A stretch of DNA of 64,000 bases from the NCBI GenBank assembly GCA_965222905.1, contig OZ244976.1:6310815-6374814 (forward strand), in the 5' to 3' direction. The notes beneath the pieces were generated by a model. The model was not told where the DNA came from. It did no database searches and was given only the letters and a program-made list of their open reading frames with translations. The stretch comes from Vicinamibacterales bacterium (GTDB lineage Bacteria > Acidobacteriota > Vicinamibacteria > Vicinamibacterales > UBA8438). Shown here one piece after another: positions 1 through 64,000 of the stretch (the stretch's first letter is position 1; each line of letters begins with the position of its first letter). Both the position numbers and the translations under genes were made by a program.

Positions 1-1512
1 GAAGCTGGTGATTCGCACCACCTTGCCCTCGACGACGTCGCCCACCTTGGTCGTCGAGAAGAAGTCGTCCCAGATATCGGTCGCAAGCTGCTTCAGGCCG
101 AGCGAGAGCCGCTGGTTCTCGGGATCGATGTTGAGCACCATGGCCTCGACCTCGTCACCCTTCTTGATGACGTCGGAGGGGTGCTTCAGCCGCTTGCTCC
201 AGGACATGTCGGAGATGTGAATCAGGCCGTCGATGCCCTCTTCCACCTCGACGAAGGCGCCGAACTCCGTCAGGTTGCGGACGGTGCCGGTGATCTTCGA
301 GCCGACCGGGTACTTGTCGCCGAGCTGCTGCCACGGGTTGCTCTCGATCTGCTTCAGCCCGAGCGCGATGCGGCGCGCGTTCGGGTCGACCCCGAGCACC
401 ATGGACTCGACCATGTCGCCGACGTTCAGCATCTTCGACGGGTGCTTGACGCGTTTGCTCCAGGACATCTCGGAGACGTGGATCAATCCCTCCACGCCCG
501 GCTCGAGCTCGACGAAGGCGCCGTAGTCGGTGAGGCTGACCACCTTGCCCTGCAAGCGCTGCCCGACGGGATACCGGTCCGCGGCCGACGTCCACGGATC
601 GGCGTGGAGCTGCTTGTAGCCGAGCGACACGCGCTCGGTCGCCGGATCGAACTTCAGGACGATGATCTCGACCTCGTCGTTCACGTTGAAGATCTCGGAG
701 GGGTGCTGGGCCCGCCCCCACGACATGTCGGTGACGTGCAGCAGACCGTCGATGCCTCCCAGGTCGATGAAGGCGCCGTAGTCGGTGATGTTCTTCACCA
801 CGCCCTGCATGACCTTGCCCTCGGCGAGGTTCGCGAGCGTGTCCTTCTTCTTCTCCGTATTCTCCTCTTCGATGAGCACCTTGCGCGACAGCACGATGTT
901 GCCCCGCTTCTTGTTCACCTTGATCACGCGCATGCGCAGCTCCTGGCCGCGCAGCGAATCGAGGTTGCGGACGGGACGGACGTCGATTTGCGAGCCCGGC
1001 AGGAACGCGCGCACGCCGATGTCGACCGCGAGGCCGCCCTTGATCCGCTCGATGACGCGACCGATGACGACCTTGCGCTCGGCATAGGCCTTCTCGACCT
1101 CGTCCCAGATCTTCATCTTCTCGGCCTTCTCGCGCGAGAGCACGATGTGGCCGTCGCGATCCTCGGTCCGCTCGAGCAACACGTCGACGGTGTCGCCGGG
1201 ATGGACCATCGGCTCGCCGTCCTCGTCGTAGAATTCCGACAGGTCGATCAAGCCTTCCGACTTGTAGCCGACGTCGACGATCACCTCGGAGTCGGACACC
1301 CTGAGCACGGTGCCCTTGATGACCTCGCCCTCGGCGATATTCTTCAGGCTGCCCTCGTACAGGGCAACCAGGCGGGCGTGCTCTTCCGGATCGACCATCT
1401 CCTCGTCCGGATCCACGAACCGCGCCGGCTCGGGAGGTTGCGGCGCGGTCGAGGGGCTCTCCACGGCGCCGGCGGCCTCCACCTGGGCCGCGTCGTCTGG
1501 TACATCCATCAT
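1..1512 (-). CDS. rpsA: 30S ribosomal protein S1 (3' end runs off window)
   Basis: Minus-strand translation from ATG at 1512 (GGAGGAAGG RBS upstream) gives MMDVPDD...EGEVIKGTVLRVSDSEVIVDVGYKSEGLI. Repeated S1 OB-fold motifs follow (GRVIERIKGGLAVDIGVRAFLPGSQID; GVVKNITDYGAFIDLGGIDGLLHVTDMSW). Absent from the ORF track because there is no stop in the window; the 181..1611 + ORF is its antisense shadow. Confidence 0.93.
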   Translation of the reverse strand, partial: MMDVPDDAAQVEAAGAVESPSTAPQPPEPARFVDPDEEMVDPEEHARLVALYEGSLKNIAEGEVIKGTVLRVSDSEVIVDVGYKSEGLIDLSEFYDEDGEPMVHPGDTVDVLLERTEDRDGHIVLSREKAEKMKIWDEVEKAYAERKVVIGRVIERIKGGLAVDIGVRAFLPGSQIDVRPVRNLDSLRGQELRMRVIKVNKKRGNIVLSRKVLIEEENTEKKKDTLANLAEGKVMQGVVKNITDYGAFIDLGGIDGLLHVTDMSWGRAQHPSEIFNVNDEVEIIVLKFDPATERVSLGYKQLHADPWTSAADRYPVGQRLQGKVVSLTDYGAFVELEPGVEGLIHVSEMSWSKRVKHPSKMLNVGDMVESMVLGVDPNARRIALGLKQIESNPWQQLGDKYPVGSKITGTVRNLTEFGAFVEVEEGIDGLIHISDMSWSKRLKHPSDVIKKGDEVEAMVLNIDPENQRLSLGLKQLATDIWDDFFSTTKVGDVVEGKVVRITSF

Positions 1513-1644
1513 CCTGTTGTGTCCTTCCTCCCGATCCGGTCCCCGCGATCGATGCAGCTACCGGTGCAGCGACCCTCAGCCCCGCTTCGCGGATCTTTCG
1601 ATGCGCTGTAAGCGCAAGACTGTACGATAGTTAACGAAAGCGCG

Positions 1645-2325
1645 TCAACTCCGGCAGGTGGTCCGCCGGCGTTCGCGGACAACCGCCATCACCCGCTGCA
1701 CCACCGCGTCGATCGGTAGCCCCGTAGTGTCGATCCGTACGGCGTCCGACGCCTGCTCCAGCGGCGAGTCGCGCCGCGTCCGGTCGAGCCGGTCACGCGC
1801 ATCGAGGGCGCGGGCCACCTCCGCGAGTCCCGTTCCCGGCGACAACCGGTGGGCCGGATCCCGTGCCCGGCGGGTCGCCCGCTCCGCCGGAGACGCGTCG
1901 AGATAGATCTTCACCGGCGCGTCCGGGAACACGGTGGTCCCGATGTCGCGCCCTTCCATCACGACGCTCCCGGAACCGGCAAGGTTTCGCTGGTGGGCGA
2001 CGAGCGCCGCGCGCACCCGCGGCAGCCGGGCCACGGCGGCGGCCGCGACGTCCATCTCGGGGGTGCGGATAGCCCGGCTCACGTCCCGCCCGTCGATCGC
2101 GACACGCGTCCCGTCCATCATGAAGACCGCACCGGACGCGACCGCGGCCACCGCCGGCTCGTCGTCGAGCGCCCGGCCCTGCTGCAGGGTCCGCCAGGCG
2201 ACCGCCCGGTACATCGCCCCGGTATCGACATGGCGACAGTCGAGCGCCTGCGCCACGGCGCGCGCCACCGTCCCTTTCCCGGCGCCGGAAGGTCCGTCGA
2301 TGGCGATGACGTCCGGAACGTTCAT
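1645..2325 (-). CDS. cmk: cytidylate kinase
   Basis: 226-aa ORF with P-loop IAIDGPSGAGKGTVARAVA; classic cmk-rpsA adjacency. Confidence 0.92.
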   Translation of the reverse strand: MNVPDVIAIDGPSGAGKGTVARAVAQALDCRHVDTGAMYRAVAWRTLQQGRALDDEPAVAAVASGAVFMMDGTRVAIDGRDVSRAIRTPEMDVAAAAVARLPRVRAALVAHQRNLAGSGSVVMEGRDIGTTVFPDAPVKIYLDASPAERATRRARDPAHRLSPGTGLAEVARALDARDRLDRTRRDSPLEQASDAVRIDTTGLPIDAVVQRVMAVVRERRRTTCRS

Positions 2326-3119
2326 GCGCGCGCCTGAACCGTCGGAATCGGCAGCGGGACGGACCGCACCGCCCCCCGCAGCGCACCCACCTCGGCCGGA
2401 GTCAGGTCGCGGGCCGCTCCGGGCCGCAGCCCACGCAGACTGATGGGCCCGAGCCGGGTCCGCCGCAGCCGCCGCACGGGATGGCCGATCGCGTCGAACA
2501 TGCGACGCACCTGGCGGTTGCGTCCTTCCCGAATCACGATGCGCACGCGCGCCTCGTCGGTCCGTCCCGGCGCGCCCCCGCGCAGCATCCGCACCTCGGC
2601 GGGCCCCGTCGGACGGCCGTCGATCTCGACGCCGGCCGCGAGACGCCGTAGCCGCGCGCCGCTCGGCACCCCGCGCACCGTCGCCTCGTACACGCGGGCC
2701 ACCCCGTGGCGCGGATGCGTCAGGAGCGCCGCCAGCGCACCGTCGTTGGTCAGCAGCAGCAGCCCCTCGGAGTCGTAGTCGAGCCGGCCCACCGGATAGA
2801 CGTACTCCCGAACGTCCGGGACCAGATCCAGCACGGTCTTCCGCCGGTGGGGATCGCTCCGTGTAGTAACGTAGCCGCGCGGTTTGTGCACCAGGACGTA
2901 CCGGCTCCGCACTTCCCGCGCGATGCGGCGCCCGTCGACGCGCACGTCGTCGCGCGCCGGGTCCGCACGCGTGCCCGGCTGGCGCACCGTCCTTCCGTTC
3001 ACCGTCACGCGTCCGTCCGCGATGAACTGCTCGGCCGCGCGCCGGGAGGCGACGCCGGCCGCGGACAGCACCTTCTGCAGCCGCACCAGCCCCTGGAGAG
3101 GGCTCGCCGGCTTGCTCAT
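2322..3119 (-). CDS. rluB: RluB/RsuA-family rRNA pseudouridine synthase
   Basis: S4 domain RLQKVLSAAGVASRRAAEQFIADGRVTVNG and catalytic-type motif YPVGRLDYDSEGLLLLTNDG. Start taken at MSKP (3119); 3137 is also possible. 4-nt overlap with cmk. Confidence 0.85.
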   Translation of the reverse strand: MSKPASPLQGLVRLQKVLSAAGVASRRAAEQFIADGRVTVNGRTVRQPGTRADPARDDVRVDGRRIAREVRSRYVLVHKPRGYVTTRSDPHRRKTVLDLVPDVREYVYPVGRLDYDSEGLLLLTNDGALAALLTHPRHGVARVYEATVRGVPSGARLRRLAAGVEIDGRPTGPAEVRMLRGGAPGRTDEARVRIVIREGRNRQVRRMFDAIGHPVRRLRRTRLGPISLRGLRPGAARDLTPAEVGALRGAVRSVPLPIPTVQARA

Positions 3120-3158
3120 TCGTTCAGCAGCATGCATGCCGGATACGGGAACCCAAAC

Positions 3159-3806
3159 TCAGTGAACCTTGTCGGCGCCGTCGCCCGGTACGGGCACGAT
3201 CCCCGACGGCACCTCGAAGGGCAGCGCGCCGTCCCGCGGATCGTCGCCGGCGAGGGCCGGCGGCACCTCCATCCCCAGCGCCTCGGCCATGTCCTCCACC
3301 TTCGGCAGATCGGTCAGGTCCTTCAGCCCGAACCGATCGAGAAACTCGCGTGTGGTGGCATACAGGAACGGCCGGCCGATCACCGCCTTGCGCCCGACGA
3401 CCTTGACCAGACGGCGCTCCACCAGCGTCCCGATCACCCCGGATGTGTTGACACCCCGGATCTCGGCGATCTCCGGTCCGGTGACCGGCTGCCGGTAGGC
3501 GATGACGGCCAGCGTCTCGAGCGCCTGCACCGACAGCCGCTGATTGGAATGTTCGTGGAAGAGACGCCGCACCCGGTCGTGCAACTCCGGCCGCGTGACG
3601 ATCTGATAACCGCCCGCCACCTCGATCAGTTGCAATCCGCCCAACCGGTCGCTCCAGTCCCGGCGGAGCGCGGCGAGCGCCTCCTCGACGTGCTCGCGCG
3701 GTTCGTCGTCCAGCGTCTTCACCAGGATCTTCAGCGACAGCGGGTCCGGCGACGCGAAGATCAACGCCTCGACAATCGCCTTCAGGTTGCCCAGCGCGTC
3801 GATCAC
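3159..3806 (-). CDS. scpB: segregation and condensation protein B
   Basis: 215 aa, N-terminus LKAIVEALIFASPDPLSLK typical of ScpB; overlaps the scpA stop by 4 nt. Confidence 0.88.
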   Translation of the reverse strand: MIDALGNLKAIVEALIFASPDPLSLKILVKTLDDEPREHVEEALAALRRDWSDRLGGLQLIEVAGGYQIVTRPELHDRVRRLFHEHSNQRLSVQALETLAVIAYRQPVTGPEIAEIRGVNTSGVIGTLVERRLVKVVGRKAVIGRPFLYATTREFLDRFGLKDLTDLPKVEDMAEALGMEVPPALAGDDPRDGALPFEVPSGIVPVPGDGADKVH

Positions 3807-4717
3807 CCCGGTTCCTCCCCGCCGTCATCGTTCGATTCCCTGCCGCCGGGCGCCGGATCGACCGGCGCCGCCGCCGCGCGCTCGCTCAGATAGATCCGAA
3901 TCGGACCGCAGACGCGGGCCTGCAGCACACGAATCAACCTGGTTCTGATCAGCTCGAGCGTAGCGAGAAACATCACGATAATCTCCTGCCGGGACGACAC
4001 GTCGGCGAACAGGTCGTCGAACCCGCATGGCCCGCCGCGGGCCAGCCGCTCGAGCATCTCGGCCATGCAGGCCTCGATAGATACCACGTCCGCCGGGAGG
4101 GGAATGGTGTTCCGCCGGTCACGCGCCCGGGCCAGGACCGCCTGAAACGCCTGGAGCAGGCTGAACAGATCCACCTCGAGCTCGCGCTCGACCGGGGCGC
4201 CGGCGATCCCCTCGACCCGCTCGTCGGGACGGATCCACTGGGCACTGCGCACCGTCTCGCACTCGTGGAGCATCTCGGCGGCGGCCTTGAACCGCTGGTG
4301 ATCGAGCAGGCGCTGCACCAGCGCCTCGCGGGGATCCTCCTCCGGCTCGTCGGTTTCCAGCCCGGCCTCCACGCGCGGCACGAGCATCCGTGACTTGATG
4401 TGGATCAGCGTCGCGGCCATGACGAGGAACTCGCCGGCCACGTCGAGGTTGATCTCCCGCATCAGATCCAGGTAATGCAGGTACTGCTGCGAGATGCGTG
4501 CAATCGGGATGTCGTAGACGTCCACCTCGTTCTTCTTGATGAGGTGAATCAGGAGGTCGAGCGGCCCCTCGAAGTTGGTGAGCCGGACCGGATAGTCCGG
4601 CAGGATCGACTCGAAGTGCGCCGGAATCTCCGGCTCGGCGCCCACCCCGGCGAGCGCCGCGTCCGTCAGGCCCGGGTCCCGTTCCGGCATCTCGGTGGCC
4701 CTCCGCTCATCGGGCAC
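3803..4717 (-). CDS. scpA: segregation and condensation protein A (kleisin)
   Basis: 304 aa with FEGPLDLLIHLIKKNEVDVYDIPIARISQQYL, the ScpA N-terminal signature; operonic with scpB. Confidence 0.88.
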   Translation of the reverse strand: MPDERRATEMPERDPGLTDAALAGVGAEPEIPAHFESILPDYPVRLTNFEGPLDLLIHLIKKNEVDVYDIPIARISQQYLHYLDLMREINLDVAGEFLVMAATLIHIKSRMLVPRVEAGLETDEPEEDPREALVQRLLDHQRFKAAAEMLHECETVRSAQWIRPDERVEGIAGAPVERELEVDLFSLLQAFQAVLARARDRRNTIPLPADVVSIEACMAEMLERLARGGPCGFDDLFADVSSRQEIIVMFLATLELIRTRLIRVLQARVCGPIRIYLSERAAAAPVDPAPGGRESNDDGGEEPG

Positions 4718-5729
4718 GCGCCGCGTGGTACGTCAGCCCGACCGCCTCGCGCACGCGCTCCATCGTGGCGCGGGCCGTCCCGCGGGCGCGCGCCGAGCCG
4801 TCGTGCAGGATCTCGCGAATTCTGCCGGGCTGCGCCAGCATCTCGGCGCGCCGCTCGCGCAACGGGTCCAGGCGTGCGTTGATCGCGTCGGCCAGCGCCA
4901 CCTTGACCTCGACGTCGCCGACCGTACCCGCCCGATAGCGCGCCTTGAAGTCGTCGACCTGCGCGGTATCGGGGTTGAAGGCGTCGTGGTAGACGAATAC
5001 CGGATTCCCCTCGACCGTGCCGGGAATGTCGGCACGGACGCGCTTCGGATCCGTGAACATCCGCATCACCTTCTTGCGTACCGTCTTCGCGTCGTCCGCG
5101 ATGTCGATGGTGTTGGCGTAACTCTTCGACATCTTGCGGTTGTCCAGGCCCGGCAGGCGCGGGAAGTGCGTCAGCAGCGGCTGCGGCTCGACGAAGACCT
5201 CGCCGAAGAACTGGTGAAAGCGGCGCACCACCTCGCGCGCCAGCTCCAGGTGCGGAACCTGATCGTCGCCGACGGGAACGTACCGCGCGTCGTAGATGAT
5301 GACGTCGGCCCCCTGCAGCAACGGATAGCCGAGGAAGCCGATGGACGACAGGTCGCGCTCCGACAACTGGTCGATCTGTTCCTTGTAGGTCGGCACCCGT
5401 TCCAGCCACGGGATCGGCACCACCATCTGCAACAGCAGATACAGCTCGGCGTGTTCCGGCACGAGCGACTGCACGAACAGCGTGCTCTTCTCCGGATCGA
5501 CGCCGGCCGCGATCCAGTCGGCGACGTTGTCGTACGCGTACCCGGTCAGTCCCGCGGTATCGGCGAACTCGCTCGTGAGAGCGTGCCAGTCGGCGACGAA
5601 GTACATGCAGTCGTAGTCGGCCTGCAGGTCCGCCCACTTGCCCAGCGCACCGGCCAGATGCCCCAGGTGCAGCCTGCCCGTGGGACGCATCCCGGATACG
5701 ACGCGCGGCTGCGCTCTATCGGCGGCCAT
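4707..5729 (-). CDS. trpS: tryptophan--tRNA ligase
   Basis: Class I motifs TGRLHLGH and KMSKS. Start set at MAADRAQ (ATG 5729) because the 67 upstream codons of ORF 4707..5930 are Arg/Pro-rich and unlike TrpS. Confidence 0.9.
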   Translation of the reverse strand: MAADRAQPRVVSGMRPTGRLHLGHLAGALGKWADLQADYDCMYFVADWHALTSEFADTAGLTGYAYDNVADWIAAGVDPEKSTLFVQSLVPEHAELYLLLQMVVPIPWLERVPTYKEQIDQLSERDLSSIGFLGYPLLQGADVIIYDARYVPVGDDQVPHLELAREVVRRFHQFFGEVFVEPQPLLTHFPRLPGLDNRKMSKSYANTIDIADDAKTVRKKVMRMFTDPKRVRADIPGTVEGNPVFVYHDAFNPDTAQVDDFKARYRAGTVGDVEVKVALADAINARLDPLRERRAEMLAQPGRIREILHDGSARARGTARATMERVREAVGLTYHAARAR

Positions 5730-5935
5730 CTGCGGAACGGATCGTGGAGCCGGGCCGCGGCCCGGGCATGCGCCGGCTATTGGACGCCGGGAAAAGAACG
5801 GGAACCAGGAAGAAGAAGTTGACCGGGCAGCCGATGTCGAACACCGGATACCAGCATACGGCAGGGCCGGCGGCCGGGCAAGCCGCGCCGCGCCTTCCTC
5901 CGGACGGCGGGACAGGCTGGCCGTCCCCATGCGGC

Positions 5936-7834
5936 TCAGGGCTTGATCGGCAGCCTCGTGAAGTGCTCAAGGACGGCGTCGGCGAGCTTGGCGCCGATCA
6001 CCGGCAGCAGATCCTCGCGCGAGGCGCGCCGCACGTTGGCCAGGCTGCCGAACCGTTCGAGCAGTGCCCGGCGCCGGCGCGGCCCGATGCCCGCAATGAG
6101 GTCGAGCTCCGACTCGAAGTCGCGCATCCTGCGCGCCCGCCGGTGGTACGTCACCGCGAACCGGTGCGCCTCGTCGCGGGCGCGCTGGACGAGATGCAGC
6201 GCAGGGCTCGTCTTGGGCAGGCGAATCGGCTCCGGTGCGCCGCGGGTGAACAGCTCCTCGTCGCGCTTGGCGATGCCCACGGCGACCAGGTTGCCGAGAC
6301 CGAGCGTCTCGAACGCGCGATACGCCGACGTCAACTGGCCTTTGCCGCCGTCGACCACCACCAGATCCGGAAACGGCCCGCCCTCCTCCAACAACCGGCG
6401 GTAGCGGCGCAGCACGACCTCCTCCATCGCCGCGAAGTCGTCGGGCTTCACGCGGGCGTCCCGCGCCGGGGCGTCCGCAAGCCGGGAGCCGGTCCCGGCC
6501 TTCCGCCGTCCCCGCCGGCCAGCGGTTCCGAGTCCCTGCACCCGGAACTTGCGGTACTCGCCGCGCTGCATCCGCCCGTCCTCGCAGACCACCAGCGACC
6601 CGACGGTCTCGCGCCCCTGCACCGTCGAGATGTCGAAGCACTCGACCCGGTGCGGCGGCGCCGGCAGGTCGAGCACTCGCCGCAGCTCCTCGAGCGCCCC
6701 GGCGTGGACCCGGGCGTCCTCGCTGTAACGCGAGTCGTAGGCCAGCCCGGCGTTGCGAGACGCCAGATCCAACAGCCCGCGGGCGTCGCCGCGCCTGGGC
6801 ACGTGCAGCTTCACGCGGCGCCCTGCGCGCAGCGCAAGCCAGCGCTCCACCGCATCCCGCTCCTCCACCTCGACCGGCACGTGCACCTCGGGCGGCACCT
6901 CGCGCGTCGCGTAGAACTGCTGCAGCGCCGCCTGCACCAGGTCGCGCTCGGTCTCGGTCGCCGCCTGCACGTCGTCCGACACGAGCTCCACCCGTTCGAC
7001 GACGCGCCCGCGGCGCATCTGGAAGACCTGAATCACCCCGCCGTCGGGTCCCAGCTTCACGCCGAACGCGTCCCGGTCTCCGAGCCGGCTCGTCGCCATC
7101 TTCTGCTGCCGGTCGCGCAACGTCTCGACCGTGCGCACCGCATCGCGGCACTGCCCGGCGCGCTCGTAGCGCTCCTCGTCCGACGCCTGCTGCATCTGGA
7201 GCCGCAGACTGTCGATGACCTCATCGGTGCGCCCCTCCAGAAAGAGCCGGGTCTGCTCGACCGATTCGGCGTACTGCTCCGGGCTGCAGACGTCCGACAC
7301 GCAGGGGGCGACGCAGCGCTTGATGTCGTACTCGAGGCACGGGCGGTCGCGCTGCCCGGTGATCACCTCGTTGCACGAACGTATCCCGAACAGCCGGTGG
7401 GTCAGCGACATCGTCTTGCGGGCGAAGGTGGCCGGCATGAACGGGCCCGCGTAGACGTTGCCGTCGCGCGCCACCTGCCGGGCCACCAGGACGCGGGGAA
7501 ACGCCTCGGCGGTCGTGAGCTGAAGATAGGGGTAGTTCTTGTCGTCCCGGAGCAGGATGTTGTAGCGCGGCGACCGCGCCTTGATGAGGTTGTTCTCCAG
7601 GGCCAGGGCCTCGACGAGCGAGTCGGTGACGATCACTTCGAGCCGGGCCGCCTCGTCGAGCAGCGCGTCGGTCTTCGGGCTGCCGCCATACGCGCCGAGG
7701 TAGCTGCGGACCCGGTCGCGCAGCGACCGCGCCCGGCCGACGTAGATGGTCTCGCCACGACTGTTGAAGTAGATGTAGACTCCAGGCTGCTCCGGTAGCC
7801 GGGCCATCGCGTCCCGCAGATCCCGAATCGGCAT
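5936..7834 (-). CDS. uvrC: excinuclease ABC subunit C
   Basis: 632 aa; GIY-YIG N-terminus PEQPGVYIYFNSRGETIYVGRARSLRDRV and a UvrC-like body. Confidence 0.93.
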   Translation of the reverse strand: MPIRDLRDAMARLPEQPGVYIYFNSRGETIYVGRARSLRDRVRSYLGAYGGSPKTDALLDEAARLEVIVTDSLVEALALENNLIKARSPRYNILLRDDKNYPYLQLTTAEAFPRVLVARQVARDGNVYAGPFMPATFARKTMSLTHRLFGIRSCNEVITGQRDRPCLEYDIKRCVAPCVSDVCSPEQYAESVEQTRLFLEGRTDEVIDSLRLQMQQASDEERYERAGQCRDAVRTVETLRDRQQKMATSRLGDRDAFGVKLGPDGGVIQVFQMRRGRVVERVELVSDDVQAATETERDLVQAALQQFYATREVPPEVHVPVEVEERDAVERWLALRAGRRVKLHVPRRGDARGLLDLASRNAGLAYDSRYSEDARVHAGALEELRRVLDLPAPPHRVECFDISTVQGRETVGSLVVCEDGRMQRGEYRKFRVQGLGTAGRRGRRKAGTGSRLADAPARDARVKPDDFAAMEEVVLRRYRRLLEEGGPFPDLVVVDGGKGQLTSAYRAFETLGLGNLVAVGIAKRDEELFTRGAPEPIRLPKTSPALHLVQRARDEAHRFAVTYHRRARRMRDFESELDLIAGIGPRRRRALLERFGSLANVRRASREDLLPVIGAKLADAVLEHFTRLPIKP

Positions 7835-7878
7835 CCGACCTAGAATAATAGGGTTACGCAGTCACTTCACGAACATCG

Positions 7879-8481
7879 ATGACGTTCACCGGCGCCATTG
7901 GGCGCGCCTGCCTGCTACCGCTTCGCGCCATCATCGCGTTCTGCGTCGTGCTTCGGATTCACCCGAACGTGCTGACGCTGACGGGAGTGATCATCAACGG
8001 CGCCGCCGGCTGGGCGCTGGCCACCGAGCAGTTCGGCCTGGCCGGCTGGATCATGCTGGTGGCGAACATCTTCGACTTCATCGACGGCAAGGTGGCCGAC
8101 GAGCTGAAGCTGAGCTCCCGCTTCGGCGGCTTCTGGGACTCGGTCATGGACCGCTTCTCGGACCTGTTCATCCTGACCGGCCTCATCTATCTCTACGCCA
8201 CGCTCGGGCGACCGGACTACGTGCTGATCGCGGCTCTGACGCTGACCTTCTCGGTGATGACCAGCTACACGCGGGCGCGCGCCGAGTCGATCATCCCTCT
8301 CTGCAAGGTCGGCTTCATGGAGCGGCCGGAGCGGATAGTGCTCTTCATGATCGGCGCCTTCACGAACCGGATGGCCGCGGTGCTGTGGGTCATCCTGGTG
8401 CTGTCGGTGCTCACGGTGCTCGACCGCATCTACTTCACGTGGCGCGCGGTGCGCTCCGACGACCGGGGGCTGCCGGCGTGA
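7879..8481 (+). CDS. CDP-alcohol phosphatidyltransferase family protein
   Basis: 200 aa, multi-TM. Motif DGKVADELKLSSRFGGFWDSVMDRFSD matches DG..A...G...D...D of CDP-alcohol phosphatidyltransferases. Divergent from uvrC. Confidence 0.8.
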   Translation: MTFTGAIGRACLLPLRAIIAFCVVLRIHPNVLTLTGVIINGAAGWALATEQFGLAGWIMLVANIFDFIDGKVADELKLSSRFGGFWDSVMDRFSDLFILTGLIYLYATLGRPDYVLIAALTLTFSVMTSYTRARAESIIPLCKVGFMERPERIVLFMIGAFTNRMAAVLWVILVLSVLTVLDRIYFTWRAVRSDDRGLPA

Positions 8482-8684
8482 GCGTGTCGCGGGCGATGAC
8501 CCTGCCGCTCCGGATGATCTGGCACGCGCTCTTCTGGACGTTCGAGCGCGCGACGTGGCAGTACGACCTGATGGTGATCGCCATCCTGGCGTTCATCTGG
8601 CTCACCCCGCCGGAGTGGCTGAGCGACCCGGTAGCGAACGGACCGGGACTGATCGGCATCCTCGCCGCCCTGCTTCGGCAGTAA
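8478..8684 (+). CDS. small hypothetical membrane protein
   Basis: GTG at 8478 overlaps the preceding TGA (GTGA coupling). Product VSVSRAMTLPLRMIWHALFWTF...MVIAILAFIWLTPPEW has one hydrophobic helix. No family recognised. Confidence 0.35.
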   Translation: MSVSRAMTLPLRMIWHALFWTFERATWQYDLMVIAILAFIWLTPPEWLSDPVANGPGLIGILAALLRQ

Positions 8685-8763
8685 GGCGGGCCCCCGCTGC
8701 TGCGACAGCGCAACGCACGCCCTGCTCCGGCAGTAGCGAGAGCGCAACCCCGAGGCCGCCGGC

Positions 8764-9204
8764 TCAGACCACGTCGCGCTGGTCGGCCCCCAGATCCAGC
8801 GTCTTGCCGGTGAAGTGGATATGGTGGCCGGCTATCTTGTCCCGCAGCAGCCGCCGCACCTCGCCGTAGTGCGCCTGCGGCACGGTGAGCCGCCGGGCAA
8901 GGCTACGCAGCCGATAGATGATCATCAGCGTGATGGTGGCGCCCTCGCGCCAGCTCAGGCCGCCGATCTTGGAGTACGGCACGTAACCGCCGTCCGCCCA
9001 GATGCCGCCGGCGTACAGCCCGCGCCCGATCCGCACCCGCAACGGCACCGCGTAGGCGTAGTAGATGAGCATCATCCCCTCGCCGAACGCCCGCTGCGGC
9101 GGCTGCTGTTGAACGACCAGCTTGACGAAGACGAGCACGCCGGCGACGACGCCGAGGGCCAGCAGCCAGCCGTACAGCGGCGGCTTCTCGCCCGGCCAGG
9201 TCAC
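8764..9204 (-). CDS. hypothetical membrane protein
   Basis: 146-aa ORF (GTG start) with TM helix LYGWLLALGVVAGVLVFVKLVV. The frame stays open upstream to ~9330 and encodes another TM-like stretch (AVGVALYALGVGFLFANLRIF) behind a GGGGAGGAG RBS, but has no canonical start there. Confidence 0.55.
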   Translation of the reverse strand: MTWPGEKPPLYGWLLALGVVAGVLVFVKLVVQQQPPQRAFGEGMMLIYYAYAVPLRVRIGRGLYAGGIWADGGYVPYSKIGGLSWREGATITLMIIYRLRSLARRLTVPQAHYGEVRRLLRDKIAGHHIHFTGKTLDLGADQRDVV

Positions 9205-9337
9205 CAGCGCCGACGCGCGCAGTCGGCGGTAGCGGACGAACTGTCCGAAAATGCGCAGATTGGCGAAGAGAAACCCGACGCCGAGCGCGTACAGGGCGAC
9301 CCCGACCGCCTGGGAAACGTCTATGTCTCCTCCCCGG

Positions 9338-9901
9338 TCAGGCGCGCGACTGGTACTCGCCGGTGCCCGTGTTCACGCGAACCTTGTCCCCGTTGCTGAC
9401 GAACGGCGGCACCTGCACGACGAGGCCGGTCTCGAGTCGCGCCGGCTTGAGCTGTGCGCTGGCCGTCGCCCCCTTGATGGCGGGCGCGGTCTCCTCGACC
9501 GCCAGATCGACGGTGAGCGGCAGCTCGATCCCGACCGGAGAGTCCTCGAAGAACTCCAGTGTGATCGTCGCGTCCGGCAGCAGGTAGCTGACCGCGGCGC
9601 CGAGCGTCTCGCTGCTCAGGTGCACCTGCTCGTAGGTGTCGGTATCCATGAAGTGATACCCGTCGCCATCGGCGTAGAGATACTGCATCTTCCGCGTGTC
9701 GAGCATCGCCCGTTCGACGGAGTCGCCGGAAGCGAACTTGTGATCGGTCAGGGTGCCGGCACGGACGTTTCGCATTCGCGTCTGCACGAACGCGCGCCCC
9801 TTGCCGGGGGTGACATGGTTGAACTCGAGGACGCGGTACAGCGTCGCGTTCATCTTGATCAACATGCCCTTGCGGATTCGGGTGGCCTGAATGGATTCCA
9901 T
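9338..9901 (-). CDS. efp: elongation factor P
   Basis: 187 aa; IRKGMLIKMNATLYRVLEFNHVTPGKGRAFVQTRMRNVRAG is a typical EF-P N-terminus with the KPGKG-type loop. Confidence 0.93.
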   Translation of the reverse strand: MESIQATRIRKGMLIKMNATLYRVLEFNHVTPGKGRAFVQTRMRNVRAGTLTDHKFASGDSVERAMLDTRKMQYLYADGDGYHFMDTDTYEQVHLSSETLGAAVSYLLPDATITLEFFEDSPVGIELPLTVDLAVEETAPAIKGATASAQLKPARLETGLVVQVPPFVSNGDKVRVNTGTGEYQSRA

Positions 9902-9987
9902 ATGCGGCCGGGGATCGTACTACAGCGGCCCGGCGCGGTCCAAGCCACCCGCCAGACGGGGTGCACGACATCATTGTTGGATGAGCG

Positions 9988-10453
9988 TCAGGCGGCATTT
10001 GCGGCACGTCGCTCCCAGAAGTCCTCGAAGCGTCCGCTGAGGATGCAGCAGCGCAGGGCGATGATGGCGTTGGCCCCGGCGACGGTCCAGCGCATGCCGG
10101 CGCGCTTGAGCCGTGCGCCGATCTGCTTGCATCCGGCCTCGACGACGCCCGACGAGACGCACAGGCCCCTGGCGCGGAACTGCGGATAGCGCATCCGGTG
10201 GCGGTTCCCGAACACGTAGTGAATGCACTTTCGCGCCTCGGGCGTGGTCTCGACGTGGATGCGCAGCGCGGCGACGACGGCGCACAGCCGGCCGGCGTCG
10301 AGTTCGTCACGCCGGTCCTTGGCCCACCGGTCGGCCAGGTCGGTCCCGGGACCGTAGATGGCCTTGGCGACGTCGCACAGGTGCTGCTTGGCGTGGTAGA
10401 TGTCAACGATCTCGATGGCGCCGGGAAACTGCTCGGCGGCGATGTTCCAGATC
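9988..10453 (-). pseudogene. ISKra4-family transposase, C-terminal part (split by RIT insertion)
   Basis: IWNIAAEQFPGAIEIVDIYHAKQHL...GVVEAGCKQIGARLKRAGMRWTVAGANAIIALRCCILSGRFEDFW. Continues exactly from ...VVIGDGAAWI at 13779. Confidence 0.85.
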
Positions 10454-10477
10454 ATATGTTGCGCGCAACATATGATC

Positions 10478-10560
10478 TGATATGTTGCGTTCGCCGTTAT
10501 GTTGCCTGGAGCCTGTAAGCCACTGTGAAATCAGGGCCCGACCTCGATCCTACGCAACAT
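10478..10560. repeat. RIT left terminal inverted repeat
   Basis: TGATATGTTGCGTTCGCCGTTATGTTGCCTG...TACGCAACAT pairs with the reverse complement of 13696-13778 with about ten mismatches. Confidence 0.85.
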
Positions 10561-10572
10561 TACGGATAGACC

Positions 10573-11452
10573 TCATAGCTTTCGCAGAAAGGCCATGACG
10601 CCGGCATCCCGCTTCCACGGCGGGGCGCCCTGTGGTTCCGCCTGATCGCAGAGCGCGATCGCTTTCGCCTTTGTCTCAAGGTCGATCTCGGCGTAGATGT
10701 TGGTCGTGTCGAGCTTGACGTGACCGAGCCACGCCCGAATCGTGTTCAGGTCCACTCCGGCGCGTAGCAGATGCGTGGCCGTGGTGTGGCGAATCACGTG
10801 CGGCCGCGCGCTCGGCGATCCGCTCCGCCAAGCCACTGGCCGTGCGGGGCCAGAGCGGACACTGGCGCAGCCTTCCGCCCTTGCCTCGTAGCGTCACAAG
10901 GGCGGCCGCCTTGCCTCCCTTGCTCAACTGCAGATCGCCGACCCGCACCTTGGCCGCTTCGTCCGCCCGGGCTCCCGTGTTGTACAAGAACAACAGCAGG
11001 ATGCTCTCGCGGCGGCCTTGGGGTGTGGCGCCGTCCGGTGCGGCGAGTAGCGCGTCGATCTCGGTCTTTTCCAAGTACGCGACCGGCTGCGGAGTCGCTT
11101 TCTTGAAGGGCAGAGCGCGGATCTGCGCGCACTATTCGACGTGAGCGGGACTGCGGCCGCCCACGAAGCGGGCGAACGCCCGGAGCGCGGTCAGCCGTTG
11201 GTTGCGGGTCTGCGGCGAGCAGCCGCGCCGGTCTTCCAGGTGTGCGAGGAATGCCAGCGCCAGCTCCGGGCTCAACTCGCGCACGACCAGCCGCTCGGCG
11301 GGCTTGCGCAGGCGGTCGGCCGCGAACGCGAGCAGCAGCTTGAAGGTGTCGCGATAGCTGAGTTGGGTGTTGCGGGCCAGATTGCGCTCGCTCACGAGGT
11401 ACTCCTCGAAGAAGCGGCGCAGCCAGGGGCCGAGCGTCTGGACATCAGGCAT
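10573..11452 (-). pseudogene. RIT third tyrosine recombinase (ritC-like), inactivated
   Basis: Starts MPDVQTLGPWLRRFFEEYL, overlapping the ritB-like stop (ATGCCTGA). In-frame TAG at 11132-11134 sits where ...PAHVE*CAQIRALPFKK reads through. A frame change and missing segment occur near 10810-10830 between LWPRTASGLAE and RPHVIRHTTATHLL. C-terminal catalytic region (HVKLDTTNIYAE) is retained. Confidence 0.8.
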
Positions 11453-12398
11453 GGGGCCCCCAGGTTCCGGTCTCGGCGTACCGCTCAAAGCGCAGCGAAG
11501 CCTCCCGCAGCAACTCCGGGGTGAGCGTGAGATAGACCTGGGTGCCGGCGACGCTCTCGTGCCCCAGATAGGTGGCCAGAACCGGTAGCAGGCGTTGCAC
11601 GTCGGCACCCTGTCGGTACCACGAGGTCAGGCGATGCGTGGCGAAGCTGTGTCGCAGATCATGCAGGCGCGGCTGGTAGCGCGCACCGTCCGCATTCCGC
11701 ACGCCGGCTTGGCGGCGCAAGGCGTCGAAGGCCTTGTGGACGGTTCTGGCCTTCAGCGGCGTCCCGTCGCGGTTGGCGAGAAAGGTCGCTTCGCCCTCGG
11801 GCGGAGCGGGGAACGCCGCTCGCGTCGCAGCGTACGCCTCCAGTGCTTGCGCGAGGGGCCGTCCGACCGGCACGAGGCGGCTCTTGTAGAACTTCGTCCC
11901 GCGCACGGTGATCAGCGCGCGGGGCAGATCGACGTCCGCCAGCGCGAGCCGCCGGGCTTCGCCGTGCCGCAAGCCGGCTCCATAGAGCAACAGCAGCAGC
12001 GCACGGAACGTGGGCGCATCCAACTGCACCGCGCGGCGGCGGCACGGCTCCACGGCCGCGAACAGGCGGTGCAGGTCGTCTGGTGAGTAGATGTAGGGAG
12101 GTGCGGATGCAGGTTCCTTCGGTTCGTCCGCAGGCAGCGGCGAGCAAGCCGCGAGGCCGCGCCCGAGCGCGTAGCGGTAAAAGCCGTTCAGCGCCGAACG
12201 CTTGACGGCCCGGGTGCGGGTGAGGGGGCCGGTGCCGGCCAGAAAGGCGCTCGCCTGGTCGGGGCGGACGGCGTCGCACTCGATGTCGCCGCCCACGCTG
12301 CGGGCGTAAAGGCGCAGGACGCTCGCTCCGGATTGGAAGCGCGCGCCACGCGCGCGGCGCCACGCGACGTATTGTTCCATGGCGGCTTGGAGCATCAT
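11445..12398 (-). CDS. RIT second tyrosine recombinase (ritB-like)
   Basis: Start ATGATG at 12398 overlaps the ritA-like TGA. Product MMLQAAMEQYVAWRR...LLLLYGAGLRHGEA...LHDLRHSFATH...LATYLGHESVAGTQVYL carries the R..HxxR..Y integrase motifs. The 659-aa ORF 11445..13424 is an artefactual upstream extension. Confidence 0.85.
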   Translation of the reverse strand: MMLQAAMEQYVAWRRARGARFQSGASVLRLYARSVGGDIECDAVRPDQASAFLAGTGPLTRTRAVKRSALNGFYRYALGRGLAACSPLPADEPKEPASAPPYIYSPDDLHRLFAAVEPCRRRAVQLDAPTFRALLLLLYGAGLRHGEARRLALADVDLPRALITVRGTKFYKSRLVPVGRPLAQALEAYAATRAAFPAPPEGEATFLANRDGTPLKARTVHKAFDALRRQAGVRNADGARYQPRLHDLRHSFATHRLTSWYRQGADVQRLLPVLATYLGHESVAGTQVYLTLTPELLREASLRFERYAETGTWGPHA

Positions 12399-13645
12399 GC
12401 CAACCCCTCCATCTCGAAGTCGGCCACCTCGCGCAACGCGGCCAGGTGAACCCGGGCATACACCGCCGTCGAGGCCGGACTGCGGTGCCCGAGGTGGTCC
12501 CCGACGGCCTTCATCGACAGGCCGCGGTCCAGAAGATGCTGGGCGCAGGCATGACGTAGCGCGTGCGGGCCCCGCTTCGGGGCGTCGATCCCCAAGCGCA
12601 GCAAGCGCCGGCTGATCACGCCCCACAGCGCCACGGCGCTGAGCGGGCGGATCGGGGCTTGGAGCGTGAGGAAGCTCGCGCGCTCGGCCCGGCGGGGGCG
12701 GCTTTCCTGCAAGTAGTGCAGCAGCGCCTCCCCCACGAGTCTGGACAACGGATACAGGTGCGTCCGGCCCGGCTTCGGGCGGCGGACGCGGAGCGTCTCC
12801 TCCTCCCAGTCGATATCGTCCAGCCGCAGGCCGCTGACTTCGCCGGCACGCAGGCCGTAGACCGCCAGCAGCAGCAGCGCGGCGCGGTCGCGCCGGTCCG
12901 CAGGCCGCTCGCTCTCGGTCGAGGCCAGCAACCGCTGGACATCGTCCCAGGCCAGCGCGGCCGGGACGGTCTCCCCTGCGGAAAGGCGAGGCGGCGCGAC
13001 CGCCTCGGCCAAGCCCGGCGCGCACCAGCCCCGGGCTTCCGCATAGCGGAAGAACGCGCGCAGACTCTTCAAGTACGCGTGGAGAGAGTGCCGACCGCAG
13101 CCACCTTGTTCGCTCTTGGCCACCACGGCTCGATCCAGGTCGGCGATCGTGAGCGTTTCCAGAGGGAGATTCCAAGCGTGGAACCGGTCGAGGAAATCGC
13201 TCGCCACATGGCACCGGCTGCGGATCGTCGACTCGGCCAAGCCGCGTTCCCGCCGCATCCAATCCGCGAAATCCGAGACTTGCACGGCGGCCGGCCGGGG
13301 TGACCGCTCTCCGCTGTCCAAGCGGCCTGTGAAGCGCAGCCAGCGAACCGCCTCCGCGAGGAAGGCCGCGACGGCGGCGGGCCGGGCCGTCCGGCCGGAG
13401 CGCCGCGGGCGCGGCTGCGCCCACCGCTCGGCGGCAACTTCCAGTTGCTCGCCACGGATGGGACGATCCTCCCGCACATCCAGCAGGCGGACGAGCGCCA
13501 ACTGGCGGTTTGCTACTGCCCGGAGGGTCGCAGGGCGGGTTCCCGACCCGGCCAAGTGAACGAGATAACGCAGGCGGTCTCGTGCGAGGGGAGCGGCGCG
13601 GTAGTGCTCAATCACGCCGGGGTATCGGAAAAGCTGTTCGAACAT
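12395..13645 (-). CDS. RIT first tyrosine recombinase (ritA-like)
   Basis: 416 aa; LLLLAVYGLRAGEVSGLRLDDID...PHALRHACAQHLL...VGDHLGHRSPASTAVYARV (R, HxxR, H, Y catalytic set). Confidence 0.87.
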   Translation of the reverse strand: MFEQLFRYPGVIEHYRAAPLARDRLRYLVHLAGSGTRPATLRAVANRQLALVRLLDVREDRPIRGEQLEVAAERWAQPRPRRSGRTARPAAVAAFLAEAVRWLRFTGRLDSGERSPRPAAVQVSDFADWMRRERGLAESTIRSRCHVASDFLDRFHAWNLPLETLTIADLDRAVVAKSEQGGCGRHSLHAYLKSLRAFFRYAEARGWCAPGLAEAVAPPRLSAGETVPAALAWDDVQRLLASTESERPADRRDRAALLLLAVYGLRAGEVSGLRLDDIDWEEETLRVRRPKPGRTHLYPLSRLVGEALLHYLQESRPRRAERASFLTLQAPIRPLSAVALWGVISRRLLRLGIDAPKRGPHALRHACAQHLLDRGLSMKAVGDHLGHRSPASTAVYARVHLAALREVADFEMEGLA

Positions 13646-13695
13646 GTTCGGATCTCCTTCCTGAAGGGAATACGAACATGACCGGCGGAATTATT

Positions 13696-13778
13696 ATGTT
13701 GCGTAAAATCGAGGTCAGGCCCTGACTTCACAGGGGCGTGCGGGCTTCAGGCAACATAACGGCGAACGCAACATATCA
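13696..13778. repeat. RIT right terminal inverted repeat
   Basis: ATGTTGCGTAAAATCGAGG...CAGGCAACATAACGGCGAACGCAACATATCA is the reverse complement of the left IR. Confidence 0.85.
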
Positions 13779-14857
13779 GATCCACGCGGCGCCGTCGCCG
13801 ATGACGACGCGCTGGGCTGCGGTGTCGAAACCGCGCCGTATTGCCTCGCGATAGGCCCGTTGTGCGAAGGCGGCCGGCTGCGAGTCGGTGTCGCGGCTGG
13901 CCGCGCTCTCGACTGCGGCGTTGTAGCTGACTGACCCGAGGTCGCGCACGGGCCGGCCCGCTTTGTCGCGCCCTTCGGCCGTCCACACGGTGGCCAGCTT
14001 GACCTCGCGGGTCTTGGCCGAACCGTCGGGCTGCTTGCCGCGACGGCCTTCGACCTCGGCGGGGCGCACCGGCACGCCGCTGCCGTCCAACCCCAGGTAC
14101 ATCGTCGGCGCGGGGCTGGGGACGGTTTCTGCCACAGCGCGTTCGTCGGCGGCGACCTCACGTCCCAGGGCTTCGGCGCAGCGCTCGACCTGCTTGGTCT
14201 CGACGCGCACCGCGGCCAGTTCCCACAACAGGTCGCTGGCCGCGGCGAAGCTGAAGTCCGAGGCCGCCAGCCCCACCATCCGCAGCACGCCGGGCGACAG
14301 CGACGTGGCGTGCATACCCAGGGCCCGGTCGCGCGGACACACCCCCGTACGGCAGGCGTCGCAATGGTAGTAGGCCCGTTCCAGCGTCAGCGGCCCGAGC
14401 AGCGTGGTGAAGGTCTTTGGGCGGCGGCCGGCGTAGCGCGCCTTTCCGCCGCAGGCGCACGCGACGGTCGAATCCGAATGGTCGGCATCGTCCGCGTTGC
14501 AGTACTGCGCCAGCGCCTGCGCGGCAAGGTCGAGGGCTCGACGACGCAGTGCCTGCTCGAGGGCCTCGAAGTCCTGCGCGTCACCCCGGCGTGGTCCGAG
14601 CAGCGCAGCAACCTCAGCCGCAAACGCGGCTACGAACGCGGCGCCGAAATCGTCTTCACGGCTTGGCTCGCCGTGGCGAGCGCTCGACGGTGAACGGTCT
14701 GCAAGAGGGTCTCGAAGTCCTGCGCATTCGCGTTCCCCCGTCTGAGGAACGCCTCGACATCGGCCTTGACCGCTGCCTCCAACGCCGCGAACATCTCCTC
14801 CAAGCCCCCTTTTTCGGCCGCGTGATCGAGCGGTTCAGTCAACTGCGCCTCGGGCAT
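13779..14857 (-). pseudogene. ISKra4-family transposase, N-terminal part
   Basis: ...CACGGKARYAGRRPKTFTTLLGPLTLERAYYHCDACRTGVCPRDRALGM...VVIGDGAAWI. The N-terminal ~75 codons (from ATG 14857) are in a different frame and look like a diverged duplicate of the next segment. Confidence 0.75.
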
Positions 14858-14961
14858 GGTCGGAGTCCTCCCTACCCAAGGAATCGGCCGATCGGCGCTC
14901 GCTCAATACCCCCGTACGGCAAAGCCTCACTTTCGTGTCGTGCACCCCGCCAGACGGACCT

Positions 14962-15579
14962 TCAGGGCGGCCCGCCCCGCGAGACGGCCGGGCAATCGAC
15001 CACGTAGCCGCGCCACGGCCGCCCGGTCCCGACCGTGATCCCGATGCGCGGTCCCCAGCGAACCTCCCCGCATTGCAGGCCGCGATCCTCGATGCGCAGA
15101 CGGTCTCCGCACAGATCGACGCGATTCTGCCGCAGGGTGACCCCGAGCGCCCGCGTGAGATTGCCCGGCCCGCGGCAGAGCGCCTCGTCGGCCGGCGGCT
15201 CCGCGCCCCGGCGTCGGGGCCACCGGCGGCGGCGCATCGCGTCGAGGCCATCCAGGGGGCTGAGCGCGCGAATGAGAACCGCGGCGGGGAAACCCGCCGG
15301 TCCCGTCACCGCGTTCAGCAGGTAGTGGATCCCGTAGTTGAGATAGACGTAGGCGCAGCCGGGCGGCCCGTAGAGCGGCGCGTTGCGCGGCGTCAGGCCG
15401 GCCGCCGCGTGACACGCCGGATCGTCCTCTCCGCCGTACGCCTCGACCTCGACGATCGCGCCGGCCGTGACGCCGCCGCCCCGGCCACGGTGCACCACCA
15501 CCTTGCCGAGCAGCGTGCGGGCCACCTCGAGCGGCGGCGCGCGGTAGAACGATCGGGGCAGGCGGTCCGCGTCGCCCAC
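14962..15579 (-). CDS. mpg: DNA-3-methyladenine glycosylase (Mpg/AAG family)
   Basis: From GTG 15579: FYRAPPLEVARTLLGKVVVH...IVEVEAYGGEDDPACHAAAGLTPRNAPLYGPPGCAYVYLNYGIHYLLNAV. It is the tail of the fused ORF 14962..18600. Confidence 0.85.
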   Translation of the reverse strand: MGDADRLPRSFYRAPPLEVARTLLGKVVVHRGRGGGVTAGAIVEVEAYGGEDDPACHAAAGLTPRNAPLYGPPGCAYVYLNYGIHYLLNAVTGPAGFPAAVLIRALSPLDGLDAMRRRRWPRRRGAEPPADEALCRGPGNLTRALGVTLRQNRVDLCGDRLRIEDRGLQCGEVRWGPRIGITVGTGRPWRGYVVDCPAVSRGGPP

Positions 15580-15590
15580 GAATCGTCCCG

Positions 15591-18458
<2,868 letters not shown>

Positions 18459-18713
18459 TGTGGCGGCCCCGCCGCAGCACACGCCGCTGTCCCCGGGGCT
18501 CTACGGACAGGACGACCGCCATGGCAAAGCCTTGCACGGTGACGGTAACAGGCCATTCTAGAGCCCTGCCGGCAGGCTGGCAACGACGCTCGCCTTCCAC
18601 ATCGCGTTCCGCGCCGTCGGCCCGGTGCTCGCGCGCCCTCGGCGAGGCCCGAAGCCACTGTGTTATGATAAATGATTGCGCGTGGCCGAGGTGCCGCGTG
18701 CCGCCCTCCAGTG

Positions 18714-18789
18714 GCCGGCGTAGCTCAGTTGGTAGAGCAGCTGATTCGTAATCAGCAGGTCAGCGGTTCGAGTCCGCTCGCCGGCTCCA
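18714..18789 (+). tRNA. tRNA-Thr (anticodon CGT)
   Basis: Hand-folded cloverleaf: acceptor GCCGGCG/CGCCGGC, D arm GCTC-AGTTGGTA-GAGC, anticodon stem GCTGA/TCAGC with loop TTCGTAA, T arm AGCGG-TTCGAGT-CCGCT, encoded CCA. Confidence 0.9.
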
Positions 18790-19074
18790 ATAGAATCAAT
18801 AACTTACAGCGATTTGGCGGGATAGGCAATTGCGGCTGTGTCGGCACTATGTGGGCAAATCGCCCGCTTAAGCCCGCAAGAGCCAGCACCGCCCGGCAAC
18901 ATCGTGAACGCCCGCGACCGACGCCACCGTCGAGCCGCCTTGGCGGGGGTTGCCTCCCTTTCGACCGCGTCTAGCCGTCCCCCATCTTCTCATCGGCCGC
19001 GCCCCAGACGTACGCCGTCCGCCGCCATACGGCTCAGTCCTGGTACCAGTCGGCACTGTATACCGGCTGGAGTC

Positions 19075-19708
19075 GCCGAACCTGGCCGCGGGCAGCTTCC
19101 GGGCGGGCCGCTCGACCAGCTCGAGCAGCGCGCTGTCGGTCAGCCGGTCGCGGCCGAGCACCCGCGCGGCGTAGCGCTCGTCGTCGCCGTAGAACCGGAT
19201 CTGGATGCTGGTGGCTTTCTCGACCACGTGGTTGTTGGTCAGGATCAGGCCGTCGTCGTCGATGACCAACCCGGTGCCGGTCGCCGCCAGCGGCGTGCGT
19301 TCCTGCTCGTCCTGGTCCTCGTTACGCTCGCCCGACCGATTCCGGTCGAACCCCGGGGGCTGTCCGAAGAAGCGGCGGAAGTCCTCGCCACCGAAGGACT
19401 CCTCGCCGCGGCGGAAGAACTCCTTCCTGGCAACCTGCGGCCGCGGCTGCTCGGTCCAGATGGTGACGACCATCGCGGTCTGCGCCGCGGCGGTGTCCCG
19501 GAACGTTAGTCGCGGTCAGGTTGCCGCCGATCGGCGCGTTGTTCGACGTCCGCCTCTCTATGCCCTGCGCGGTCAGCGGAGGCGCCAGGTCCAAGTACGA
19601 CCCGACCGCCATGCCGACGAATACGGCCGCCACGGCGACGGCCGAAACGAATGTGGTTCTCGGCAGGTCGTCCGGGATGGTCCGAAGCAATCCGCGCGCG
19701 GATTGCAT
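19075..19708 (-). pseudogene. HtrA/DegP-family serine protease, frameshifted and C-terminally truncated
   Basis: N-terminus MQSARGLLR...TTFVSAVAVAAVFVGMAVG (signal/TM). Frame change near 19480 (..LTATN / FRDTAAAQTAMVV). Then GTGLVIDDDGLILTNNHVVEKA...RVLGRDRLTDSALLELV...ARFGDSS, after which homology stops; no Ser-box or PDZ. Confidence 0.75.
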
Positions 19709-20059
19709 ACCGAATGGGGTACGACCATGTCCGTGCCGATGCCGTCCGCCAAGAACTACAGTCTAGATGGCAGCATGCGTGGCTTCCGCCCCGAACTCCA
19801 CTAATCTGCTGCGTCGTGTTCGGGCTCTCCCGGATCGGCCACCTGGCGTTTTCGGGCGCGAGTGGACCGAGATCCCGCTGCGGCTCAAACGGGAGACGTT
19901 CACGCAGTTCTGCGGCGGAGTGCTGGCGGTCCGGTGCAGGTCCGACACCCCAGTTCAGCGGCGCGCGCGAGCAGCCTAGCAAGGGGTCCGGCTCGTTCAT
20001 CGCGCCGTCTCCCGCGTCACTTCGTAGATCGCGATCACGCCCGCCGCCTTGTGGGCTTC

Positions 20060-20124
20060 CACACGAATTCTGGCCGTTTGGCCAGTATTCGTGTGTTTTC
20101 GGATGTGGCCACAATTCGTGTGTT
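20060..20124. promoter_or_regulatory. putative operator repeats upstream of the XRE regulator
   Basis: CACACGAAT (20060-20068) is inverted relative to ATTCGTGTG. ATTCGTGTGTT occurs twice as a direct repeat (20087-20097, 20114-20124), about 45 bp upstream of the XRE start. Confidence 0.4.
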
Positions 20125-20166
20125 CGAGAACTCCGTCGTTCTTCCTCGCGTATCGTTGTCTCCTGG

Positions 20167-20418
20167 ATGCTCACCGAGCGACAGCTGGCCGTTCTTCGTG
20201 CCTCGCCGCCAACCAATCGTGTAGCCACCGCGATCTCCCTCGCGGGCGTCACCCAGGTAACGGTCGCGGCAGCGATCGGCCTGACGCAGGCCTACGTCAG
20301 CGACGTTGCTCGGGGACGGTACTCGACCATCACCGTTGCGAGCGCGCGGAAGTTCACCCGGTTCTTCGGCTGCTCGATCGACGACCTCTTCCCACCTCGC
20401 GATAAGGGGGTCGAGTGA
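20167..20418 (+). CDS. XRE/Cro-family helix-turn-helix regulator
   Basis: 83 aa from ATG 20167: ...ISLAGVTQVTVAAAIGLTQAYVSDVARGRYSTITVASARKFTRFFGCSIDDLF (HTH_3-like). Confidence 0.75.
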   Translation: MLTERQLAVLRASPPTNRVATAISLAGVTQVTVAAAIGLTQAYVSDVARGRYSTITVASARKFTRFFGCSIDDLFPPRDKGVE

Positions 20419-20519
20419 CACCTCGGCTTCCGGTGGATCTGCCTGTCCAAGCCTCCTCGCGTGTCCGTCGTGGTCGCTGGGATTGCCGAGATCCCGCGCA
20501 GATTCTAGGATCCCCATCC

Positions 20520-21485
20520 ATGAACAGATATCGAGCTCTGCTTCGCACCTCTCTTTTCTTCGGCACGGCGGTCTTCATCGTCGCTGCTCTCATCCTCGTG
20601 GATCGTCTCCCGACGACCGGTCCTGTCCATGCGCAAGCCTCCTGGCGCGGCCTCGTGGTCGCTCCGGAACAGCGGTGCGCTCCGTACGACGCTGACGACT
20701 ACCGGTATCCCCAGTCTGTGGAGGATCGGATCGTCGCCGAACTCGACGGGGTCTACGCTCCCTACACCGGGCGCTGGTTCGCCAGCGACACCGAGACGGA
20801 CATCGAGCACATGGTCGCTCGGTCCGAGGCACACGACAGTGGCCTGTGTGCCGTGGACTCAGCGACCAAGCGGCGGTTCGCTCCCGATCTGCTCAATCTC
20901 ACGCTGGCGGGACCCCAGGTGAACCGGTACCAGAAGGTCGACAACGACGCGGCGGAGTGGCTACCGCCCCAGAACCGCTGCTGGTTCGCGGCGCGGGTGA
21001 TCGCCGTCCGACAGCGATACGAGCTCACCATCGACAGACGGGAGACCGATGCCTTGGATCGGGTGCTCGCCGGCTGCGCCTCGACCGAGTTGGTCGTGTT
21101 CGCGCGCGGTGCCGCCCCGGCGTCGGCCCCGGCAGCCTCTGCGGCTGGCAGTTCCCAGGCGATCGCCGAATGGGACGACAACGGCAATGGGCGCATCAGC
21201 TGCGCCGAGGCGCGGGCGCACGGGATCGCTCCAGTGACGCGGGACCACCCCGCGTATCCGTTCATGCGGGACGGAGACGGAGACGGCGTGGTCTGCGAAT
21301 CTGGCAGCAGCCGTCCGCCCTCACCGCCTCCGGCAGCCCGCCCGGCACCCACCCGGACTGCTTGTGGTCCGTATCGCAATTGCACGGCGCTGAGGCGCGA
21401 TCATCCCAACGGCGTTCGCCGCGGCCATTGTGCGTACCAACGTCGCATGGACCGTGACAACGACGGCTGGGCTTGCGAACGGTAG
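20520..21485 (+). CDS. membrane-anchored DUF1524/HNH-type nuclease with two Excalibur domains
   Basis: From MNRYRALLRTSLFFGTAVFIVAALILV (TM). Core YDADDYRYP...ETDIEHMVARSEAHDSG...LNLTLAGPQVNRYQK resembles the GmrSD C-terminal/DUF1524 His-Me nuclease. Two DxDxDGxxCE motifs (DGDGDGVVCE, DRDNDGWACE) match the Excalibur Ca-binding domain. Confidence 0.7.
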   Translation: MNRYRALLRTSLFFGTAVFIVAALILVDRLPTTGPVHAQASWRGLVVAPEQRCAPYDADDYRYPQSVEDRIVAELDGVYAPYTGRWFASDTETDIEHMVARSEAHDSGLCAVDSATKRRFAPDLLNLTLAGPQVNRYQKVDNDAAEWLPPQNRCWFAARVIAVRQRYELTIDRRETDALDRVLAGCASTELVVFARGAAPASAPAASAAGSSQAIAEWDDNGNGRISCAEARAHGIAPVTRDHPAYPFMRDGDGDGVVCESGSSRPPSPPPAARPAPTRTACGPYRNCTALRRDHPNGVRRGHCAYQRRMDRDNDGWACER

Positions 21486-21519
21486 TCCGCGCGCGTCTCA
21501 GCAGCTGGGGGCAATAACT

Positions 21520-22395
21520 CCCCCCGGCCTTGAACTTCGTGCTTGAACTGAGCAGCCGGAACACGCCTGCATCGGCGAAGCGCGCCGCCTGCGCGGCGAC
21601 TTGGTGTGGCGCGTCCGCTTCAAGGATGACCGGTGGCTGTACGTCGTGCTGCTCCTGGAGTTCCAGTCCGCGGTCGACCGGTCGATGGCGGTCCGCATGC
21701 TGACGTACACGGCGCTGCTGTACCAGAAGCTGATCGCCGACGGCGTGCTGCGGGAGCGCTCCACCCTGCCGCCGGTGTTGCCGGTGGTGATCTAAAACGG
21801 CCAGCGGCCGTGGACGGCGCCGATGGATGTAGCGGAGCTGATCGCCTCCGGTCGCGGTGCGGCGTTGGCGCGGTATCAGCCGTCGCAGCGGTACTTCCTG
21901 CTGGACGAGGGCCGGGTCGGTGGTGCCGACCTCCCGTCGGGCAACCTGGTGTCGGCGTTGATCGCACTGGAGACGACTCGGGACCGGCTGCGTGCCCTGG
22001 AGTTGCTGGACGCGTTGACCGATCTGCTTCACAAGCAGGATGATGAGGAGCTGACTGCGGCGTTCAATGAATGGGTGGTGCAGGTGCTGTTGCCGCGGCG
22101 GTTCCGCGGGTCGGTGTCCGGGCCGCTGCCGCGGATCGAGGAGGTGCGCACGATGTTGGCCGAGACCGTTCAGGAGTGGACCGCCGAGTGGGTCGAGCAG
22201 GGTCGTGAAGAGGGGCAACGGGCGTTGCTGTGCCGTCTGGCGACGCGGAAGTTCGACACAGTTGCGGGCGAGCGGTTGGCCGCTGCGCTTGCCGGTGTTG
22301 CGGACCCGGACCGCTTGGCGCAGGTCGGCGACTGGATCATCGAGTGCGAGACGCCGACCGAGCTGTACGCTCGCCTCGACGATGGCTCGCTGTAG
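21520..22395 (+). pseudogene. Rpn-family (YhgA-like) recombination-promoting nuclease, inactivated
   Basis: GDLVWRVRFKDDRWLYVVLLLEFQSAVDRSMAVRMLTYTALLYQKL then PPVLPVVI-TAA-NGQRPWTAP (stop at 21793-21795 at the position expected to be the Tyr of a VxYNG motif, from recall). DUF4351-like tail GREEGQRALLCRLATRKFD. N-terminus missing or frameshifted before 21600. Confidence 0.75.
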
Positions 22396-22848
22396 GTGGT
22401 CGACGTACGCTGCTGTTTTGGCGGTGTCATACGTAGTACCACCGCCTGCGCCGAGGACGCCAGGAGGCCGAACGGTACTGTGATCGTGTTTTTCCCGCGT
22501 GCTGAGCGCGCGCGTGAAGGGTGGGCCACACGGCACCACGGAGTCCGCATGACGACGGTTCTCCGACGCCCGCTGATGTTGTTGATGTCCCGGGTCCGTT
22601 TGTCCGGCGTTGGTAGCGGCCGTTCCTCTGAGTGCGCCTGCGTCGTCTTTCCCTACGCTTCGGCGAGCGCTTCCGCGAGGAGGGTCCAGCCACTGCTGTG
22701 TCCTGGAGTGCTCCGATCATCGCCCCGACTGCGACGCCATCGGTGTTCAGCATGTGCTTCGCCGGGTCCGGCGCTGGCCTCCATGCCGATGCTGGCACCG
22801 GTAGCTCGCCGCCGTGTTTCCACGATACGCGCTCGTACAGATGAAATG

Positions 22849-23838
22849 CTAGAACGTTCCCTCTCGCACCCCACGTCCGGCAGGACCTACTCGATGCACC
22901 ACCGTGGGGGTAACCGGATCGTTGTCCGGTAGAACCCCGTCGCCGCGCTTGATGCTCTTGGCGGCCACGCTGTCCAGCCCGGCGAGAGCTGCCGCGCCTT
23001 CGAGCGCCTCGGTGTCACCGCCGTAGTACTCGAACCAAGGCAGCCCTGCGGCGGTATAGCTGGCTGCGCTTGGCGGCCGCTCGGGCGGTTGACCGCCGGT
23101 CACTGCGAAGAACTGTTTTGCGTTGAGGATGTGGACGAAGCACCGAGCGAGGGCGCGAGGCTCCCATGCATCGAATTCGTGGGGGTCGACTTCGATTTTC
23201 TGCCTCATGAGGCCGCCCGGCGCGAGCCCCATATCCGCGCTCGGCGCACTCTTTGTCGCATAGCAGACCGCCTCTGGGTATCGACCTTCCCGGTCCGAGC
23301 AGTACTTCAGATAGGCTTCCCGCTTCATCGGGTGGACGCCGACCTGGAGCCCGCCGTGGACGGCCTTGCCCGTCAACTGTTCCTCGGCCGTGTAGCCGCT
23401 CCCCAGCGGCATCGCGACGAACTGTCGGATGGATCCCTTTGCAACGCAGAAGCCGTCCAGCCACGGCTGCTTCGGAACGACGACGTAGTTCTGCGGGTCT
23501 TCGACCAGCCCGTTCGACCACGCACCACCCGTGATCGCGTCGACCTTCCCTGCTGCGATTCGCAACGCCATCGGGTACGAGCCGGAGAACGACAGCCACA
23601 TGGCCTCTGACTGCGCCATTGGGAGGAAGACCCCGCCGTGCTCGCCCCACGCTGGCGGTAGGCTGCCTGCGTAGTCATCGACGCGGTAGAGGGGAAAGTC
23701 CCCGAGGCCGGGCGGCAGCGGGTACTCCCGGTTGTCGTCGGGTATCCGGAGCGTCCGCTGGAACGAGAGCGTGAACCGCGCGTGCGGGTGGACGGTCGGG
23801 AACGAGAATTGCAATTCGTCATTGCGTACTTCAATCAT
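22849..23838 (-). CDS. conserved hypothetical protein
   Basis: From MIEVRNDELQFSFPTVHP...TLRIPDDNREYPLPPGLGDFPLYRVDDY; clean high-GC3 frame over 329 codons; family not recognised. Confidence 0.6.
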   Translation of the reverse strand: MIEVRNDELQFSFPTVHPHARFTLSFQRTLRIPDDNREYPLPPGLGDFPLYRVDDYAGSLPPAWGEHGGVFLPMAQSEAMWLSFSGSYPMALRIAAGKVDAITGGAWSNGLVEDPQNYVVVPKQPWLDGFCVAKGSIRQFVAMPLGSGYTAEEQLTGKAVHGGLQVGVHPMKREAYLKYCSDREGRYPEAVCYATKSAPSADMGLAPGGLMRQKIEVDPHEFDAWEPRALARCFVHILNAKQFFAVTGGQPPERPPSAASYTAAGLPWFEYYGGDTEALEGAAALAGLDSVAAKSIKRGDGVLPDNDPVTPTVVHRVGPAGRGVREGTF

Positions 23839-24085
23839 GCTGCCAAGTCTACGCGCGATCTGATGTGGCGGCCTGGAGTGGGCGGCCAACGCCGTCGGTA
23901 CCCCCTCCGGCTGCTGCTGTGCAGCCAGATGACAGGGTGTAGACCGGGGGACCGGCCGTTCGACCCGTCTTGATGCTTTACGGGCTCCGTTGGGCCGGTG
24001 CGAGACGCGCCGGCGTGCGCTGTGGAGCGGGCGTGTACGTGCTTGCTCGCCGGGTGCGCCGCGCGCCGTTTCGGGCGGGATCCCA

Positions 24086-24820
24086 TCAAGCGCGGTCGCG
24101 GTTCAGCGCCAGCAACTCGCGGAGCGCGTCGTCTTCGGCGATGTCGGCCGGCCAGCCGTAGGCGGCCGCCACCGCGGCATCCAGGGTCGCGTGTGCGTCG
24201 GGGAGCCACCGGGGGCGGGTGTTGTAGAGGTTCGTGAGGGTGCGCTTCTTGAGGGCTTTCGCGGCGTCTTCGGCTTGCGGCTCGTGGCCGCGTTCCCGTA
24301 GCGATTGCGCGACTGCAGCGAACGACTGCGCCGCCTGTTCCGTCAGTGACTGCCGGGTCTCGCCCGGCTTGAGCCGCTCGGGGTCGGAGAACGCCCACTT
24401 CAGCCTGTCGCGTGTCGTTGCGTCGGCCAGGTCGTCCAGGCCGAACTCGTAGGTCTTGCTGACGCTGTTCGTCCAGTTGGTCCGGATCCGGAACCGCAGC
24501 ATGTCGGACACGATCAGCAGCGGCGGATTCTCCAGTGCCAGCGCGTACAGGCGGAGCTGGCCGAACGCGGCATCCAGGTCGGCTCGCTTGCCCTTGTACT
24601 CCCAGGCGAAGTGGTGTCGCTTCCAGACGTCCGCCCAGCCGTCGCCGCCGGTGTCCTTCCGAGCGCCTCGCTCGAAGCAGTACGCCTCGCCGGTCGGGTC
24701 GGCCTCGGCGGGCGTTGGCTCGCTGAGCAGGTGGCACAGGTCGATGAAGTGCTCCTGTGACGCGGAGCGTTCTTTCAGCGTCGAGGCGCGCCATTTGGTG
24801 ATGAACTCGTGTGCTGTCAT
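24086..24820 (-). pseudogene. MmeI-family type IIG enzyme, in-frame internal-deletion derivative
   Basis: First ~178 aa (MTAHEFITKWRASTLKERSASQEHFIDLC...ADVWKRHHFAWEYKGKRADL...PPLLIVSDMLRFRIRTNW) closely parallel 38195-38730. They then jump directly to the last ~60 aa (EDAAKALKKRTLTNLYNTRPRWL...AAAYGW). Methyltransferase and TRD are absent. Confidence 0.8.
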
Positions 24821-24834
24821 GTCCCCGCCACGCG

Positions 24835-25206
24835 GACCAGGCGAAGCGCGAGCACCGTGTCCCCCTGACTCGCCGCGCCGAAAAGGTCCTCGACGCCGCG
24901 CGAGCGCTGAGCAACGGGAACGCGGTCGTGTTCCCGAGCCCGCGCGGCAAGCGGTTCAACGACGGCCCTGTCGGGACTGCTCAAGACGCTGGAGGTTCCC
25001 GCCGTGCCTCACGGCTTCCGCTCCACGTTCCGCGATTGGGCGGCCGAGGAGACGAACCACCCCCGCGAGGTCCTCGAGGCGGCGCTGGCCCACGTCGTGC
25101 AAACAAGGTCGAGGCAGCGTACGCCCGCCGCGTGGGCCGGTCTGCCGATGCGGACGACGGACCCGGACCCGCCCGCGTGATCGGGGCGAGGTCGCCGAGC
25201 GCGTGA
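24835..25206 (+). pseudogene. tyrosine integrase C-terminal fragment (frameshifted)
   Basis: REHRVPLTRRAEKVLDAARALSNGNAVVFPSPRGKRF; in a second frame LSGLLKTLEVPAVPHGFRSTFRDWAAEETNHPREVLEAALAHVVQ; then a third frame NKVEAAYAR. No N-terminal half. Confidence 0.75.
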
Positions 25207-25603
25207 CGCCGGCAACCCGAGCGAGGCGGCCGAGCAGTTCTCCATCATCGTGAACCTGACGCTGGGCGGTCGGAACGCGACCGTTGTTGCCCGAAGGGGG
25301 GCCGACGCGCCGTCCGCCCCCGCCGGTGCGGGAAGTGTGATCAACAGGTGCAGAGGGTGGCTGGAGCGCCGTGGCGGCCACGCCGTCCGCGCCGGTTATG
25401 TGTCCGACTCGACGCTGGGGTACCGGTGCCCGGACGTTTTCCGGGACCGTCTGGACGACCTTCAAGCGCGGCCGCGCTCGAGAGCGACCTCCTCCGACTC
25501 GACACAGCAGCCGCGGTGCCGGCAAGCGGCGAGGGACCTGGTCGTGGAGTTCGGGCGCCCCCCCGACCGCGGGTTGCCGCGAATCGGACATCAAGTGGCC
25601 CTG

Positions 25604-25632
25604 TTGACATCTGTAAATTACGGGTGTAACAT
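25604..25632 (+). promoter_or_regulatory. sigma70-like promoter for the 25663-29519 operon
   Basis: TTGACA (25604-25609), a 17-nt spacer, then TAACAT (25627-25632), in a locally AT-richer stretch 30 nt upstream of GTG 25663. Confidence 0.5.
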
Positions 25633-25662
25633 ACACTCGTATTACGACCCGAGACAGCAACA

Positions 25663-27381
25663 GTGATTCTCACGATTGCAGAGTTGGCGCGGGCCGTGGG
25701 CAAGAGTGAGACCTACGTCCGCCAGCACGTTCATCGGAAGCACCTGACCACGCGAAGGGACGGGCGCAACGTGTCCGTGGCACTCTCGGAAGCGGTTCGT
25801 TGGGCGCGCGAGCGGGGCCTGCCGCTTGACGTACCGGCCCGCGCCGCGGTGACGACGGGCGGCGTCAAGGACCGCACCGCCCGCATGACGGTGCTGGTGT
25901 GGGATGCTCCGGGTGCACAGCCTCGCAACTTGTTCACGTTGATACGTCACCGCCGGCAGGATGCGCTGGGACCTTGGGCCGGCGAACCCGACGAGTCTTG
26001 GTCCGCCCACGATCTCGGGCATGAACTTCGTCTGTTTTCCTTCGACGCTCCCTTCGAGCGCTGCCGTGCATTGGTCGACCGCGTCCTGGATTCGGGTACG
26101 CTCGAGACTGGCGGCCTTGAAGTCCGCTATGCGTTGGAACCGGTCCCCCGCCGCCACTGGACCTATCGAGACGATCGCCCCTTCGCTGACGCCTCAATGC
26201 GCAGCCCCTTCTCGCAACACAGCGCGGAGGTCGACGAGTACTGGAGCTTCGCGGCGGAACCTCGCCAACGCTGGCTGGATGTGCTCGATGTGCTCGAGGG
26301 CCGAGCGCCGGCCGGACTCTCAGGTCTGGGCTTCCCGCTCGAGCGCCGGCCGGATCGGATCGGAAACCTCATGATCACGGGCGCAGAAGATGCGATCACC
26401 TGCGATCTGACATGGCATCGCAACCAGACGCTCCGGTTCCGCGTGGTCGCGGACGAGCCGTTGCTCGGCAGCTATCGGGCCACGATCTGGGCCAGCCACA
26501 GCCGCGATGAGGTGCTGCGGCAAGAGATTCCCGTTGTGGCGGGCCAGACAGCGATCGAGGTCCCATCCGATGTCGACCACATCGGTTTTGCGGTCTACCG
26601 GAAGGGCGACGGGCAGTGCGTGGACCTGCAGGAAGGGTTCCTGCTCAAGGAGATCGACTTGCGGATTGAGATCCAGTCCGGACCGACACAACAGCTTCTT
26701 GACGGCCGACGCCGCTTGATCCACGAAGTCAGACCATCAGGGATCATCTCGACGACCACGGTGAACACCGCCGGCGGCAAGGCCGAGCTTGACAACGGTA
26801 TCCGGCAACAATGGCTCCATCGTCAGGTCCACGAGCGAGAGACCGCTGCCCGCCGGGACGGAAACCTGTGGCGCTTCCAGCCCCACGAGTTCAACCAAGC
26901 CGTCCGGCGCTTCGTCGATCTTCTTCGTCGAGACGCCGACAGGGAGGAGCCCATCTACCTTGCCGACCCCTATTTCGTGACCTGTCAGGAAGGAGACGAA
27001 GGAGCGCGTTTGTACCTTGATATGTTCGCGGCGACGACCGGACGTCCCCTACGGGTCCTCTGCAGCGAGAACCCCGAGAAGCTCAAGAACGACGGCACAC
27101 AACCCTGGTGGTCGAAGTATCCCAACCATCTCACAAAGCACGTCCGTGTTCGGTCTTTCCTTAAACGGCAGGCACCCAAGCCCAAGCCCTGGTTTCACGA
27201 TCGCTACCTAATAACGCCCCGGCGCGAGGTCGTCATCACCCACTCCCTCAACGGCTGGCTCAAGAGTGGAGTCACCTTCGTGTGCATTCCCTACGGCGTC
27301 TACCGTGCTGAAGCAGAGAAGCTCTGGTCGTTGACTACCGGCTCGACCACCGAGGGGTTACTCGTTCGGGAAATCGCCTAA
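25663..27381 (+). CDS. HTH protein with C-terminal degenerate-HKD (PLD-like) domain, unknown family
   Basis: 572 aa. N-terminus ILTIAELARAVGKSETYVRQHV is an excisionase/MerR-like HTH. C-terminus IYLADPYF...WFHDRYLITPRREVVITHSLNGW aligns by eye to the PLD HxK(x4)D(x6)GSxN motif with K to R. The ~350-aa middle is not recognised. Confidence 0.7.
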   Translation: MILTIAELARAVGKSETYVRQHVHRKHLTTRRDGRNVSVALSEAVRWARERGLPLDVPARAAVTTGGVKDRTARMTVLVWDAPGAQPRNLFTLIRHRRQDALGPWAGEPDESWSAHDLGHELRLFSFDAPFERCRALVDRVLDSGTLETGGLEVRYALEPVPRRHWTYRDDRPFADASMRSPFSQHSAEVDEYWSFAAEPRQRWLDVLDVLEGRAPAGLSGLGFPLERRPDRIGNLMITGAEDAITCDLTWHRNQTLRFRVVADEPLLGSYRATIWASHSRDEVLRQEIPVVAGQTAIEVPSDVDHIGFAVYRKGDGQCVDLQEGFLLKEIDLRIEIQSGPTQQLLDGRRRLIHEVRPSGIISTTTVNTAGGKAELDNGIRQQWLHRQVHERETAARRDGNLWRFQPHEFNQAVRRFVDLLRRDADREEPIYLADPYFVTCQEGDEGARLYLDMFAATTGRPLRVLCSENPEKLKNDGTQPWWSKYPNHLTKHVRVRSFLKRQAPKPKPWFHDRYLITPRREVVITHSLNGWLKSGVTFVCIPYGVYRAEAEKLWSLTTGSTTEGLLVREIA

Positions 27382-29519
27382 TGACCAGCACCAAGAGACC
27401 CGAAATCTCCCTGCCTGTCGAGGCGAGAGCTGCCGTATGGCGTCTCTTCGGCGAAGGCGCTTCGCTCTCGGACAGACGGTCGTCCTACGATCTGATCGAG
27501 TCGGTTGTCCGAGAGCACGTCTCGTCGACCGACCCGGGCCGGACAATCGCAGCGATCCAGGGGTGGTTCGAACTGCATGGGGATCAGCGGTGCCTCAAAC
27601 CTCGCCTTCAGGAACCGGTTGCCGCCCTGATCCTCGAAGGGATCCGGAACGAACGGTCGGAGACCGCAATCTGGGCCGCCAGTTCCGTCGACGCAGATCG
27701 GGCTGCGAGCTTCATTCGATCCGGCTGGTCTCCCGACGAAATCGACTCTTTCGTCGAAGCTGCGCTCGGAGCGTTGGAGAGGCTCTGCGACCGAGACGAA
27801 GTTCTCGACCCAACCTGGATCTTGCCGGAGATTGATGCCTCCAACGCCCGAATTCCGAAGAGCGCCCTGGTGCGTGACGGAAGGCTGGAGACCTTTCGGC
27901 ATCTCGATGTCGTCTGCAGGGGTCTGCACCGTGCGGCCGACCGGCTTATCGAGCTCCTGGTGATGCTGCGTCCAGAACAGTTCGAACCGCTGATCGCACA
28001 CCTCGATCACCCGGTTATGCAGGCACGGGCGGCCAGCCACAGGCTCCGAACCGCCCTGCCGTTGGACCACCGCAGGACCCTGCATTGGATCACCGAGGAC
28101 TCATGCGATGACCTCGTCGCGCTGGCGATCGTACACACGCTGAACACGGTCAATCGCCTCGACGAAGACAGGTGGTCCGCCGATCGCGCGCGGGCGGACC
28201 GACGCAGTTGGAGCACCGAGCTCCGACCGCCCCGAGACGACCTCGATGCCGCTGCTGCCGGTCTCCTCACCGGCCTGGTCGATCAACTAGCCCTCCTCGA
28301 TCCCTTCGCGTGTGCGCGCTGGACCGGCGAGCTGCTCAGCAGCGCCCCCTACGTGCTCGATGCACGTAACGCCGCCGACGGCGCGAAGCCGCATCGGATC
28401 GGTCAGCTCGAGAGAGCCTGCACGGAAATGCTGGCGCGCCTCGCTCGCCAGTCGTGGTCAGACGAAATACTTGCGAATCTCCACGCCGGGCTACACCTGA
28501 CCCCGCGAACGACCTGGAACCGGCACATCGCGGTCGTCGCCTGGGAGCTACGCGAGGCGGCGCCTGATCGAGCCGCCGAGATCACGCGAGCGACTCTCGA
28601 AGAGCACGAACGGCAAGTCGCCGAGGCGTTGCGACGCAACCACCTGTTCTTGAACTGGGGAGACTGGCACGACCGCGAGTGGATCGCCGGCCTCGGGAAA
28701 TCGCTGGCCCTGTCCGAGGAAGACCTCGACCTACCGACGTGGGTTTCGTCGCGGTGCCGCGCGTTACCGTTGAGCGTGTGGGATGCCGAGGAAGATCATC
28801 CGAACTTCACCACCGCGGACCGGGTCGCCCAACACTGGTTCATCGTCGCGTTCCAGGCGCTCCAGGCACTCAAGCAGCTCGGCCGCGAGATAGACCCTGT
28901 ACCTGTCCGGGCTCTCGCCGAAACCCTGTGGTCACACTGCCGATTCGCCGGCCGGCACCTCCATGGCGCACTCGACGACTCCATCGCCGCGGAACATGCC
29001 GCCCGGTTCGTCGTCGAGTTCGGCGAACCGAGCGATACATGGCTGCTGGACCACGCGCGTCACCCTGGCGTCGGACCCTGCGCCTTGTGGGCGCTCACCG
29101 ACCAGCGCAGGATCAAGAACGCTCGCGAAGGCCGCGGAGACGGGCCGTTCGACGAAATCGTTGCCGCCGAGCTCATTGATATCGCCGCCGAGCGCTTCGA
29201 TGAAGAGGTGGACCTCGACCTCAAACGGCTACGTTTTTTGGGCTGGCTATGGCTTCTGCTGAACGCGGCCGATGCGGCCCAGCGGACCGCCAGGGCGATC
29301 ATCGCATTCCCACAACGGATGCAGGATCGCGCCGACAGAATCCTCGCGTTGAAGTTGCTTGCCCTAGCGGCCACCAGGGAAAATCCCGTGGAGGCGGTCA
29401 AGGACTACATCGCGTCGGACTACCGCCGACTTTGGCCTGGCTACACGCCTGACGAGGAACTCGCGGACCGCGAACAGGTCGACGAATTGCTCGCACAATC
29501 GGAGGCCCGCATTCTCTGA
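27381..29519 (+). CDS. large alpha-helical protein, unknown function (operon partner)
   Basis: 712 aa; ATG overlaps the upstream TAA by 1 nt (TAATG). Leu/Ala/Arg/Glu/Asp-rich composition suggests a helical protein (not predicted). No catalytic motif recognised. Confidence 0.7.
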   Translation: MTSTKRPEISLPVEARAAVWRLFGEGASLSDRRSSYDLIESVVREHVSSTDPGRTIAAIQGWFELHGDQRCLKPRLQEPVAALILEGIRNERSETAIWAASSVDADRAASFIRSGWSPDEIDSFVEAALGALERLCDRDEVLDPTWILPEIDASNARIPKSALVRDGRLETFRHLDVVCRGLHRAADRLIELLVMLRPEQFEPLIAHLDHPVMQARAASHRLRTALPLDHRRTLHWITEDSCDDLVALAIVHTLNTVNRLDEDRWSADRARADRRSWSTELRPPRDDLDAAAAGLLTGLVDQLALLDPFACARWTGELLSSAPYVLDARNAADGAKPHRIGQLERACTEMLARLARQSWSDEILANLHAGLHLTPRTTWNRHIAVVAWELREAAPDRAAEITRATLEEHERQVAEALRRNHLFLNWGDWHDREWIAGLGKSLALSEEDLDLPTWVSSRCRALPLSVWDAEEDHPNFTTADRVAQHWFIVAFQALQALKQLGREIDPVPVRALAETLWSHCRFAGRHLHGALDDSIAAEHAARFVVEFGEPSDTWLLDHARHPGVGPCALWALTDQRRIKNAREGRGDGPFDEIVAAELIDIAAERFDEEVDLDLKRLRFLGWLWLLLNAADAAQRTARAIIAFPQRMQDRADRILALKLLALAATRENPVEAVKDYIASDYRRLWPGYTPDEELADREQVDELLAQSEARIL

Positions 29520-30633
29520 CGACGGAGCCTCTTGCGAAAAGCGCATTCGGCCGAGTTTTTGCCCGAGGCGACGGGGCGACGGATGGTCAGCGGGCGAGAT
29601 GCAGCGTTCGCAGGATGGTAGTGACCGTCACTGGAGTTGACCCGGTTCCGCGCACAGGTTACGGCTTCGCTGCTGGGCGCTGTCAGCGCGCGACCGTCCC
29701 CGGACAGGCCGGCTGCCGCCGGCTGGCCGTAACGACTCGCCGGCTCTTCTTGTCGGCCGGGGTGTTTACTCTCGTGAGGACGGCACTTGGCGCCGCCCCG
29801 TGTCGATCTGGACGTACCACTCCGACGCGCGTGGATGACCGCCGCGAGGCGGCTCGGGCAACGGAGGTTGTCTTTAAGGTGGACCCGGTGCGGTGGTCGT
29901 CCGTGCCAACCTGCTCAACACCGACGTGTACGTCGGCGATGTCGCCCGGCAACGGTCTCCCACTGGCCGACCCTCGGTTCAGGAATACCGGCGGGAGTTC
30001 TGTCAGTCGACGGGCGCGACCGTGGACGCCGAGACGAGCATCTGCGTCAGCTCGCCGACCTTGAGCGTCGCCAGACCGGTCGCCGTGATGGTGACCAGCC
30101 ACCGCCGCCACGCCGTCATGATCCCGGACGGCCCCAACTACTCCACGCCGGCCGCCATGTCGCCCCTTTCAGCCCTGGACGACGAACACCCCCAGTTCGG
30201 TGATGATGCGGAAGATCGCGCCGGCCACCGCACCGTAGAGCGAGCAGACGAGCACGATCCGGAACCAGTTCCAGAAGAGGAACGAGAGCTGCGGGAAGAC
30301 CGTCCGAGGGATGAAGACCGATCCGCCAACCGTCCCCAGTCGGCTCAGATAGTCCTGCGGAGTGTGATTGAGTCCAGATCGAAATTGGGAACGGAATAGG
30401 GAACGAAAAATCCCGTTCTTCCCGTAAGTTGTTCATTAACAATGGGTTGAGAAAAAAGCGCAGCGTTCGGTGCGGAAGCCGTCTCTCGCTTTCCTGACGC
30501 TGTCGTTCAGCTCGCCGTCCGTCGACACGGTGGGTCGGGTCACCCCACTGTAGATGCCGCCACCATCGCGACCGGCTCGACGCCGAGTAGCGCGATCCAA
30601 TGGGTCGACGACCTCCCGGATTCGACGGCCCCG

Positions 30634-31761
30634 TTACTCCATGCGGAGCGTGATCATCGGGTCGACGCACGCGGCGCGATGCGCCGGCAGGCATGCCGCG
30701 GACAAGGCCGCGGTCACGAGCAGCAACGCGACACCCCCAAGGACGACGACGTCGTTCGGATGCACATCGACCAGGAGTCGAGCCATCAGATGGGCGAGCG
30801 GCACGGCCAATGCCAGGCCGATGGCCACCCCGATCGCGCAAGACCGCGCGGCCTCCCGGAGCACGAGTCTCAGGACGCGTCCCCGCGGCTCGCCGAGCGC
30901 CAACCGCACACCGATTTCGCGCCGTCGCCGGCTGGCGTCGTAGGCGGTCATGGCGTAGACGCCCATTGCCGACATCACGAGCGCCAGCAGGCCGAACACC
31001 GAGAACGTCTGGCTCCACAGGCGCGGCACCCAGTGCACGACGTCCAGCACCTGCGGCATGGTCAGGATGTTGTAGACGGGAACGGTCTCATCCACCGCCT
31101 GCAGCTCGGTTCGAAGGTTGGCTACTGTCCGGGAGGCGTCGGCAGGGGTGCGGACCGCCAGCGTCATCAACGGCGTGGGCTGGGCCCCGTAGGGCAGGTA
31201 CAACTGGTCCGCCGGCACCGTGTCGAAGCCCAGGACCTGCGCTGGCGGTGTGACGTCGCGTGTGATCCCGACCACCGTCAGCCAAGGGCCGGGTTCCTGG
31301 TCTCCCTCTCGGCCGGCGAGCCGCACCCGCCGGCCGACCCGCGTGCCGTCCGGCCAGATCCGACGGGTGATTCCGTCGCTCAGGAGCACGACATCTCTTC
31401 CCTCGTCGACCTCTACGGCCGTGAAGGGCCGCCCGGCGACTATCGGGATCTCCATGGTCTCAAGATAGCCGGCCATCACGACATGCCGTGTCGCGAGGCG
31501 CGCCTCGCCGCGTTCGCCGGCCTCGCCTTCGACCTCGAAGGTGACGGTCGGCGCGAAACCCTCGCGGCTCGCCGGAAGCACCGACACCGCGCCGACCGAC
31601 TCGACGAGGCGCGCGCGCCGAAGGCGGTCGATCGCCCGGTCGAGGTATCCCAGGCGCTGGCGCGGGTCTTCGTAGGCGCCGCCGGTGAGCGATACTCGCA
31701 TCGTTACGATGCCGTCGGTCGCGTAGCAGCCCGTGGAACAAGGTTGTCGGCGGCCTGACAT
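30634..31761 (-). pseudogene. MacB/FtsX-type (ADOP-like) ABC permease, C-terminal half only
   Basis: ...VESVGAVSVLP...TVVGITRDV...LRTELQAVDETVPVYNILTMPQVL...FSVFGLLALVMSAMGVYAMTAYDASRRRREIGVRLALGE...AHRAACVDPMITLRME. The N-terminal half is removed at the IS boundary near 31770. Confidence 0.75.
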
Positions 31762-31769
31762 CGGTTGAG

Positions 31770-33290
31770 GGGGTGCGGATCTGAAAGTGTAACATGGGGT
31801 TTGAGCCGGCCAGCGGCTTTTCCAAGCTCACGCCGCCTCAAGATGAAGCATGGACCGTTTCAGCCCCCACACCCGCCTCAGGCGCTCCCAGCAGCCCCGC
31901 CAGCGCCCGATCAGACCGTAAATCGCCGACAAAGCCCGCCCCTGCAGGCTCCGGGGCGTACCAACGCCGGTCTGCCGGCGCAGGAGCAGCCCGATGTTGC
32001 AGGCGGCCGCCTGGATCAGCACGCGCTTGCGGACATTGTCGTGGCCGCGCACCCAGACCCGACGCATACCGCCCGTCTCATACATGTGCGCGAAAGTACG
32101 CTCCACCACTTCGCCTCGGCGGCGTTGCAGGCGACGACCCCGCCGCCCCCGCACACGCCGGCGGTTCGCATACAACGCTTTCTGCGCAGCACGCTTCTCC
32201 GGCGGCGTCTCGCCCGTCTTCTTGTCCTGCCAGCAGCGACGGCCGCGCTCCGGCTCCGATACGTGACTCCGAACCCCTACCTCGCCGAGCCCCACCAACG
32301 TCTCGTCGCTGTGATAGCCCTTGTCGGCCACCACCTCTTCGACCCCCGCGCCCTCCGGCTGCACCGCTTCAACCTGTTCGGCCGCCATGATCAGCGTCTC
32401 CGGCAGCGTGGCCGTATCACCGTCCGATGCATCCTGCACCGTCACCGAGACGATGGCGCCCGTGTCCATGTCGACCCCGTGCTCGGCCTTGTGAGCCAAG
32501 TGCGTCCGACCGTCCTTCATCTTCGCGATCTTCGCGTCAGGATCCTGCGGCGATTTCCACTCCTTGTTCGACGTCTTCTTGTTCTTCCGAGACCGGTCGA
32601 ACCGAGCCAGCTCCGCACGCGTCGGCGTCTCCACACCCGACGCTTCCGCCAACCGCCGAATGAACGCCTCGTTCGATTCCCCCGTGTCCCGCCGCTCGAT
32701 GCTCCGCATCGCCGCGTTCGCTTCCAGCGTCGTCGCATCGATGCCGACCGTCTTCCCGACGACCAGACCCGCTTCAGACAGTCGCTCCAGAACCCACGTG
32801 AACACCGCTTCGTGCGTTTCCACGTCGATCAACCGGCGCGTCCGCGACAACGTCGAGTGATCCGGCGCCGACTCGCTCAACTCCAGGTCCAGGAACGACC
32901 GCAGGCTCAGTGAATCGGCCACCCGCCACGCAATCCCCCGCTCCGAAGACAGGCCCTCGAAGTAGCCGATCAACAGCATCCGGAAATACCGCCCAGGACG
33001 CAGACTCGGCCGTCCCAGCCGCGCCGCGTAGAAGGCCGAGCACAACCCTTCCACGAACGCGTCGAACCCGCAGTCCTCCAGGACCCGATTCAGGCGCTCG
33101 AAGAAGGGATGACCGTCGCTCGTCGGAAGGTCCGCCGTTTCCACCCACAGCGGCGACGCTTGGCGCGCCACCGGTCTCTTGCCCATCGCCATGCCGTGCA
33201 GTCTACGGGGTTCGGCCGCGCCGGGGCCAGGCCGAATCCGCGACTTTCGCCACGGGCTGGTAGCCGCCCTCCGCACGATCGAGGGTCAGA
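31770..33290 (-). mobile_element. IS5/IS1182-like insertion sequence (boundaries approximate)
   Basis: Single transposase gene lying between the truncated permease and the truncated PadR gene. Only a weak 7-nt terminal match (GTGCGGA) was seen, so the ends are not resolved. Confidence 0.65.
31828..33192 (-). CDS. IS5/IS1182-family DDE transposase
   Basis: MAMGKRP...HPFFERLNRVLEDCGFDAFVEGLC...RPGRYFRMLLIGYFEGLSSERGIAWRVADSLSLRSFL (InsH-type N-domain) ...VGIDATTLEANAAMRSI...VVADKGYHSDE...GMRRVWVRGHDNVRKRVLIQAAACNIGLLLR. Confidence 0.85.
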   Translation of the reverse strand: MAMGKRPVARQASPLWVETADLPTSDGHPFFERLNRVLEDCGFDAFVEGLCSAFYAARLGRPSLRPGRYFRMLLIGYFEGLSSERGIAWRVADSLSLRSFLDLELSESAPDHSTLSRTRRLIDVETHEAVFTWVLERLSEAGLVVGKTVGIDATTLEANAAMRSIERRDTGESNEAFIRRLAEASGVETPTRAELARFDRSRKNKKTSNKEWKSPQDPDAKIAKMKDGRTHLAHKAEHGVDMDTGAIVSVTVQDASDGDTATLPETLIMAAEQVEAVQPEGAGVEEVVADKGYHSDETLVGLGEVGVRSHVSEPERGRRCWQDKKTGETPPEKRAAQKALYANRRRVRGRRGRRLQRRRGEVVERTFAHMYETGGMRRVWVRGHDNVRKRVLIQAAACNIGLLLRRQTGVGTPRSLQGRALSAIYGLIGRWRGCWERLRRVWGLKRSMLHLEAA

Positions 33291-33471
33291 TAGCTCCGGG
33301 CCAACTGCAGCGCACTGTCCCTTCGTTGAGCTGCAGCATGTCGTCGCTGATCTGCTCGATGCGGCGGGCGATCCCGTACCCGTGCTGCGGTCCCATCACG
33401 GCAAGCGTCTTGAGCACCATCAGGTCCAAGGTGCCCTGCAGCACGTCGGTCCGGCCTTCTCCTATGGTCAT
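33286..33471 (-). pseudogene. PadR-family regulator, N-terminal fragment
   Basis: MTIGEGRTDVLQGTLDLMVLKTLAVMGPQHGYGIARRIEQISDDMLQLNEGT then homology breaks at the IS junction. Confidence 0.7.
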
Positions 33472-34377
33472 CGCATAGGAGTTTCGCGCGAAACGGCGCC
33501 AGCTGTCAACCACGCGTCGATGACCGGCTCTGCGACGGATGGTCTCGGGCCATGGTCGTGACACGCAAGTCTGGGGAGCTGCCGGGGCGGACCCTGGTGT
33601 AGAAGCTTCCGCCGAGAGCTGGGCCATGATGGGGCCAAACCTTGTCTACGTCCTGACCGGGCGGGGTCAGCTACCGCATTCCAGACCGGACGAGCGGCGA
33701 CGGCGTCCCTGTCTGACGACCTCGAGTCTCCAGGGCGCTGACGGCGCGCCCGGCGCTCGCTGAAGCGTGGAGTTCGGTGCGGAAGCCGCCAACTTCGGAT
33801 AACCGCCTTGTTGCCAATGGGATTTCATGAACACCCACGCGTGGCCATGACCAATTCCGGGTGCAATTCCGGTCGGGATTCTACGAGACCACCTGGGACG
33901 GCTACGGAACGGCACAGGGATCCTCATACGTGACGCGTCGATGAGCCATCTGGTCGGCGCCATCTCAATCGAGGATCTCGTGCTCGTCGCGCAGAACGCC
34001 CGAGCGGGCGACGACGCAGCGAGCGTCGTCGGGTTCTATGCCGTTGGTCGCATCGAACGGCGGGGGCGGGCCGCCGGTCGCCGTCCGCCGGGTCGGCGTC
34101 AACGTGAACGGTTCATCTCGTGCGCTTGCGGGGCCATCGTTGGAGATACCCCTGGGGCCCCCTGGGGCAGCGATTTCTCGCGGGTCATCCGCGTGCCGTA
34201 CTCGTTCGTGGTAGCTGTAACTCTCTATTAGGGAAGCGGTTGCGGTCGTTCCGCGAAGACTGCCAGCCGGAACTGCCAGCCGAACCTGTCGACGAATCGA
34301 CGCTCGACGTTGCTGCTCTTGTCGGGGTGCGCGCCCAGGTGCGCGCCCCGCCCGACCTGTTACCTTTGCCCGCGGCG

Positions 34378-34830
34378 CTATCGTTGTCCCGGGTTATCCG
34401 GCCACGTCTGCAGACCCGCGGTGCCTGCGGCCCCGCGCAGCTGGTTGTCGAAGCACGCAAACATCACGTCGTCGCCCAGCGGGGCGATTGTGTCCTGACA
34501 GGTCAGGGCTGCCGCGAGTTGCACCGCATCGTACGCCCGTAGCTCGTGGGTCCACGCGAGCGTGTCTGCTCGCGTCAGCAGCGCGTTCGTGATCGGGACT
34601 CTGCCCAGGTCCTGCCATTCCTGCAGGAACTTGTCGTGTGCCTGCCGTGCTTCGTCGCGGGTCAGTCGACCTTCCCGGCGCGCTCTGGCGAGTGCCGCTG
34701 CGATTTCGGTTTGGGTGATCACCGCCGTTCCGGCGGCCGGTGTGTCGTTCATCAAGGCCATGACGTCTTCCGAGCGAGCCTCGGCGACGTAGCGCTTCAC
34801 GAGCGCGCTCGTATCGAGATAGAGGAACAT
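34378..34830 (-). CDS. vapC: PIN-domain toxin VapC
   Basis: MFLYLDTSALVKRYVAE...AYDAVQLAAAL (PIN acidic residues D6, E, D). Start overlaps the antitoxin stop (TGATG). Confidence 0.8.
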   Translation of the reverse strand: MFLYLDTSALVKRYVAEARSEDVMALMNDTPAAGTAVITQTEIAAALARARREGRLTRDEARQAHDKFLQEWQDLGRVPITNALLTRADTLAWTHELRAYDAVQLAAALTCQDTIAPLGDDVMFACFDNQLRGAAGTAGLQTWPDNPGQR

Positions 34831-35111
34831 CAGCTGCGGTTTTCGATGACCAGATCGCTGACGCTGCCCGCCCCGCGGACGCGGACGCTCGGCTTCGTTT
34901 TCTTCAACCGGCGCCCGCTCCACATGATCGTGCCAGCGCTCCTCAGCGCTGCGAGCGTCTGCTCGCTGGAGTCCGTCTGTGGGACGATGCGCGCCACTTG
35001 CCGCCCGTGGTCGGTCACGACGATAGTCGTCCCCGCCCTGACTTCTTCCAAGTACTTGCTCAGCCTCGATCGCAGGTCTCGAATCCCCACGCGTCGCTCT
35101 CGCATTGTCAT
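34830..35111 (-). CDS. Phd/YefM-type antitoxin
   Basis: 93 aa MTMRERRVGIRDLRSRLSKYLEEVRAGTTIVVTDHGRQVARIVP; typical antitoxin N-domain directly upstream of vapC. Confidence 0.75.
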   Translation of the reverse strand: MTMRERRVGIRDLRSRLSKYLEEVRAGTTIVVTDHGRQVARIVPQTDSSEQTLAALRSAGTIMWSGRRLKKTKPSVRVRGAGSVSDLVIENRS

Positions 35112-35203
35112 TTCCTCGGCCCCGATCGAATCGGGCTGCGCATCGTCTACCCTTGCGGTCGGTCGGCTCGCTCGCATCGCTGCGATGATATTCCTGTTCT
35201 CGG

Positions 35204-35660
35204 TTACGGGGAAGCGTTCTCGTTGGCTTTGTCGCCCTTGCGCAGCCGCTTGATCGCCTTGCGCTGTTTCTTCAGGTCTTTCGGCGCGTAGAGTTTCGTG
35301 GTCTCTGCGTTCGTATGTCCGTACATGTCCTGGATGTCGGCGATGTCGGCGCCGCTCCGTCGCAGGCCGAAGGCGAAGCTGTGCCGGATCTGGTACGTTG
35401 TGAACCGCTTCACCCCGGCCATCTCGGCTGCCTTGGTCAGTGCCTTGTTGGCCGGCTGGGTCTTCCATTCGCCGAAGGCGTCCGTGTCGATGAACTGGCG
35501 GGCTGCGCTGAGCCCTTCTTCCACCAGTGGGATCGAGGCGGTGCGTCCGCCCTTCCCGCGGGGCACGATGATGTGGGGAATCGGCTCATTCAGGTGGAAG
35601 TTGTCCAGCGTCAGCCGTCCCATCACCGACGGCCTCATTCCGGTCCAGTGCATCAGGTGG
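35204..35660 (-). pseudogene. tyrosine recombinase C-terminal fragment (truncated by IS3)
   Basis: HWTGMRPSVMGRLTLDNF...IIVPRGKGGRTASIPL...FTTYQIRHSFAFGLRRSGADIADIQDMYGHTNAETTKLYA (R, HxxR, H, Y). N-terminal half replaced by the IS3 left end at 35661. Confidence 0.75.
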
Positions 35661-35726
35661 TGAGGTGGTCCCGCTTTTTCGGACCACTGGCTAAGGTGTA
35701 TTCCAGAGCCTGGAGGAGGCACTGGG

Positions 35727-36014
35727 ATGACGACGAAACGACGGCGGCAGTTCACCGCGAACTTCAAGAAACGGGTGGCGCTCGAGGCGCTGCGCGGGGA
35801 CCGCACGGTGCAGGCGATCGCGGCCAAGCACGAGGTTCATCCGAACCAGGTGGGCGCGTGGAAGCGCCAAGCGGCCGACGGGCTGGAGGATGTCTTCGCT
35901 GGCGGCAGAGCATCGCGCGACTCCGAGCACGAGGCGACGATCCGGGACTTGCACGCGAAGATCGGCGAGTTGACGGTGGAGCGGGATTTTTTTCTGCGCG
36001 GCTTGCAACGCTGA
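35727..36014 (+). CDS. IS3-family transposase OrfA (HTH)
   Basis: 95 aa MTTKRRRQFTANFKKRVALEALRGDRTVQAIAAKHEVHPNQVGAWKRQ...LHAKIGELTVERDFF. Confidence 0.85.
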   Translation: MTTKRRRQFTANFKKRVALEALRGDRTVQAIAAKHEVHPNQVGAWKRQAADGLEDVFAGGRASRDSEHEATIRDLHAKIGELTVERDFFLRGLQR

Positions 36015-36847
36015 GCCGCGCCGCACGCCTGGAGCTGGTCGAGCGGGGCGGCGAGTTGAGCATCCGGCGCCAGTGCGCGTTGCTCGGCATCAACCGCTCG
36101 TCGGTGTACTACACGCCGCGGGAAGAGCGCGCGGAGAACTTGGCCTTGATGCGGCGGATGGACGAATTGTCGCTGCAGTACCCGTTCTACGGCAGCCGGC
36201 AGATGGCGCGCCACCTGGGACGCGAGGGCGTGTCGGTGGGGCGGCGCCGGGTCCGCCGGCTGATGCGTCTGATGGGGCTGGAAGCGGTCTACCGCAAGCC
36301 GCGCACGAGCGCCGCGCAGCCGGGTCACCGCATCTATCCGTATCTGCTTCGAGAGCTGACGATAGAGCGCCCGGACCAGGTCTGGTGCGCCGACATCACC
36401 TACATCCCGGTGACGGCGGGCTTCCTGTACCTGGTCGCGGTCATGGACTGGGCCAGCCGTCACGTGCTGGCCTGGCGACTGTCGAACACGATGGACACCG
36501 GCTTCTGCATCGAGGCGCTGGAAGCGGCGCTTCGGACGGGCACGCCCGAGATCTTCAACACCGATCAGGGAGCGCAGTTTACCAGCGCGGCGTTCACCGA
36601 GCGGGTGCTGGCGGCGGGGGCGCGATGCTCGATGGACGGCCGCGGGCGGTGCCTGGACAACGTCTTCATCGAGCGGCTGTGGCGGTCGCTGAAGTACGAA
36701 GCGGTGTATCTGCACGAGTTGGCCGATGGGTTCGAGGCCGAGCGGGTGATCGGGACCTGGATGACGTTCTACAGCGACGTACGTCCGCACTCGGCGCTCG
36801 GGGGTCGCACGCCGGCCGAGGCCTACGGCGAGGAGCGTGCAGCGTGA
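35990..36847 (+). CDS. IS3-family transposase OrfB (DDE integrase domain, via -1 frameshift)
   Basis: -1 frame after the TTTTTTT run at 35987-35993: LSIRRQCALLGINRSSVYY...DQVWCADITYIPVTAGFLYLVAVMDWASRHVLAW...FNTDQGAQFTSAAF...MDGRGRCLDNVFIERLWRSLKYE. Confidence 0.85.
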   Translation, partial: FSARLATLSRAARLELVERGGELSIRRQCALLGINRSSVYYTPREERAENLALMRRMDELSLQYPFYGSRQMARHLGREGVSVGRRRVRRLMRLMGLEAVYRKPRTSAAQPGHRIYPYLLRELTIERPDQVWCADITYIPVTAGFLYLVAVMDWASRHVLAWRLSNTMDTGFCIEALEAALRTGTPEIFNTDQGAQFTSAAFTERVLAAGARCSMDGRGRCLDNVFIERLWRSLKYEAVYLHELADGFEAERVIGTWMTFYSDVRPHSALGGRTPAEAYGEERAA

Positions 36848-37337
36848 ACATGTCAGCGGCGTGCAGCGCTTTGGACGCGCTCGACCGGCGGATGGTCCAG
36901 GTGACGCCGCTCGGCATCCAGGGCGAAGGCTGCCGGTTCGGCGAGAAGACGCACAGGGTGCTCGACCGCCGGCCTGGAGCTGACAGCCCTCGCCGTCAGG
37001 CGGCACTGCCAGCGTCCCGTCGCCGTTACGTTACGGTGCTACAAGGAGAGGGAAGCCTCCGAAGGCGGCCCCCTTCGTGCACCGCATGTTCGGCATCGAG
37101 CAGGGGCTCAACGAGCTCGACCACGGCCGAGAACACGCTCGGCACGTCACCGCCGGAGTCGTGCTCGGTTTCGGACCGAAGACGCTCAGCAGCGCGAGGA
37201 GCGCGCGAAATTCGGTCGCGGCAGATCCGGTCGCAGTGGCTGGTTACGTAACCGCGGCACAATGCAATCGGGACGCCCCTGACCGCGGCGCAAATGCCGA
37301 AAAACAGCGCCGGCGGCGCGAGCGGCGCGCGGCCGGC

Positions 37338-37490
37338 GGTCGCTGAAGTACGAAGCTGTGTATCCGTACGAGTTGGTCGACGGGTTCGAGGCCGAGCGGG
37401 TGATCGGGACCTGGATGACGTTCTACAGCGACGTACGTCCGCACTCGGCGCACGCCGGCCGAGGCCTACGGCGAGGAGCGGGCAGCGTGA
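37338..37490 (+). pseudogene. second IS3 orfB 3'-end fragment
   Basis: Near-copy of 36690-36847 (LKYEAVYPYELVDGFEAERVIGTWMTFYSDVRPHSA...) with an ~11-bp deletion near the end; no upstream part. Confidence 0.75.
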
Positions 37491-37591
37491 CGGCATCAAC
37501 CTCGTCTACGCTGCGACCCACCACTGCGGGGACCCTCGTCGCGGGATTCCCGCGCGGCCGTTTCTCGGCGTCTCCAGGGACGCGCGTGCTG

Positions 37592-37987
37592 TCATTCTCC
37601 AGAGCATCGTCGACCATCTCGCCCGCTGACGCGCTTCGCGGACCCGGCCCGCTCGGCGCGCGCGAGGGCGCGGGGGACGTCGCCGCCGGCTGCATCGAGC
37701 GCTCGGCGCGCCCGCTCCCAGTCGCCGGCGCAGGCCTTGACCAGGCGGCGCAACGCCTCGTCTGTGGCGCAGCGCCGCGCGCGGTCCTCGACGGCCACCT
37801 GATCGCACGTCAGGCAGATCGAGCGGTCGACGTGGCAGACGGGACAGGTCCGGCGTCGTCCAGGACGCCATACCCGACCGCAGAGGCAGGCAGGCCCGCA
37901 GGTGCTTCGTGCGCCAGTCGCCGCGGCGCTTTCGTCCCCTCCCCCGGACCCCCTCCCGGGGCTCGCCGCCGCGCTTCGCGGACTCAC
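37592..37987 (-). CDS. hypothetical protein with Cys-rich zinc-ribbon-like region and UBA/TS-N-like helix bundle
   Basis: GTG-start 131-aa ORF with strong GC3. TCGPACLCGRVWRPGRRRTCPVCHVDRSICLTCDQ followed by DEALRRLVKACAGDWERARRALDAAGGDVPRAL. Family not recognised. Confidence 0.4.
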   Translation of the reverse strand: MSPRSAAASPGRGSGGGDESAAATGARSTCGPACLCGRVWRPGRRRTCPVCHVDRSICLTCDQVAVEDRARRCATDEALRRLVKACAGDWERARRALDAAGGDVPRALARAERAGSAKRVSGRDGRRCSGE

Positions 37988-38194
37988 TCATGAGGCCGCA
38001 AGATTCCCACAGCTCATCATCATCTATGATCAGAAACGAGGCCCTCGAATGGTCCAAACGACCGGGACCACCTCAGACCTCGGCCGCCTTTGTCGCGTGC
38101 TCGCGCACGACGACCGCACGATTGCGAGCCGGTCATTCCATATTGTCTAACCACGACCTACGACCGGACGCCGACCGGACAATCCGGAGACGCA

Positions 38195-39844
38195 ATGACG
38201 CCTCACGAGTTCATCGCGAAGTGGCGGGCCTCAGAACTCAAGGAGCGCTCCGCGTCCCAAGAGCACTTCATCGACCTGTGCAAGCTGCTCGGCGAGCCGA
38301 CGCCGGCCGAAGCCGACCCGGCCGGCGACACCTACTGCTTCGAGCGGGGCGCCCGGAAGGACACCGGCGGCGACGGCTGGGCGGATGTCTGGAAGCGCCA
38401 CCACTTCGCCTGGGAGTACAAGGGGCGGCGCGCCAATCTCGACGCCGCGTTCGGGCAGCTCCGGCAGTACGCGCTGGCGCTAGAGAACCCGCCGCTGCTG
38501 ATCGTCTCCGACATGGTGCGGTTCCGGATCCGCACCAACTGGACGAACAGCGTTAGCCGGACCCACGAGTTCGAGCTCGACGACTTGGCCGATGCCGCGA
38601 CCCGCGACCGGCTGAAGTGGGCGTTCTCCGACCCCGAGCGTCTACGGCCGGGCGAGACCCGGCAGTCGCTCACCGAGCGGGTGGCGGCGTCGTTCGCGTC
38701 CGTCGCCCAGGCGCTCCGTGAACGGGGGCACGACCCTCAGGCGGTCGCCCACTTCGTCAACCGACTGGTGTTCTGCATGTTCGCCGACGATGTCGGCCTG
38801 CTGCCGGACAACATGTTCACGCGGATGCTGCGCCATGCCCTGCCCGCCCCAACACGGTTCGGTGAGCTCGCTGGCGAGCTCTTCCGGGCGATGGCGGCCG
38901 GCGGCCGCGTCGGCTTCGAGACGGTGGACTGGTTCAACGGCAGCCTGTTCAACGACGACACTACGCTGCCGCTGGAGAAGACCGACATCGCGGCCGTGCT
39001 CGCGGCGTCCGACCTCGACTGGTCCGAGATCGACCCATCGATCCTCGGCACGCTGTTCGAGCGCGGGCTCGATCCGGACAAGCGCGCCCAGCTCGGGGCC
39101 CACTACACCGACCGGGGAAAGATCATGCTGCTCGTCGAACCGGTGGTCGTCAGGCCGCTGGTCGCCGAGTGGAACAGGGAAAAGGCCGAGATCGCGGCCG
39201 AGCTGGAACGGGCCGAAGCCGCCACGTCTCGCTCCGCCCGCACTAAGCGCTTGAACGACGCCGAACGGCGGTACAGCGCGTTCCTTAACCGCCTGCGTGG
39301 GTTCACGGTGCTCGACCCCGCCTGCGGGTCGGGAAACTTCCTGTACCTCGCCCTGCAGGCGCTCAAGAACCTCGAGCACCGCGTCCAGATCGAGGCCGAG
39401 GCGCTGGGGTTCCAGCGGGCATTCCCTGAGGTCGGCCCGGGCAACGTCAAAGGCATCGAGATCAACCCCTATGCGGCGGAGCTCGCGCGCGTGTCGGTCT
39501 GGATCGGCGAGATCCAGTGGATGCGTCGCAACGGGTTCGGGGAGGCGAGGGACCCGATCCTGAAGCCCCTTGACACCATCGAGTCCCGGGACGCGATCCT
39601 GACGCCGGACGGCCTCGAACCGGAGTGGCCGAACGCAGATGTTGTCATCGGAAACCCGCCCTTTCTCGGTGCCGGACTTCAGATTGCCAAACTCGGCGAG
39701 GACTACGTGTCTCGAATCCGACGAGCCTACAGCGGGCGCGTGCCAGGAGGCGCAGATCTCGTCTGCTACTGGTTTGCCAAGGCGGGCACACAAATGGGAG
39801 TCGGCGGAGCCACGCGGACGGGCCTCGTTGCGACGAATTCAATT
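38195..39844 (+). pseudogene. MmeI-family type IIG restriction-modification enzyme, 5' part (IS-disrupted)
   Basis: MTPHEFIAKWRASELKERSASQEHFIDLC...GWADVWKRHHFAWEYKGRR (N-terminal nuclease D...EXK); FTVLDPACGSGNFLY (SAM motif I); VVIGNPPFLG (motif IV). Reading frame broken at 39845 by the IS end. Confidence 0.88.
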
Positions 39845-40293
39845 GGGTGCGGCTCTTTTTCATAGATTGCTATCTCGCTCATTCATAAGGGTTTATGTCC
39901 GAGGACACTCCCTCTTCAGTGCGTTTTGAGGGGTGACAGCGTCCGGCGAGCGCCCCATCCGCCTCTTTTCGGGCCGCCGCCCGACCCGACCACGACGCCG
40001 GCACGCGCCGGTCCCCCTCAGGCGCGCTCCCTTCTGGACATTCGCGGGGTGCGGCTCTTCATAGAGGATTTTTCGCCCTATTCATGGGCTCTTTTGCCCG
40101 CGGATGCGTCTCCCCAGTGGCCATTTCGGGAGGGACATCAAGCAGGCCAGCGCGTACCGGCGTCTTTTCGGCAGCCAGCCGAGCCTCGTCACGGCGCCGA
40201 ACACCTTCGGTCTTCTCCCCGACAGGCGCGCTCCCTTCTGGACATTCGCGCGGCGTTCTGGTACGGTGCCGTGGGAAGGGAGGCAGGCCTGCG

Positions 40294-41000
40294 ATGGCTG
40301 TGACGACAGGATTCCAGGGACGTACATTCGACGTGCCCCGAACCGGCGTCCCGTGCATCGATCCCCCGAGGCGAGCCCCGTGCGCAGCGGCCGATGCTGT
40401 CTTCGCGGATGCCAAAGCCTTCCTTTCGTCCAGCGAAGCCCGGCAGATGAGCGAGAGCGAACTCGAACGGGAACTGCACCGGCGGGGCCAGGAGTTGGTG
40501 CGCAAGCTCCTGCAAGGACATCGCGACCAACGCAGCCCGAAAGAGGCTGCTGGTCCGGCCGAGGGCAAGGGCACCAGCGGTGTCGAGTGCTCGGAGCCGC
40601 GCGAGCACGAAAGCCACGCCGAAACGGCCTCCGGCACGATGCAGGTTGTGGGTCTGGGCTGCGCGCGGCGCGGTCACGACGGCTTGCATCGGCTCGATGC
40701 CGCGCTGAACCTGCTGCCGGAGCGCTACTGGGTCGAGATGCGCCGCCGCGTGACCATCGCGACCGCCTCGCGGGCACCGCCGCGTACGCCCTGGAAGCCA
40801 CCGTGGTACTCGACATCATCCACGTGGCAGCGGCGACGCGGCGTGCGGTGCTCGTCGCCGGCTCATCGAAGGGCCTGTCGGCATTTGGTCCGCGATCCGA
40901 TGGGAGCCGACCGGCGCACGGTGACACTTGGCTCCAGTTGCGGCGGTCCGCAGCCGCCGCGGGTAGCCGGAGCCTGGATGCGTACTGAGGAAGAACCTGG
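40294..41000 (+). pseudogene. degenerate internal copy of the same transposase family
   Basis: FADAKAFLSSSEARQMSESELERELHRRGQELVRKLLQGHRDQRSP... parallels residues ~25-130 of the intact copy. Then come large deletions and frame changes (VVLDIIHV.., ACRHLVRDPM..). A second left-end copy GGGTGCGGCTCTTCATAGAGG at 40045 precedes it. Confidence 0.7.
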
Positions 41001-41065
41001 CCAGCGCGGTGCTGGCGCGCGGCCTGGACAAGCGGCGGTTACGGGGGTTACGGGAGCGTTGAGCC

Positions 41066-42676
41066 ATGCAAGTTGTTCTCCGCCGCACCGCTCCACCCGC
41101 CCCGGCGCCCTATGCGGCGGCGGAGGCTTCTTTCGCGGAGACCAAAGCCTACCTTTCTTCGCGCGAGGCCCTGCAGATGCGTGAGAGCGACCTCGAACGG
41201 GAGTTGAACCGGCGTGGTCAGGAGTTGATGCGCAAGCTCCTGCAAGGGCACCTCGACCAGCGCAGCCCGGGGGAGGCGGCGGGTCCGGTCGAGGGGGCCG
41301 ACGGCGTCGAGCGTTCGGAGCGGCGGCTGCACGACCGGCAGTTGGAGACGACCTTCGGGACGGTGGCGGTCGAGCGCCTGGGCTACGCGCGGCACGGTCA
41401 CGACAGTCTGCATCCGCTCGATGCGTCGCTGAACCTGCCGGCTGAGCGTTACTCGCTCGAGGTGCGCCGCCGGGTGGCCGAAGCGGCCGCATCGCGGTCG
41501 TTCGACGAAGCGCTGTTCGAGCTGTCTCGCCATAGCGGGGCCGATGTGCCCAAGCGTCAGGCGGAACAGTTGGTCGCTCGCGCGGCTGAGGACTTCGACG
41601 CCTTCTACGCGGCGCGCCGAGCGGCGGCGGGCGAGCCGGTCGCTGACGAGTCGGTTGTGGTGCTCACCTTCGACGGCAAGGGCGTGGTGCTGCATCACGA
41701 GGACCTGCGCGAGGCGACGCGCAAGGCGGCCGAGAGGCGCCGGCGGCAACGCGAGCAGCTCTCCCCGTTCAACCGCCTGCGGCCGGGCGAGAAGAAGCAC
41801 GCCAAACGCATGGCGACGGTGGCCGCCGTCTACGCGGTCGCGCCGTTGGTGCGCAGCCCGGAGGATTTCCTGCAGAGCCTGATGCCCCGACAGCCGGCGG
41901 CCAAGGCCAAGAATCGGGCCAAGACCGCGGCGGTGCGTCCTCGCCCGGTGGCCAAACGGGTCTGGGCGAGCCTCGAACACGATCCGGCCGAGGTGGTCGC
42001 CGAGGCGATGCTGGAAGCCGAGCGCCACGACCCGGAGCGCGTCAAGCGCTGGGTCGTGCTCGTCGACGGCGCCGAGACGCAACTCGCCCTCGTCGAAGCG
42101 GGCGCCGCCGCCTACGGCGTCGACGTGACGGTGATCCTCGACATCATTCACGTGGTCGAGTACGTCTGGAAGGCGGCGCACGTGTTCCATCGCGAGGGGA
42201 GCCCCGACGCGGCGCATTGGGCCTGGACGCGCGTGCAGAGCATTCTCGAGGGCAAGTCCAGCAAGGTGGCCGCGGCGATGCGGCGGGCGGCGACCGTCGC
42301 AGGCTTGTCGAGCGACACCCGCAAGCCGGTCGATACGTGCGCCGACTACCTGCAGAAGTACGCGCCGTATCTGCACTACGACCGCTACCTCGCGGCGGGC
42401 TATCCCATCGCCACCGGCGTGATCGAAGGGGCGTGCCGGTACCTGGTCCGCGACCGGATGGAGTTGACCGGAGCCCGCTGGCGGCTGGTCGGCGCCGAGG
42501 CGGTCCTGAAGCTGCGGGCGCTACGGGCCAGCGGCGACTTCGATGCGTACTGGGACTTCCACGAAGCGCGCGAGTACGAGCGGAACCACGCCCAGCGCTA
42601 CGCTGACGGGATAGCACCGCCGGTCAGCGAGCCGCCCCCATCGCCCTCCTCACCTCGCCTTCGCCGGGTCAAGTAG
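41066..42676 (+). CDS. ISKra4-family DDE transposase (different subgroup from the 9988/13779 copy)
   Basis: 536 aa, intact. WVVLVDGAETQL, VTVILDIIHVVEYVWKAAHVF, GVIEGACRYLVRDRMELTGARWRLVGAEAVLKLRALRASGDFDAYWDFH (same C-terminal architecture as GVVEAGCK...MRWTVAGANAIIALR in the other IS). Confidence 0.8.
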   Translation: MQVVLRRTAPPAPAPYAAAEASFAETKAYLSSREALQMRESDLERELNRRGQELMRKLLQGHLDQRSPGEAAGPVEGADGVERSERRLHDRQLETTFGTVAVERLGYARHGHDSLHPLDASLNLPAERYSLEVRRRVAEAAASRSFDEALFELSRHSGADVPKRQAEQLVARAAEDFDAFYAARRAAAGEPVADESVVVLTFDGKGVVLHHEDLREATRKAAERRRRQREQLSPFNRLRPGEKKHAKRMATVAAVYAVAPLVRSPEDFLQSLMPRQPAAKAKNRAKTAAVRPRPVAKRVWASLEHDPAEVVAEAMLEAERHDPERVKRWVVLVDGAETQLALVEAGAAAYGVDVTVILDIIHVVEYVWKAAHVFHREGSPDAAHWAWTRVQSILEGKSSKVAAAMRRAATVAGLSSDTRKPVDTCADYLQKYAPYLHYDRYLAAGYPIATGVIEGACRYLVRDRMELTGARWRLVGAEAVLKLRALRASGDFDAYWDFHEAREYERNHAQRYADGIAPPVSEPPPSPSSPRLRRVK

Positions 42677-42752
42677 CTCTTGCCATGCCGCTCGCAGCCC
42701 CTCCTGGACCCCTCTGGACCGCCGACGCAAAAGAGCCGCACCCAATTCAATT

Positions 42753-43976
42753 CGGGGTGGCGCGAGCCAGCAAGCGCTACAGGCTGCGACCGAGACGCGA
42801 CGGATCTTCGAAGCGTGGAGCGATGAGCCGTGGGTCAACGACGGCGCGGCCGTACGCGTGTCACTGGTCTGTTTCTCCAGCGCGGACGACCAGTTCCTGT
42901 CGCAAACACAGCTCGACGGACGGCACGTCGACGAGATCTACGCCGATCTGACGGCGCGCCGAGACAGCTGCGGGGTCGATCTCACGCGTCTCCCGATGGT
43001 ACCTGGAAACGCCGGGGTCGCATTCAAGGGCGACACGAAGGGCGGTCCCTTCGATGTCCCAGGTGAGCAAGCACGCAAATGGCTCCGCCAGCCGACCAAC
43101 CCGAACGGCCGGACGAATGCCGATGTCCTGAAGCCGTGGATGAACGGCATGGACATCACCCGGCGGCCAGCAGGTAAGTGGATCGTCGATTTCGGTTGGA
43201 AGATGTCAGAACGTGACGCCGCGCTGTACGAACAACCGTTCCGGTGGGTGCAGGAACACGTCTACCCGATGCGCCAGCAGAACCCACGTACAGTCCGCCG
43301 CGAGTTCTGGTATCGTCACTTTGAGCCGCCTCAGCGCATGTGGCGGGCGCTCACGGGCCTGCCCCGCTACATCGCCACTCCCCAAGTCGCCAAGTACCGT
43401 CTGTTCGTCTGGTGCGATGCCCGTGTGTGTCCAGACAAGCAACTGGTCGTCATCGCCCGTGACGACGACACGACCTTCGGCATCCTGCACAGCCGGTTCC
43501 ACGAGCTCTGGTCGCTCCGGCTCTGCACGTGGCTCGGGAAGGGCAACGACCCCCGCTACACGCCGAGCACGACGTTCGAGACATTCCCGTTCCCGACCGG
43601 CCTGACGCCGGACATGCCGGCCGCGGAGTACGCGGCCGACCCGCGGGCGATCGCCGTCGCCGACGCCGCCCGGCAGCTCGCCGAGCTGCGGGACCGGTGG
43701 CTGAACCCGCCGGAATGGGTCGAGTGGGTCGACGAGCCGGTCCCCGACTACCCGAAGCGTCCTGTTCCTCGCGCCGAGGACGCGGCGAAGGCGCTCAAGA
43801 AGCGCACCCTGACGAACCTCTACAACGTACGCCCGCAGTGGCTTGCCGACGCGCACAACGCGCTTGACACCGCTGTGGCCGCCGCGTACGGTTGGTCGGC
43901 GGACATCTCCGACGACGAGGTTCTGCGCGAGTTGCTGGCACTCAACGGCCGCGACCAGCGCAAGAACCACCAGTAG
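42753..43976 (+). pseudogene. MmeI-family type IIG enzyme, 3' part (TRD and C-terminus)
   Basis: ...IFEAWSDEPWVNDGAAVRVSLVCF...KGGPFDVPGEQARKWL...FWYRHFEPPQRMWRAL...PRYTPSTTFETFPFP...KKRTLTNLYNVRPQWLADAH..AAAYGW. In frame with 38195-39844 once the IS is removed (~958 aa total). Confidence 0.88.
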
Positions 43977-44075
43977 AGACGCTTGGGCAGTGAAGCGGAG
44001 GGTCTGGCCGGTGACGGCGGTCCCTGTGAGCCCCCTTGGTGACCCCGGGGCCGCAACGAGCCGGGCAAGGTACAC

Positions 44076-44525
44076 ATGAGAGGAACAGGATCCCGAATGG
44101 GCATCGCCGCCCTCGGCACAGCCATACCCGGAACCCTGCCCGTCGGGGCCGTCAGGGCGTTCGTCTTCGGCGCGAGCGTGCTCATCGCCTGCACCATGGC
44201 CTACTGGGCCCCGGCGGCGACCGTATCCATCCTCGAACGCTTGACTGCGATCGGCGCTACCGCACTCGTGACGGCGATCGTCAGCTACTTCATGGACCTG
44301 GCGGAGACCGCGCGCGCCGCATGGCGCTGGGCGCGCCGACGATTCATCGAGATCACGACCGGGCCAGTCACGGCCTACGACTGGCACATAGCCTACGGAC
44401 TGGCCGAGTGGCCCGAGCCGACATCGCACAGAACAGCCACGAGCGCCACTCTCTACGCGCCGCCGTACTCCGACCCCGATGAACTCCTGGAGTACATTCG
44501 GCTGCAGCTCGGGGCGCGGCCATGA
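44076..44525 (+). CDS. hypothetical membrane protein (upstream partner of the AbiU2-like gene)
   Basis: 149 aa with two or three hydrophobic helices (IAALGTAIPGTLPVGAVRAFVFGASVLIACTMAYW; LTAIGATALVTAIVSYFMDL). Stop overlaps the next start (ATGA). Confidence 0.55.
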   Translation: MRGTGSRMGIAALGTAIPGTLPVGAVRAFVFGASVLIACTMAYWAPAATVSILERLTAIGATALVTAIVSYFMDLAETARAAWRWARRRFIEITTGPVTAYDWHIAYGLAEWPEPTSHRTATSATLYAPPYSDPDELLEYIRLQLGARP

Positions 44526-45283
44526 ATGCCGCCGAGGAGGCCGAAGAGACCAGTAGGCTGCTCGACGCATTGGCGGGCGAGTGGGCCGCAGCATTCGACC
44601 AGCTCCGGGAGCTGGAGATCTTGTTCAGCGACCAGGAGCGCGTCGATCTCCTGAACCGCGTCGCCGGGCCGTTCTTCGCGCACATTCAGCAGGTCATGTT
44701 CGACGACCTGCTGTTACGCATTTCGCGACTGACGGATGATCCCGGGTCGGGCAGTAGGACCAATCTGACAATTCGCCGACTCCCTGCGCTCTTCAAGTCC
44801 AACGATGATCTGGCGAAGGAGGTCGAGGCGGCATTGCAGGCGCAGGAGTCCGCGCGCATTCACAGGAACCGGCGACTCAGCCACACGGACTTGAAGATGG
44901 CCTACGCGGTGGGTCAGGGCGCACTGCCGCGGGCGTCCCTCTCCGAGATAAGGCAGGTCCTGGACTCCACGTACGCCGCTCTGAAACTCGCGTACACGGC
45001 CGCCAATTCCTTATACCTCTCGAAGGATGTTGTCTCGTCTCCGCCGCGGGCCGCAGCATTCGCGTACCGCCTGGAACACCTTGCGGATGCGGTACTGCTC
45101 ATCGAGGAACTGCTCTGCGAACCGGAACGAGACCCCACCACCACCAAGCCACAGCCCTGGGACGAGGACTTCGCGGAGGACCGCATACGAAAGCTCGGCG
45201 CCTCACCCTCGCGTGCGAGGGTGAGGCGCCTCATCAACCTACACATGGCGGCGACTCGGCTCAAGAAGGCTGACAACGACTAG
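44522..45283 (+). CDS. HEPN-domain abortive-infection protein (AbiU2-like)
   Basis: 253 aa. VAGPFFAHIQQVMFDDLLLRISRLTDD...NLTIRRL...ARIHRNRRLSHTD: the R-x4-H (RNRRLSH) HEPN motif in the context I recall for AbiU2. Confidence 0.65.
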   Translation: MNAAEEAEETSRLLDALAGEWAAAFDQLRELEILFSDQERVDLLNRVAGPFFAHIQQVMFDDLLLRISRLTDDPGSGSRTNLTIRRLPALFKSNDDLAKEVEAALQAQESARIHRNRRLSHTDLKMAYAVGQGALPRASLSEIRQVLDSTYAALKLAYTAANSLYLSKDVVSSPPRAAAFAYRLEHLADAVLLIEELLCEPERDPTTTKPQPWDEDFAEDRIRKLGASPSRARVRRLINLHMAATRLKKADND

Positions 45284-45419
45284 CCGACCGAGTGCGCCGC
45301 AGCTCCTCCTCGATCCGCTTCAGAGCCAGCCGGATCTCCTCCAGCCGGTCGAGCCTCGCGATGACGACATCAATCAGCGGCTTCTAGCCCTGGGGTCGGC
45401 TACCATCTCGACGACCGCG

Positions 45420-46268
45420 TATCCGTCTGCGGAGTCACCGGCTACGGAACCGGCGCCCTGAGCCTGACGCCGGGCGGCGCCATGGCCCTCGAGACCGACA
45501 TGTCGATGGCGATGACCGCGGTCGGGACGCGCGGTGGCCTCCTCGGCTCGCGCCGCACGGGCGGCTTCGCGCTCGCGTTCAAGACCGACGCCCTGACGCA
45601 TGAACGCCTCCGAGGCCGGGGTGACCCGGCTGCGGACGGCGCTCGAGGGCTCGCGGAGCTTCACCCTCGGCAGTCGGCTGTCGCTGACGCCGAGGGTCGA
45701 GGTCGGGCTGCGGCAGGACGGCGGCGACGCCGAAACCGGCACCGGCATGAACATCGGCGGCGGGCTCATGTTCTCGGACACCGTGACGAGGCTGTCGCTG
45801 GACGTTCAGGTGCGGACCCTGGTGGTCCATCAGGCCGAGGGCTTCCGGGAACGCGGGATGTCGCTCTCGTTCGACTGGGACCCGACACCGTCGAGCCCGT
45901 TGGGACTCACGGCTCGCACCGCCCCGTCATCATGGGGCGGTCAGACGACGGGCGATGCCGAGGCGTTGTGGAACAACAGCCAGATGTCCTACGGCGGCAT
46001 GGGCTCGCACCAGATGTACGGCGTCGGCGCGCAGGTGAACACCGAGATCGGCTACGGCCTGCCGATCGGCACCCGGCTCGTCGGCACGCCCCGGGTCGGC
46101 TAGTCGGCGTCGCAGTACGGCCGGGAACACCTCATGGGGTACTCCCTCGGGCTGCTCAACAGCGAGGATCTGCGGCTCGAACTCGGGGTGGACGCGCAGC
46201 GGCGCGAGAATCCGCAGATGGGAGGCGTCAGCAACGGCGTGCTCGGCCGAGCCACCATCGGGTGGTGA
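45420..46268 (+). pseudogene. autotransporter beta-barrel domain remnant
   Basis: GYGTGALSLTP...FALAFKTDAL / (frameshift ~45597) EAGVTRLRTALEGSRSFTL...RQDGGDAETGTGMNIGGGL...HQAEGFRERGMSLSFDWDP...GYGLPIGTRLVGTPRVG-TAG(46101)-...LELGVDAQRRENP...GRATIGW. Passenger domain absent. Confidence 0.7.
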
Positions 46269-46285
46269 CGGAAATCAACAGAGGT

Positions 46286-46321
46286 CAGGGCTCGGCAGCG
46301 ATCGGTCGCTGCCGAGCCCTG
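46286..46321 (+). terminator. perfect 16-bp stem-loop (terminator-like, no U-tract)
   Basis: CAGGGCTCGGCAGCGA-tcgg-TCGCTGCCGAGCCCTG, 18 nt after the autotransporter remnant stop. Confidence 0.4.
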
Positions 46322-46329
46322 GGCAACCT

Positions 46330-46459
46330 ACGGATCCGACCGGTCCTGCGGTCCAACGCTCTGCAGCTCCTCTGTGGCGCCTGCAACCGGGCCAAGGGAA
46401 CCGGCACGCAGGCCGAGTTGATCGCGAAGCTGAAGGAACGCGGTCAGCTCGCAGCGTAA
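46330..46459 (+). pseudogene. HNH endonuclease C-terminal fragment
   Basis: ...SNALQLLCGACNRAKGTGTQAELIAKLKERGQLAA: typical end of an HNH (NLQLLC..CN..KG) domain; nothing upstream. Confidence 0.55.
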
Positions 46460-47154
46460 ACACCAACGTGGGCTGGGCCGGCTGGGCCGCCGACCGCCTG
46501 ATCGGCTACGTTGATCGCTTTGAATCACGGGACGGACCCGAAGAGAGGACCGGATGCAGTTGGGGGGCGACCCTGGCGACACGGTCGTGATGTTGGGCAA
46601 TGGCGCGATCGGCGCTCTCTCGGGTCGTCGGCTGAAGCGGTTCCGAGCCGCGCCCAGCCGAAAGGTGCTGGTAGTAGGAAATGACGAGTTCGACGGTACC
46701 GTCGGAGGACATCCACCAGCACCACCGCCTCCGCGCGCTACTCGCGGTGCACGGGCGCTGAGTCGCTTGCGGGGCCGAGGACAGCCCTCCTGACGTTCTC
46801 CGAGAAAAGCTCAAGAACACTGATATCCAAGCGCCAGAGGCCGCTCATCAACAGCTCGAGCTTCGACCGCGAAGCGCGGTCAATCTCCTTCGAAAACAGG
46901 CGCTCGACCCCGGGTAGGCCGCGCGCCCAGCGGCAACCGCCGCTCCACTCACCGCGTTCCGCGGCGGGTTCCTGATCCTCACGGAGGCGTGCGGAAGCGC
47001 TTCGCCAAGAAACGCTGGCTCGGAGCGCGTGACACTAAGAACACTGACGGGAACTACATTGCCACCTTGTCGGCCCGAATGAGGCCGGCGCTGTGGGCCA
47101 GCGCGTCGCGGAACTTGGCAAGGTAGTATCGCGATCGCTGTCCTGAACGTCGAC

Positions 47155-48216
47155 TCAGTCCGGACTCCTGAAGTGCCTGTACACCTCGTCCGCCTGACCG
47201 AGAACGGCGGATCTGAACCCGCGTACTAGTTCGGGAGTCAGATGATGCGCGATGAGTTCCCCCCGACAGTTCTCCGACGAAACCGCCGGGCCGTGAGGCG
47301 GCACCGCCGAATGGAAGAACGGAACGCCGACGAGGCGGAGGTCGCCGAGATCATCACGGCTCAACGAGGCACCATGCCGGAGTTTGTCGAAACCCAACCG
47401 GGTGAGACGCTGGTTCCAGACGCCCCCTCCGCTGAATCCGCCCCAGTTGCGGCGAGGCTCATCGGCGGGGTCGACGAAAGACGACAGGAAGCGCATGCGA
47501 GCACGCTCGTAGATCCGATCGACGGAAGCGCCGCGGACCTGCTCGTTGTACACAAAGTTCGGACCGGACCGCTCGCCGCGGGCACCTGTGATAAACCAAA
47601 GCCCGAGGAGAAGTTCGTCACCGGACAAGCAGCAGTGCGCTTCATCCAACGGGAAGGCCCGCGGATGGAACTTCTCCACAACACAGGGATCGTTCAGGAT
47701 GAAGAACGCAATATCGGGCAAGCCCGGAACCGAGGGCTCCCTGTGCGGCAGATGCGCAACCCCCCCGCTGAGCCAGATTTGTTCCGTTGGGACCAATCCT
47801 CCCGGCGACTTGCCGCGGTCCAGATTCGACCAAACCGCCTGCCCCCCGGCGGGGAACCTGTCCCCCTCCAGACCCTTCTCAGCAAAGACATGAGAGGCCG
47901 AGAGAATGCCGACGTGGTCGTCGACGCGCACCAACGTGCCTGATCCCGCTAAACCTACAGCAGGAACGCGGGGGGGTTCCGGGTCCAAGGCCATGAGACC
48001 GACGTGGAATCCACATGCTGAGGTATGCGCACCCTGAAAATCGTTCAACTGGCGGCCGCGCTCGGCACTGAGATCAACACCAGGCAGATCCGAGTTCAAG
48101 AGCGCGGTCCGACGCGACCAGACGATGTCCTGATGCTGAAACTGCGAAAGCGGGCACGCGCGAATCTCGTTGCGCCAATCCGTCGTAGGAACGTGGATCC
48201 GCGGTGATTCGGACAC
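47155..48216 (-). CDS. trypsin-like serine protease-fold protein, unknown family
   Basis: GTG 48216 behind a GGGGAGG RBS. GSGTLVRVDDHVGILSASHVF (His box), NWGGFSGGGVW (GxSGG Ser box). Visibly less GC-rich than its neighbours by eye (not counted). Confidence 0.6.
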   Translation of the reverse strand: MSESPRIHVPTTDWRNEIRACPLSQFQHQDIVWSRRTALLNSDLPGVDLSAERGRQLNDFQGAHTSACGFHVGLMALDPEPPRVPAVGLAGSGTLVRVDDHVGILSASHVFAEKGLEGDRFPAGGQAVWSNLDRGKSPGGLVPTEQIWLSGGVAHLPHREPSVPGLPDIAFFILNDPCVVEKFHPRAFPLDEAHCCLSGDELLLGLWFITGARGERSGPNFVYNEQVRGASVDRIYERARMRFLSSFVDPADEPRRNWGGFSGGGVWNQRLTRLGFDKLRHGASLSRDDLGDLRLVGVPFFHSAVPPHGPAVSSENCRGELIAHHLTPELVRGFRSAVLGQADEVYRHFRSPD

Positions 48217-48921
48217 GCTGAATACCTCCCCAAGATGAACTGACCATCCCCCGGACGAAACATGGCAACCGAAACTGACCGAACTCCCGGGCGGGACGGG
48301 CATGCCCATGACCACCGGAGGCGGCGGGATGGCGATGCTCTGGGCACGACCACGACACGGGATGTAGAGCCCGACCGGTCTGCACGACGGATCCGACCTC
48401 GGCGGACACGGCCCAGGGGCCCGTGGCCAACTCCACCATTCCGAGGCGCACTGGCCGCTCTGGATGCGACGTGGGATTCAACACAGCCTCCCGGACGACT
48501 GGATATCCGGCGACCGCCGGTCACCCCCTGAAGCGCCACGTCAGCGCCATCACACGCGTCTCCGTCGGGGCTGGACCAGGGCACGTCGCGCATCGTCGGT
48601 CACGACCTTGCCAGAGAGAATCCCCGGGCAAGCGTCGCCACAAGAGGGATTGTAGAGCTATTCGAAGTGCGGCGGCCACCGGTTTTACCCGCCAGACAAA
48701 CAGGAATCCGCGACTTGAACGGGGATAGAGACGCGGAGACACTGCCCGCTGGCTGGGCGAGATGATTCGCGAAGCTGCCATGGATGGGACAGGGGCGAAG
48801 ACGAACATGAGATGTTCGAGAGCTCGGCGAGAACCTCGAGCGCACGGCGACGCAGGACGGCTTCCTGGCCGGCGACGGGACTACGACACGACCTGACAGC
48901 CGCAAGTTCAGCCCGAGGAAA

Positions 48922-49535
48922 CTAGAAAAGGCTCGACTGATTCAACGGGCGGCCCGTGTACGGATCGGTCAAGACAGGGAACCGCGGCAGCCGTTCGTCG
49001 AAGTACTCGGCAATCGACCACAGCTGAAGCCGATCGTAAGGCTGGCCGGCAACATGTACCCGCCCTTCACGCTTCACGTCCGCGCGATGTTTCGCAGGGG
49101 GCGGATCCAACGTGATGAAGCACCCCACAGCGGCCGCCTCCCGTTCGAGCACGTGCCGGAAGTCCCGCAGATACGACAGGCTGAACCGCCCGCCCTTGAC
49201 CTGGGCCAGCGCCAAGCGCGAGGTCGTGTCGTCGGGTGCGAGAGCCAACGTCGCACGGCCATCGATTCCCCCATCGCCACGCTGCTTCGTGTTGGGGGCG
49301 AATCCCGGCAGGCGGGTCACGGCCCAGGTCTCGAAGCTGAAAGCGTCGTCGCGCACGAGCTTGCGCGCGCTCTCGAGATCCGCCGGGATACCCAGGGTCG
49401 CAATCCGCGAGTCCTTGAGACGCTGGTTCCGGACCAGGTCGATCGCGAAGGCCGAAATGTCGACGCCGACCCAGCGGCGCTTCAGGCGGCTCGCCGCCTC
49501 GATCGTCGTTCCGCAGCTCGAACGCCAACGACGCG
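48922..49535 (-). pseudogene. N4/N6 DNA methyltransferase C-terminus fused to Mrr-like restriction endonuclease domain (fragment)
   Basis: CGTTIEAASRLKRRWVGVDISAFAIDLV (MTase motif I region, preceded by a broken PFSG..), then FSFETWAVTRLPGFAPNTKQRGDGGIDGRA...AQVKGGRFS...AVGCFITL... (PD-(D/E)XK Mrr-like). The rest of the MTase is missing. Confidence 0.7.
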
Positions 49536-49559
49536 GCCGCTCCGCTGAACGGCCAGCCG

Positions 49560-50001
49560 CGAACCGAAGCAGCAGGCTACGAGAGCCGGACTACCCACCC
49601 GGTTCACATCCGGTCGGTCGCCCCGAACTACCCGCCCGAGTCTCATACCGTCGGTCGCCTGTGCTCCGATCGCGACACCGATGGACAGCCGACGCCCCGA
49701 ACACGGAGCCGACGCGAACCCCCGACCTCGAGCCGCGGTGTAGAAGCACAGGAACGGGACCGCGACCAGACGCATGCCGAACGGCGTACTCGGCGCGAAC
49801 TCAAGCCGGATGCGGCACGGACGCCCCGCTCCGGCGGGCCGAGAGCAGCCCGCAGAAGCCATACAACGCCGCCAAGGCAGAATCCCCCTGCGACAACCAG
49901 TCCAGGGCCGCAGGGCCGTCGACGGCGGCATGCACTCGCGCCGCACTCACGCCGCACTCACGCCGCGCGCATTGCGCATGCGCCGTGCGGGCCAGATCCT
50001 G
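49560..50001 (+). repeat. T-depleted GCATGC/CCGCAY-rich non-coding module A1 (left part, cut by IS21)
   Basis: Hand count of 49681-49740: 3 T versus 13 A per 60 nt. Shares blocks with 57799-57900 and 57108-57168. Ends with 11-bp tandem units at 49930-49973. Confidence 0.75.
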
Positions 50002-50055
50002 GTGTTCGGCGTCAACTACTTTTGCCGGTCGACGACAATTATTCTTGCCGGCGCG

Positions 50056-50346
50056 CTAGCCGTCACGCCCGAAGCCCCTGGGCAGCTCGACGGCCTCCAG
50101 TACCGACAGATCCAGATCGCAGACCTGCTCGAGCAACTCCGCGGTCGCGGACCCGTCAAGCGATTCCGGCAACGCGTCCTGCCACTGCCGGTACTGTTCC
50201 TGCAACTCCAGGAGCGTCTGCACCGCGTCGTTCCACTGCTGCGGCCGCGATCTCCGGTCCGCGGGCCGACGGTACCGGATCCGGGATTCGCCGGCCTTGC
50301 TCCGCTCCCGGTACCGTGCCTGCCGCTCCGCGTTCGTCAGCGCCAC
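50056..50346 (-). CDS. small conserved hypothetical protein (passenger inside the IS21 element)
   Basis: GTG 50346: VALTNAERQARYRERSKAG...RPQQWNDAVQTLLELQEQYRQWQDALPESLDGSATAELLEQVCDLDLSVLEAVELPRGFGRDG. Lies between istB and the left IR. Confidence 0.55.
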   Translation of the reverse strand: MALTNAERQARYRERSKAGESRIRYRRPADRRSRPQQWNDAVQTLLELQEQYRQWQDALPESLDGSATAELLEQVCDLDLSVLEAVELPRGFGRDG

Positions 50347-50717
50347 ACGACTATCCTGCACCGTTACGTAACGGACCGCGGAAGCGGTCGGCCGAGCGAT
50401 CGGGGCGCAAGCGTGGCGACAGACCCACCGCTCGGTTGCCGTCGGCATCGGTGTACACGTGCACGTTGGTCCGCGACAGCGGAGCGGCTCCCCGGCGCCG
50501 CACTTCCGGGCAGTCGAACGTGGGCCAGCCTTCCGGCTGGCCCGCAAGGGCTTCCCGCACGCTCGGCCACAGGCAGTCACCCGAAGGGCCGGAGCGTAGC
50601 GGAGGACCCGCGCAGCGGGTTGACGGCCTGTGGTTGAGTGTGCGCGAGGTAAACGTTCCGAGTGCAGCGAGGGCCTTCATAACCGCCAGCTCGCCGATGT
50701 CTCGGACTACACAGGTT

Positions 50718-51539
50718 TCAGGAAGCAGCGGGTCGACGGCGCCGCGGCAACAGCGGACCCGGCGGACGGCCACGACGTGCGGGCGGTGGTGATGGCGCCG
50801 GCGACGTCGGCCGCGACGGGTCAGTTCGATAGCTCGGCACGTCGAACTCGAGTACCACCGAGTGGTGTACCAGCCGGTCGATCGCCGCGGCAGTGGCCAT
50901 CTGGTCGCGGAAGATCCGGTCCCACTGGCTGAACACCAGGTTGCTGGTCACCATCACCGAGCGTCGCTCGTAGCGCTCGGCAAGCAGCGTGAACAGCACC
51001 TCGGCCTCGTCGGGACTCTGCTGCACGTAGCCCAGGTCGTCGGCCAGGATCACCTCAAAGAGGTCGAGCTTGCGCAGTGCCCGCGGCAGGTCGAGGTCGC
51101 GTTTGGCGCCGAGCAATTCCTGGACCAGGGCGTAGGCCGGCACGCACAACACGCTGTGGCCGGCTTCGACCAGCGCGTGCGCGACCGCGCACAACGCGTG
51201 GCTCTTGCCGACGCCCGGCAGACCGAACGCAAGCACATTGGTCGCCGTCTCGAGGAACGCTCCGGTCGCCAGCGTCTTCAACTGCTGTACGACCGGCCCC
51301 GGTAACCGGCCCGTGTCGAGCGTCTCGAACGTCTTGCCGGGCGGCAGACGCGATGCCCGTCGCAGCCGGGCAATCCGGCGCTGGCGGCGTGCTTCGGCTT
51401 CGGCCTCGAAGACTTCCAACAGCACCGGCAGCGCGTCGTGGTGACCGGCCTGCGTCAATCGCGGCACCAGCTCCTCGGACGCCGTCGTCAGGTTGAACTG
51501 CGTCAGCAGCGTCGTCACCTGCGTGCTCGGTGCCGTCAT
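50718..51539 (-). CDS. istB: IS21 helper ATPase IstB
   Basis: MTAPSTQVTTLL...NVLAFGLPGVGKSHALCAVAHAL (Walker A) ...FEVILADDLGY (Walker B) ...AIDRLVHHSVVLEF. ATGA overlap with istA. Confidence 0.88.
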   Translation of the reverse strand: MTAPSTQVTTLLTQFNLTTASEELVPRLTQAGHHDALPVLLEVFEAEAEARRQRRIARLRRASRLPPGKTFETLDTGRLPGPVVQQLKTLATGAFLETATNVLAFGLPGVGKSHALCAVAHALVEAGHSVLCVPAYALVQELLGAKRDLDLPRALRKLDLFEVILADDLGYVQQSPDEAEVLFTLLAERYERRSVMVTSNLVFSQWDRIFRDQMATAAAIDRLVHHSVVLEFDVPSYRTDPSRPTSPAPSPPPARRGRPPGPLLPRRRRPAAS

Positions 51540-53035
51540 CCTTGCAGGCCTCCGGTCAACAGCGCGTCGTACCGCGTCAGGTCCGGCCGAGGGATGTTCA
51601 CCACGGGAATGGTCGGGACCGGCGGACTCACCTCGGCCTGGACGCTGGCATAGTCGCACGCGACGCCGGCGTCGAGTCGGGCCCGAAGCGTCGCCTCGAC
51701 CTGTCCTTCACTGGTCGTGGCCGCCAAGTGCAGCAGCCGCACATACTCGACGTCGGCCCGCTCGCCGTGCGTCCGCCCGAGCGCGTCATACGCCGACCGG
51801 AAAGTCAGCGACGGAAACAGCTCTTCCCGGAAGCGATACCGGGCAAAGGCGCCCGGCTTGCGGACCAGACTCCCGATGATGTGGCGATACTCGATCCGGT
51901 GGTCCGCCGAGCCCCGCAGCCGTGGCATCGTGCACAGCACCCGGCCGCCGTAGAGGACCTCGACCGTCGACGGATGCTGGCGCGCTTCGACCGTGTGACC
52001 GATCAGGCGCGACGGCACCGAGTAGATCCGGCTGCCGATGCGAATCGTGCTCCACTTGCGCACCCGGCACTGGAACGTCGTGTACTCCGGGATCCGCGCC
52101 GCCGGCAACGGCCGCAGAGACAGACGCTCCTCGGCCAGCCGAGCCGCCGCCGGCCTGTTCCGCTCCTCGTCGACGACCGCACGCACGAAGCCCAGATACG
52201 CCGACTCGTCCGCGAAGTCTCTTTCGCCCCGCAACAGCAACGCCTGCTCGATGGCCGTCTTCGTGCGGAAGTGCGCCTGCTCGGCCACCCCGTTCTCGTG
52301 CGGTTTCCCCGGCTGGATCCGCGACGAGTCCAGCCCGTAGTGGTCCAGCACTTGCCGGAACCGCGCCGTCAACTGACGCCCACCGCTGCGTTTCAGCTCG
52401 TGCGTCGCCGCCGACAGGTTGTCGTGACGGAGCACTGCCGGCACCGCGCCCAGCATCCACAGCGCCCCCTGCAGGCCCGCCACCAGCGCCTCGAACGTCT
52501 CGCTCAGCGCCAGTCCCACATACGTCCACTTGCTGTAGCTCAGCACCCACTCGAACAGCAGGTGCGCGAACGGCACGCCCCGGATCGTCACCCGCAGGTC
52601 GCTCGCGTCGGTGAAGTCAAACGCCGCTTCCCGGCCCGGGACCGCCACCTGCTCGAAGTACACCTCGCGGTCCGCACCGTACTGCACCCGCCAGTCGCGG
52701 ACCCGCCGCTGCAGCGTCCGTAGCTGTCCCTCCTGAAAGCGACCCGGATGCCGCCGGCACAGCGCCTTGAACAGCGTCAGCACCTGCAGCCGGCCGTCGG
52801 TGTCGGCCGCCAGCTGCGGCACCACCTCCGACTCCCACACCTCGGCGAACGGGTCTTCCCGCGTCCGCCACGTCCGCGGCCCCTTCGCCGTCGACGGCAA
52901 CGCGCCGCTCTGCCACTGTCGCGCTGTCCGCTCGCTCATTCCCGCGGCCGCCGCGGCCGCCGCCAACGTCTTCCCCGACATCCGTTTCTCTCGCAATCGT
53001 CGAACCTGCGCATCCGTGACCAACCCGTCCTCCAC
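51536..53035 (-). CDS. istA: IS21 transposase IstA
   Basis: GTG 53035: VEDGLVTDAQVRRLREKRMSGKTLAAAAAAAGMSERTARQW (HTH) ...AFDFTDASDLRVTI...RHDNLSAATHE...PGKPHENGVAEQAHFRTK (DDE). Confidence 0.88.
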   Translation of the reverse strand: MEDGLVTDAQVRRLREKRMSGKTLAAAAAAAGMSERTARQWQSGALPSTAKGPRTWRTREDPFAEVWESEVVPQLAADTDGRLQVLTLFKALCRRHPGRFQEGQLRTLQRRVRDWRVQYGADREVYFEQVAVPGREAAFDFTDASDLRVTIRGVPFAHLLFEWVLSYSKWTYVGLALSETFEALVAGLQGALWMLGAVPAVLRHDNLSAATHELKRSGGRQLTARFRQVLDHYGLDSSRIQPGKPHENGVAEQAHFRTKTAIEQALLLRGERDFADESAYLGFVRAVVDEERNRPAAARLAEERLSLRPLPAARIPEYTTFQCRVRKWSTIRIGSRIYSVPSRLIGHTVEARQHPSTVEVLYGGRVLCTMPRLRGSADHRIEYRHIIGSLVRKPGAFARYRFREELFPSLTFRSAYDALGRTHGERADVEYVRLLHLAATTSEGQVEATLRARLDAGVACDYASVQAEVSPPVPTIPVVNIPRPDLTRYDALLTGGLQG

Positions 53036-53127
53036 GAGGAAAACGGGCAGTCTCACACGACTCTGGGTGGGTCCACGAACCGGCGATCGCGTCCTCGGCA
53101 ACCGGCAGAAATAATTGTCGTTGATCA

Positions 53128-53440
53128 CCTGGCACGCCGCCGTCACAACGCATCCAGAATGACCGTGCGCCGATGGCAAACAGACGGCGGCGCAACGGCG
53201 GCGTACAGGCAGAGTCACGGCGGCGGGCCTGCAAAGCGACCCCGGCATGCACCCGCGGCGCATGCAGAAACACTCCGATCTGCAGGCATGCCGCACGCCA
53301 CGTGCGTGCCCGCCGCCGGCACGCCGCCGGCAAACCCGAGTTCACGACCGACGAGCGGAGCGACAAGACCCGCGCACTGGACAAAGCCGCAGAACAAGAG
53401 CAGAGTCAGCGGCGGACCGAACAGAGGAAGAGATCATCAT
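53128..53440 (+). repeat. T-depleted module A1 (right part)
   Basis: CACGCCGCCGTCACAACGCATCCAGA...GGCAAACCCGAGTTCACGACCGACGAGCGGAGCGA is a close direct repeat of 53955-54200. Confidence 0.75.
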
Positions 53441-53476
53441 GCCCCTACCACAGGAACAGCAGCGTTACTCATCGGC

Positions 53477-53749
53477 GTGATAGCCGCGACAGTCGCGTGC
53501 ATGGCGTGGCTGAAGCCGGCAACCGGGTCAAGGGCGGACAACATCGCCGGCGGCGTGATCGCGCTCGTCGGATTCCCGCTGGCCACCCTGCGCATCGTGC
53601 AAGCGGCCTGGGCCGAGATAGCGACGGTGACGATCATCATGTGGGTCCTGACAGTCGGGTTCACACGAGGCCGGGAGACCGTGATCTGGACGATCGCGGC
53701 GTGGTCCGGAACAGCCATCCTCGGATGGATGGCACAGATCGGCGTGTAA
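53477..53749 (+). CDS. small hypothetical membrane protein
   Basis: GTG-start 90-aa ORF with hydrophobic helices (GGVIALVGFPLATLRIV; IATVTIIMWVLTVGF; IWTIAAWSGTAILGWMAQIGV). A GAGGAAGAG RBS and an ATG lie 40 nt upstream in another frame, so the start or frame is uncertain. Confidence 0.4.
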   Translation: MIAATVACMAWLKPATGSRADNIAGGVIALVGFPLATLRIVQAAWAEIATVTIIMWVLTVGFTRGRETVIWTIAAWSGTAILGWMAQIGV

Positions 53750-54210
53750 ACGCCTCGAGCCGATAGCCAAGCCGGAACCGGACCGTGCAAGCCGGCGAAA
53801 CGCCGGCCGGCGAACACGACCCGAACCACATCCGACTCCCCCGCCTCCACGGCCGCGAACCCGAGGGGTTCAAGCAAACGACGGCGGCATGCACTCACGC
53901 CGCACTCGCGCCGCACTCGCGCCGCACTCATTTCGCATGCGCCGTGGATGCCACAGCCGGGCACGCCGCCGTCACAACGCATCCAGACCGACGGCGCGCC
54001 GACCGCAGAGAGATAGCGGCGCAACGGCGGCGTACACGCCAAGTCACGGCGGCATGCCGGCAAGGCGGCCCCGGCATGCACCCGCGCCGCATGCAGAATC
54101 ACTGCGATCTGCCGGCGCGCCGCACGCCACGTGCGTGCCCGCCGCCGGCACCCCGCCAGCAAACCCGAGTTCACGACCGACGAGCGGAGCGAGCAGCGGT
54201 TGCCTGTTCC
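53750..54210 (+). repeat. T-depleted module A2 (uninterrupted paralogue of A1)
   Basis: Contains 11-bp tandem units at 53889-53932 and the empty IS21 target site ...GATGCCACAGCCGG|GCACGCCGCCGTCACAACG. Confidence 0.75.
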
Positions 54211-54335
54211 AGCAACGGCGTGTGCTCCGTCAGCATCGGCCCGTCGGCATGTCGGCCACCCGGCCCGTCAGGCTTCCAGATGTGGAGGCCGTTGCCGAAA
54301 CGCTGCATGTGCAACCCGCACGCACATTCGATTGC

Positions 54336-56817
54336 CTAGCCCTACCCTGTACCCACATTATTCGTTCTGGACAACTCCAGCACGCTCCCGCCGTCCAATG
54401 CGGTAGCCGATGGTTGCGATGGACATTCGTTCGTAACCGCGCCACATGATCTGGTGTCCGGGGGGCGGGTCGTGCGTGCGGTTCTGGTAGCCGCCGAGGA
54501 TGGCGAGCAGGAGGACTGCGGCGGCGAGATGGTCAGGGGGCGACAGGCCGAGTTCTTCGGCATAGTCGGTCAGGAAACGCAACTCGATGTCGGTGAACAG
54601 CAACTGGGCGTCGCACCCCGGCAGGTCACGACCGAGCAGGGTCATCACCATCAGGCGCCAGGCGATCACGGTCTGGATGGTGACCGCGCGTTGGAGCCGG
54701 TCGGCGGTGTGGAACGCGAGATGTTCGACTCGGCATCCGGACTTGAGCACCCGGAACAGGTCTTCGATGCGCCAGCGCCGCAGGTAGTAGCCGATGACCG
54801 CGACCGCGGTTTCGGTGCTGTCGACGTCGAGGCTGGTGAGCAGGAACCACTCGACCGCCGGCTCACCGGGCGGCGGCGCGGTTTCGCGCACATGGACCGT
54901 TGACAGCGCCACCGGTTCGGCGCCGGCGAGGGTCGGCGGCGCCACCACCTGGCGATGGCGCACCTCGGCCCGCGCCACCCGCCCGGTGCGCGCCGGGCGG
55001 GCCTGCCTGCCGCTGGATTTGCGCCGCGCGCTCAGGCGGTCGACCTCGATCTCGACGTGCCCGTCGGCGGCGCCGGCGCGCATGGCGGCGAACAGCTTCG
55101 GGGCGCCCTTGGCGAGACAGCGGTCATGGTGGGCGCGCACCAGCACTTCCACCCGGTTCAGACGGCGCTGCTCATCGAACACCGCGAAGCAATCCGCCTC
55201 GCGGTCCATGACGCTGAGCACCCGCGTCTTGCGGCTCAACGCCGCCGCCGCCCGGTCGATGTCGCGCAGCCCGTCGACCCAGCGCCGCGTCTTGGGGGCC
55301 GTCTCCTGCGCCGCCTTGGGGGCTTCCTGCGCCGTCTTGGGGGCCGTCTCCTGCGCCGCCGCCGGCGGTGGCTCGTCCGCCGGGCGCGCCGCGCCGCCCG
55401 GCGGCGCCTCGAAACCGCAGCGCAGCACGCCCAGCGGCAGACCCGCGCCATCGACCGCCAGGGTCAGATGCAGATGCAGGCCGAGCGTCTTCGAGACCGT
55501 CTGGTTGCGCCCGATGATGCCCAGCCCCTCGCAGTTGGGGCGCGTCGCAAAGTTCAGATCCGTCCCGTCCTGGATGCACAGCACCGTGTCCTGGCCGCGC
55601 ATCCGCTGCAGCGTGCGCGCCCGGTGCGGCGCGAGAATGTTCCCGGGCGTGACCGCCGACGACACCGGCTGGTCGATGAGCCGGTAGTAGCCCTTGACCG
55701 CCGCGCGGTCGTGGGGACGCGTTGGCGGTGATCGCCTCGCCGGGCAACGACGCCAGCAGCCCCGCGCTCTTGACCAGACGCGCCGACAACCGCTGATCGC
55801 CCAACGGCGCCCCTCCAAACTCGTTCCCCGTCCAGGCACCGCTGTCGAGCCCGTCAGCCGGCGCCAGCGCCGGCGCCGCGTCGACCCGCGCCACCCCCAA
55901 CCGCCGCCGCCAGTGCGGCTCCAACTCGTACATATATACCGACTTGACCGGACGAGCCCGCGCGTGGTCGCGGTCCTGGCGCCCGCGACCGGCCGTCTGG
56001 CCGACCCACACGAAGTTGGCCGCCTTGAAGCTGGCCCCGTCATGCGCGGGGCCGACGAAGGTCTCCACCAGCCACGGACGATACTGGTAGCGGGCTTCGA
56101 AATCCTCCGCCACACGCGCCAGCACCTGGCCCAGCACCTGGCTGGCCAGGTTGCGGCATTGCACCCCGGGGCGGATCAGGAACCGGCTCAGGCACAGCAC
56201 CCGGTGCAGATGGGCTTGGCGTTGCTCAGCGCTCCATCCCATCCACGCCTCGCGCGCCCGCAATTGCAACGCCGCGGCCGAAAACCCGACCGCGCCCAGC
56301 ACCCCGTGCGCCGAGACCACCAGATAGCGAACCTGGCAGCCCGCAAAGGTCGTCGTCCCCTGCGGATGCTCGAAGTGCAGCAAGGTATTCCACACCCGGC
56401 GCTGCCCGCCTTGCTCTACCAGCTCCAGCGACAACCCCGCGACCGCCTCCACCGTACCCGGCACCGCCGTGGCCGCCGCCACCGGCGCGTCGAAACGCTG
56501 CGGCATCGGCGCGCCCCCGCCGCGCCGCGACGCCGGCAACGCAATCCGCCCCGCCTTGTGCAGCGTGTTGAGCGCCTTGAGACAACCCGCGAGTTGGGCC
56601 GACCCGCGCGCATCGACAAACCCGAACTCCGCGCACACCCGCCGCCCCACCGCCGCTCGGTTGTTCAGCGACTCCTGCGACACAATCCGCTCGAGGCGAG
56701 CTTGCGACTCCGGCGCACGAAGCGTCTGTAGTATCTGGTTCTGGTGCTCCATGCCGTGACGCTACACGGCGGAAGCTGATTTGTCCAGCCCTGAATGCGG
56801 GTACAAGGCAGGCCTAG
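54336..56817 (-). mobile_element. IS4/Tn5-like insertion sequence (2482 bp)
   Basis: Imperfect inverted repeats CTAGCCCTACCCTGTACCCACATT (54336-) and AATGCGGGTACAAGGCAGGCCTAG (-56817), about 20 of 24 matching. No clear target duplication. Confidence 0.7.
54358..56752 (-). pseudogene. DUF4338-like domain fused to Tn5-type DDE transposase, one frameshift
   Basis: N-part (frame of 55172..56752): WMGWSAEQRQAHLHRVLCLSRFLIRPGVQCRNLASQVL...PWLVETFV...FKAANFVWVGQTAGRGRQDR. Frame change near 55705-55715 (..ITANASP / HDRAAVKGYYRLIDQP). C-part: VLCIQDGTDLNF...VLSVMDREADCF...YYLRRWRIEDLFRVLKSGCRVE. Confidence 0.75.
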
Positions 56818-57049
56818 CCGTGTTCCAGAGGAGGATGCTCGGTTCCGCACCGAGGACATTACAGCCGCGTCTCGACCCACATCAGCGCCCCTGGCGCATG
56901 CAGCGATTCCGGATTTTCACACGTCGAGTGCATGTGGTACGGCAGGCTCTCGATCACCTGACTGCTCTTCCTGGTCGCTTCCATGGGCCTTGATTCTACT
57001 GCGCGCCGCTCTTGATCCGGCGACCGCAACCCGAACCACCGCCGAATCA

Positions 57050-59438
57050 CCGGCCGGCACGGCCCTGAACCCAGGAGCCTGAAACGAAGGCCCGGGAGAA
57101 GACGCAACCGCGTTGTAGAAGCGCAGGAACGACGCCGGGACCCGACGCATACAGAACGGCGTACCCACGTCGAGGCCAGGCAGCAGGCACGCCCCGCACA
57201 GGCGCGCCGAGAAGCGGCCCGCATGCAGAACGACGCCACGCCGCCGTCGGCAGGACCGCGGCAACAACGCCCAATGCACGCACGCCGACGGCGGCGCGCA
57301 TGCAGAACGACGCCACGCCGCCGTCGGCAAGACCGCGGCAACAACGCCCAATGCGGGCGGGGGCTGTACGGCGTGACCGCGATCTGAATGCGGCATGCAC
57401 TGACGGCGCGTCCACTTTGCGCGAAACCCTCCGGTCACGGTCCGCACGAGCTTCAGGCCGAACCAGCTGTCCGCGCCGTGACCACCCAACCCGCAACGAC
57501 GGGAACCAGGCACAACCGCGTCAGCCAGTCGAGGCCGCCGCGGCCGATCAGAAAGCCAGGAACAAGACACAACGAAGTCTTGCCGAACCGAATCCAGGCC
57601 AGCAACAACGGCGTCCGGCAGCCTCGGCTGGAGCACGCGGCGATGCGGCCGAAAACCGCCGGCACTCCCCCACCCCAAACCCCGAGCCAAGAGCTGCGAA
57701 CGAATACCGCGGCAACACCACAGCGCATACGGTTGCTCGAACGCCAAGGACGCAGCCGCGGCGCGGAACGGCGAGCCGCCAACGGCAGGAACAGGCCGGA
57801 GAGACCGGTACTACCCGCCCGGATCACATGCGGTCCGTCGCCCGAAACTGCCTGCCCGAAGCTCATGCCGTCTGTCGACTGCCCTCCGATCACGACACCA
57901 CGCATACGGTTACCGGAACGACACCGCACCGGCACGCCGAGAGCACCACGCGGGTACGCCGCACGCACGCCGATGGCAAAGGGCACGCAACAGGCATGCG
58001 GCGTACAGGCGGCGGCGGGGCACCCCGACCGCATAGTGCATGCGGCATGCAGTGGTGCCGCACGCATTATGCAGGCGGCGCGCAGTGGCGGGGACCGCAC
58101 ACGGATCCTGCCCCGACCGCATACGGACCAACCAAGCAGAGGTCGGAGCGGACGAACCATCGAGCAGCGGAACCGCCGAGCATTCCAAAGCCGGCCCGGG
58201 ACGACTTGCCCACTCGAGCCCGGAACCACTAGCGCTCGGCGGAGACCGCCGCGGCGACAACGCGCATGGAGCTATCAGAAGCACGCCAGAGCAGGGGAGA
58301 AACGACCCAGTCCACCGGGGCGGTAACGCATGAAGCGCGGCACGACGGCTCGGGGAAAAGGGCGTCGACACTGTCGCGTAGGCCGTTGACCAAGCGACGG
58401 CCCCCGACGAATGCCGATGGACCGACCAAACGCATGCGCCCCCTCGAAAGGGCGGCCGGCAGCCAAGGAGCGAAACCGATAGGGCCGCGAACCAGCAACG
58501 CGGACCGCCCCTGCCAGGTCGACTGGTGCGTCTCGCTCGTCCTGGACGAGTACTCCGCAGAGTGCGTCGTGCACCGGACGTATCCAGCGGAGAGCCGAAC
58601 GGATGGCCAGGTGGAACCCGACGGGAAATAGCCAGGTTTGGTGCTGGCCAAAAGGCATGCGCCCCGCGTACCGGCCGTACGCACGTTCACGGCAAAGGGC
58701 GATCAGATAGGGGTCACGTTGACACGGCGCCGCACCGGTGCCGCACGCATGCCGCACTCGGCATGCCCGATGTACCGGATCAGTTCGACGCGGAAATCAG
58801 TGCCCACTGCGTGCAGGAGGGGTGCACGCCGCATCCCCGCCGCATCCCCGCCGCGTACGGCGTGTACGCAAAGTGACGTCAGACTGCAGGTACCACACGA
58901 GGAGAGCCATGGGATCCTGAACCACCGAAGAGGCAAGCTGGGGCAAGGCCCACAACGCACCACCAGCCGCCGAGAGCATCCGGAGACCTCGCTGAATCCG
59001 CGAACGGATCAGAACCCCAGTAATCGAGGACCTGGCGTCAAGACCTCACGCGAGGCAACACCCACGAGAGGCATGCTGCACCAGGCGCAGGCTCAGAACG
59101 AAACAGCCCCACACGCCCGGCAGCCGCGCCGCACTCGGCACAACCGCATGCCGTACGCAAGTTGATCGCGGAATGCGTACAGCCCGCACGCATAGTGCAT
59201 GTACGCCGCACGCGGCACGACCGCACCCTGACCGCATCCGACCCGTCAACTGGACGGGCCGCATCACGCGGACGGGGCACGCAGCGGGCGTGCACGCCGC
59301 ACTCGGCATGCCCGCAAGCCGCACCCAATTTGCTACGGGTCTGCGTGCCAACTGCACGCACAATGCATGTACGCCGCCCGCGGCGCGACGGCATCCTGAC
59401 GTCACCGGACCCAACAACCGGGCGCAACGCATGCAGAG
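57050..59438 (+). repeat. T-depleted GCATGC/CCGCAY-rich non-coding module A3 (2.4 kb)
   Basis: Hand counts: 57301-57360 has 3 T versus 15 A; 57661-57720 has 3 T versus 18 A per 60 nt. All three plus-strand frames are open for hundreds of codons because stops are depleted. No RBS or start context and no recognisable protein. Confidence 0.75.
57221..57354 (+). repeat. 77-bp tandem duplication inside module A3
   Basis: GCATGCAGAACGACGCCACGCCGCCGTCGGCA(G/A)GACCGCGGCAACAACGCCCAATGC occurs at 57221-57277 and again at 57298-57354 (one mismatch). Confidence 0.85.
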
Positions 59439-59816
59439 CTAGCCGTCCTCCTCCGGCACGCGCCCGGCAACCGCAGAACTGCGCTGATCGACGCGAGCAC
59501 CGTCCTCGTCGTCCTCCTCGAACACGACAGGGACAAGGGTTCCCTGCCGCCGACCGTGGTAACGATCGTCGGCACGCCCGTGAGCACGCGCGCCACGGAC
59601 CGAAAGGCCCCGTACACGGGCGCTGACCAACTCATCGAAGACCTGGGGCAACCCCTTCGAGAACGCCACGCGCAACAACCAGCTGCGCGACACCCCGTGC
59701 TCGACACAGAGCTGATCGATGCGGTTGAGCTGCTCGGTGTTGAACCGCACCTTCACGACATGCCGGTACGCCTGCCAGCGAGGCGCGTCAACAGGGGAGT
59801 CGGCCATCCTTGCCAC
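59439..59816 (-). CDS. ribbon-helix-helix protein (MobC/CopG-like)
   Basis: VKVRFNTEQLNRIDQLCVEHGVSRSWLLRVAFSKG is an RHH beta-alpha-alpha unit; acidic tail. ATG at 59807 is an alternative start. Confidence 0.6.
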   Translation of the reverse strand: MARMADSPVDAPRWQAYRHVVKVRFNTEQLNRIDQLCVEHGVSRSWLLRVAFSKGLPQVFDELVSARVRGLSVRGARAHGRADDRYHGRRQGTLVPVVFEEDDEDGARVDQRSSAVAGRVPEEDG

Positions 59817-59819
59817 CTG

Positions 59820-60275
59820 CTAGGGGAGATCATCCGGCGGCTCCTGGCCTGGAACGGCAACCAGATTCCCGTCGTGAGAAGCATAAAGCGAATCAACCAG
59901 CGCTTCGAAGTCAATAGCGTCAGGCTGCACGCCAGGCAAGTACGTCGGAAGCTCCGCAATGAGAGCATCGCGGAGCGCATCCGGCTGCAACGCCGGATTC
60001 ACCCGCAGAAGCGTCTGCCCAAAAAGGATCACCTTGCGCTGTTGCGCCGTCGCCGGCGCGCGACGACGGCCAAAATAGACACCCTCTGGACGCGGGAAAA
60101 GGCGTGATCCCTGCCCCTGCCGCTTGGGCGTAAACTTCTTCGCGGCATCGTCGATCCCCGCAACAACGGCGGCCGACACGACCACCGACCGCGACACTGC
60201 AGAGCGCTCGGCAACACGGTCGACCTGGCTCAGCACACCCGGATCCATGTAGATCACAACTCTCGTCTTCGGCAT
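59820..60275 (-). CDS. ribbon-helix-helix protein (CopG/Arc-like)
   Basis: ATG 60275 behind a GGGAGG RBS: MPKTRVVIYMDPGVLSQVDRVAERSAVSRSVVVSAAVVAGI (RHH); ~110-aa C-terminal extension. Confidence 0.6.
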   Translation of the reverse strand: MPKTRVVIYMDPGVLSQVDRVAERSAVSRSVVVSAAVVAGIDDAAKKFTPKRQGQGSRLFPRPEGVYFGRRRAPATAQQRKVILFGQTLLRVNPALQPDALRDALIAELPTYLPGVQPDAIDFEALVDSLYASHDGNLVAVPGQEPPDDLP

Positions 60276-60555
60276 CCAGACCTCCCACGCCACCCACGAA
60301 CGTAGCCGCAGGCAGCGCCCGTTTCGGGTTCAAATGTACCACACAGGCTGTCGGCCCGTGCACGTACTCCCGCTGGCACAGGGGCTGTCAGCTAATGCCC
60401 GTTAAAAAACGTGCTGAGTTAGCGCGGTTTCTGTTAGCGCGGTGCCGTTCCCGCGCTGGCGCGGGCGCTGCCTGCATAGTCTAGTGCCTAGTGTTGTTCC
60501 AGGCGCTGTCAGCATTAGTACGTGCACCTGTACCGCATTATGTATTAGTGCCCAT

Positions 60556-61669
60556 TGGGGTATCCATTTAACCGGAGTCAGCGGTGTACCCTGGGGCGAT
60601 GGATCGCCCTCGCGCCGGTGCGCACTATCCGAGATCCGTGGGCGAGTTCCAGGCATGGTTCCAGAGCGACGAGGACTGCCTGGACTACCTGGAGTGGCTG
60701 CGGTGGCCGGCGGGCTTCGCATGCTTGGTCTGTGGCCACCAGGCAGCGTGGCGCCTCGGCGACGGCCGACTGATGTGCTCCGGGTGCGGGAACCGTTCCT
60801 CGGTGACCGCGGGCACGATCTTCGACCGTACGCGAACGCCGTTGACGGTTTGGTTCAACGCCTGCTGGCTGTTCGCCAGCGGCAAGGACGGGATTTCGGC
60901 ACTGAGTCTGAAACGGACGTTGGAAATTGGTTCCTATCAGACGGCGTGGACGATGCTGCATCGGCTTCGCGCGGTGCTGGTACGTCCAGGGCGGGAACGA
61001 TTGGCCGGGATGGTACAGGTGGATGAGACCTACATCGGTGGTGTGGAGCCGGACCTGCCCGGTGGCCGAGCTCAGGGCAAGAAGGTCCTGACCGGCGTAG
61101 CAGTCGAGGTCCGGGAGCCGAAAGGGATGGGCCGGTGCCGTATGGCGCCTCTCGCCGACGCCTCCGCGGCCTCGCTGCATCAGTTCGTGACCGATCACCT
61201 TGAACCGGGCGCGACGGTCGTGACCGACGGCTGGCAGGGGTACAGGGGACTCGACAGGCTCGGGTACTCCCACGTCAGGCACAGTCAGCGAGCCGCCCGA
61301 TTCCGTGGCGAGGATCCCGGCAAGCTACTTCCCGCCGTACATCAGGTCATCTCGCTGGCCAAGCGGTGGCTGCTCGGCACCCATCAGGGGGCCGCGGACG
61401 ACGCACATTTGGCCAGCTACCTCAACGAGTTCGTGTTCCGCTTCAATCGTCGGCGTTCTCGCAGCCGGGGGATGCTGTTCTTTCGGGTTCTCGAACTCGC
61501 CGTCGCCCACGATCCCGTGCGCTACCATGACCTCATCGCCAGCCGTCGGCCGCGGAAAGTCCCGCCAACACCGCCACTCGTGCGTGGCCGCCCGCCGAGC
61601 TTGGCGCGGCCACCGGCGAACCGCCCGTGGAGAATGGCGTCGGGATACTCCGGTTAAATGGATACCCCA
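60556..61669 (+). mobile_element. IS1595-family insertion sequence
   Basis: Perfect 23-bp inverted repeats TGGGGTATCCATTTAACCGGAGT (60556-60578) and ACTCCGGTTAAATGGATACCCCA (61647-61669). AGTGCCCAT flanks both sides (60547-60555 and 61672-61680, the latter offset by GC). Confidence 0.88.
60584..61657 (+). CDS. IS1595-family transposase
   Basis: EDCLDYLEWLRWPAGFACLVCGH...CSGCGNRSSVTAGTIF (Zn-ribbon) ...VQVDETYIGG...VVTDGWQGYRGL...YLNEFVFRFNRR. Confidence 0.9.
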   Translation: MYPGAMDRPRAGAHYPRSVGEFQAWFQSDEDCLDYLEWLRWPAGFACLVCGHQAAWRLGDGRLMCSGCGNRSSVTAGTIFDRTRTPLTVWFNACWLFASGKDGISALSLKRTLEIGSYQTAWTMLHRLRAVLVRPGRERLAGMVQVDETYIGGVEPDLPGGRAQGKKVLTGVAVEVREPKGMGRCRMAPLADASAASLHQFVTDHLEPGATVVTDGWQGYRGLDRLGYSHVRHSQRAARFRGEDPGKLLPAVHQVISLAKRWLLGTHQGAADDAHLASYLNEFVFRFNRRRSRSRGMLFFRVLELAVAHDPVRYHDLIASRRPRKVPPTPPLVRGRPPSLARPPANRPWRMASGYSG

Positions 61670-61865
61670 GCAGTGCCCATATGCCAGGAGGTGTGCCCTA
61701 AACACCCGGATCTCGGGGCCCTCTGGTGCGCACTGTTTCCGTAAATGTTGGCACGTGGCTAGGCACGTGCCCGTCGTTTTGGCCGTTTTCGCCTAAGCTT
61801 TTACTGCCGGGCCCGGGCACGTGCCCGCCCCACGTCAAGTCCCGTACGCCAGAACAGAAGGGGGT

Positions 61866-61895
61866 GAGCGACCCGGCAGTTCGGGTCGCTCTTTT
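61866..61895 (+). terminator. rho-independent terminator
   Basis: GAGCGACCCG-gcagtt-CGGGTCGCTC followed by TTTT(CCCATTTTT). No annotated plus-strand gene ends just upstream, so it may terminate a small RNA or IS read-out transcript. Confidence 0.55.
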
Positions 61896-62115
61896 CCCAT
61901 TTTTCCCTGCGGGAAGGCTTTTTGGTGCTCGACTCGCTTTGGGCACAGCACCTAGTGCCCTACGCAGCCAGAGAACGCTAGCACGAGGTGTCTTAGCATA
62001 GGCATACCGGCTGTGGCGCGTGCACTGCCTGCAAAGGCTAGTGCCTAGACTGGCAGCCGCAATCCGACAGGCGGTGCTGTGCGCGCCGACGCACGCCCTG
62101 TGTTACAGTGCGGCG

Positions 62116-62508
62116 ATGCGAAAGACATGCACGATCTCGATTCCGACCTGGTATCCGGACGACTACGCCGAGCAGCTCGGGGTGCTGGCCGAGCGCCTCG
62201 GCTTCGCCAGCCGGTCCGAGTTTCTGGTCGCTCTGGCCGACCGGGCGGTCCAGGCGACCGGACTGTACGCGCTCGGATTCTCGCGCGGCGTCGAGGCCGG
62301 AATGGAGCTGCGCGCCGCACGCGACGAGCGCCAAATGGAGTTGCACCGGCTCACCAACGAGTACGCCGAAGCCGGCGCCGACGTGCTGAGCGCGATGAAG
62401 CGCGCAGCGCAAGAGGAGACCGGCGCCAAGGGAATTGGCGTACAGCGCCGGATCCTGAGCGAGCAGTTCCGCACCGACGAAGACGTGCTCGCGGACGAGG
62501 ACTCATAG
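62116..62508 (+). CDS. ribbon-helix-helix protein
   Basis: MRKTCTISIPTWYPDDYAEQLGVLAERLGFASRSEFLVALADRAV (RHH) plus a coiled-coil-like tail. Divergent from the 59439-60275 RHH pair. Confidence 0.6.
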   Translation: MRKTCTISIPTWYPDDYAEQLGVLAERLGFASRSEFLVALADRAVQATGLYALGFSRGVEAGMELRAARDERQMELHRLTNEYAEAGADVLSAMKRAAQEETGAKGIGVQRRILSEQFRTDEDVLADEDS

Positions 62509-62509
62509 G

Positions 62510-63400
62510 CAGGTTCCGAACCCAAGCCATCACGGTCGACGAAACCTGATGGCCGAGACGACAAGACCGGCGCCCGGCGCCGCGGCCAGGAGCAGGCGGC
62601 CAAGACCGGCAGAGAGCGCCTGAACCCTCTGCAACTCGAAGGCGGCTTCGAGAAGCCGCGACGGATGACCTCAAGCACGGCAGCGAAGTGCAGACAGCCG
62701 CCCGGGCCGGCGGCCGAGCGGCCGGCCAACCCAAGGGCCGAGGCGGCAACCTGCCAACTGAATCGCCAGGAACAGAAAACGGCCTGAGACGCCGCAGAGA
62801 GCCCGCGAGCCGCCAACAAGCCCCGAAGACACCCGGAACGGGCACGACGGGCCACCAGCAGGCCCTGAACGCGTCAGAGCCAGATCCAGGACAGGTGGGG
62901 AAGACGAAGACGCACTCGGGACCCAATCGGCCGCTCCAAGCGCGGTCCGAGGCCCACCTCCGGCCAGGGGAAAGCCAGGTCGGAACGAACCACGGACTCA
63001 GCACGCGAGCGGCTCGGAAACGCGAGGCAGAAAGCGAGACGATCTGCCGAGTGCAGAAGACGTGCACAATGCCGGCAAGTTGCCAGCCAAGGGACCGCAC
63101 CGGGCGTGCGGCACGATCCCGGCATGCACGCACAACGCGTGCGGCAGGCTCGGACCACCAGTGCCCGCCGGGTGCGGGGGCCGGGCACGCCGAGTGCAAA
63201 GGGCGATCACGCCGAGTGCATCTTGCACCCAGGGCGACAGCAGTACCGGTGCGGCACGCATGGTGTTTGCGGGCGGCGCGCAGGCACGCCGCCCGCGGCA
63301 TGATGGCGAGTTGCATGTACGCCGTACACAAGTCGATCGCGGCGTGCACACACTCTGGAGCGGCGCGCACGGCAACGCACCTGGATCCGGATCGGGCGGG
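62510..63400 (+). repeat. T-depleted module A4
   Basis: 62701-62760 has 2 T versus 10 A per 60 nt. Its right end shares ordered blocks with the right end of A3: CAAAGGGCGATCA 63197 vs 58693; ACCGGTGCNGCACGCATG 63245 vs 58733; GCATGTACGCCG 63313 vs 59197/59365. Confidence 0.7.
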
Positions 63401-63609
63401 AACGGACCCAACAACTCGCACAGCTCGTTGCCGGCAGCGCGGAGCATGTCGTTTGCGCGGCGCCACTTGTCGTGCTGCGCCTTTGCGTCGCAGCGGTCGC
63501 GGTCGCGCGGCTCGTCCTCGGTCTCGCTGTCGTAGCGGAAGTCGAGGGTCCATTCCGACTCCTCGCGGCCTTCGGGCTTCGGCAGCCTGTTCTGTTGAAG
63601 CAGTTTCAC
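62998..63609 (-). CDS. hypothetical small protein; only the first ~70 codons look coding
   Basis: GTG 63609 behind GAAAGGAA: VKLLQQNRLPKPEGREESEWTLDFRYDSETEDEPRDRDRCDAKAQHDKWRRANDMLRAAGNELCELLGPF. The frame then runs on, Cys/Arg/Ala-rich, into T-depleted module A4 where stops are scarce, so the true end is unclear. Confidence 0.35.
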   Translation of the reverse strand: MKLLQQNRLPKPEGREESEWTLDFRYDSETEDEPRDRDRCDAKAQHDKWRRANDMLRAAGNELCELLGPFPPDPDPGALPCAPLQSVCTPRSTCVRRTCNSPSCRGRRACAPPANTMRAAPVLLSPWVQDALGVIALCTRRARPPHPAGTGGPSLPHALCVHAGIVPHARCGPLAGNLPALCTSSALGRSSRFLPRVSEPLAC

Positions 63610-63623
63610 TTTGTGTTCCTTTC

Positions 63624-64000
63624 TCAGTTGTCGTATCCGAGCACGGCTTGGCCCGTCTCCATGCGCTTGAGGCGCTCGGGCTGGTAGCGGGCCGCTTCCC
63701 ATTCGTCCCATGGCACCGAGCGGTCGTAGCCGCCGATGACCCAGCGCTGGAATCCGACCAGCTCGCGGGTGCGGCGGTAGGGCATGGGGTACGGTTTGGC
63801 TCCGAACCCGCGGATGGTTCGCAGCCGCTCCTGGCGGTCCTCCTGGCTTTCTCCGGGCCAGTACCCGACGAGCATGTAGACGAAAACGCGGTGCGGCGCC
63901 ACGCCGTTGTCCTTGAGCATCTGCAGGCCGCGCAGGAACCTGTCGCTGTCCTTCGGGTTGTCGAGGGCGGTGTACAGCCGCCTGATCTTCATCTGGTCAT
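63624..64000 (-). CDS. conserved hypothetical enzyme, C-terminal part (5' end beyond window); possibly radical-SAM-like
   Basis: ...RLYTALDNPKDSDRFLRGLQMLKDNGVAPHRVFVYMLVGYWPGESQEDRQERLRTIRGFGAKPYPMPY... Frame is open to the window edge. The family call is a weak recollection only. Confidence 0.5.
   Translation of the reverse strand, partial: DQMKIRRLYTALDNPKDSDRFLRGLQMLKDNGVAPHRVFVYMLVGYWPGESQEDRQERLRTIRGFGAKPYPMPYRRTRELVGFQRWVIGGYDRSVPWDEWEAARYQPERLKRMETGQAVLGYDN

What the first reader, a model, noticed from the sequence alone, without database searches (positions are those of the whole stretch)
25604..29519. Intact two-gene operon: HTH plus degenerate-HKD (PLD-like) protein with a 712-aa helical partner - candidate undescribed defence or exclusion system
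Almost every neighbouring gene in this 45-kb region is truncated, frameshifted or IS-disrupted, yet these two long ORFs (572 and 712 aa) are intact. They are translationally coupled (TAATG at 27379-27383) and sit behind a good TTGACA-17-TAACAT promoter. Protein A starts with an excisionase/MerR-type HTH (ILTIAELARAVGKSETYVRQHV). It ends with IYLADPYF...WFHDRYLITPRREVVITHSLNGW, which I can align by eye to the single-HKD nuclease motif HxK(x4)D(x6)GSxN (as in Nuc/BfiI-type PLD nucleases) with K replaced by R and GS by HS. The 350 residues in between match nothing I know. Protein B appears helical from composition and has no motif I recognise (no P-loop, no HEPN Rx4-6H in convincing context). Flanks are an integrase fragment and a decayed MmeI-family gene (left) and decayed efflux genes (right), which is defence-island or integrative-element context. 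A DNA-binding, PLD-like nuclease plus a large sensor or scaffold protein is a plausible architecture for an anti-phage or anti-plasmid system, but this pairing is not one I can name.
Basis: partly seen in the sequence, partly recalled or inferred. Interest (0 to 1): 0.82.

Follow-up and report, generated by a model that had tools for sequence, protein, structure and literature searches.

The report
Self-regulated two-gene Juno-like defence candidate
An intact, horizontally spreading two-gene cassette encodes a DNA-binding protein ending in a phospholipase-D-like nuclease-type domain plus a large helical partner; it sits among bacterial immunity genes and is a distant, unnamed relative of the recently reported Juno anti-phage protein, so it is most likely an undescribed anti-phage or anti-plasmid system.

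Summary
Two intact, overlapping ORFs lie behind the only sigma-70-like promoter in the region: A (25663-27381, 572 aa) and B (27381-29519, 712 aa).

- **Pairing.** B follows A in every evaluable related locus, across more than 12 phyla. This holds even for A relatives at 23% identity and for a clade that lacks the HTH.
- **Unit of transfer.** DNA similarity between genomes begins at the promoter and ends at the B stop codon. dN/dS is 0.2-0.37.
- **Protein A.** It has an excisionase-type HTH, an unassigned alpha/beta domain, beta-sandwiches, and a C-terminal domain with a PLD-like fold. That domain carries invariant His512-x-Arg514 and Ser528.
- **Protein B.** It is an alpha-solenoid with no specific relative.
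- **New finding.** Two GTAA-N-TTAC palindromes overlap the promoter. They are absent upstream of HTH-less versions, so the HTH most likely autoregulates the operon.
- **Known relatives.** No Pfam, PADLOC or PHROGs family covers either protein beyond the HTH. A's core is a sub-threshold relative of NCBIfam VPA1262_N_dom. The VPA1262 family was named the Juno anti-phage system in an August 2026 preprint.
- **Context.** Neighbours are rich in restriction-modification, AbiE, Avs, PARIS and mobile-element genes.

Verdict: a new two-gene variant of a Juno-like, PLD-type defence system. The function is inferred, not shown.

The parts
25604..25632 (+). Promoter: -35 TTGACA (25604-25609), 17-nt spacer, -10 TAACAT (25627-25632)
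   Evidence: Sequence read. It is the only sigma-70-like match in 25200-30000. The -35 hexamer is conserved in the upstream alignment of 20 loci. DNA similarity to other genomes begins here, at 25580-25604.
25613..25621 (.). Operator-like palindrome 1, GTAAATTAC (GTAA-N-TTAC), in the promoter spacer
   Evidence: Exact match. It is conserved next to the -35 hexamer in alignment A7. Exact sites lie within 200 nt upstream of A in 20 of about 50 loci, against 3 exact sites in about 977 kb of other locus DNA.
25626..25634 (.). Operator-like palindrome 2, GTAACATAC (one mismatch), 13 bp after site 1 and overlapping the -10 hexamer
   Evidence: The 13-bp spacing of two sites (about -50 and -37 from the A start) recurs in L006, L008, L009, L021, L022, L034 and L053.
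25663..27381 (+). Gene A, 572 aa: HTH, alpha/beta domain, beta-sandwiches, long helix, PLD-like domain
   Evidence: There are 462 homologues, and the AF2 model has mean pLDDT 79.
25663..25812 (+). A residues 1-50: excisionase/MerR-type winged HTH
   Evidence: Pfam HTH_17 E 0.0025, TIGR01764 excisionase E 0.0036 and PADLOC mad1 E 0.0014, all below curated cut-offs. AF2 gives helix-turn-helix plus a beta-hairpin. Foldseek BFVD matches phage HTH/excisionase proteins with TM 0.86 and rmsd 1.3 A.
25864..26358 (+). A residues 68-232: alpha/beta domain of unassigned fold with superfamily-wide motifs S181-P182-F, E192-x-W194 and D-R-x-G234-N235
   Evidence: No match in PDB sequences, and no detectable homology to the C-terminal domain.
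26368..26772 (+). A residues 236-370: beta-sandwich region; confidence is lower for residues 329-383
   Evidence: AF2 secondary structure. The Foldseek hits to GH2 glycosidases and to the small beta-sandwich protein 4g5a most plausibly fall here, but the output does not give the aligned query residues.
26860..27378 (+). A residues 400-572: single PLD-like domain
   Evidence: Foldseek: TrmBL2 E 6.5e-6, FAM83A 4urj E 1e-4 (TM 0.53), Streptomyces PLD 1v0s E 1.3e-3; viral PLD phosphodiesterase and poxvirus F13-like lipase. The output does not give the aligned residues, so placement in this domain rests on the motifs. Y432 (in IYLADPYF), H512, R514, S528, G536 and W555 are invariant in 25 diverse relatives.
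27196..27204 (+). His512-Asp513-Arg514, the candidate active-site HxR (counterpart of HxK)
   Evidence: H and R are invariant and D nearly invariant, down to 17% overall identity.
27244..27252 (+). Ser528-Leu-Asn530, counterpart of the GSxN element
   Evidence: S528 is invariant. The His-to-Ser spacing is 16 residues, against 15 in the canonical HKD motif (canonical spacing from established knowledge).
27379..27383 (+). TAATG stop/start overlap between A and B
   Evidence: In 24 of the 35 loci where a downstream B ORF was called, the first in-frame start codon of B overlaps the end of A by 1-8 nt. In 8 more the mechanical ORF start lies 35-61 nt inside A. In 4 loci a gap of 81-224 nt was called.
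27381..29519 (+). Gene B, 712 aa: all-alpha solenoid partner
   Evidence: 326 homologues. The AF2 model has pLDDT 85.6 and pTM 0.80. Foldseek gives only generic solenoids such as importin-beta and Ski3, with TM about 0.2. B is always immediately downstream of A. DNA similarity to other genomes ends at its stop codon.

Best explanation
A and B form a self-contained, horizontally mobile two-gene defence-type module. It is a two-gene branch of the superfamily that includes the N-terminal domain of VPA1262/Juno anti-phage proteins.

Shown by the analyses:
- The unit is promoter plus A plus B.
- The two genes are co-inherited and usually overlap at the stop/start junction.
- Both are under purifying selection.
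- The unit has moved between phyla.
- It sits among immunity genes and mobile-element genes.

Inferred:
1. The N-terminal excisionase-type HTH of A binds two GTAA-N-TTAC palindromes that overlap its own -35/-10 promoter. This keeps the operon at a low, self-limited level.
2. The C-terminal PLD-like domain of A is the effector. It would be a metal-independent phosphodiesterase, most likely a nuclease. Its active site uses invariant His512, Arg514 (in place of Lys) and Ser528/Asn530. Because there is only one such motif per chain, the site would be completed by dimerisation.
3. B, an alpha-solenoid made in fixed ratio with A, binds A. It acts as the sensor or regulator that keeps the effector silent until a phage or plasmid component is recognised.
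4. Activation leads to cleavage of invader or host nucleic acid, and so to exclusion or abortive infection.
For: Pairing:
- B lies immediately downstream of A in 43 of 45 genome loci by tblastn. The exceptions are L042, where the contig ends, and L047.
- In L047 the downstream gene matches the B profile by hhalign at 97.9% probability, E 3.5e-13.
- The distant HTH-less gut clade also has an overlapping 588-604 aa partner. One of the two tested matches B at 81% probability, E 1.2e-5.
- Identity of A and of B to the window copies correlates across 43 loci, r = 0.96.

Unit of transfer and selection:
- blastn similarity starts at 25580-25604 and ends at 29519-29526.
- dN/dS is 0.21-0.37. dS to a Nitrospirales copy is only about 1.1.

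Autoregulation:
- The -35 hexamer and the palindromes are the only conserved upstream elements.
- At least one site with at most one mismatch is present upstream in 25 of 36 HTH-bearing loci, against 0-1 of 10 HTH-less loci. Fisher p is 9e-5 to 1e-3.

Effector:
- PLD-fold proteins are among the Foldseek matches.
- H512, R514 and S528 are invariant down to 17% identity.

Link to a validated defence protein:
- A and its relatives hit NF040700 VPA1262_N_dom at E 4e-5 down to 6e-14, over a consistent span.
- The gut clade links to the A profile at E about 1e-35 to 1e-38.

Context:
- In L052 the pair lies inside a type I R-M locus.
- An MmeI-family type IIG gene is the immediate neighbour in L023, L028, L033 and L050/L051, and a decayed copy lies about 0.8 kb upstream in the window.
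- Flanks within 3.5 kb across 48 loci hold AbiE, type I/IIG/III R-M, Avs2, AriA, HerA, PDC-S01, PDC-S35, CAP12-TIR and Schlafen genes, plus integrases and transposases.
- L055 has Nmad3 and a DruA fragment nearby.

Not phage-borne: no relatives were found in IMG/VR, GenBank phages or PHROGs.
Against: - No experiment supports the function, and no PADLOC model matches either protein.
- The NF040700 hit is far below the curated cut-off: 22 bits for A and at most 52 bits for relatives, against 80. I could not obtain the Juno sequence for a direct comparison, and Juno's own mechanism is unknown.
- No PLD-family HMM reaches significance. Only 1 of 21 C-terminal domains gives a weak MIT_C hit, E 0.016.
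- The two best-scoring PLD-fold matches, TrmBL2 and FAM83A, are non-catalytic to my knowledge.
- The canonical Asp of the HKD motif is missing.
- A-B binding, dimerisation and any sensing role for B are untested. B has no conserved catalytic or ligand-binding signature.
- The defence-context count has no genome-wide background control.
- The second palindrome coincides with an extended -10 element, so part of its conservation may reflect promoter function alone.
- 11 of 36 HTH-bearing loci lack a recognisable site.
Confidence: 0.55

Rival explanations
1. The pair is an addiction or toxin-antitoxin-like module. A is a PLD-type nuclease toxin and B its neutralising partner. The cassette persists and spreads because losing it is harmful, without serving as an immune system.
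For: The genes are tightly coupled, with an overlapping stop/start and an autoregulated promoter, which is typical of type II TA operons. The cassette is retained intact inside decayed islands in the window and in L055. It sits among TA genes such as MazE, PIN, AbiE and BrnA. It is rare and patchy, with only 165 clusters at 50% identity among 1.84 billion representatives.
Against: Both proteins are very large for a TA pair (572 and 712 aa). In type II TA operons the DNA-binding autoregulator is normally the antitoxin, whereas here the HTH sits on the presumed effector. HTH-less versions keep the pair. Many TA-like modules also act as abortive-infection systems, so this rival overlaps with the best explanation. 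Some genomes carry disrupted A copies (L032, L045, L046), which shows the gene can be lost.
Confidence: 0.15
2. A is a TrmB-like transcription factor, with an HTH, a dimerisation helix and a non-catalytic PLD-fold ligand-binding domain. B is an accessory scaffold. The pair regulates or mediates some niche-specific function, for example host association in symbionts, rather than immunity.
For: The best Foldseek match is TrmBL2, E 6.5e-6, and FAM83A, a PLD-fold protein that is non-catalytic to my knowledge, is next. The palindromes suggest sequence-specific DNA binding. B resembles eukaryote-type solenoids such as importin-beta and TTC7. Eukaryote-like repeat proteins are reported as enriched in sponge symbionts (PMC8163846). 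The close family occurs almost only in MAGs of taxa typical of sponge microbiomes.
Against: His512, Arg514 and Ser528 are invariant across the whole superfamily. That is not expected for a degenerate ligand-binding PLD fold. Whole clades lack the HTH yet keep the core and the partner. Exact palindromes occur only at the operon's own promoter, not elsewhere in about 977 kb of loci, so there is no sign of a regulon. No Pfam TrmB hit was found. Distant relatives occur in gut Gastranaerophilales, Endomicrobiaceae and Bacteriovoracia, so the superfamily is not sponge-specific.
Confidence: 0.12
3. The pair is an accessory or back-up nuclease of restriction-modification systems, or a modification-dependent (type IV-like) restriction enzyme that works alongside MmeI-family type IIG or type I enzymes.
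For: An MmeI-family gene is the immediate neighbour in four independent loci, and a decayed copy lies about 0.8 kb upstream in the window. In L052 the pair lies between hsdS and hsdR. PLD-family restriction nucleases such as BfiI exist (established knowledge).
Against: About 43 of 49 loci have no adjacent R-M gene. The transferred unit ends exactly at the promoter and the B stop codon and never includes a methyltransferase. The adjacent R-M types differ, which fits generic defence-island clustering better than a fixed partnership.
Confidence: 0.1
4. A is a recombinase or excisionase-like mobility protein, and the cassette is itself a transposable element.
For: A has an excisionase-type HTH. 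The cassette has sharp, identical boundaries in unrelated genomes. It has neighbours in many different genomic contexts.
Against: No terminal inverted or direct repeats flank the module. The boundaries coincide with a promoter and a stop codon. Each of the 45 loci comes from a different genome record. No recombinase or transposase family hit was found. HTH-less versions are equally conserved. No PLD-family transposase is known to me.
Confidence: 0.03

Closest known systems
Juno (VPA1262 family; founders WP_005477100.1 / WP_231113970.1 of V. parahaemolyticus and WP_397323501.1 of Pantoea agglomerans; bioRxiv 10.64898/2026.08.01.741415)
   Same: The core of A (residues about 176-518) aligns with NCBIfam NF040700 VPA1262_N_dom. 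The PLD-like region lies within that span. Relatives of A hit the same model at E down to 6e-14. Both are found in mobile defence islands.
   Different: Scores are far below the family cut-off (22-52 bits against 80). Juno is reported as a single-gene system, whereas here a 712-aa partner is obligatory and A often carries an N-terminal HTH. Juno homologues are described in Gram-negative genera. This family is in uncultured Acidobacteriota, Latescibacterota, Chloroflexota, Nitrospirota and others. I could not test whether Juno's C-terminal part resembles B, because no Juno sequence was available.
Single-HKD PLD-superfamily nucleases (Nuc, BfiI, Zucchini)
   Same: There is one PLD-fold domain per chain, attached to a separate DNA-binding module as in BfiI. 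His, Ser and Asn of the signature are kept with near-canonical spacing. An I-x-L-A-D-P-Y-F first strand resembles the PLD first-strand motif (canonical motif from established knowledge).
   Different: Lys is replaced by Arg, the conserved Asp is absent, and Gly before Ser is replaced by His or Asn. No PLDc, PLDc_2 or PLDc_N HMM hit was found. About 330 extra residues of unassigned alpha/beta and beta-sandwich domains lie between the HTH and the PLD-like domain. No activity has been shown.
TrmB / TrmBL2 archaeal regulators
   Same: This is the best structural match (E 6.5e-6, 222 aligned columns). The layout is the same: N-terminal winged HTH, long helix, PLD-fold domain.
   Different: TrmB-family PLD-fold domains lack the catalytic residues (established knowledge). 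A keeps an invariant His/Arg/Ser set. TM scores are low (0.33), no Pfam TrmB hit was found, and A has additional domains and an obligatory partner gene.
PLD-nuclease effectors of known defence systems (Mokosh MkoB, DISARM DrmC)
   Same: The effector logic is the same: a PLD-type phosphodiesterase used for anti-phage defence and paired with a larger partner protein.
   Different: No sequence relationship is detectable, and no PADLOC hit was found at E <= 1 beyond the HTH. The partner here is a non-enzymatic solenoid, not a helicase or methylase.
Non-catalytic PLD-fold domains (FAM83 DUF1669, MITD1 MIT_C)
   Same: The fold-level match to FAM83A has TM 0.53. One family member gives a weak MIT_C hit, E 0.016.
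   Different: Those are eukaryotic scaffolding or lipid-binding domains. The conservation pattern here points to a retained active site.

Membership tests
PLD superfamily (HKD phosphodiesterases) | PLD alpha/beta fold | tested here: met
   Foldseek against PDB: TrmBL2 E 6.5e-6, FAM83A E 1e-4 with TM 0.53, Streptomyces PLD 1v0s E 1.3e-3. Against BFVD: PLD phosphodiesterase E 2e-3 and poxvirus F13-like lipase E 5e-3. The outputs do not give the aligned query residues.
PLD superfamily (HKD phosphodiesterases) | HxK(x4)D(x6)GSxN signature | tested here: inconclusive
   H512 is invariant, K is replaced by an invariant R514, and the Asp position is not conserved. G-S-x-N appears as [HN]-S528-x-N530, and the His-to-Ser spacing is 16 against 15. 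It is a variant signature, not the canonical one.
PLD superfamily (HKD phosphodiesterases) | Significant match to a PLD-family sequence profile | tested here: not met
   No PLDc-type Pfam hit at E <= 1 for A. Of 21 C-terminal domains, only one gives a weak MIT_C hit, E 0.016. The PDB sequence profile search found none.
PLD superfamily (HKD phosphodiesterases) | Phosphodiesterase activity through a covalent phospho-histidine intermediate; two motifs brought together by dimerisation | not testable with these tools
   This needs biochemistry or a multimer model.
VPA1262 / Juno family | Score at or above the curated NCBIfam cut-off for NF040700 (80 bits) | tested here: not met
   A scores 22.4 bits. 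Relatives score 27-52 bits. The alignments are consistent, so homology is likely but membership is not established.
VPA1262 / Juno family | Single-gene system | tested here: not met
   A always comes with B.
VPA1262 / Juno family | Anti-phage activity on expression | not testable with these tools
   This is experimental. Activity is reported only for the Vibrio and Pantoea proteins.
Excisionase / MerR-type HTH (Pfam HTH_17, TIGR01764) | Profile match at the gathering threshold | tested here: not met
   HTH_17 scores 18.5 bits against 27. TIGR01764 scores 17.6 against 28.8. Two of the 120 listed homologues carry a precomputed PF12728 hit.
Excisionase / MerR-type HTH (Pfam HTH_17, TIGR01764) | Winged helix-turn-helix fold | tested here: met
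   AF2 residues 1-50 have pLDDT 83-92. Phage HTH/excisionase models match with TM 0.64-0.86 and rmsd 0.7-1.3 A.
TrmB family regulators | TrmB HTH and TrmB C-terminal domain profiles | tested here: not met
   No Pfam TrmB or Regulator_TrmB hit was found. There is structural resemblance only.
Any system in PADLOC-DB v2.0.0 | Match of a component to a system model | tested here: not met
   The only hit is mad1, which is the HTH, at E 0.0014 for A. B has none.
HEPN or P-loop proteins (for B) | Conserved Rx4-6H or Walker A motif | tested here: not met
   R376-x5-H382 is nearly invariant in the close family but is lost in the Dehalococcoidia and L047 partners. No Pfam hit was found.

The most novel reading that the evidence does not exclude
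A-B defines a previously unrecognised two-component immune system. Its effector uses a new His-x-Arg variant of the PLD active site, gated by a dedicated alpha-solenoid sensor. Juno would then be a single-gene offshoot of the same superfamily. The close family would circulate as a shared defence cassette among at least a dozen phyla of one host-associated community, apparently marine-sponge symbionts.
Probability: 0.35. Interest if true: 0.75.

Novelty: new variant of a known kind. Interest (0 to 1): 0.6.

Why it matters
If the inference holds, four things follow.

- **A handle on Juno's mechanism.** Juno was validated only in 2026 and its mechanism is unknown. This locus points to a PLD-like domain with an invariant His/Arg/Ser set as the likely effector, and it shows that the superfamily's older form may be a two-gene system.
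- **A new partner family.** B is an alpha-solenoid family with no known relative, and could be a new sensor type.
- **A testable regulatory circuit.** The HTH and two palindromes over the promoter can be tested directly.
- **A case of recent inter-phylum transfer.** The cassette is 55-90% identical across phyla, and dS is about 1. That makes it a clean marker of gene flow within an uncultured, host-associated microbial community, where defence genes are reported to be enriched and laterally transferred (PMC8163846).

It also shows which genes selection still maintains inside a heavily decayed island.

Tried and rejected
- **Direct comparison with Juno.** I found no VPA1262 sequence. tblastn of A and of the relative closest to the NCBIfam model (P0317) against PLSDB plasmids gave nothing. 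A profile search with the distant clade returned only unnamed gut and termite-type proteins. The papers' supplements hold no sequence.
- **Sequence-level proof of PLD membership.** Profiles of full-length A and of the C-terminal domain alone against PDB sequences gave only chance hits. A per-member Pfam scan gave one weak MIT_C hit.
- **A as a two-lobed pseudo-dimeric PLD.** hhalign of the N-terminal alpha/beta domain against the C-terminal domain gave 0.3% probability. The N-domain profile against PDB found nothing. I rejected this idea for lack of evidence.
- **B as an enzyme (HD, HEPN).** The motifs DWHDREW, SVWDAEE and R376-x5-H382 are conserved in the close family but not in distant partners. 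Foldseek gives only generic solenoids. Rejected.
- **Transposon hypothesis.** No flanking repeats were found.
- **Phage origin.** No relatives were found in IMG/VR, GenBank phages or PHROGs. The scan of viral contigs with the most diverse alignment could not run, because no stretch was conserved enough.
- **A third conserved gene.** Similarity stops at the B stop codon, and downstream genes differ between loci.
- **Rosetta-stone A-B fusion.** None appears among the listed homologues. The longest A-type protein is 657 aa.

Full report
**1. Observation**

The window holds ORF A at 25663..27381 (+, GTG, 572 aa) and ORF B at 27381..29519 (+, ATG, 712 aa). The stop of A and the start of B overlap as TAATG at 27379-27383. 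TTGACA, a 17-nt spacer and TAACAT lie at 25604-25632. This is the only sigma-70-like match in 25200-30000, against 0.3 expected in shuffles. No terminator-like site follows B.

Both proteins align end to end with hundreds of homologues: 462 for A and 326 for B. Identity reaches 91% for A and 99% for B. Against four other copies, dN/dS is 0.21-0.34 for A and 0.27-0.37 for B. The genes are therefore intact and under constraint.

- an MmeI-family gene reduced to residues 9-207 plus 901-961 of about 961 (24098-24844, minus strand)
- an integrase C-terminal fragment (24838-25099)
- a MacB-type permease (30634-31758, minus strand)
- two IS transposases (31828-33273 and 35315-36844)
- a second MmeI-family gene split by a 2.8-kb insertion (38192-39892 and 42720-43946)

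**2. The pair is a conserved, self-contained unit**

A scan of one genome per GTDB species found 45 loci, all in MAGs. They span Vicinamibacterales, Latescibacterota, Gemmatimonadota, Nitrospirota, Nitrospinota, Bacteroidota, Binatia, Spirochaetia, Alpha- and Gammaproteobacteria, Chloroflexota and Bacteriovoracia.

By tblastn, a B homologue lies directly after A in 43 of the 45. One exception, L042, is a contig end. The other, L047, has an A relative at 23% identity. Its downstream 693-aa gene matches the B profile at 97.9% probability, E 3.5e-13.

An exhaustive profile search of 1.84 billion representative proteins found only 165 hits. Among them is a distant clade of 450-510 aa that lacks the HTH. 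That clade occurs in Gastranaerophilales and Endomicrobiaceae and also has an overlapping downstream gene of 588-604 aa. One of the two partners tested matches the B profile at 81% probability, E 1.2e-5. The other does not reach significance.

In 24 of the 35 loci where a B ORF was called, its first in-frame start codon overlaps the end of A by 1-8 nt. Identity of A and of B to the window copies correlates across 43 loci, r = 0.96.

Nucleotide similarity between the window and other genomes begins at 25580-25604 and ends at 29519-29526. The flanks are unrelated. The transferred unit is therefore promoter plus A plus B. No terminal repeats bracket it.

Synonymous divergence is only 0.26-0.28 to a Vicinamibacterales copy and about 1.1 to a Nitrospirales copy. 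That is too low for vertical descent between phyla, so it indicates recent horizontal transfer.

**3. Anatomy of A**

The AlphaFold2 model has mean pLDDT 79. Its pTM is 0.48, so domain packing is uncertain. It shows:
- a winged HTH (residues 1-50)
- an alpha/beta domain (about 68-232)
- beta-sandwiches (about 236-370)
- a long helix (374-398)
- a C-terminal alpha/beta domain (400-572)

The HTH gives sub-threshold hits to HTH_17, TIGR01764 excisionase and PADLOC mad1. It superposes on phage HTH/excisionase models with TM up to 0.86.

Foldseek against the PDB returns TrmBL2 (E 6.5e-6), FAM83A (E 1e-4, TM 0.53) and Streptomyces PLD (E 1.3e-3). Against viral models it returns a PLD phosphodiesterase and a poxvirus F13-like lipase. 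All of these have a PLD fold. The outputs do not list the aligned query residues, so assigning these matches to the C-terminal domain rests on its motifs.

In an alignment of 25 relatives at 17-51% identity, the invariant residues are Y432, H512, R514, S528, G536 and W555. D435, P436, R464, D513 and E522 are nearly invariant. The motif F-H-D-R-[YW]...E...T-[HN]-S-[LI]-N fits HxK(x4)D(x6)GSxN, with Lys replaced by Arg, the Asp lost, and Gly replaced by His or Asn. IYLADPYF resembles the PLD first-strand motif.

No PLD sequence profile reaches significance. PLD membership therefore rests on fold plus a variant motif. A retained His/Arg/Ser set argues for an active site, whereas the PLD folds of TrmB and FAM83 are non-catalytic to my knowledge. 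That is inference.

The N-terminal alpha/beta domain carries superfamily-wide S-P-F, E-x-W and D-R-x-G-N motifs. It has no detectable relative and is not a second PLD lobe by hhalign.

**4. Anatomy of B**

The model is confident (pLDDT 85.6, pTM 0.80) and all-alpha. Foldseek finds only generic solenoids such as importin-beta, Ski3 and TTC7, at E about 1e-4 to 1e-3 and TM about 0.2. No family, PDB-sequence or PADLOC match exists.

When distant partners are included, only structural residues stay invariant. B looks like a scaffold or sensor, not an enzyme.

**5. New finding: an operator at the promoter**

I aligned about 120 nt upstream of A from 20 loci. Only the -35 hexamer and two copies of GTAA-N-TTAC are conserved. 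The consensus is TTGACA-nn-TGTAAATTACA-nn-TGTAATTTACA. The second copy overlaps the -10 element.

Exact GTAANTTAC occurs within 200 nt upstream of A in 20 of about 50 loci, 26 sites in all. These are often a pair 13 bp apart, at about -50 and -37. Only 3 exact sites occur in about 977 kb of the remaining locus DNA.

No HTH-less A gene has an exact site within 200 nt upstream; the only one-mismatch match among them is at -99 in L050/L051, against 25 of 36 HTH-bearing loci with at least one site. Fisher p is 9e-5 to 1e-3, not corrected for relatedness.

In the window the sites are 25613-25621 (exact) and 25626-25634 (one mismatch). The simplest reading is that the HTH represses its own promoter. 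This also explains why the HTH is dispensable in whole clades. It is a regulatory add-on, not the nuclease's targeting module.

One caveat applies. The second site doubles as an extended -10 element, so only the first site is unambiguous evidence for an operator.

**6. Relation to known systems**

PADLOC-DB v2 has no model for either protein.

NCBIfam gives one informative hit. A residues 176-518 match NF040700, the VPA1262 family N-terminal domain, at E 4.4e-5. The score is 22 bits against a cut-off of 80. Relatives hit the same model over the same span at up to 52 bits, E 5.8e-14. Those relatives are tied to the A profile at E 1e-35 to 1e-38. The homology is therefore credible, but membership is not met.

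The VPA1262 family was renamed Juno in an August 2026 preprint. [quoted passage not shown] The founder lies in the GMT defence island VPaI-6. Juno is reported as a single gene.

I could not obtain a Juno sequence. Whether its C-terminal part corresponds to B therefore stays open.

**7. Context**

In L052 (Nitrospirales) the gene order is integrase, hsdM, Fic, an unannotated ORF, hsdS, then A and B, then a 589-aa ORF, MazE and hsdR. The pair is thus embedded in a type I R-M locus.

An MmeI-family type IIG gene is the immediate neighbour in L023, L028, L033 and L050/L051. A decayed copy lies about 0.8 kb upstream in the window.

I scanned 247 ORFs lying within 3.5 kb of the pair in 48 loci. The most frequent families were:
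- AbiEii and AbiEi
- MmeI, Eco57I and N6_Mtase
- type I and type III R-M components
- Avs2, AriA and HerA
- HEC-01A, PDC-S01 and PDC-S35
- CAP12-TIR, Schlafen AlbA_2 and NACHT
- tyrosine and serine recombinases and DDE transposases

L055, whose A is 91% identical, has Nmad3, IS66, an integrase fragment and a DruA fragment nearby. L001 and L002 have IS and TA genes. L053 sits among cobalamin genes with no obvious defence neighbour.

This is typical defence-island context, but I ran no genome-wide background control.

No relatives occur in IMG/VR, GenBank phages, PLSDB plasmids or PHROGs.

**8. Habitat**

All close homologues come from MAGs. The bin names (SB0661, RHO1, RHO3) and the taxa match those of marine-sponge microbiomes described in PMC8163846. 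That paper also reports enrichment and lateral transfer of defence genes among sponge symbionts. The record titles do not name hosts, so the sponge link is an inference.

The distant HTH-less clade is in human-gut Gastranaerophilales and in Endomicrobiaceae.

**9. Mechanism and verdict**

The best explanation (confidence 0.55) is an autoregulated two-gene defence module. The A HTH represses the operon. The A PLD-like domain (His512, Arg514, Ser528) is a phosphodiesterase or nuclease effector that probably needs dimerisation. B is the bound sensor or regulator.

The shown steps are gene integrity, coupling, co-inheritance, selection, horizontal transfer, the fold, motif invariance, operator conservation, remote homology to the Juno N-terminal domain, and defence-island context. 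The inferred steps are DNA binding by the HTH, catalysis, A-B binding, sensing, and any anti-phage effect.

The rivals are a TA-like addiction module (0.15), a TrmB-like regulator with a non-defence role (0.12), an R-M accessory or type IV-like nuclease (0.10) and a mobility function (0.03).

The locus is best filed as a new two-gene variant of a PLD-type, Juno-like defence system. It is not a member of any curated family.

Noticed in passing
window 38192-39892 and 42720-43946 (+): A second MmeI-family type IIG R-M gene, 69-73% identical in protein to the intact genes next to the pair in L023 and L033. It is split by an insertion of about 2.8 kb (39893-42719) whose long ORFs have no Pfam match.
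   Followed up: partly
window 24098-24844 (-): An MmeI-family gene with a large internal deletion. Only residues about 9-207 and 901-961 of a protein of about 961 aa remain. It is 75-77% identical to the L023 and L033 genes.
   Followed up: yes
window 18714-18789 and 24838-25099: A tRNA-Thr (CGT) gene lies about 6 kb upstream of a frameshifted tyrosine-integrase C-terminal fragment. This may be the remnant of the integration site of the island that carries the pair.
   Followed up: no
L023, L028, L033, L050/L051 and the window: An MmeI-family type IIG gene is the immediate neighbour of the A-B pair in four independent lineages, in varying orientation, and a decayed copy lies about 0.8 kb upstream in the window. 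This may be more than generic island clustering.
   Followed up: partly
L052 3954-19661: In a Nitrospirales MAG the pair sits between hsdS and hsdR of a type I R-M locus. An integrase, Fic, MazE and an unannotated 589-aa ORF (14172-15941) are also there.
   Followed up: partly
L036-L041, L043, L044 (Dehalococcoidia/Chloroflexota): A whole clade of A genes starts at about residue 63, with no HTH and no GTAA-N-TTAC sites upstream. I did not look at how these copies are regulated.
   Followed up: partly
L032 8194-8625 and 10061-11302; L045; L046: A is interrupted by an insertion of about 1.4 kb in L032. In L045 and L046 only its C-terminal part matches. The cassette therefore also decays in some genomes.
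   Followed up: no
L048/L049 (human-gut Gastranaerophilales): The distant HTH-less pair (489 and 588 aa) is seen on more than 100 contigs. Its neighbours are DUF3800, a Toprim protein and an HTH_3 regulator, which suggests an integrated mobile element.
   Followed up: no
locus list as a whole: Close homologues occur almost only in MAGs whose taxa and bin names match marine-sponge microbiomes. Protein identity between phyla is 40-70%. The cassette could be a marker of gene flow inside that community.
   Followed up: partly
window 26001-30000: G+C of the pair is 62-66%, slightly below the window average of about 68%. The roughly 60 nt between the -35 hexamer and the A start codon are markedly AT-richer.
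   Followed up: no

Follow-up and report, generated by a model that had tools for sequence, protein, structure and literature searches.

The window that we analyzed is a 64,000-nt stretch of the forward strand of contig OZ244976.1 (positions 6,310,815 to 6,374,814; NCBI GenBank assembly GCA_965222905.1) from a Vicinamibacterales bacterium, an uncultured soil organism (GTDB lineage Bacteria; Acidobacteriota; Vicinamibacteria; Vicinamibacterales; UBA8438). The region under study, between 49.5 and 63.4 kb of this window, contains five T-depleted segments, three small genes of the ribbon-helix-helix (RHH) type, an open reading frame (ORF) for a zinc-ribbon protein, and three insertion sequence (IS) elements. 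The noncoding, repeat-built DNA around the RHH genes totals approximately 4.5 kb. An original prediction, made from the sequence without database searches, had described the region as a family of T-poor repeats. Its core observation proved to be real, but several of its details were overstated.

Two of the RHH-type genes form an operon that reads leftwards, and the third diverges from it and reads rightwards. RHH122 (59439 to 59807, minus strand), whose sense strand is the G+T-rich strand, matches the Pfam family RHH_1 (E = 3e-4) and is 95% identical in the related locus L009; its structure prediction (pLDDT, 50) is too poor to be useful. Upstream in the same operon, RHH151 (59820 to 60275, minus strand) encodes a 151-amino-acid (aa) protein that is RHH-like by sequence pattern only (MPKTRVVIYMD...) and has no match to Pfam or another family. 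The RHH151-RHH122 pair is kept in L009 through L018. The divergent gene, RHH130 (62116 to 62508, plus strand), gives a weak RHH match that falls below threshold (E = 0.008). Calling all three genes RHH was thus an overstatement, as a family match above threshold exists for RHH122 only.

None of the three IS elements is present in L009, which confirms them as insertions. As had been proposed, they are of different kinds and lie in or beside the segments. An IS21-family element (50003 to 53127, minus strand; istA at 51536 to 53100 and istB at 50718 to 51659; Pfam IstB_IS21, E = 3e-47, together with rve/Mu-transpos_C_2) sits inside module C, and positions 7314 to 7711 of L009 show that 50002 and 53128 were contiguous before it arrived. 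An IS4/Tn5-like element (54342 to 56811, minus strand; Pfam DDE_Tnp_1, Dimer_Tnp_Tn5, and DruA), with a transposase that is DruA-like in its N-terminal part, is also absent from L017. It splits the zinc-ribbon ORF (54174 to 57023, minus strand) into halves at 54174 to 54341 and 56817 to 57023, with a target duplication of approximately CCTAGCC in the junction sequences. The intact ORF has 128 aa in L009; a tblastn search of the window with positions 7686 to 8072 of L009 recovered both halves, and substitutions in the ORF are phased by codon position (12/4/5). An IS1595-family element (60306 to 61690, plus strand; Pfam DDE_Tnp_IS1595, E = 5e-28) lies between the divergent RHH genes. A doubtful 82-aa ORF (53501 to 53749, plus strand), predicted by a gene caller between two segments, has no Pfam match, and its copy in L009 has lost 4 nt and contains an in-frame stop.

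On the plus strand, the segments comprise S1a (49511 to 50002; modules A, B, and C1, with the right end cut by IS21), S1b (53128 to 53440; module C2, a 236-nt unit with three GCATGC boxes), S2 (53750 to 54200; a second copy of C1 and C2, with five boxes), S3, the main segment (57000 to 59438; modules F, B, and A plus tandems, with 15 boxes), and S4 (62509 to 63400; a single GCATGC). S4 has no repeats elsewhere in the window and is 77 to 84% identical to positions 14615 to 15863 of L009. In all five, the plus strand contains 7.7 to 9.5% T and 19.7 to 24.9% A, and C exceeds G in most. A sliding-window computation upheld the single absolute orientation of the skew: AT skew is +0.36 to +0.53 across the segments and reaches +0.69 in 300-nt windows, compared with a 300-nt mean of −0.004 (SD, 0.14) upstream of position 49000, where the sole absolute value above 0.4 belongs to a coding toxin-antitoxin region. 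The polarity reverses just right of S4, near 63400. The hand counts behind the original prediction were exaggerated. Two or three T's per 60-nt line is true of 19 of 72 lines (median, 5; background, 9.8), and 36 of the 403 T's (9%), rather than most of them, lie within CATG. GCATGC does occur at, or within 3 nt of, each of the seven palindrome positions that had been quoted.

The segments share direct-repeat modules, every pair in +/+ orientation. BLAST aligned 49516 to 49679 with 57735 to 57899 (the copies of module A; 81% identity), 49733 to 49934 with 57108 to 57304 (72%), 49920 to 49987 with 53879 to 53946 (91%), and 53128 to 53363 with 53957 to 54192 (the 236-nt unit of C2; 89%). The predicted repeat family thus exists, but its supposed collinearity does not hold, because modules are shuffled between copies; one claimed pair (58693 to 59376 and 63197 to 63342) gave no BLAST alignment and has only short motifs in common. 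Tandem units of 11, 37, 77, and ~168 nt occur within the segments. Specifically, module A in S1a contains a 37-nt tandem (49586 to 49659), and module C1 is an 11-nt tandem of GCACTCACGCC in S1a (49932 to 49966) that recurs in S2 (53891 to 53930), its copy number ranging from ~3 to 6 among module copies. S3 carries the 77-nt tandem (57199 to 57354) and the ~168-nt tandem (59110 to 59432), which abuts the RHH122 stop codon. The noncoding DNA would have grown by repeated duplication of modules of 11 to ~320 nt.

The segments are noncoding, as had been supposed. Period-3 power is at most 4.4, compared with 59 to 118 for uvrA. Mismatches between the window and L009 fall about equally on the three codon phases (46/43/38, 37/32/29, and 27/26/21), compared with 78/37/40 in the RHH block, and most indels are not multiples of 3. 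A Pfam search of the three plus-strand frames returned no match, and tblastn with the genes of relatives left no trace inside the segments, so a decayed protein-coding gene was not recovered. The depletion of T strips start codons and all three stop codons from the plus strand, and as a consequence spurious ORFs of 300 to 400 aa are called as genes.

The skew extends beyond the repeats. At third codon positions, the ratio of A to T is 2:24 in RHH122 and 8:41 in RHH151, both on the minus strand, and 14:5 in RHH130 on the plus strand, so that RHH130 is biased in the same absolute direction as RHH122 despite its opposite orientation. The IS21, IS4-family, and IS1595 insertions have no strand skew (−0.06, +0.12, and −0.12 at third positions, read on the plus strand). 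The same absolute bias appears at third positions in either gene orientation in L009, L010, L014, L016, and L018; seven minus-strand genes of L010 have skews of −0.27 to −0.86. The skew is thus regional, follows the absolute strand over a whole domain of 10 to 16 kb, includes synonymous sites, and is not specific to the repeats. This bears out the argument that neither codon usage nor local transcription can explain its orientation. Ordinary chromosomal replication skews are not known to come near the AT skew of 0.5 to 0.85 seen here at neutral sites.

Divergence between the window and L009 is 15.4% in the segments and, at 4-fold sites, 12% in RHH122 and 16% in RHH130. Because genes on both strands are biased at third positions, the IS elements are unbiased, and segment divergence is close to that at synonymous sites, the T depletion appears to reflect an element-wide mutational equilibrium. 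Strand-asymmetric mutation pressure would set neutral sites to this composition, pairing an A+C-rich strand with a G+T-rich strand; the skew would be most marked in noncoding DNA only because it is free of the constraint at codon positions 1 and 2. Over 3,895 aligned nt, A-G differences outnumbered C-T differences (204 versus 77; P = 2e-14), and C-G differences were unusually common (188 of 600). Assuming stationarity, G>A on the plus strand is ~3 times as frequent as C>T; this is the largest asymmetry, T>G and T>A show lesser ones, and C>A and G>T proceed at nearly the same rate (ratio, 0.94). Among the polarized recent changes (n = 43), T sites were ~2.5 times as mutable as average (10/233 versus 43/2557).

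Such a bias may come from prolonged single-strandedness of the G+T-rich strand, through rolling-circle or unidirectional replication or transfer of single-stranded DNA (ssDNA), and neither the window nor any related locus yielded a gene for Rep, relaxase, or other ssDNA replication. Strand asymmetry accompanies a long-lived ssDNA state in ssDNA phages, rolling-circle plasmids, and the H and L strands of vertebrate mitochondria. The locus resembles these replicons in its G+T-rich strand with an A+C-rich complement, in a bias that does not depend on gene orientation and peaks at neutral sites, and in a C>T excess on one strand. However, this DNA is embedded in a 7.95-Mb contig, the locus has no Rep or relaxase, and its AT skew far exceeds its GC skew. 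The suggestion of a strand-specific mutational signature suits the composition but belongs to the domain of 10 to 16 kb rather than to the repeat segments.

Judged by sequence comparison, GCATGC stands out as the only feature of the segments that is clearly under selection. K-mer analysis with an order-2 Markov model built from the same DNA found 26 occurrences versus 9.4 expected in the window (z = 5.3), 36 versus 11.8 in L009, and 16 versus 5.1 in L010, and no palindromic hexamer ranks above GCATGC in any of these three loci. Between the window and L009, across ~15% divergence, 25 of 29 boxes (86%) are conserved, compared with 40% of all hexamers. Distances between boxes are phased at 10.5 to 11 nt (Rayleigh P = 2e-6 to 3e-5), although tandem units with lengths that are multiples of 11 contribute in part and pairwise distances are not independent. 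GCATGC and TGC subsites are spaced 11, 22, and 44 bp apart, and multiples of ~11 bp place successive boxes on the same face of the helix. The boxes are probably the functional part of the noncoding DNA, as putative protein-binding sites. Much of that DNA is unexplained by the boxes, since T depletion in S4 and in the skewed DNA of L016 comes without GCATGC enrichment.

Mosaic homologues of the locus exist outside the window (L009 to L018). They occur in few soil-type metagenome contigs only, carried by a few related uncultured soil-type bacteria; the locus is rearranged between strains, and its flanks differ among the window, L009, and L017. Fuller relatives (L018, L010, and L012 to L014) encode a ParA partition ATPase of ~200 aa (NF041546, E = 3e-35, full length) and a FitA-like RHH protein, and their ParA gene and second RHH gene converge on the same kind of array. 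In L012 to L014 and L018, boxes cluster upstream of parA and immediately 3' of the RHH122 homologue. Genes for UDG lie within the skewed domain of L014 and L016, and L011 has genes for SLT, integrase, and DUF3631 upstream of the RHH pair. A tblastn search with the relatives' genes found no ParA in the window.

Our preferred reading, held tentatively and with slightly less than even confidence, is that the region, minus its three IS elements, is a ~6.3-kb module belonging to a plasmid-like mobile element that has integrated. It would hold arrays of putative binding boxes, probably for RHH proteins, and its skew would reflect an element-wide mutation bias. Of the three possibilities originally raised, arrays for protein binding in an integrated plasmid or ICE are the best supported, on indirect evidence: the boxes are conserved and phased, and relatives have ParA and RHH genes. 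The element's RHH proteins would bind the boxes cooperatively, making an operator- or centromere-like nucleoprotein array. The convergence of ParA and a second RHH gene on the array suggests type-Ib-like partition or regulation. Known type Ib centromeres (ParF-ParG-parH of TP228; delta-omega of pSM19035) measure less than ~300 bp and are located upstream of their operon. The likeness consists of a ~200-aa ParA with an RHH protein in the fuller relatives, short direct or palindromic box arrays in noncoding DNA beside genes, helix phasing, and short tandem units of variable copy number. The differences are that the window has no ParA, that the GCATGC box and RHH proteins have no detectable relatives among characterized systems, and that the arrays here span 2 to 5 kb, mainly downstream of and between convergent operons, whereas known RHH centromeres and operators cover tens to a few hundred base pairs. 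In the operators of MetJ (metboxes), CopG of pMV158, and Arc and Mnt, two to five short tandem subsites lie at one promoter. Cooperative RHH dimers on repeated 4- to 8-bp subsites along one helix face would explain the 11/22/44-bp spacing, but each locus here has 26 to 37 boxes scattered over kilobases with no evident promoters.

An unlikely alternative is that the DNA is functionless, the leftover of a dying integrated element drifting under a historic mutation bias, with boxes as operator relics awaiting deletion. Near-neutral divergence, three IS elements tolerated in 14 kb (one disrupting an ORF), the missing ParA cassette, the broken 82-aa ORF in L009, and the mosaic structure all suit it. 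Against decay, boxes are conserved at more than twice the hexamer rate, GCATGC is independently enriched in the nonalignable arrays of L010, L012, and L018, every locus seen retains multikilobase arrays beside RHH122, which is intact and strongly conserved, and no pseudogene traces were found in the segments. We consider it improbable that the locus is an oriT, a single-strand-initiation site, or an iteron-type origin, with recurrent ssDNA exposure causing the skew and the RHH proteins serving as relaxosome or replication accessories like TraY, TrwA, MobC, or CopG. At oriT, RHH accessory proteins (TraY, TrwA, MobC, and NikA) act in the relaxosome and the transferred strand is exposed as ssDNA. 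Here too, RHH genes directly adjoin noncoding direct and inverted repeats, the A+C versus G+T asymmetry runs in the direction of cytosine deamination on one exposed strand, and the UDG genes and the L011 gene set would be in keeping. Yet no relaxase, Rep, coupling-protein, or type IV secretion gene was found in the window or related loci, known oriT regions span a few hundred base pairs (the noncoding DNA here is ~10 times longer), and T>C on the plus strand, expected from adenine deamination of the exposed strand, does not exceed A>G.

Long structured RNAs, also raised in the original prediction, fared worse. It is very unlikely that the plus strand is transcribed into large U-poor, structured or protein-sponging RNAs that need A/C/G-rich sequence, even though G-C stems joined by A-rich loops would have a similar composition, numerous local hairpins can be drawn, and scarce U eliminates start codons, stop codons, and intrinsic terminators. 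An Rfam search of the segments was negative even at E = 0.1, and fold z-scores (−1.8 and −1.9) are alike on both strands. In two copies ~15% diverged, compensatory double changes matched the permutation null (12 versus 11.7 on the plus strand; 8 versus 12.8 on the minus strand), and the alifold covariation term was +0.94, giving no support for structure. Neither promoter-like nor terminator-like sites exceed their frequency in shuffled sequence. Moreover, RNA-level constraint on the segments cannot account for a skew that reaches synonymous sites of genes on both strands. Large bacterial RNAs (OLE, GOLLD, ROOL, and HEARO) share the length of hundreds to thousands of nucleotides, the association with mobile DNA, and the lack of coding signal, but not the near-neutral divergence or the want of covariation. 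A shade less probable is selection against T itself, for a spacer free of starts, stops, −10 elements, and terminators or for Rho-loading C-rich RNA. The loss of start and stop codons and the excess of C over G favor it, but stop-codon density falls merely from 15.1 to 10.9 per kb, neutral third positions of neighboring genes are equally or more skewed, and the equality of C>A and G>T, with the main asymmetry in C>T versus G>A, is against it. The least probable account is locally targeted hypermutation in situ, by a deaminase with UDG or a retroelement-type system, which would account at once for the skew and for the high divergence of the locus between strains that are otherwise nearly identical. 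The window and L017 are 99.45% identical in a flank and 75 to 91% in the adjoining locus, and the plentiful C-G differences, the G>A excess, the mutable T sites, and the UDG genes of two relatives fit it as well. Neither a reverse transcriptase nor a deaminase gene was found, however, and three observations form a pattern of allelic replacement or recombination: the strong purifying selection on RHH122 (95% aa identity), the roughly 4-fold contrast in synonymous divergence between adjacent genes (12% versus 45%), and the block-wise differences between L009 and L017 (93 to 99%). Furthermore, the L017-type allele is present in L009 in another genomic context.

All five segments (49511-50002, 53128-53440, 53750-54200, 57000-59438, and 62509-63400) are T-poor and A-rich on the plus strand, in line with the original prediction. 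They contain 7.7 to 9.5% T and 19.7 to 24.9% A, against window means of 15.8% T and 16.6% A, in a host genome of about 67% GC and a contig of 7.95 Mb. The AT skew is +0.36 to +0.53 per segment and reaches +0.69 in windows of 300 nt. Upstream of position 49000, 300-nt windows have a mean skew of -0.004 (sd = 0.14) and a maximum of +0.34, and absolute values above 0.4 are found only in the coding PhD/VapC region. Some details of the prediction were overstated. Rather than two or three Ts per 60-nt line, the median is five (background, 9.8), with three or fewer in just 19 of 72 lines, and only 36 of 403 Ts (9%) fall within CATG. Two of the three quoted repeat pairs were recovered together with several further ones, all of them direct, but the blocks are shuffled between copies rather than collinear. 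The third pair (58693-59376 and 63197-63342) has just short motifs in common. The feature itself is real, non-coding, and unusual.

Pfam identified three insertion sequences in the region: one of the IS21 family at 50003-53127; one that is IS4/Tn5-like, with a transposase resembling DruA at its N terminus, at 54342-56811; and an IS1595 element at 60306-61690. None of them is present in a homologous locus, L009, where the sequences flanking each element are contiguous. The query that led to this locus was a spurious ORF drawn by a gene caller from the T-depleted DNA. The IS4 element splits a zinc-ribbon ORF at a target duplication (about CCTAGCC). With the IS elements removed, the unit is about 6.3 kb long. 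It contains a minus-strand operon of two small ribbon-helix-helix (RHH)-type genes, RHH151 (59820-60275; RHH-like by pattern only) and RHH122 (59439-59807), the divergent plus-strand gene RHH130 (62116-62508), the zinc-ribbon ORF, and some 4.5 kb of T-depleted DNA made up of modules, in which tandem repeats have units of 11, 37, 77, and ~168 nt and dispersed repeats have units of 236 to 320 nt. RHH122, which is encoded beside the repeats, matches Pfam RHH_1 at threshold (E = 3e-4), and its AlphaFold model has a pLDDT of 50; RHH130 has a weak RHH match (E = 0.008). Transposases of the IS4/Tn5 type with a DruA-like (Druantia) N-terminal domain occur in several copies or variants, namely at 54358-56752 of the window, 1-1728 of L001, and 16509-18851 of L009.

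The segments are neither a coding region nor a decayed gene. They lack a period-3 signal (power of at most 4.4, versus 59 to 118 for uvrA), and their mismatches with L009 are spread evenly over the three phases, as opposed to 78/37/40 in the RHH block in the same comparison. Indels between the two loci are mostly not multiples of three. A Pfam scan of the three plus-strand frames gave no match, and tblastn of genes from related loci left no trace in the segments. Because T depletion makes stop codons sparse, with few in any of the six frames, gene callers report spurious ORFs of 180 to 400 amino acids here (P0001, P0002, and P0012). Those in the window lie at 62351-63553 (minus strand), 57300-58232 (plus), and 53889-54449 (plus) and encode 186 to 400 amino acids; P0002 is the L009 homologue of a spurious window protein. 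The source assembly annotates at least two of these window ORFs, 57300-58232 and 53889-54449, as genes, and their products (P0001 and P0012) already appear in public protein collections, as does P0002. An exhaustive HMMER search with the ORF at 53889-54449 returned mostly translations of IS4 ends, not the repeat modules.

A structured RNA, one of the options originally raised, found no support, whether as an Rfam family or as an OLE-, GOLLD-, or ROOL-like RNA. Rfam gave no match in the whole window at the gathering threshold or in 49400-63500 at E ≤ 0.1. Fold z-scores were about -1.8 and alike on both strands, and the alifold covariation term for four copies of module C was +0.94, which is no support. 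In a permutation test on 3.9 kb of window-L009 alignment, pairs kept via changes on both sides numbered 12 on the plus strand (null, 11.7) and 8 on the minus strand (null, 12.8), although two or four sequences give limited power for covariation. A CRISPR array, already dismissed in the original prediction, or any other regular array is contradicted by tandem arrays of just 2 to 3.6 copies without spacers. We also rejected a diversity-generating retroelement with template and variable repeats. A reverse transcriptase domain was absent from all ORFs scanned in the window, and the differences between window and L009 copies, rather than being nearly confined to adenines of one copy, affect every base (A<>G, 204; C<>G, 188; C<>T, 77; A<>C, 61; G<>T, 56).

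The compositional bias is not confined to non-coding DNA. Third codon positions of the embedded genes share one absolute bias regardless of strand, with A-to-T counts of 2:24 in RHH122 and 8:41 in RHH151, both on the minus strand, and 14:5 in RHH130 on the plus strand. For comparison, third-position skew is -0.24 to +0.05 in ordinary plus-strand genes of the window and -0.06, +0.12, and -0.12 in the three IS elements. Orientation-independent bias extends over at least 10 kb in other loci (L009, L010, L014, L016, and the whole 9.7 kb of L018), including seven minus-strand genes of L010 with skews of -0.27 to -0.86, and in every case the T-depleted strand is the one that lies antisense to the RHH151-RHH122 operon. 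Because oppositely oriented genes have equal absolute skew, a transcription-coupled origin was rejected, in keeping with the original argument against simple transcription coupling or codon usage.

The most likely cause of the T depletion is a strand-biased mutation pressure acting on the whole of what is probably an integrated plasmid-like element, with the composition as its equilibrium at neutral sites. Non-coding DNA would show it most because nothing else constrains sequence there. Segment divergence between the window and L009 (15.4%) is near the divergence at 4-fold sites of RHH122 (12%) and RHH130 (16%). RHH151, at 45%, is an outlier that suggests a mosaic history. Differences in the 3,895-nt alignment are strand asymmetric (A<>G, 204, versus C<>T, 77; P = 2e-14). 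If stationarity is assumed, G>A on the plus strand is about 3 times as frequent as C>T, C>A is about equal to G>T, and T>G and T>A are about 2.3 to 2.5 times as frequent as their complements. The direction, with one G+T-rich and one A+C-rich strand, is what preferential exposure of the G+T-rich strand to cytosine deamination would produce. The original prediction had offered a single-stranded replication or transfer mechanism, and the orientation-independent bias that this implies is present. Its machinery was not recovered: neither the window ORFs that were scanned nor the genes called in L009 to L018, all of them locus fragments, include an HUH Rep or a relaxase, and a dso or oriT was likewise not found. 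Preferential exposure of one strand is therefore inferred.

Several further features of this divergence were recorded. C<>G transversions make up 188 of 600 differences (31%) and are, per site, as common as transitions; compensatory stem flips do not account for the excess, which may partly be an alignment artifact in GC-rich repeats. Between the same-operon genes (59439-60275, compared with 12677-13513 of L009), synonymous divergence differs about four-fold (RHH122, 12%; RHH151, 45%). This contrast points to either a recombination breakpoint between the two or an additional constraint on the nucleotide sequence of RHH122. Just right of 63400 the polarity of the skew flips, and a radical-SAM-like fragment (63624-63992, minus strand) has an A-to-T ratio at third positions of 12:1, the opposite absolute bias. 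Candidate explanations for the flip are an origin-like switch, the edge of the element, and a second arm in inverted orientation.

Superimposed on this composition is a palindrome, GCATGC. The segments hold 26 copies in 4.6 kb, where about one would be expected from the rest of the window and 9.4 from an order-2 Markov model of the segments (z = 5.3). Between the window and L009, 25 of 29 boxes are kept, compared with 40% of all hexamers. Among palindromic hexamers, GCATGC also ranks first in the window, in L009, and in L010; the L010 array cannot be aligned with that of the window. Distances between boxes are phased at 10.5 to 11 nt (Rayleigh P = 2e-6 to 3e-5, n = 56 non-independent distances), in part because the tandem units are multiples of 11; a periodicity of 10 to 11 nt in single bases was absent from the segments. 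In more distant loci (L012 to L014 and L018), boxes cluster in two places, immediately 3' to the homologue of RHH122 and upstream of parA, often with a TGC subsite 11 nt away. By conservation, rank, phasing, and clustering, the boxes stand out as probable targets of selection, and their arrangement is the one that proteins binding cooperatively along one side of the DNA duplex would produce. The segment at 62509-63400 and the skewed DNA of L016 have no box enrichment, and the box model therefore covers just part of the non-coding DNA. Searches of the more distant loci with the modules (nhmmer) gave just weak, strand-ambiguous matches to other GCATGC-rich DNA.

Arrays of candidate protein-binding boxes (GCATGC), associated with RHH proteins and also with ParA in relatives, give the best account of the repeat segments. 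Type Ib partition loci (ParA, an RHH centromere-binding protein, and centromere repeats) are one comparison. As in those systems, an RHH protein is encoded beside the repeats, but the array here exceeds known centromeres in length by a factor of about ten. The boxes are enriched, conserved, and phased, with RHH proteins as candidate ligands. ParA is absent from the window, where tblastn with the proteins of L018, L010, and L014 found no match. It is present in L010, in L012 to L014, and in L018 (8282-8902; full-length match to NF041546, E = 3e-35), and in relatives a FitA-like RHH gene adjoins it. Of the original suggestions, protein-binding arrays of an integrated plasmid or ICE have the best, though indirect, support. 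Literature searches found nothing relevant. Arrays of RHH operators or centromeres and mobile DNA with strand asymmetry are known kinds, and what is notable here is the kilobase scale and the size of the skew. We infer both the function and the mechanism of the locus. If the arrays are indeed kilobase-scale RHH platforms, they would constitute an unusually large plasmid-type centromere or operator in a lineage known just from metagenomes. A neutral-site AT skew of 0.5 to 0.85, shared by genes of either orientation but not by recent IS insertions, is also a strong marker of foreign DNA that has a distinct replication or transfer history, and it could serve to delimit such elements in high-GC genomes.

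Homology outside the locus, which had been proposed as a check, was found in some collections only. Nine clusters of RHH122 homologues were recovered, all in ENA metagenome assemblies, and related loci (L009 to L018) were identified. Scanning GTDB species genomes, JGI metagenomes, and IMG/VR with an RHH122 profile gave no relative, nor did BLAST of the region against PLSDB plasmids or of 57050-59440 against GenBank phages. An invariant 22-mer of module C2 (the 236-nt unit) had no match in JGI metagenomes, and several exact-protein look-ups yielded nothing beyond contigs that match the window at 100% where the two overlap (L005 to L008). Relatives share a recurring core in which RHH130 and an RHH15x-RHH12x operon lead into skewed non-coding arrays, toward which a FitA-like RHH gene and a small parA read from the other side. 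Accessory genes vary (Fic, nucleotidyltransferase, uracil-DNA glycosylase, integrase, SLT, and DUF3631). In two of the loci, L014 (7403-8071) and L016 (1097-1771), the skewed domain itself includes a gene of the uracil-DNA glycosylase family, and a GCATGC-rich region without T depletion is found nearby in L014 and L012 (e.g., nine boxes at 6880-7260 of L014).

Divergence among these loci is distributed in blocks. L017 has an MmeI-type flank 99.45% identical to that of the window but an L009-type allele of the skewed locus (75 to 91% identical to the window), and L009 carries the same type of allele in another genomic context. Identity that varies by block in this way suggests that diverged alleles of a mobile module have recombined, rather than that the locus has hypermutated in situ. 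Ongoing local strand-specific hypermutation (e.g., cytosine deamination of the G+T-rich strand plus uracil excision) would produce both the composition and the 10 to 25% strain divergence beside 99.4%-identical flanks, with selection holding only the GCATGC boxes and the RHH122 protein, but we consider it very improbable.

The surrounding island has features of its own. A 5-kb stretch (9959-14946), with an integrase in L001 and L002, is a strain-variable insertion; it is missing in L003 and L004, where 9959 joins 14946 beside a DNA-glycosylase gene and uvrA. The UvrA protein gives about the same score with structures from Geobacillus, Mycobacterium, and Thermotoga. A tRNA lies at 18714-18786. 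The MmeI-type restriction-modification gene is in pieces (38030-39865, 41063-42676, and 42615-43976) with an internal 77% repeat (40384-40773 and 41114-41497), and an additional MmeI_C fragment is at 24086-24955. The MmeI-type gene region borders the skewed locus directly in L017. Defense and toxin-antitoxin content includes an AbiU2 HEPN protein (44483-45283), a PhD/VapC-like pair with a strongly A-rich coding strand (34378-35115, minus strand), and a GmrSD_C/Excalibur protein (20415-21485). Finally, L016 carries three tandem copies of a relatively AT-rich unit of 61 to 62 nt (…AAAGTACTCAGAATCGGACTACCAGATTGTCTACAGGAGGCAATA…) at 6020-6260 on the minus strand, amid T-depleted non-coding DNA.

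Follow-up and report, generated by a model that had tools for sequence, protein, structure and literature searches.

Phased 11-bp repeat arrays 3' of a ribbon-helix-helix gene pair in an integrative conjugative element of a Vicinamibacterales bacterium

StbA of R388 is both a repressor and a centromere binder (bioRxiv 10.1101/2022.04.29.490116; PMC3098194). [quoted passage not shown] ParG (parH-OF, TP228) and omega (pSM19035) are small RHH proteins that coat arrays of short degenerate boxes, and for omega several dispersed arrays double as operators and centromeres (PMC3130281).

Here we describe four arrays of short direct repeats in a 64,000-nucleotide stretch of the genome of a soil acidobacterium of the Vicinamibacterales (the window). 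They are located inside an integrative conjugative element (ICE) of about 88 kb at a tRNA-Thr, for which the evidence is an integrase, an att repeat, VirB3, a VirB4-like protein and a topoisomerase. Like StbA/stbDR/stbS of R388, the locus has direct repeats with an 11-bp period at dispersed intergenic sites of a conjugative element, here in what may be its maintenance or leading region, and no dedicated partition NTPase. It differs in that StbA binds through a HTH domain whereas the candidates here are RHH proteins (no StbA-family HTH protein was found among the neighbouring proteins scanned with Pfam and NCBIfam), and in that stbS is in the stbA promoter beside oriT, whereas the arrays here are 3' of the RHH operon. 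The motif is also different (YTGCATCAT in R388, RTGCGGCG plus GCATGC here), as is the host phylum. With ParR/parC of R1 it shares direct repeats of exactly 11 bp, but parC flanks the par promoter and has the actin-like ParM as a partner, whereas the arrays here are off the promoter and without ParM or ParA; the sets of about five repeats in parC are smaller here (2.5–5 units) and more dispersed. For ParG and omega the box spacing is 8 and 7 bp respectively, compared to 11 bp here, the spacers are AT-rich whereas the arrays here are GC-rich, and a ParA-type partner is present, in contrast to this locus. The unit here even contains ACTC, which is probably a coincidence.

The initial annotation listed four clusters of 11-mers, and the sequences that it quoted match the window exactly. 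Array 1 (49930–49973) consists of 11-bp direct repeats of GCACTCACGCC, and array 2 (53889–53932) is made of the same unit. Array 3 (58730–58762) has three CCGCAC cores with 11-bp spacing and differing spacers, while array 4 (58829–58861) has two copies of CCGCATCCCCG followed by a degenerate third unit. All four are on the + strand, and TRF gives a period of 11 for each, with 3.2, 3.6, 3.0 and 2.5 copies in order. The last units of arrays 1 and 4 are degenerate (CCGCGC, CCGCGT), and the first 'unit' of both array 1 and array 2 overlaps a GCATGC palindrome. The core in each array is CCGCAY on the + strand, and reads RTGCGG in the sense orientation of the RHH genes. The arrays share a single direction, which agrees with that of a very pronounced AT skew. 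Arrays 1 and 2 cannot be counted separately, because they are two copies of one larger repeat (49920–50002 and 53879–53961, 86–91% identical), carried by a repeated unit of about 470 bp.

The arrays occur within a series of T-poor modules, as the initial annotation proposed, with an AT skew of +0.3 to +0.7. Three IS elements have entered the region, and the arrays, at least four in number, are spread over about 5 kb of IS-free DNA. Module A (49516–50002, + strand) carries array 1 and continues at 53133, beyond an IS21-family insertion (50003–53132, − strand) that interrupts the first copy of the repeated unit and matches another genomic locus over 29 bp (C2:4860275–4860303). Module B (53133–54335, + strand) contains two 236-bp repeat copies and array 2, where the repeated unit has stayed intact (its 'empty site' copy), around a small ORF at about 53476–53750. 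It is followed by a Tn5-like IS insertion (54336–56817, − strand), which truncates a Zn-ribbon cassette gene; both insertions are outside the system. Module C (56818–59438, + strand) is non-coding and T-poor, and lies between this IS and the RHH gene RHH1. It includes a 77-bp tandem repeat (57214–57354, + strand; two copies, each with a TTCTGCATGCG site, and 4.9 copies in the related contig L015) and a 168-bp tandem duplication (59110–59432, + strand), which accounts for most isolated copies of CCGCAY and also contains several GCATGC sites. Module D (62509–63400, + strand), also T-poor, has an inverted core motif at 63.0–63.3 kb, together with a change of sign of the AT skew. The possibility of hidden coding sequence in the modules was rejected: no ORF passes a GC3/GC2 coding filter, and the modules are considered non-coding because the indels between the window and L015 are mostly not triplets (1, 2, 4, 5, 11, 16, 209 and 422 bp). 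No copies of the modules were found elsewhere in this genome, and a scan for sigma-70 promoters and terminators was uninformative.

The arrays follow the RHH operon on its 3' side, at distances of up to 9 kb, and a small RHH-fold gene adjoins them. This gene, RHH1 (59439–59816, − strand), encodes a CopG-type RHH protein with an acidic tail. The 168-bp duplication is directly 3' of it, and the end of the operon marks the start of the densest motif cluster. Three RHH genes had been proposed nearby. RHH1 passes the Pfam threshold for RHH_1 (PF01402; 21.0 bits, cut-off 20.5). RHH2 (59820–60275, − strand), the first gene of the RHH2-RHH1 pair, has no Pfam hit, but its AlphaFold model (pLDDT 68) has a β-α-α N-terminus that is RHH-like, followed by a three-helix C-domain. 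RHH3 (62116–62508, + strand) scores below threshold on Pfam RHH. It and the pair are divergently oriented, and the control region between them is interrupted by an IS1595-type element (approximately 60557–61668). The RHH3/RHH2 intergenic promoter region carries GGGCACGTGCC and CACTAG motifs, with no CCGCAY or GCATGC. None of the RHH proteins matches the named ParR, ParG or omega families, and no informative match came from a search of PDB sequences with a RHH1 profile, from NCBIfam, or from comparison of the RHH2 model with the PDB using Foldseek. No ParA or ParM is found beside the RHH genes, and the ParA of the related locus L016 has no tblastn match in the 15–110 kb island.

The arrays are real and non-random, and the proposed enrichment of CCGCAY and its 11-bp phasing are borne out. 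The density of CCGCAY is 9–10 per kb at 58–60 kb, against 1.09 per kb genome-wide, and nearly all copies are on the + strand; base composition alone, calculated from base frequencies, would make the G-rich core about 2.7-fold commoner on this strand. Autocorrelation of 5-mers in the IS-free modules has its top lag at 11 (z = 27.6), then 22 and 33, whereas coding controls peak at multiples of 3. The lag-11 values (z = 27.6 and 34) and the copy numbers (2.5–3.6 in the window, at most 4.9 in L015) indicate a fixed short period. There are 13 CCGCAY pairs spaced 11, 22 or 33 bp apart where 0.77 are expected, and none of 2000 random placements reached 13. In the whole genome (9.35 Mb) only 27 period-11 arrays have 2.9 or more copies, and three of them, with top match scores, are in these 9 kb. 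In a metagenome scan for two tandem units, the array 11-mer was found doubled or tripled at 58 loci in unrelated contigs of 28–74% GC. These show no skew, no GCATGC enrichment and no RHH genes, and are useful only as a warning about the base rate.

Such a scatter of unrelated tandem copies is one reason to consider a neutral origin, in which replication slippage would have duplicated an 11-mer with a GCGGCG core again and again, giving functionless arrays in the fast-evolving junk DNA, skewed in composition, of an ICE that is decaying and full of IS elements, and their conservation would only reflect a short divergence from L015. The three IS invasions fit this proposal, as do the near-perfect tandem copies of arrays 1, 2 and 4, and the origin of arrays 1 and 2 from one duplicated unit. 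L015, a metagenome contig, is the closest relative. The arrays recur in it with unchanged orientation to a conserved RHH2-RHH1 pair, and module C is 82% identical to L015 11057–14262, with non-triplet indels. Copy numbers differ between the two by whole units: the equivalents of array 2 in L015 have 4.9 and 4.2 copies, and the array 4 region is exactly 11 bp shorter in both L015 and the metagenome variant X5. Partial matches to this lineage (X4–X7) occur in ENA or Logan samples. Perfect tandem units and changes in copy number can be explained by simple slippage as well as by our preferred reading. Other features are harder to account for in this way. Motif retention in the window–L015 alignment (83% identity) is 25/28 for GYATGC, 22/26 for GCGGCG and 21/31 for RTGCGG, that is 68–89% for the cores compared to 39–44% for background 6-mers in the same alignment; the array cores are conserved well above background. 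Array 3, which is nearly identical in L015 (11990–12022), is unlike a recent slippage product because its core and spacing are kept while its spacers have diverged. Furthermore, 11 of the 20 tandem-repeat rows in L015 have a period of 11 or 22, with at least six different unit sequences that have a GCGGCG-type core in common, and slippage alone does not predict one period for several unit sequences. The presence of 3 of the 27 genomic period-11 arrays within 9 kb is a further point against it. We consider a purely neutral origin to be somewhat unlikely.

The more distant relatives L016 and L018 also bear on this question. They keep RHH2 and a RHH1 that is 75–80% identical, with an identical β-strand (HVVKVRF), but their phased core pairs are limited to one or two at most. 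The suggestion that the arrays accompany homologous RHH genes thus holds for L015 but hardly for L016 and L018, a distribution that slippage would allow. Since L016 and L018 keep the proteins without the arrays, the arrays are either dispensable for the protein family or a lineage-specific elaboration. Covariation that might mark RHH3 as the array-specific binder was looked for in three sequences only: its strand is KTCTISIP in the window and L015 and RTFTVSVP in L016.

What is common to all four related loci is not the array but the palindrome GCATGC, which the initial annotation overlooked, and which is conserved and enriched in each of them. GCATGC brackets array 1 (at 49928 and 49976) and array 2 (at 53887 and 53935), array 3 overlaps two such sites, and the density of GCATGC in this region is the maximum for the genome. 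This association of the arrays with a conserved palindrome also argues against slippage. A role of GCATGC as a restriction or methylation site was rejected, as it is about 20-fold enriched here, the opposite of the avoidance expected in mobile DNA. A chi-like polar motif was likewise rejected: the genome has 250 copies of GAGTGCGG and 223 of CCGCACTC, under a rough composition expectation of about 370, and GTGCGGC is at expectation.

The uniform orientation of the arrays could have a different meaning. They might be strand-specific signals on single-stranded DNA, of the priming or ssDNA-promoter type, on the transferred or rolling-circle strand in the leading region of the ICE, or they might be protein-binding repeats in a long A-poor transcript running on from RHH2-RHH1. 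The orientation follows the AT skew, and the core inverts where the skew changes sign at about 63.2 kb. T4SS genes are present in the ICE, and the set of neighbours in L016 (SSB, UDG, orphan methyltransferases, Toprim) looks like that of a leading region. Among variants, transitions are concentrated at purines of the + strand (in X6, 44 A>G and 29 G>A versus 13 T>C and 11 C>T), as would be expected if one strand is often single-stranded. On the other hand, folding of the units as ssDNA is only modestly more stable than that of shuffled sequences (z = −2.3, −2.7 and −3.8). The hairpins are numerous, small and local, with no long one resembling Frpo, and by these scores long single-stranded hairpins of Frpo or attC type are less likely. 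The modules match no Rfam family (a tRNA is the sole Rfam match in the whole window), the variation in repeat number speaks against a defined fold, neither a relaxase nor an oriT was located, and no RNA-seq run was found. The palindromic nature of GCATGC points to recognition of duplex DNA. Signals on a single strand or on RNA are therefore rather improbable.

Direct repeats within a mobile element, with a change of AT-skew sign nearby, might also suggest the iterons of a replication origin, to which a Rep initiator would bind once the element is excised. Origin iterons are typically 17–22 bp, for which 11 bp is short. There is no Rep-like ORF among those tested in and beyond 53–71 kb (part of the ORFs of the island), and the arrays are dispersed as at least four sites over several kb rather than in a single cluster, away from the skew switch. 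This explanation is highly improbable.

We hypothesise instead that the arrays are helically phased, operator- or centromere-like sites for a DNA-binding protein, most likely of the RHH type, and work like R388 stbDR or R1 parC, with a probability of roughly 0.5. Binding of a protein to the arrays, the identity of that protein and the effect of binding are what we infer. Short direct repeats with one core per helical turn would be cis-acting binding sites, which a small DNA-binding protein could coat cooperatively along one face of the DNA, and nucleation or partner sites could be provided by the GCATGC palindromes that lie at the arrays or inside them. The likeliest candidate binders would be the RHH proteins of the element itself, with the RHH2-RHH1 pair first. 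The arrays would then be part of a family of repeated non-coding modules in a maintenance or establishment region of the ICE. By analogy with StbA/stbDR or ParR/parC, the likely role would be repression of the neighbouring cassette genes, NTPase-independent positioning of the excised element, or both. The arrangement is not a classical par locus, since it lacks an NTPase, its arrays follow the RHH genes on the 3' side instead of being at their promoter, and L016 and L018 are without them. Of the earlier proposal of a centromere of ParR, ParG or omega type, the analogy with R1 parC is valid, and the phasing and the conservation in L015 give partial support; membership of that class is not supported, given the lack of ParA or ParM, the position of the arrays off the promoter and their near absence from L016 and L018.

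The RHH2-RHH1 pair itself is more widespread. It occurs four times in this genome and also in L015–L020, and in all copies the operon consists of these two genes only. A DNA search of 60 related genomes found no relatives of the locus, while a protein search with RHH2 in related genomes found one congener only (G009), and a search of genome contigs with the RHH1 profile found only two loci (one Vicinamibacterales MAG), both of a distant paralogous subfamily. This subfamily, which includes the paralogous pair at C2:604169–604972, keeps the RHH pair and has a different dense motif, TACGCCACGCGTGGCGTA, just downstream: the 570 bp immediately 3' of RHH1 contain 25 copies of CGCCACG/CGTGGCG, which make up TACGCCACGCGTGGCGTA palindromes. 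As a different motif is found at the same place, it follows that the motif changes when the proteins change. It is tempting to go further, though we regard it as unlikely, and to see in RHH2-RHH1 and the several kb of skewed, motif-laden non-coding DNA that follow an undescribed cis/trans module of Acidobacteriota mobile elements. This would be a platform for positioning without an NTPase, for silencing or for control of establishment, with site types that have co-evolved in each subfamily (phased RTGCGGCG arrays with GCATGC here, and TACGCCACGCGTGGCGTA palindromes in the distant subfamily) and an orientation tied to a switch in base-composition polarity.

Acidobacteriota are among the most abundant soil bacteria. 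Their mobile elements are barely characterised, and we know of no defined maintenance or regulatory system in them. If the arrays are slippage products, the finding is an ordinary one. If they are docking sites of the RHH pair, they would provide a compact cis/trans pair, consisting of a 33–55-bp probe and proteins of 120–150 residues, and the two subfamilies with their different motifs would offer a ready-made comparison for a specificity swap. The principle that each helical turn takes one small protein, as in R1 ParR and R388 StbA, would then extend to a new protein family and a new phylum, and would help in understanding how the ICEs of Acidobacteriota are kept, silenced or established.

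The initial annotation reported four clusters of head-to-tail 11-bp repeats with the core CCGCAY, at 49930-49973, 53889-53932, 58730-58762 and 58829-58861 (arrays 1 to 4), and all four read exactly as quoted there. Tandem Repeats Finder (TRF) calls a period of 11 for each, at 49932-49966 (3.2 copies, 95% matches), 53891-53930 (3.6 copies), 58725-58757 (3.0 copies) and 58827-58854 (2.5 copies). Arrays 1 and 2 both belong to a larger repeat that is present twice, at 49920-50002 and 53879-53961 (86-91% identical), and the units at the array ends are degenerate.

Both the enrichment of the core and its 11-bp phasing withstand comparison with chance. In the IS-free non-coding modules, recurrence of 5-mers has a sharp peak at lag 11 (z = 27.6), followed by 22 and 33; the peaks of four random genomic controls are multiples of three, the pattern of coding DNA. 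There are 13 pairs of cores at a spacing of 11, 22 or 33 bp where 0.77 would be expected, a count that none of 2000 random placements reaches. CCGCAY occurs 9 times in the kilobase that begins at 58001 and 10 times in the one that begins at 59001, nearly always on the + strand, against a genome mean of 1.09 per kb. The entire 9.35-Mb genome contains 27 TRF arrays with a period of 11 and 2.9 or more copies. Three of these lie within the 9-kb stretch of the arrays, and they have the top match scores of the 27. The existence of four phased arrays is thus confirmed and statistically solid. A further motif, absent from the initial annotation, is the palindrome GCATGC, which flanks arrays 1 and 2 on both sides and overlaps array 3. 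Its density here (12 per 2 kb) is the genome-wide maximum, the mean being 0.6.

The window corresponds to C2:6310815-6374814 of a genome with 68% GC. The 3' 66 bp of a tRNA-Thr gene (18714-18789) are repeated about 88 kb downstream, at window-equivalent 106534-106599, beside a tyrosine integrase (105128-106300), and the DNA that the two copies enclose encodes VirB3, a VirB4-like ATPase, a topoisomerase and a DUF3631 protein. The arrays are therefore inside an integrative conjugative element (ICE) of about 88 kb. More copies of the 66 bp occur at C2:6747197, 4859547 and other places, which suggests several islands using this att site. About 25 bp beyond the att repeat, a near-perfect period-11 array, CCGTGTCACCA x3 (C2:6417439-6417471, window-equivalent 106625-106657), may represent arm-type sites for the integrase or Xis. 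Insertion sequences are very abundant in this genome, and a single 2.7-kb element accounts for more than 60 near-identical copies. Locally, an IS21 (50003-53132) split the first copy of the repeated unit, a Tn5-like IS (54336-56817) truncated a Zn-ribbon cassette gene at 56817, leaving an N-terminal remnant (56859-57000, - strand; homologous to 15723-16109 of metagenome contig L015), and an IS1595-type element (about 60557-61668) interrupts the region. With the IS removed, the arrays are in about 4.5 kb of non-coding DNA whose + strand has 22% A and 9% T. A role as origin iterons is unlikely, because the nearby ORFs tested include no Rep-like product and the sites are dispersed.

Three ribbon-helix-helix (RHH) genes had been proposed near the arrays: RHH1 (59439-59816, -), RHH2 (59820-60275, -) and RHH3 (62116-62508, +). 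Only one of the three scores above the Pfam threshold. RHH2 followed by RHH1 (59439-60275, -) is a conserved gene pair. It is found at three more sites in the same genome (29-46% protein identity), within IS-dense DNA, and in metagenome contigs L015 (302 kb), L016 (417 kb), L017 (12 kb) and L018 (1 Mb), where RHH2 is 59-76% identical. Among reference genomes, relatives of RHH1 occur only in one Vicinamibacterales (Acidobacteriota) MAG.

The closest of these contigs, L015, is collinear with the window from RHH3 across all modules, in reverse orientation and with 74-95% nucleotide identity. The arrays of the window recur in it, with their strand relative to the RHH genes unchanged. The GCGCGAGTGCG arrays have 4.9 and 4.2 copies there against 3.2 and 3.6 in the window, array 3 is nearly unchanged, and array 4 is exactly one 11-bp unit shorter; 11 bp are also missing from array 4 in an environmental variant (X5). 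L015 has extra period-11 arrays with different units (TGCCTGCGGCG x4.4, TGCCGGCGGCG and CGCCGCATGCC), and 11 of its 20 TRF rows have a period of 11 or 22. Module C (56818-59438) is 82% identical, with indels of 1, 2, 4, 5, 11, 16, 209 and 422 bp, and is therefore non-coding. Pure slippage fits the perfect units, the length changes by whole units, and the occurrence of the same 11-mer in tandem in 58 unrelated metagenome contigs. However, it leaves unexplained why the spacers of array 3 have diverged, why period 11 recurs with different units and why the cores are selectively conserved. Over all aligned modules (83% identity), GYATGC is kept at 25 of 28 sites, GCGGCG at 22 of 26 and RTGCGG (CCGCAY on the RHH sense strand) at 21 of 31, against 39-44% for background 6-mers, and the motifs are therefore conserved well above the surrounding DNA.

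The composition of the region is strongly skewed. The AT skew of the + strand, initially about +0.6, becomes negative at about 63.2-63.3 kb, where the core motif is inverted, and remains so for the next 7 kb (63000-63400 to window-equivalent 70100); a 1-kb non-coding segment within these 7 kb (68.1-69.1 kb) has a skew of -0.6. L015 has a comparable switch at about 8.0 kb, and so does paralogous locus P2, about 1.9 kb upstream of its RHH2 gene. On the A-poor RHH sense strand of the modules in the window, L015, L016 and L018, TAG and TAA are strongly depleted (observed/expected 0-0.33), and most of the A's left there are in CAT and TAC contexts; a 701-codon open frame in such DNA (L018 10919-13024) is probably not a gene. 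In environmental variants (X2, X5, X6) compared to 56800-60600, + strand purine transitions predominate, A>G and G>A being about threefold more frequent than T>C and C>T, which hints that a mutation process acting unequally on the two strands underlies the skew. A signal acting in single-stranded DNA or RNA would fit this asymmetric spectrum, the strict polarity of the arrays and the ICE context, but predicted folding is unremarkable and GCATGC is a palindrome of the duplex type.

The arrays were also expected beside homologous RHH genes elsewhere. This holds for L015 but hardly for L016 and L018, which have one or two phased core pairs at most (lag-11 z = 3.2 in L016, none in L018). In these two contigs RHH1 is 75-80% identical and shares the HVVKVRF strand, RHH2 is 59-72% identical, and the downstream modules have diverged past BLAST recognition. 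The phased arrays are therefore a feature of the window/L015 lineage, and not a constant partner of the RHH1/RHH2 family. Common to all four loci are G(C/T)ATGC(G) enrichment and strong A-depletion on the RHH sense strand.

The three paralogous loci and two further contigs, L019 and L020, form a more distant subfamily with an A-depleted flank downstream of RHH1, and with neither 11-bp arrays nor an excess of GCATGC. Here 25 copies of CGCCACG/CGTGGCG lie in the 570 bp directly 3' of RHH1 (about 1 expected per motif), many forming the 18-bp palindrome TACGCCACGCGTGGCGTA (C2:604973-605600, C2:4698430 downward, C2:4940120 downward, and L019 about 10460-11080). This cluster lies, relative to the RHH pair, where the window has its CCGCAY/GCATGC cluster. 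The layout of an RHH pair followed by a dense cluster of short sites is thus conserved, and the site changes along with the proteins. This co-occurrence offers the strongest argument available for the clusters as putative cognate DNA of the pair. Upstream of the RHH2 paralogues, units of 81-126 bp with many GCGTTAACGC palindromes are repeated in tandem, in 2.4-2.6 copies (L019 8368-9030, L020 8342-9019, and about 500-800 bp upstream of RHH2 in the paralogous loci); these repeats are candidate operators or iterons of this subfamily.

As putative helically phased binding sites, the arrays, with one core per 11 bp, would present consecutive cores on the same face of the duplex. The suggested likeness to RHH-bound centromeres or operators stands as regards geometry: parC of plasmid R1 has two sets of five 11-bp iterons, each bound by about one ParR dimer (PMC2241845), with the same one-face arrangement. 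Family membership fails. At none of its loci does the RHH2-RHH1 pair come with a ParA or ParM gene, and the ParA of L016, 8 kb from the pair, has no counterpart found in the window's island. The control region of the RHH genes has the motifs GGGCACGTGCC and CACTAG, and no array core. R388 is a closer functional parallel than R1, having several small arrays among small genes of a conjugative element, and a single protein that is both repressor and anchor with no dedicated motor. Features that define one or the other family (NTPase, promoter location, StbA-type HTH) are missing here, and the claim is therefore that the arrays work like these systems, not that they belong to them. Most likely the arrays are functional, and represent a further form of the phased direct-repeat operator/centromere theme, in an uncharacterised acidobacterial ICE.
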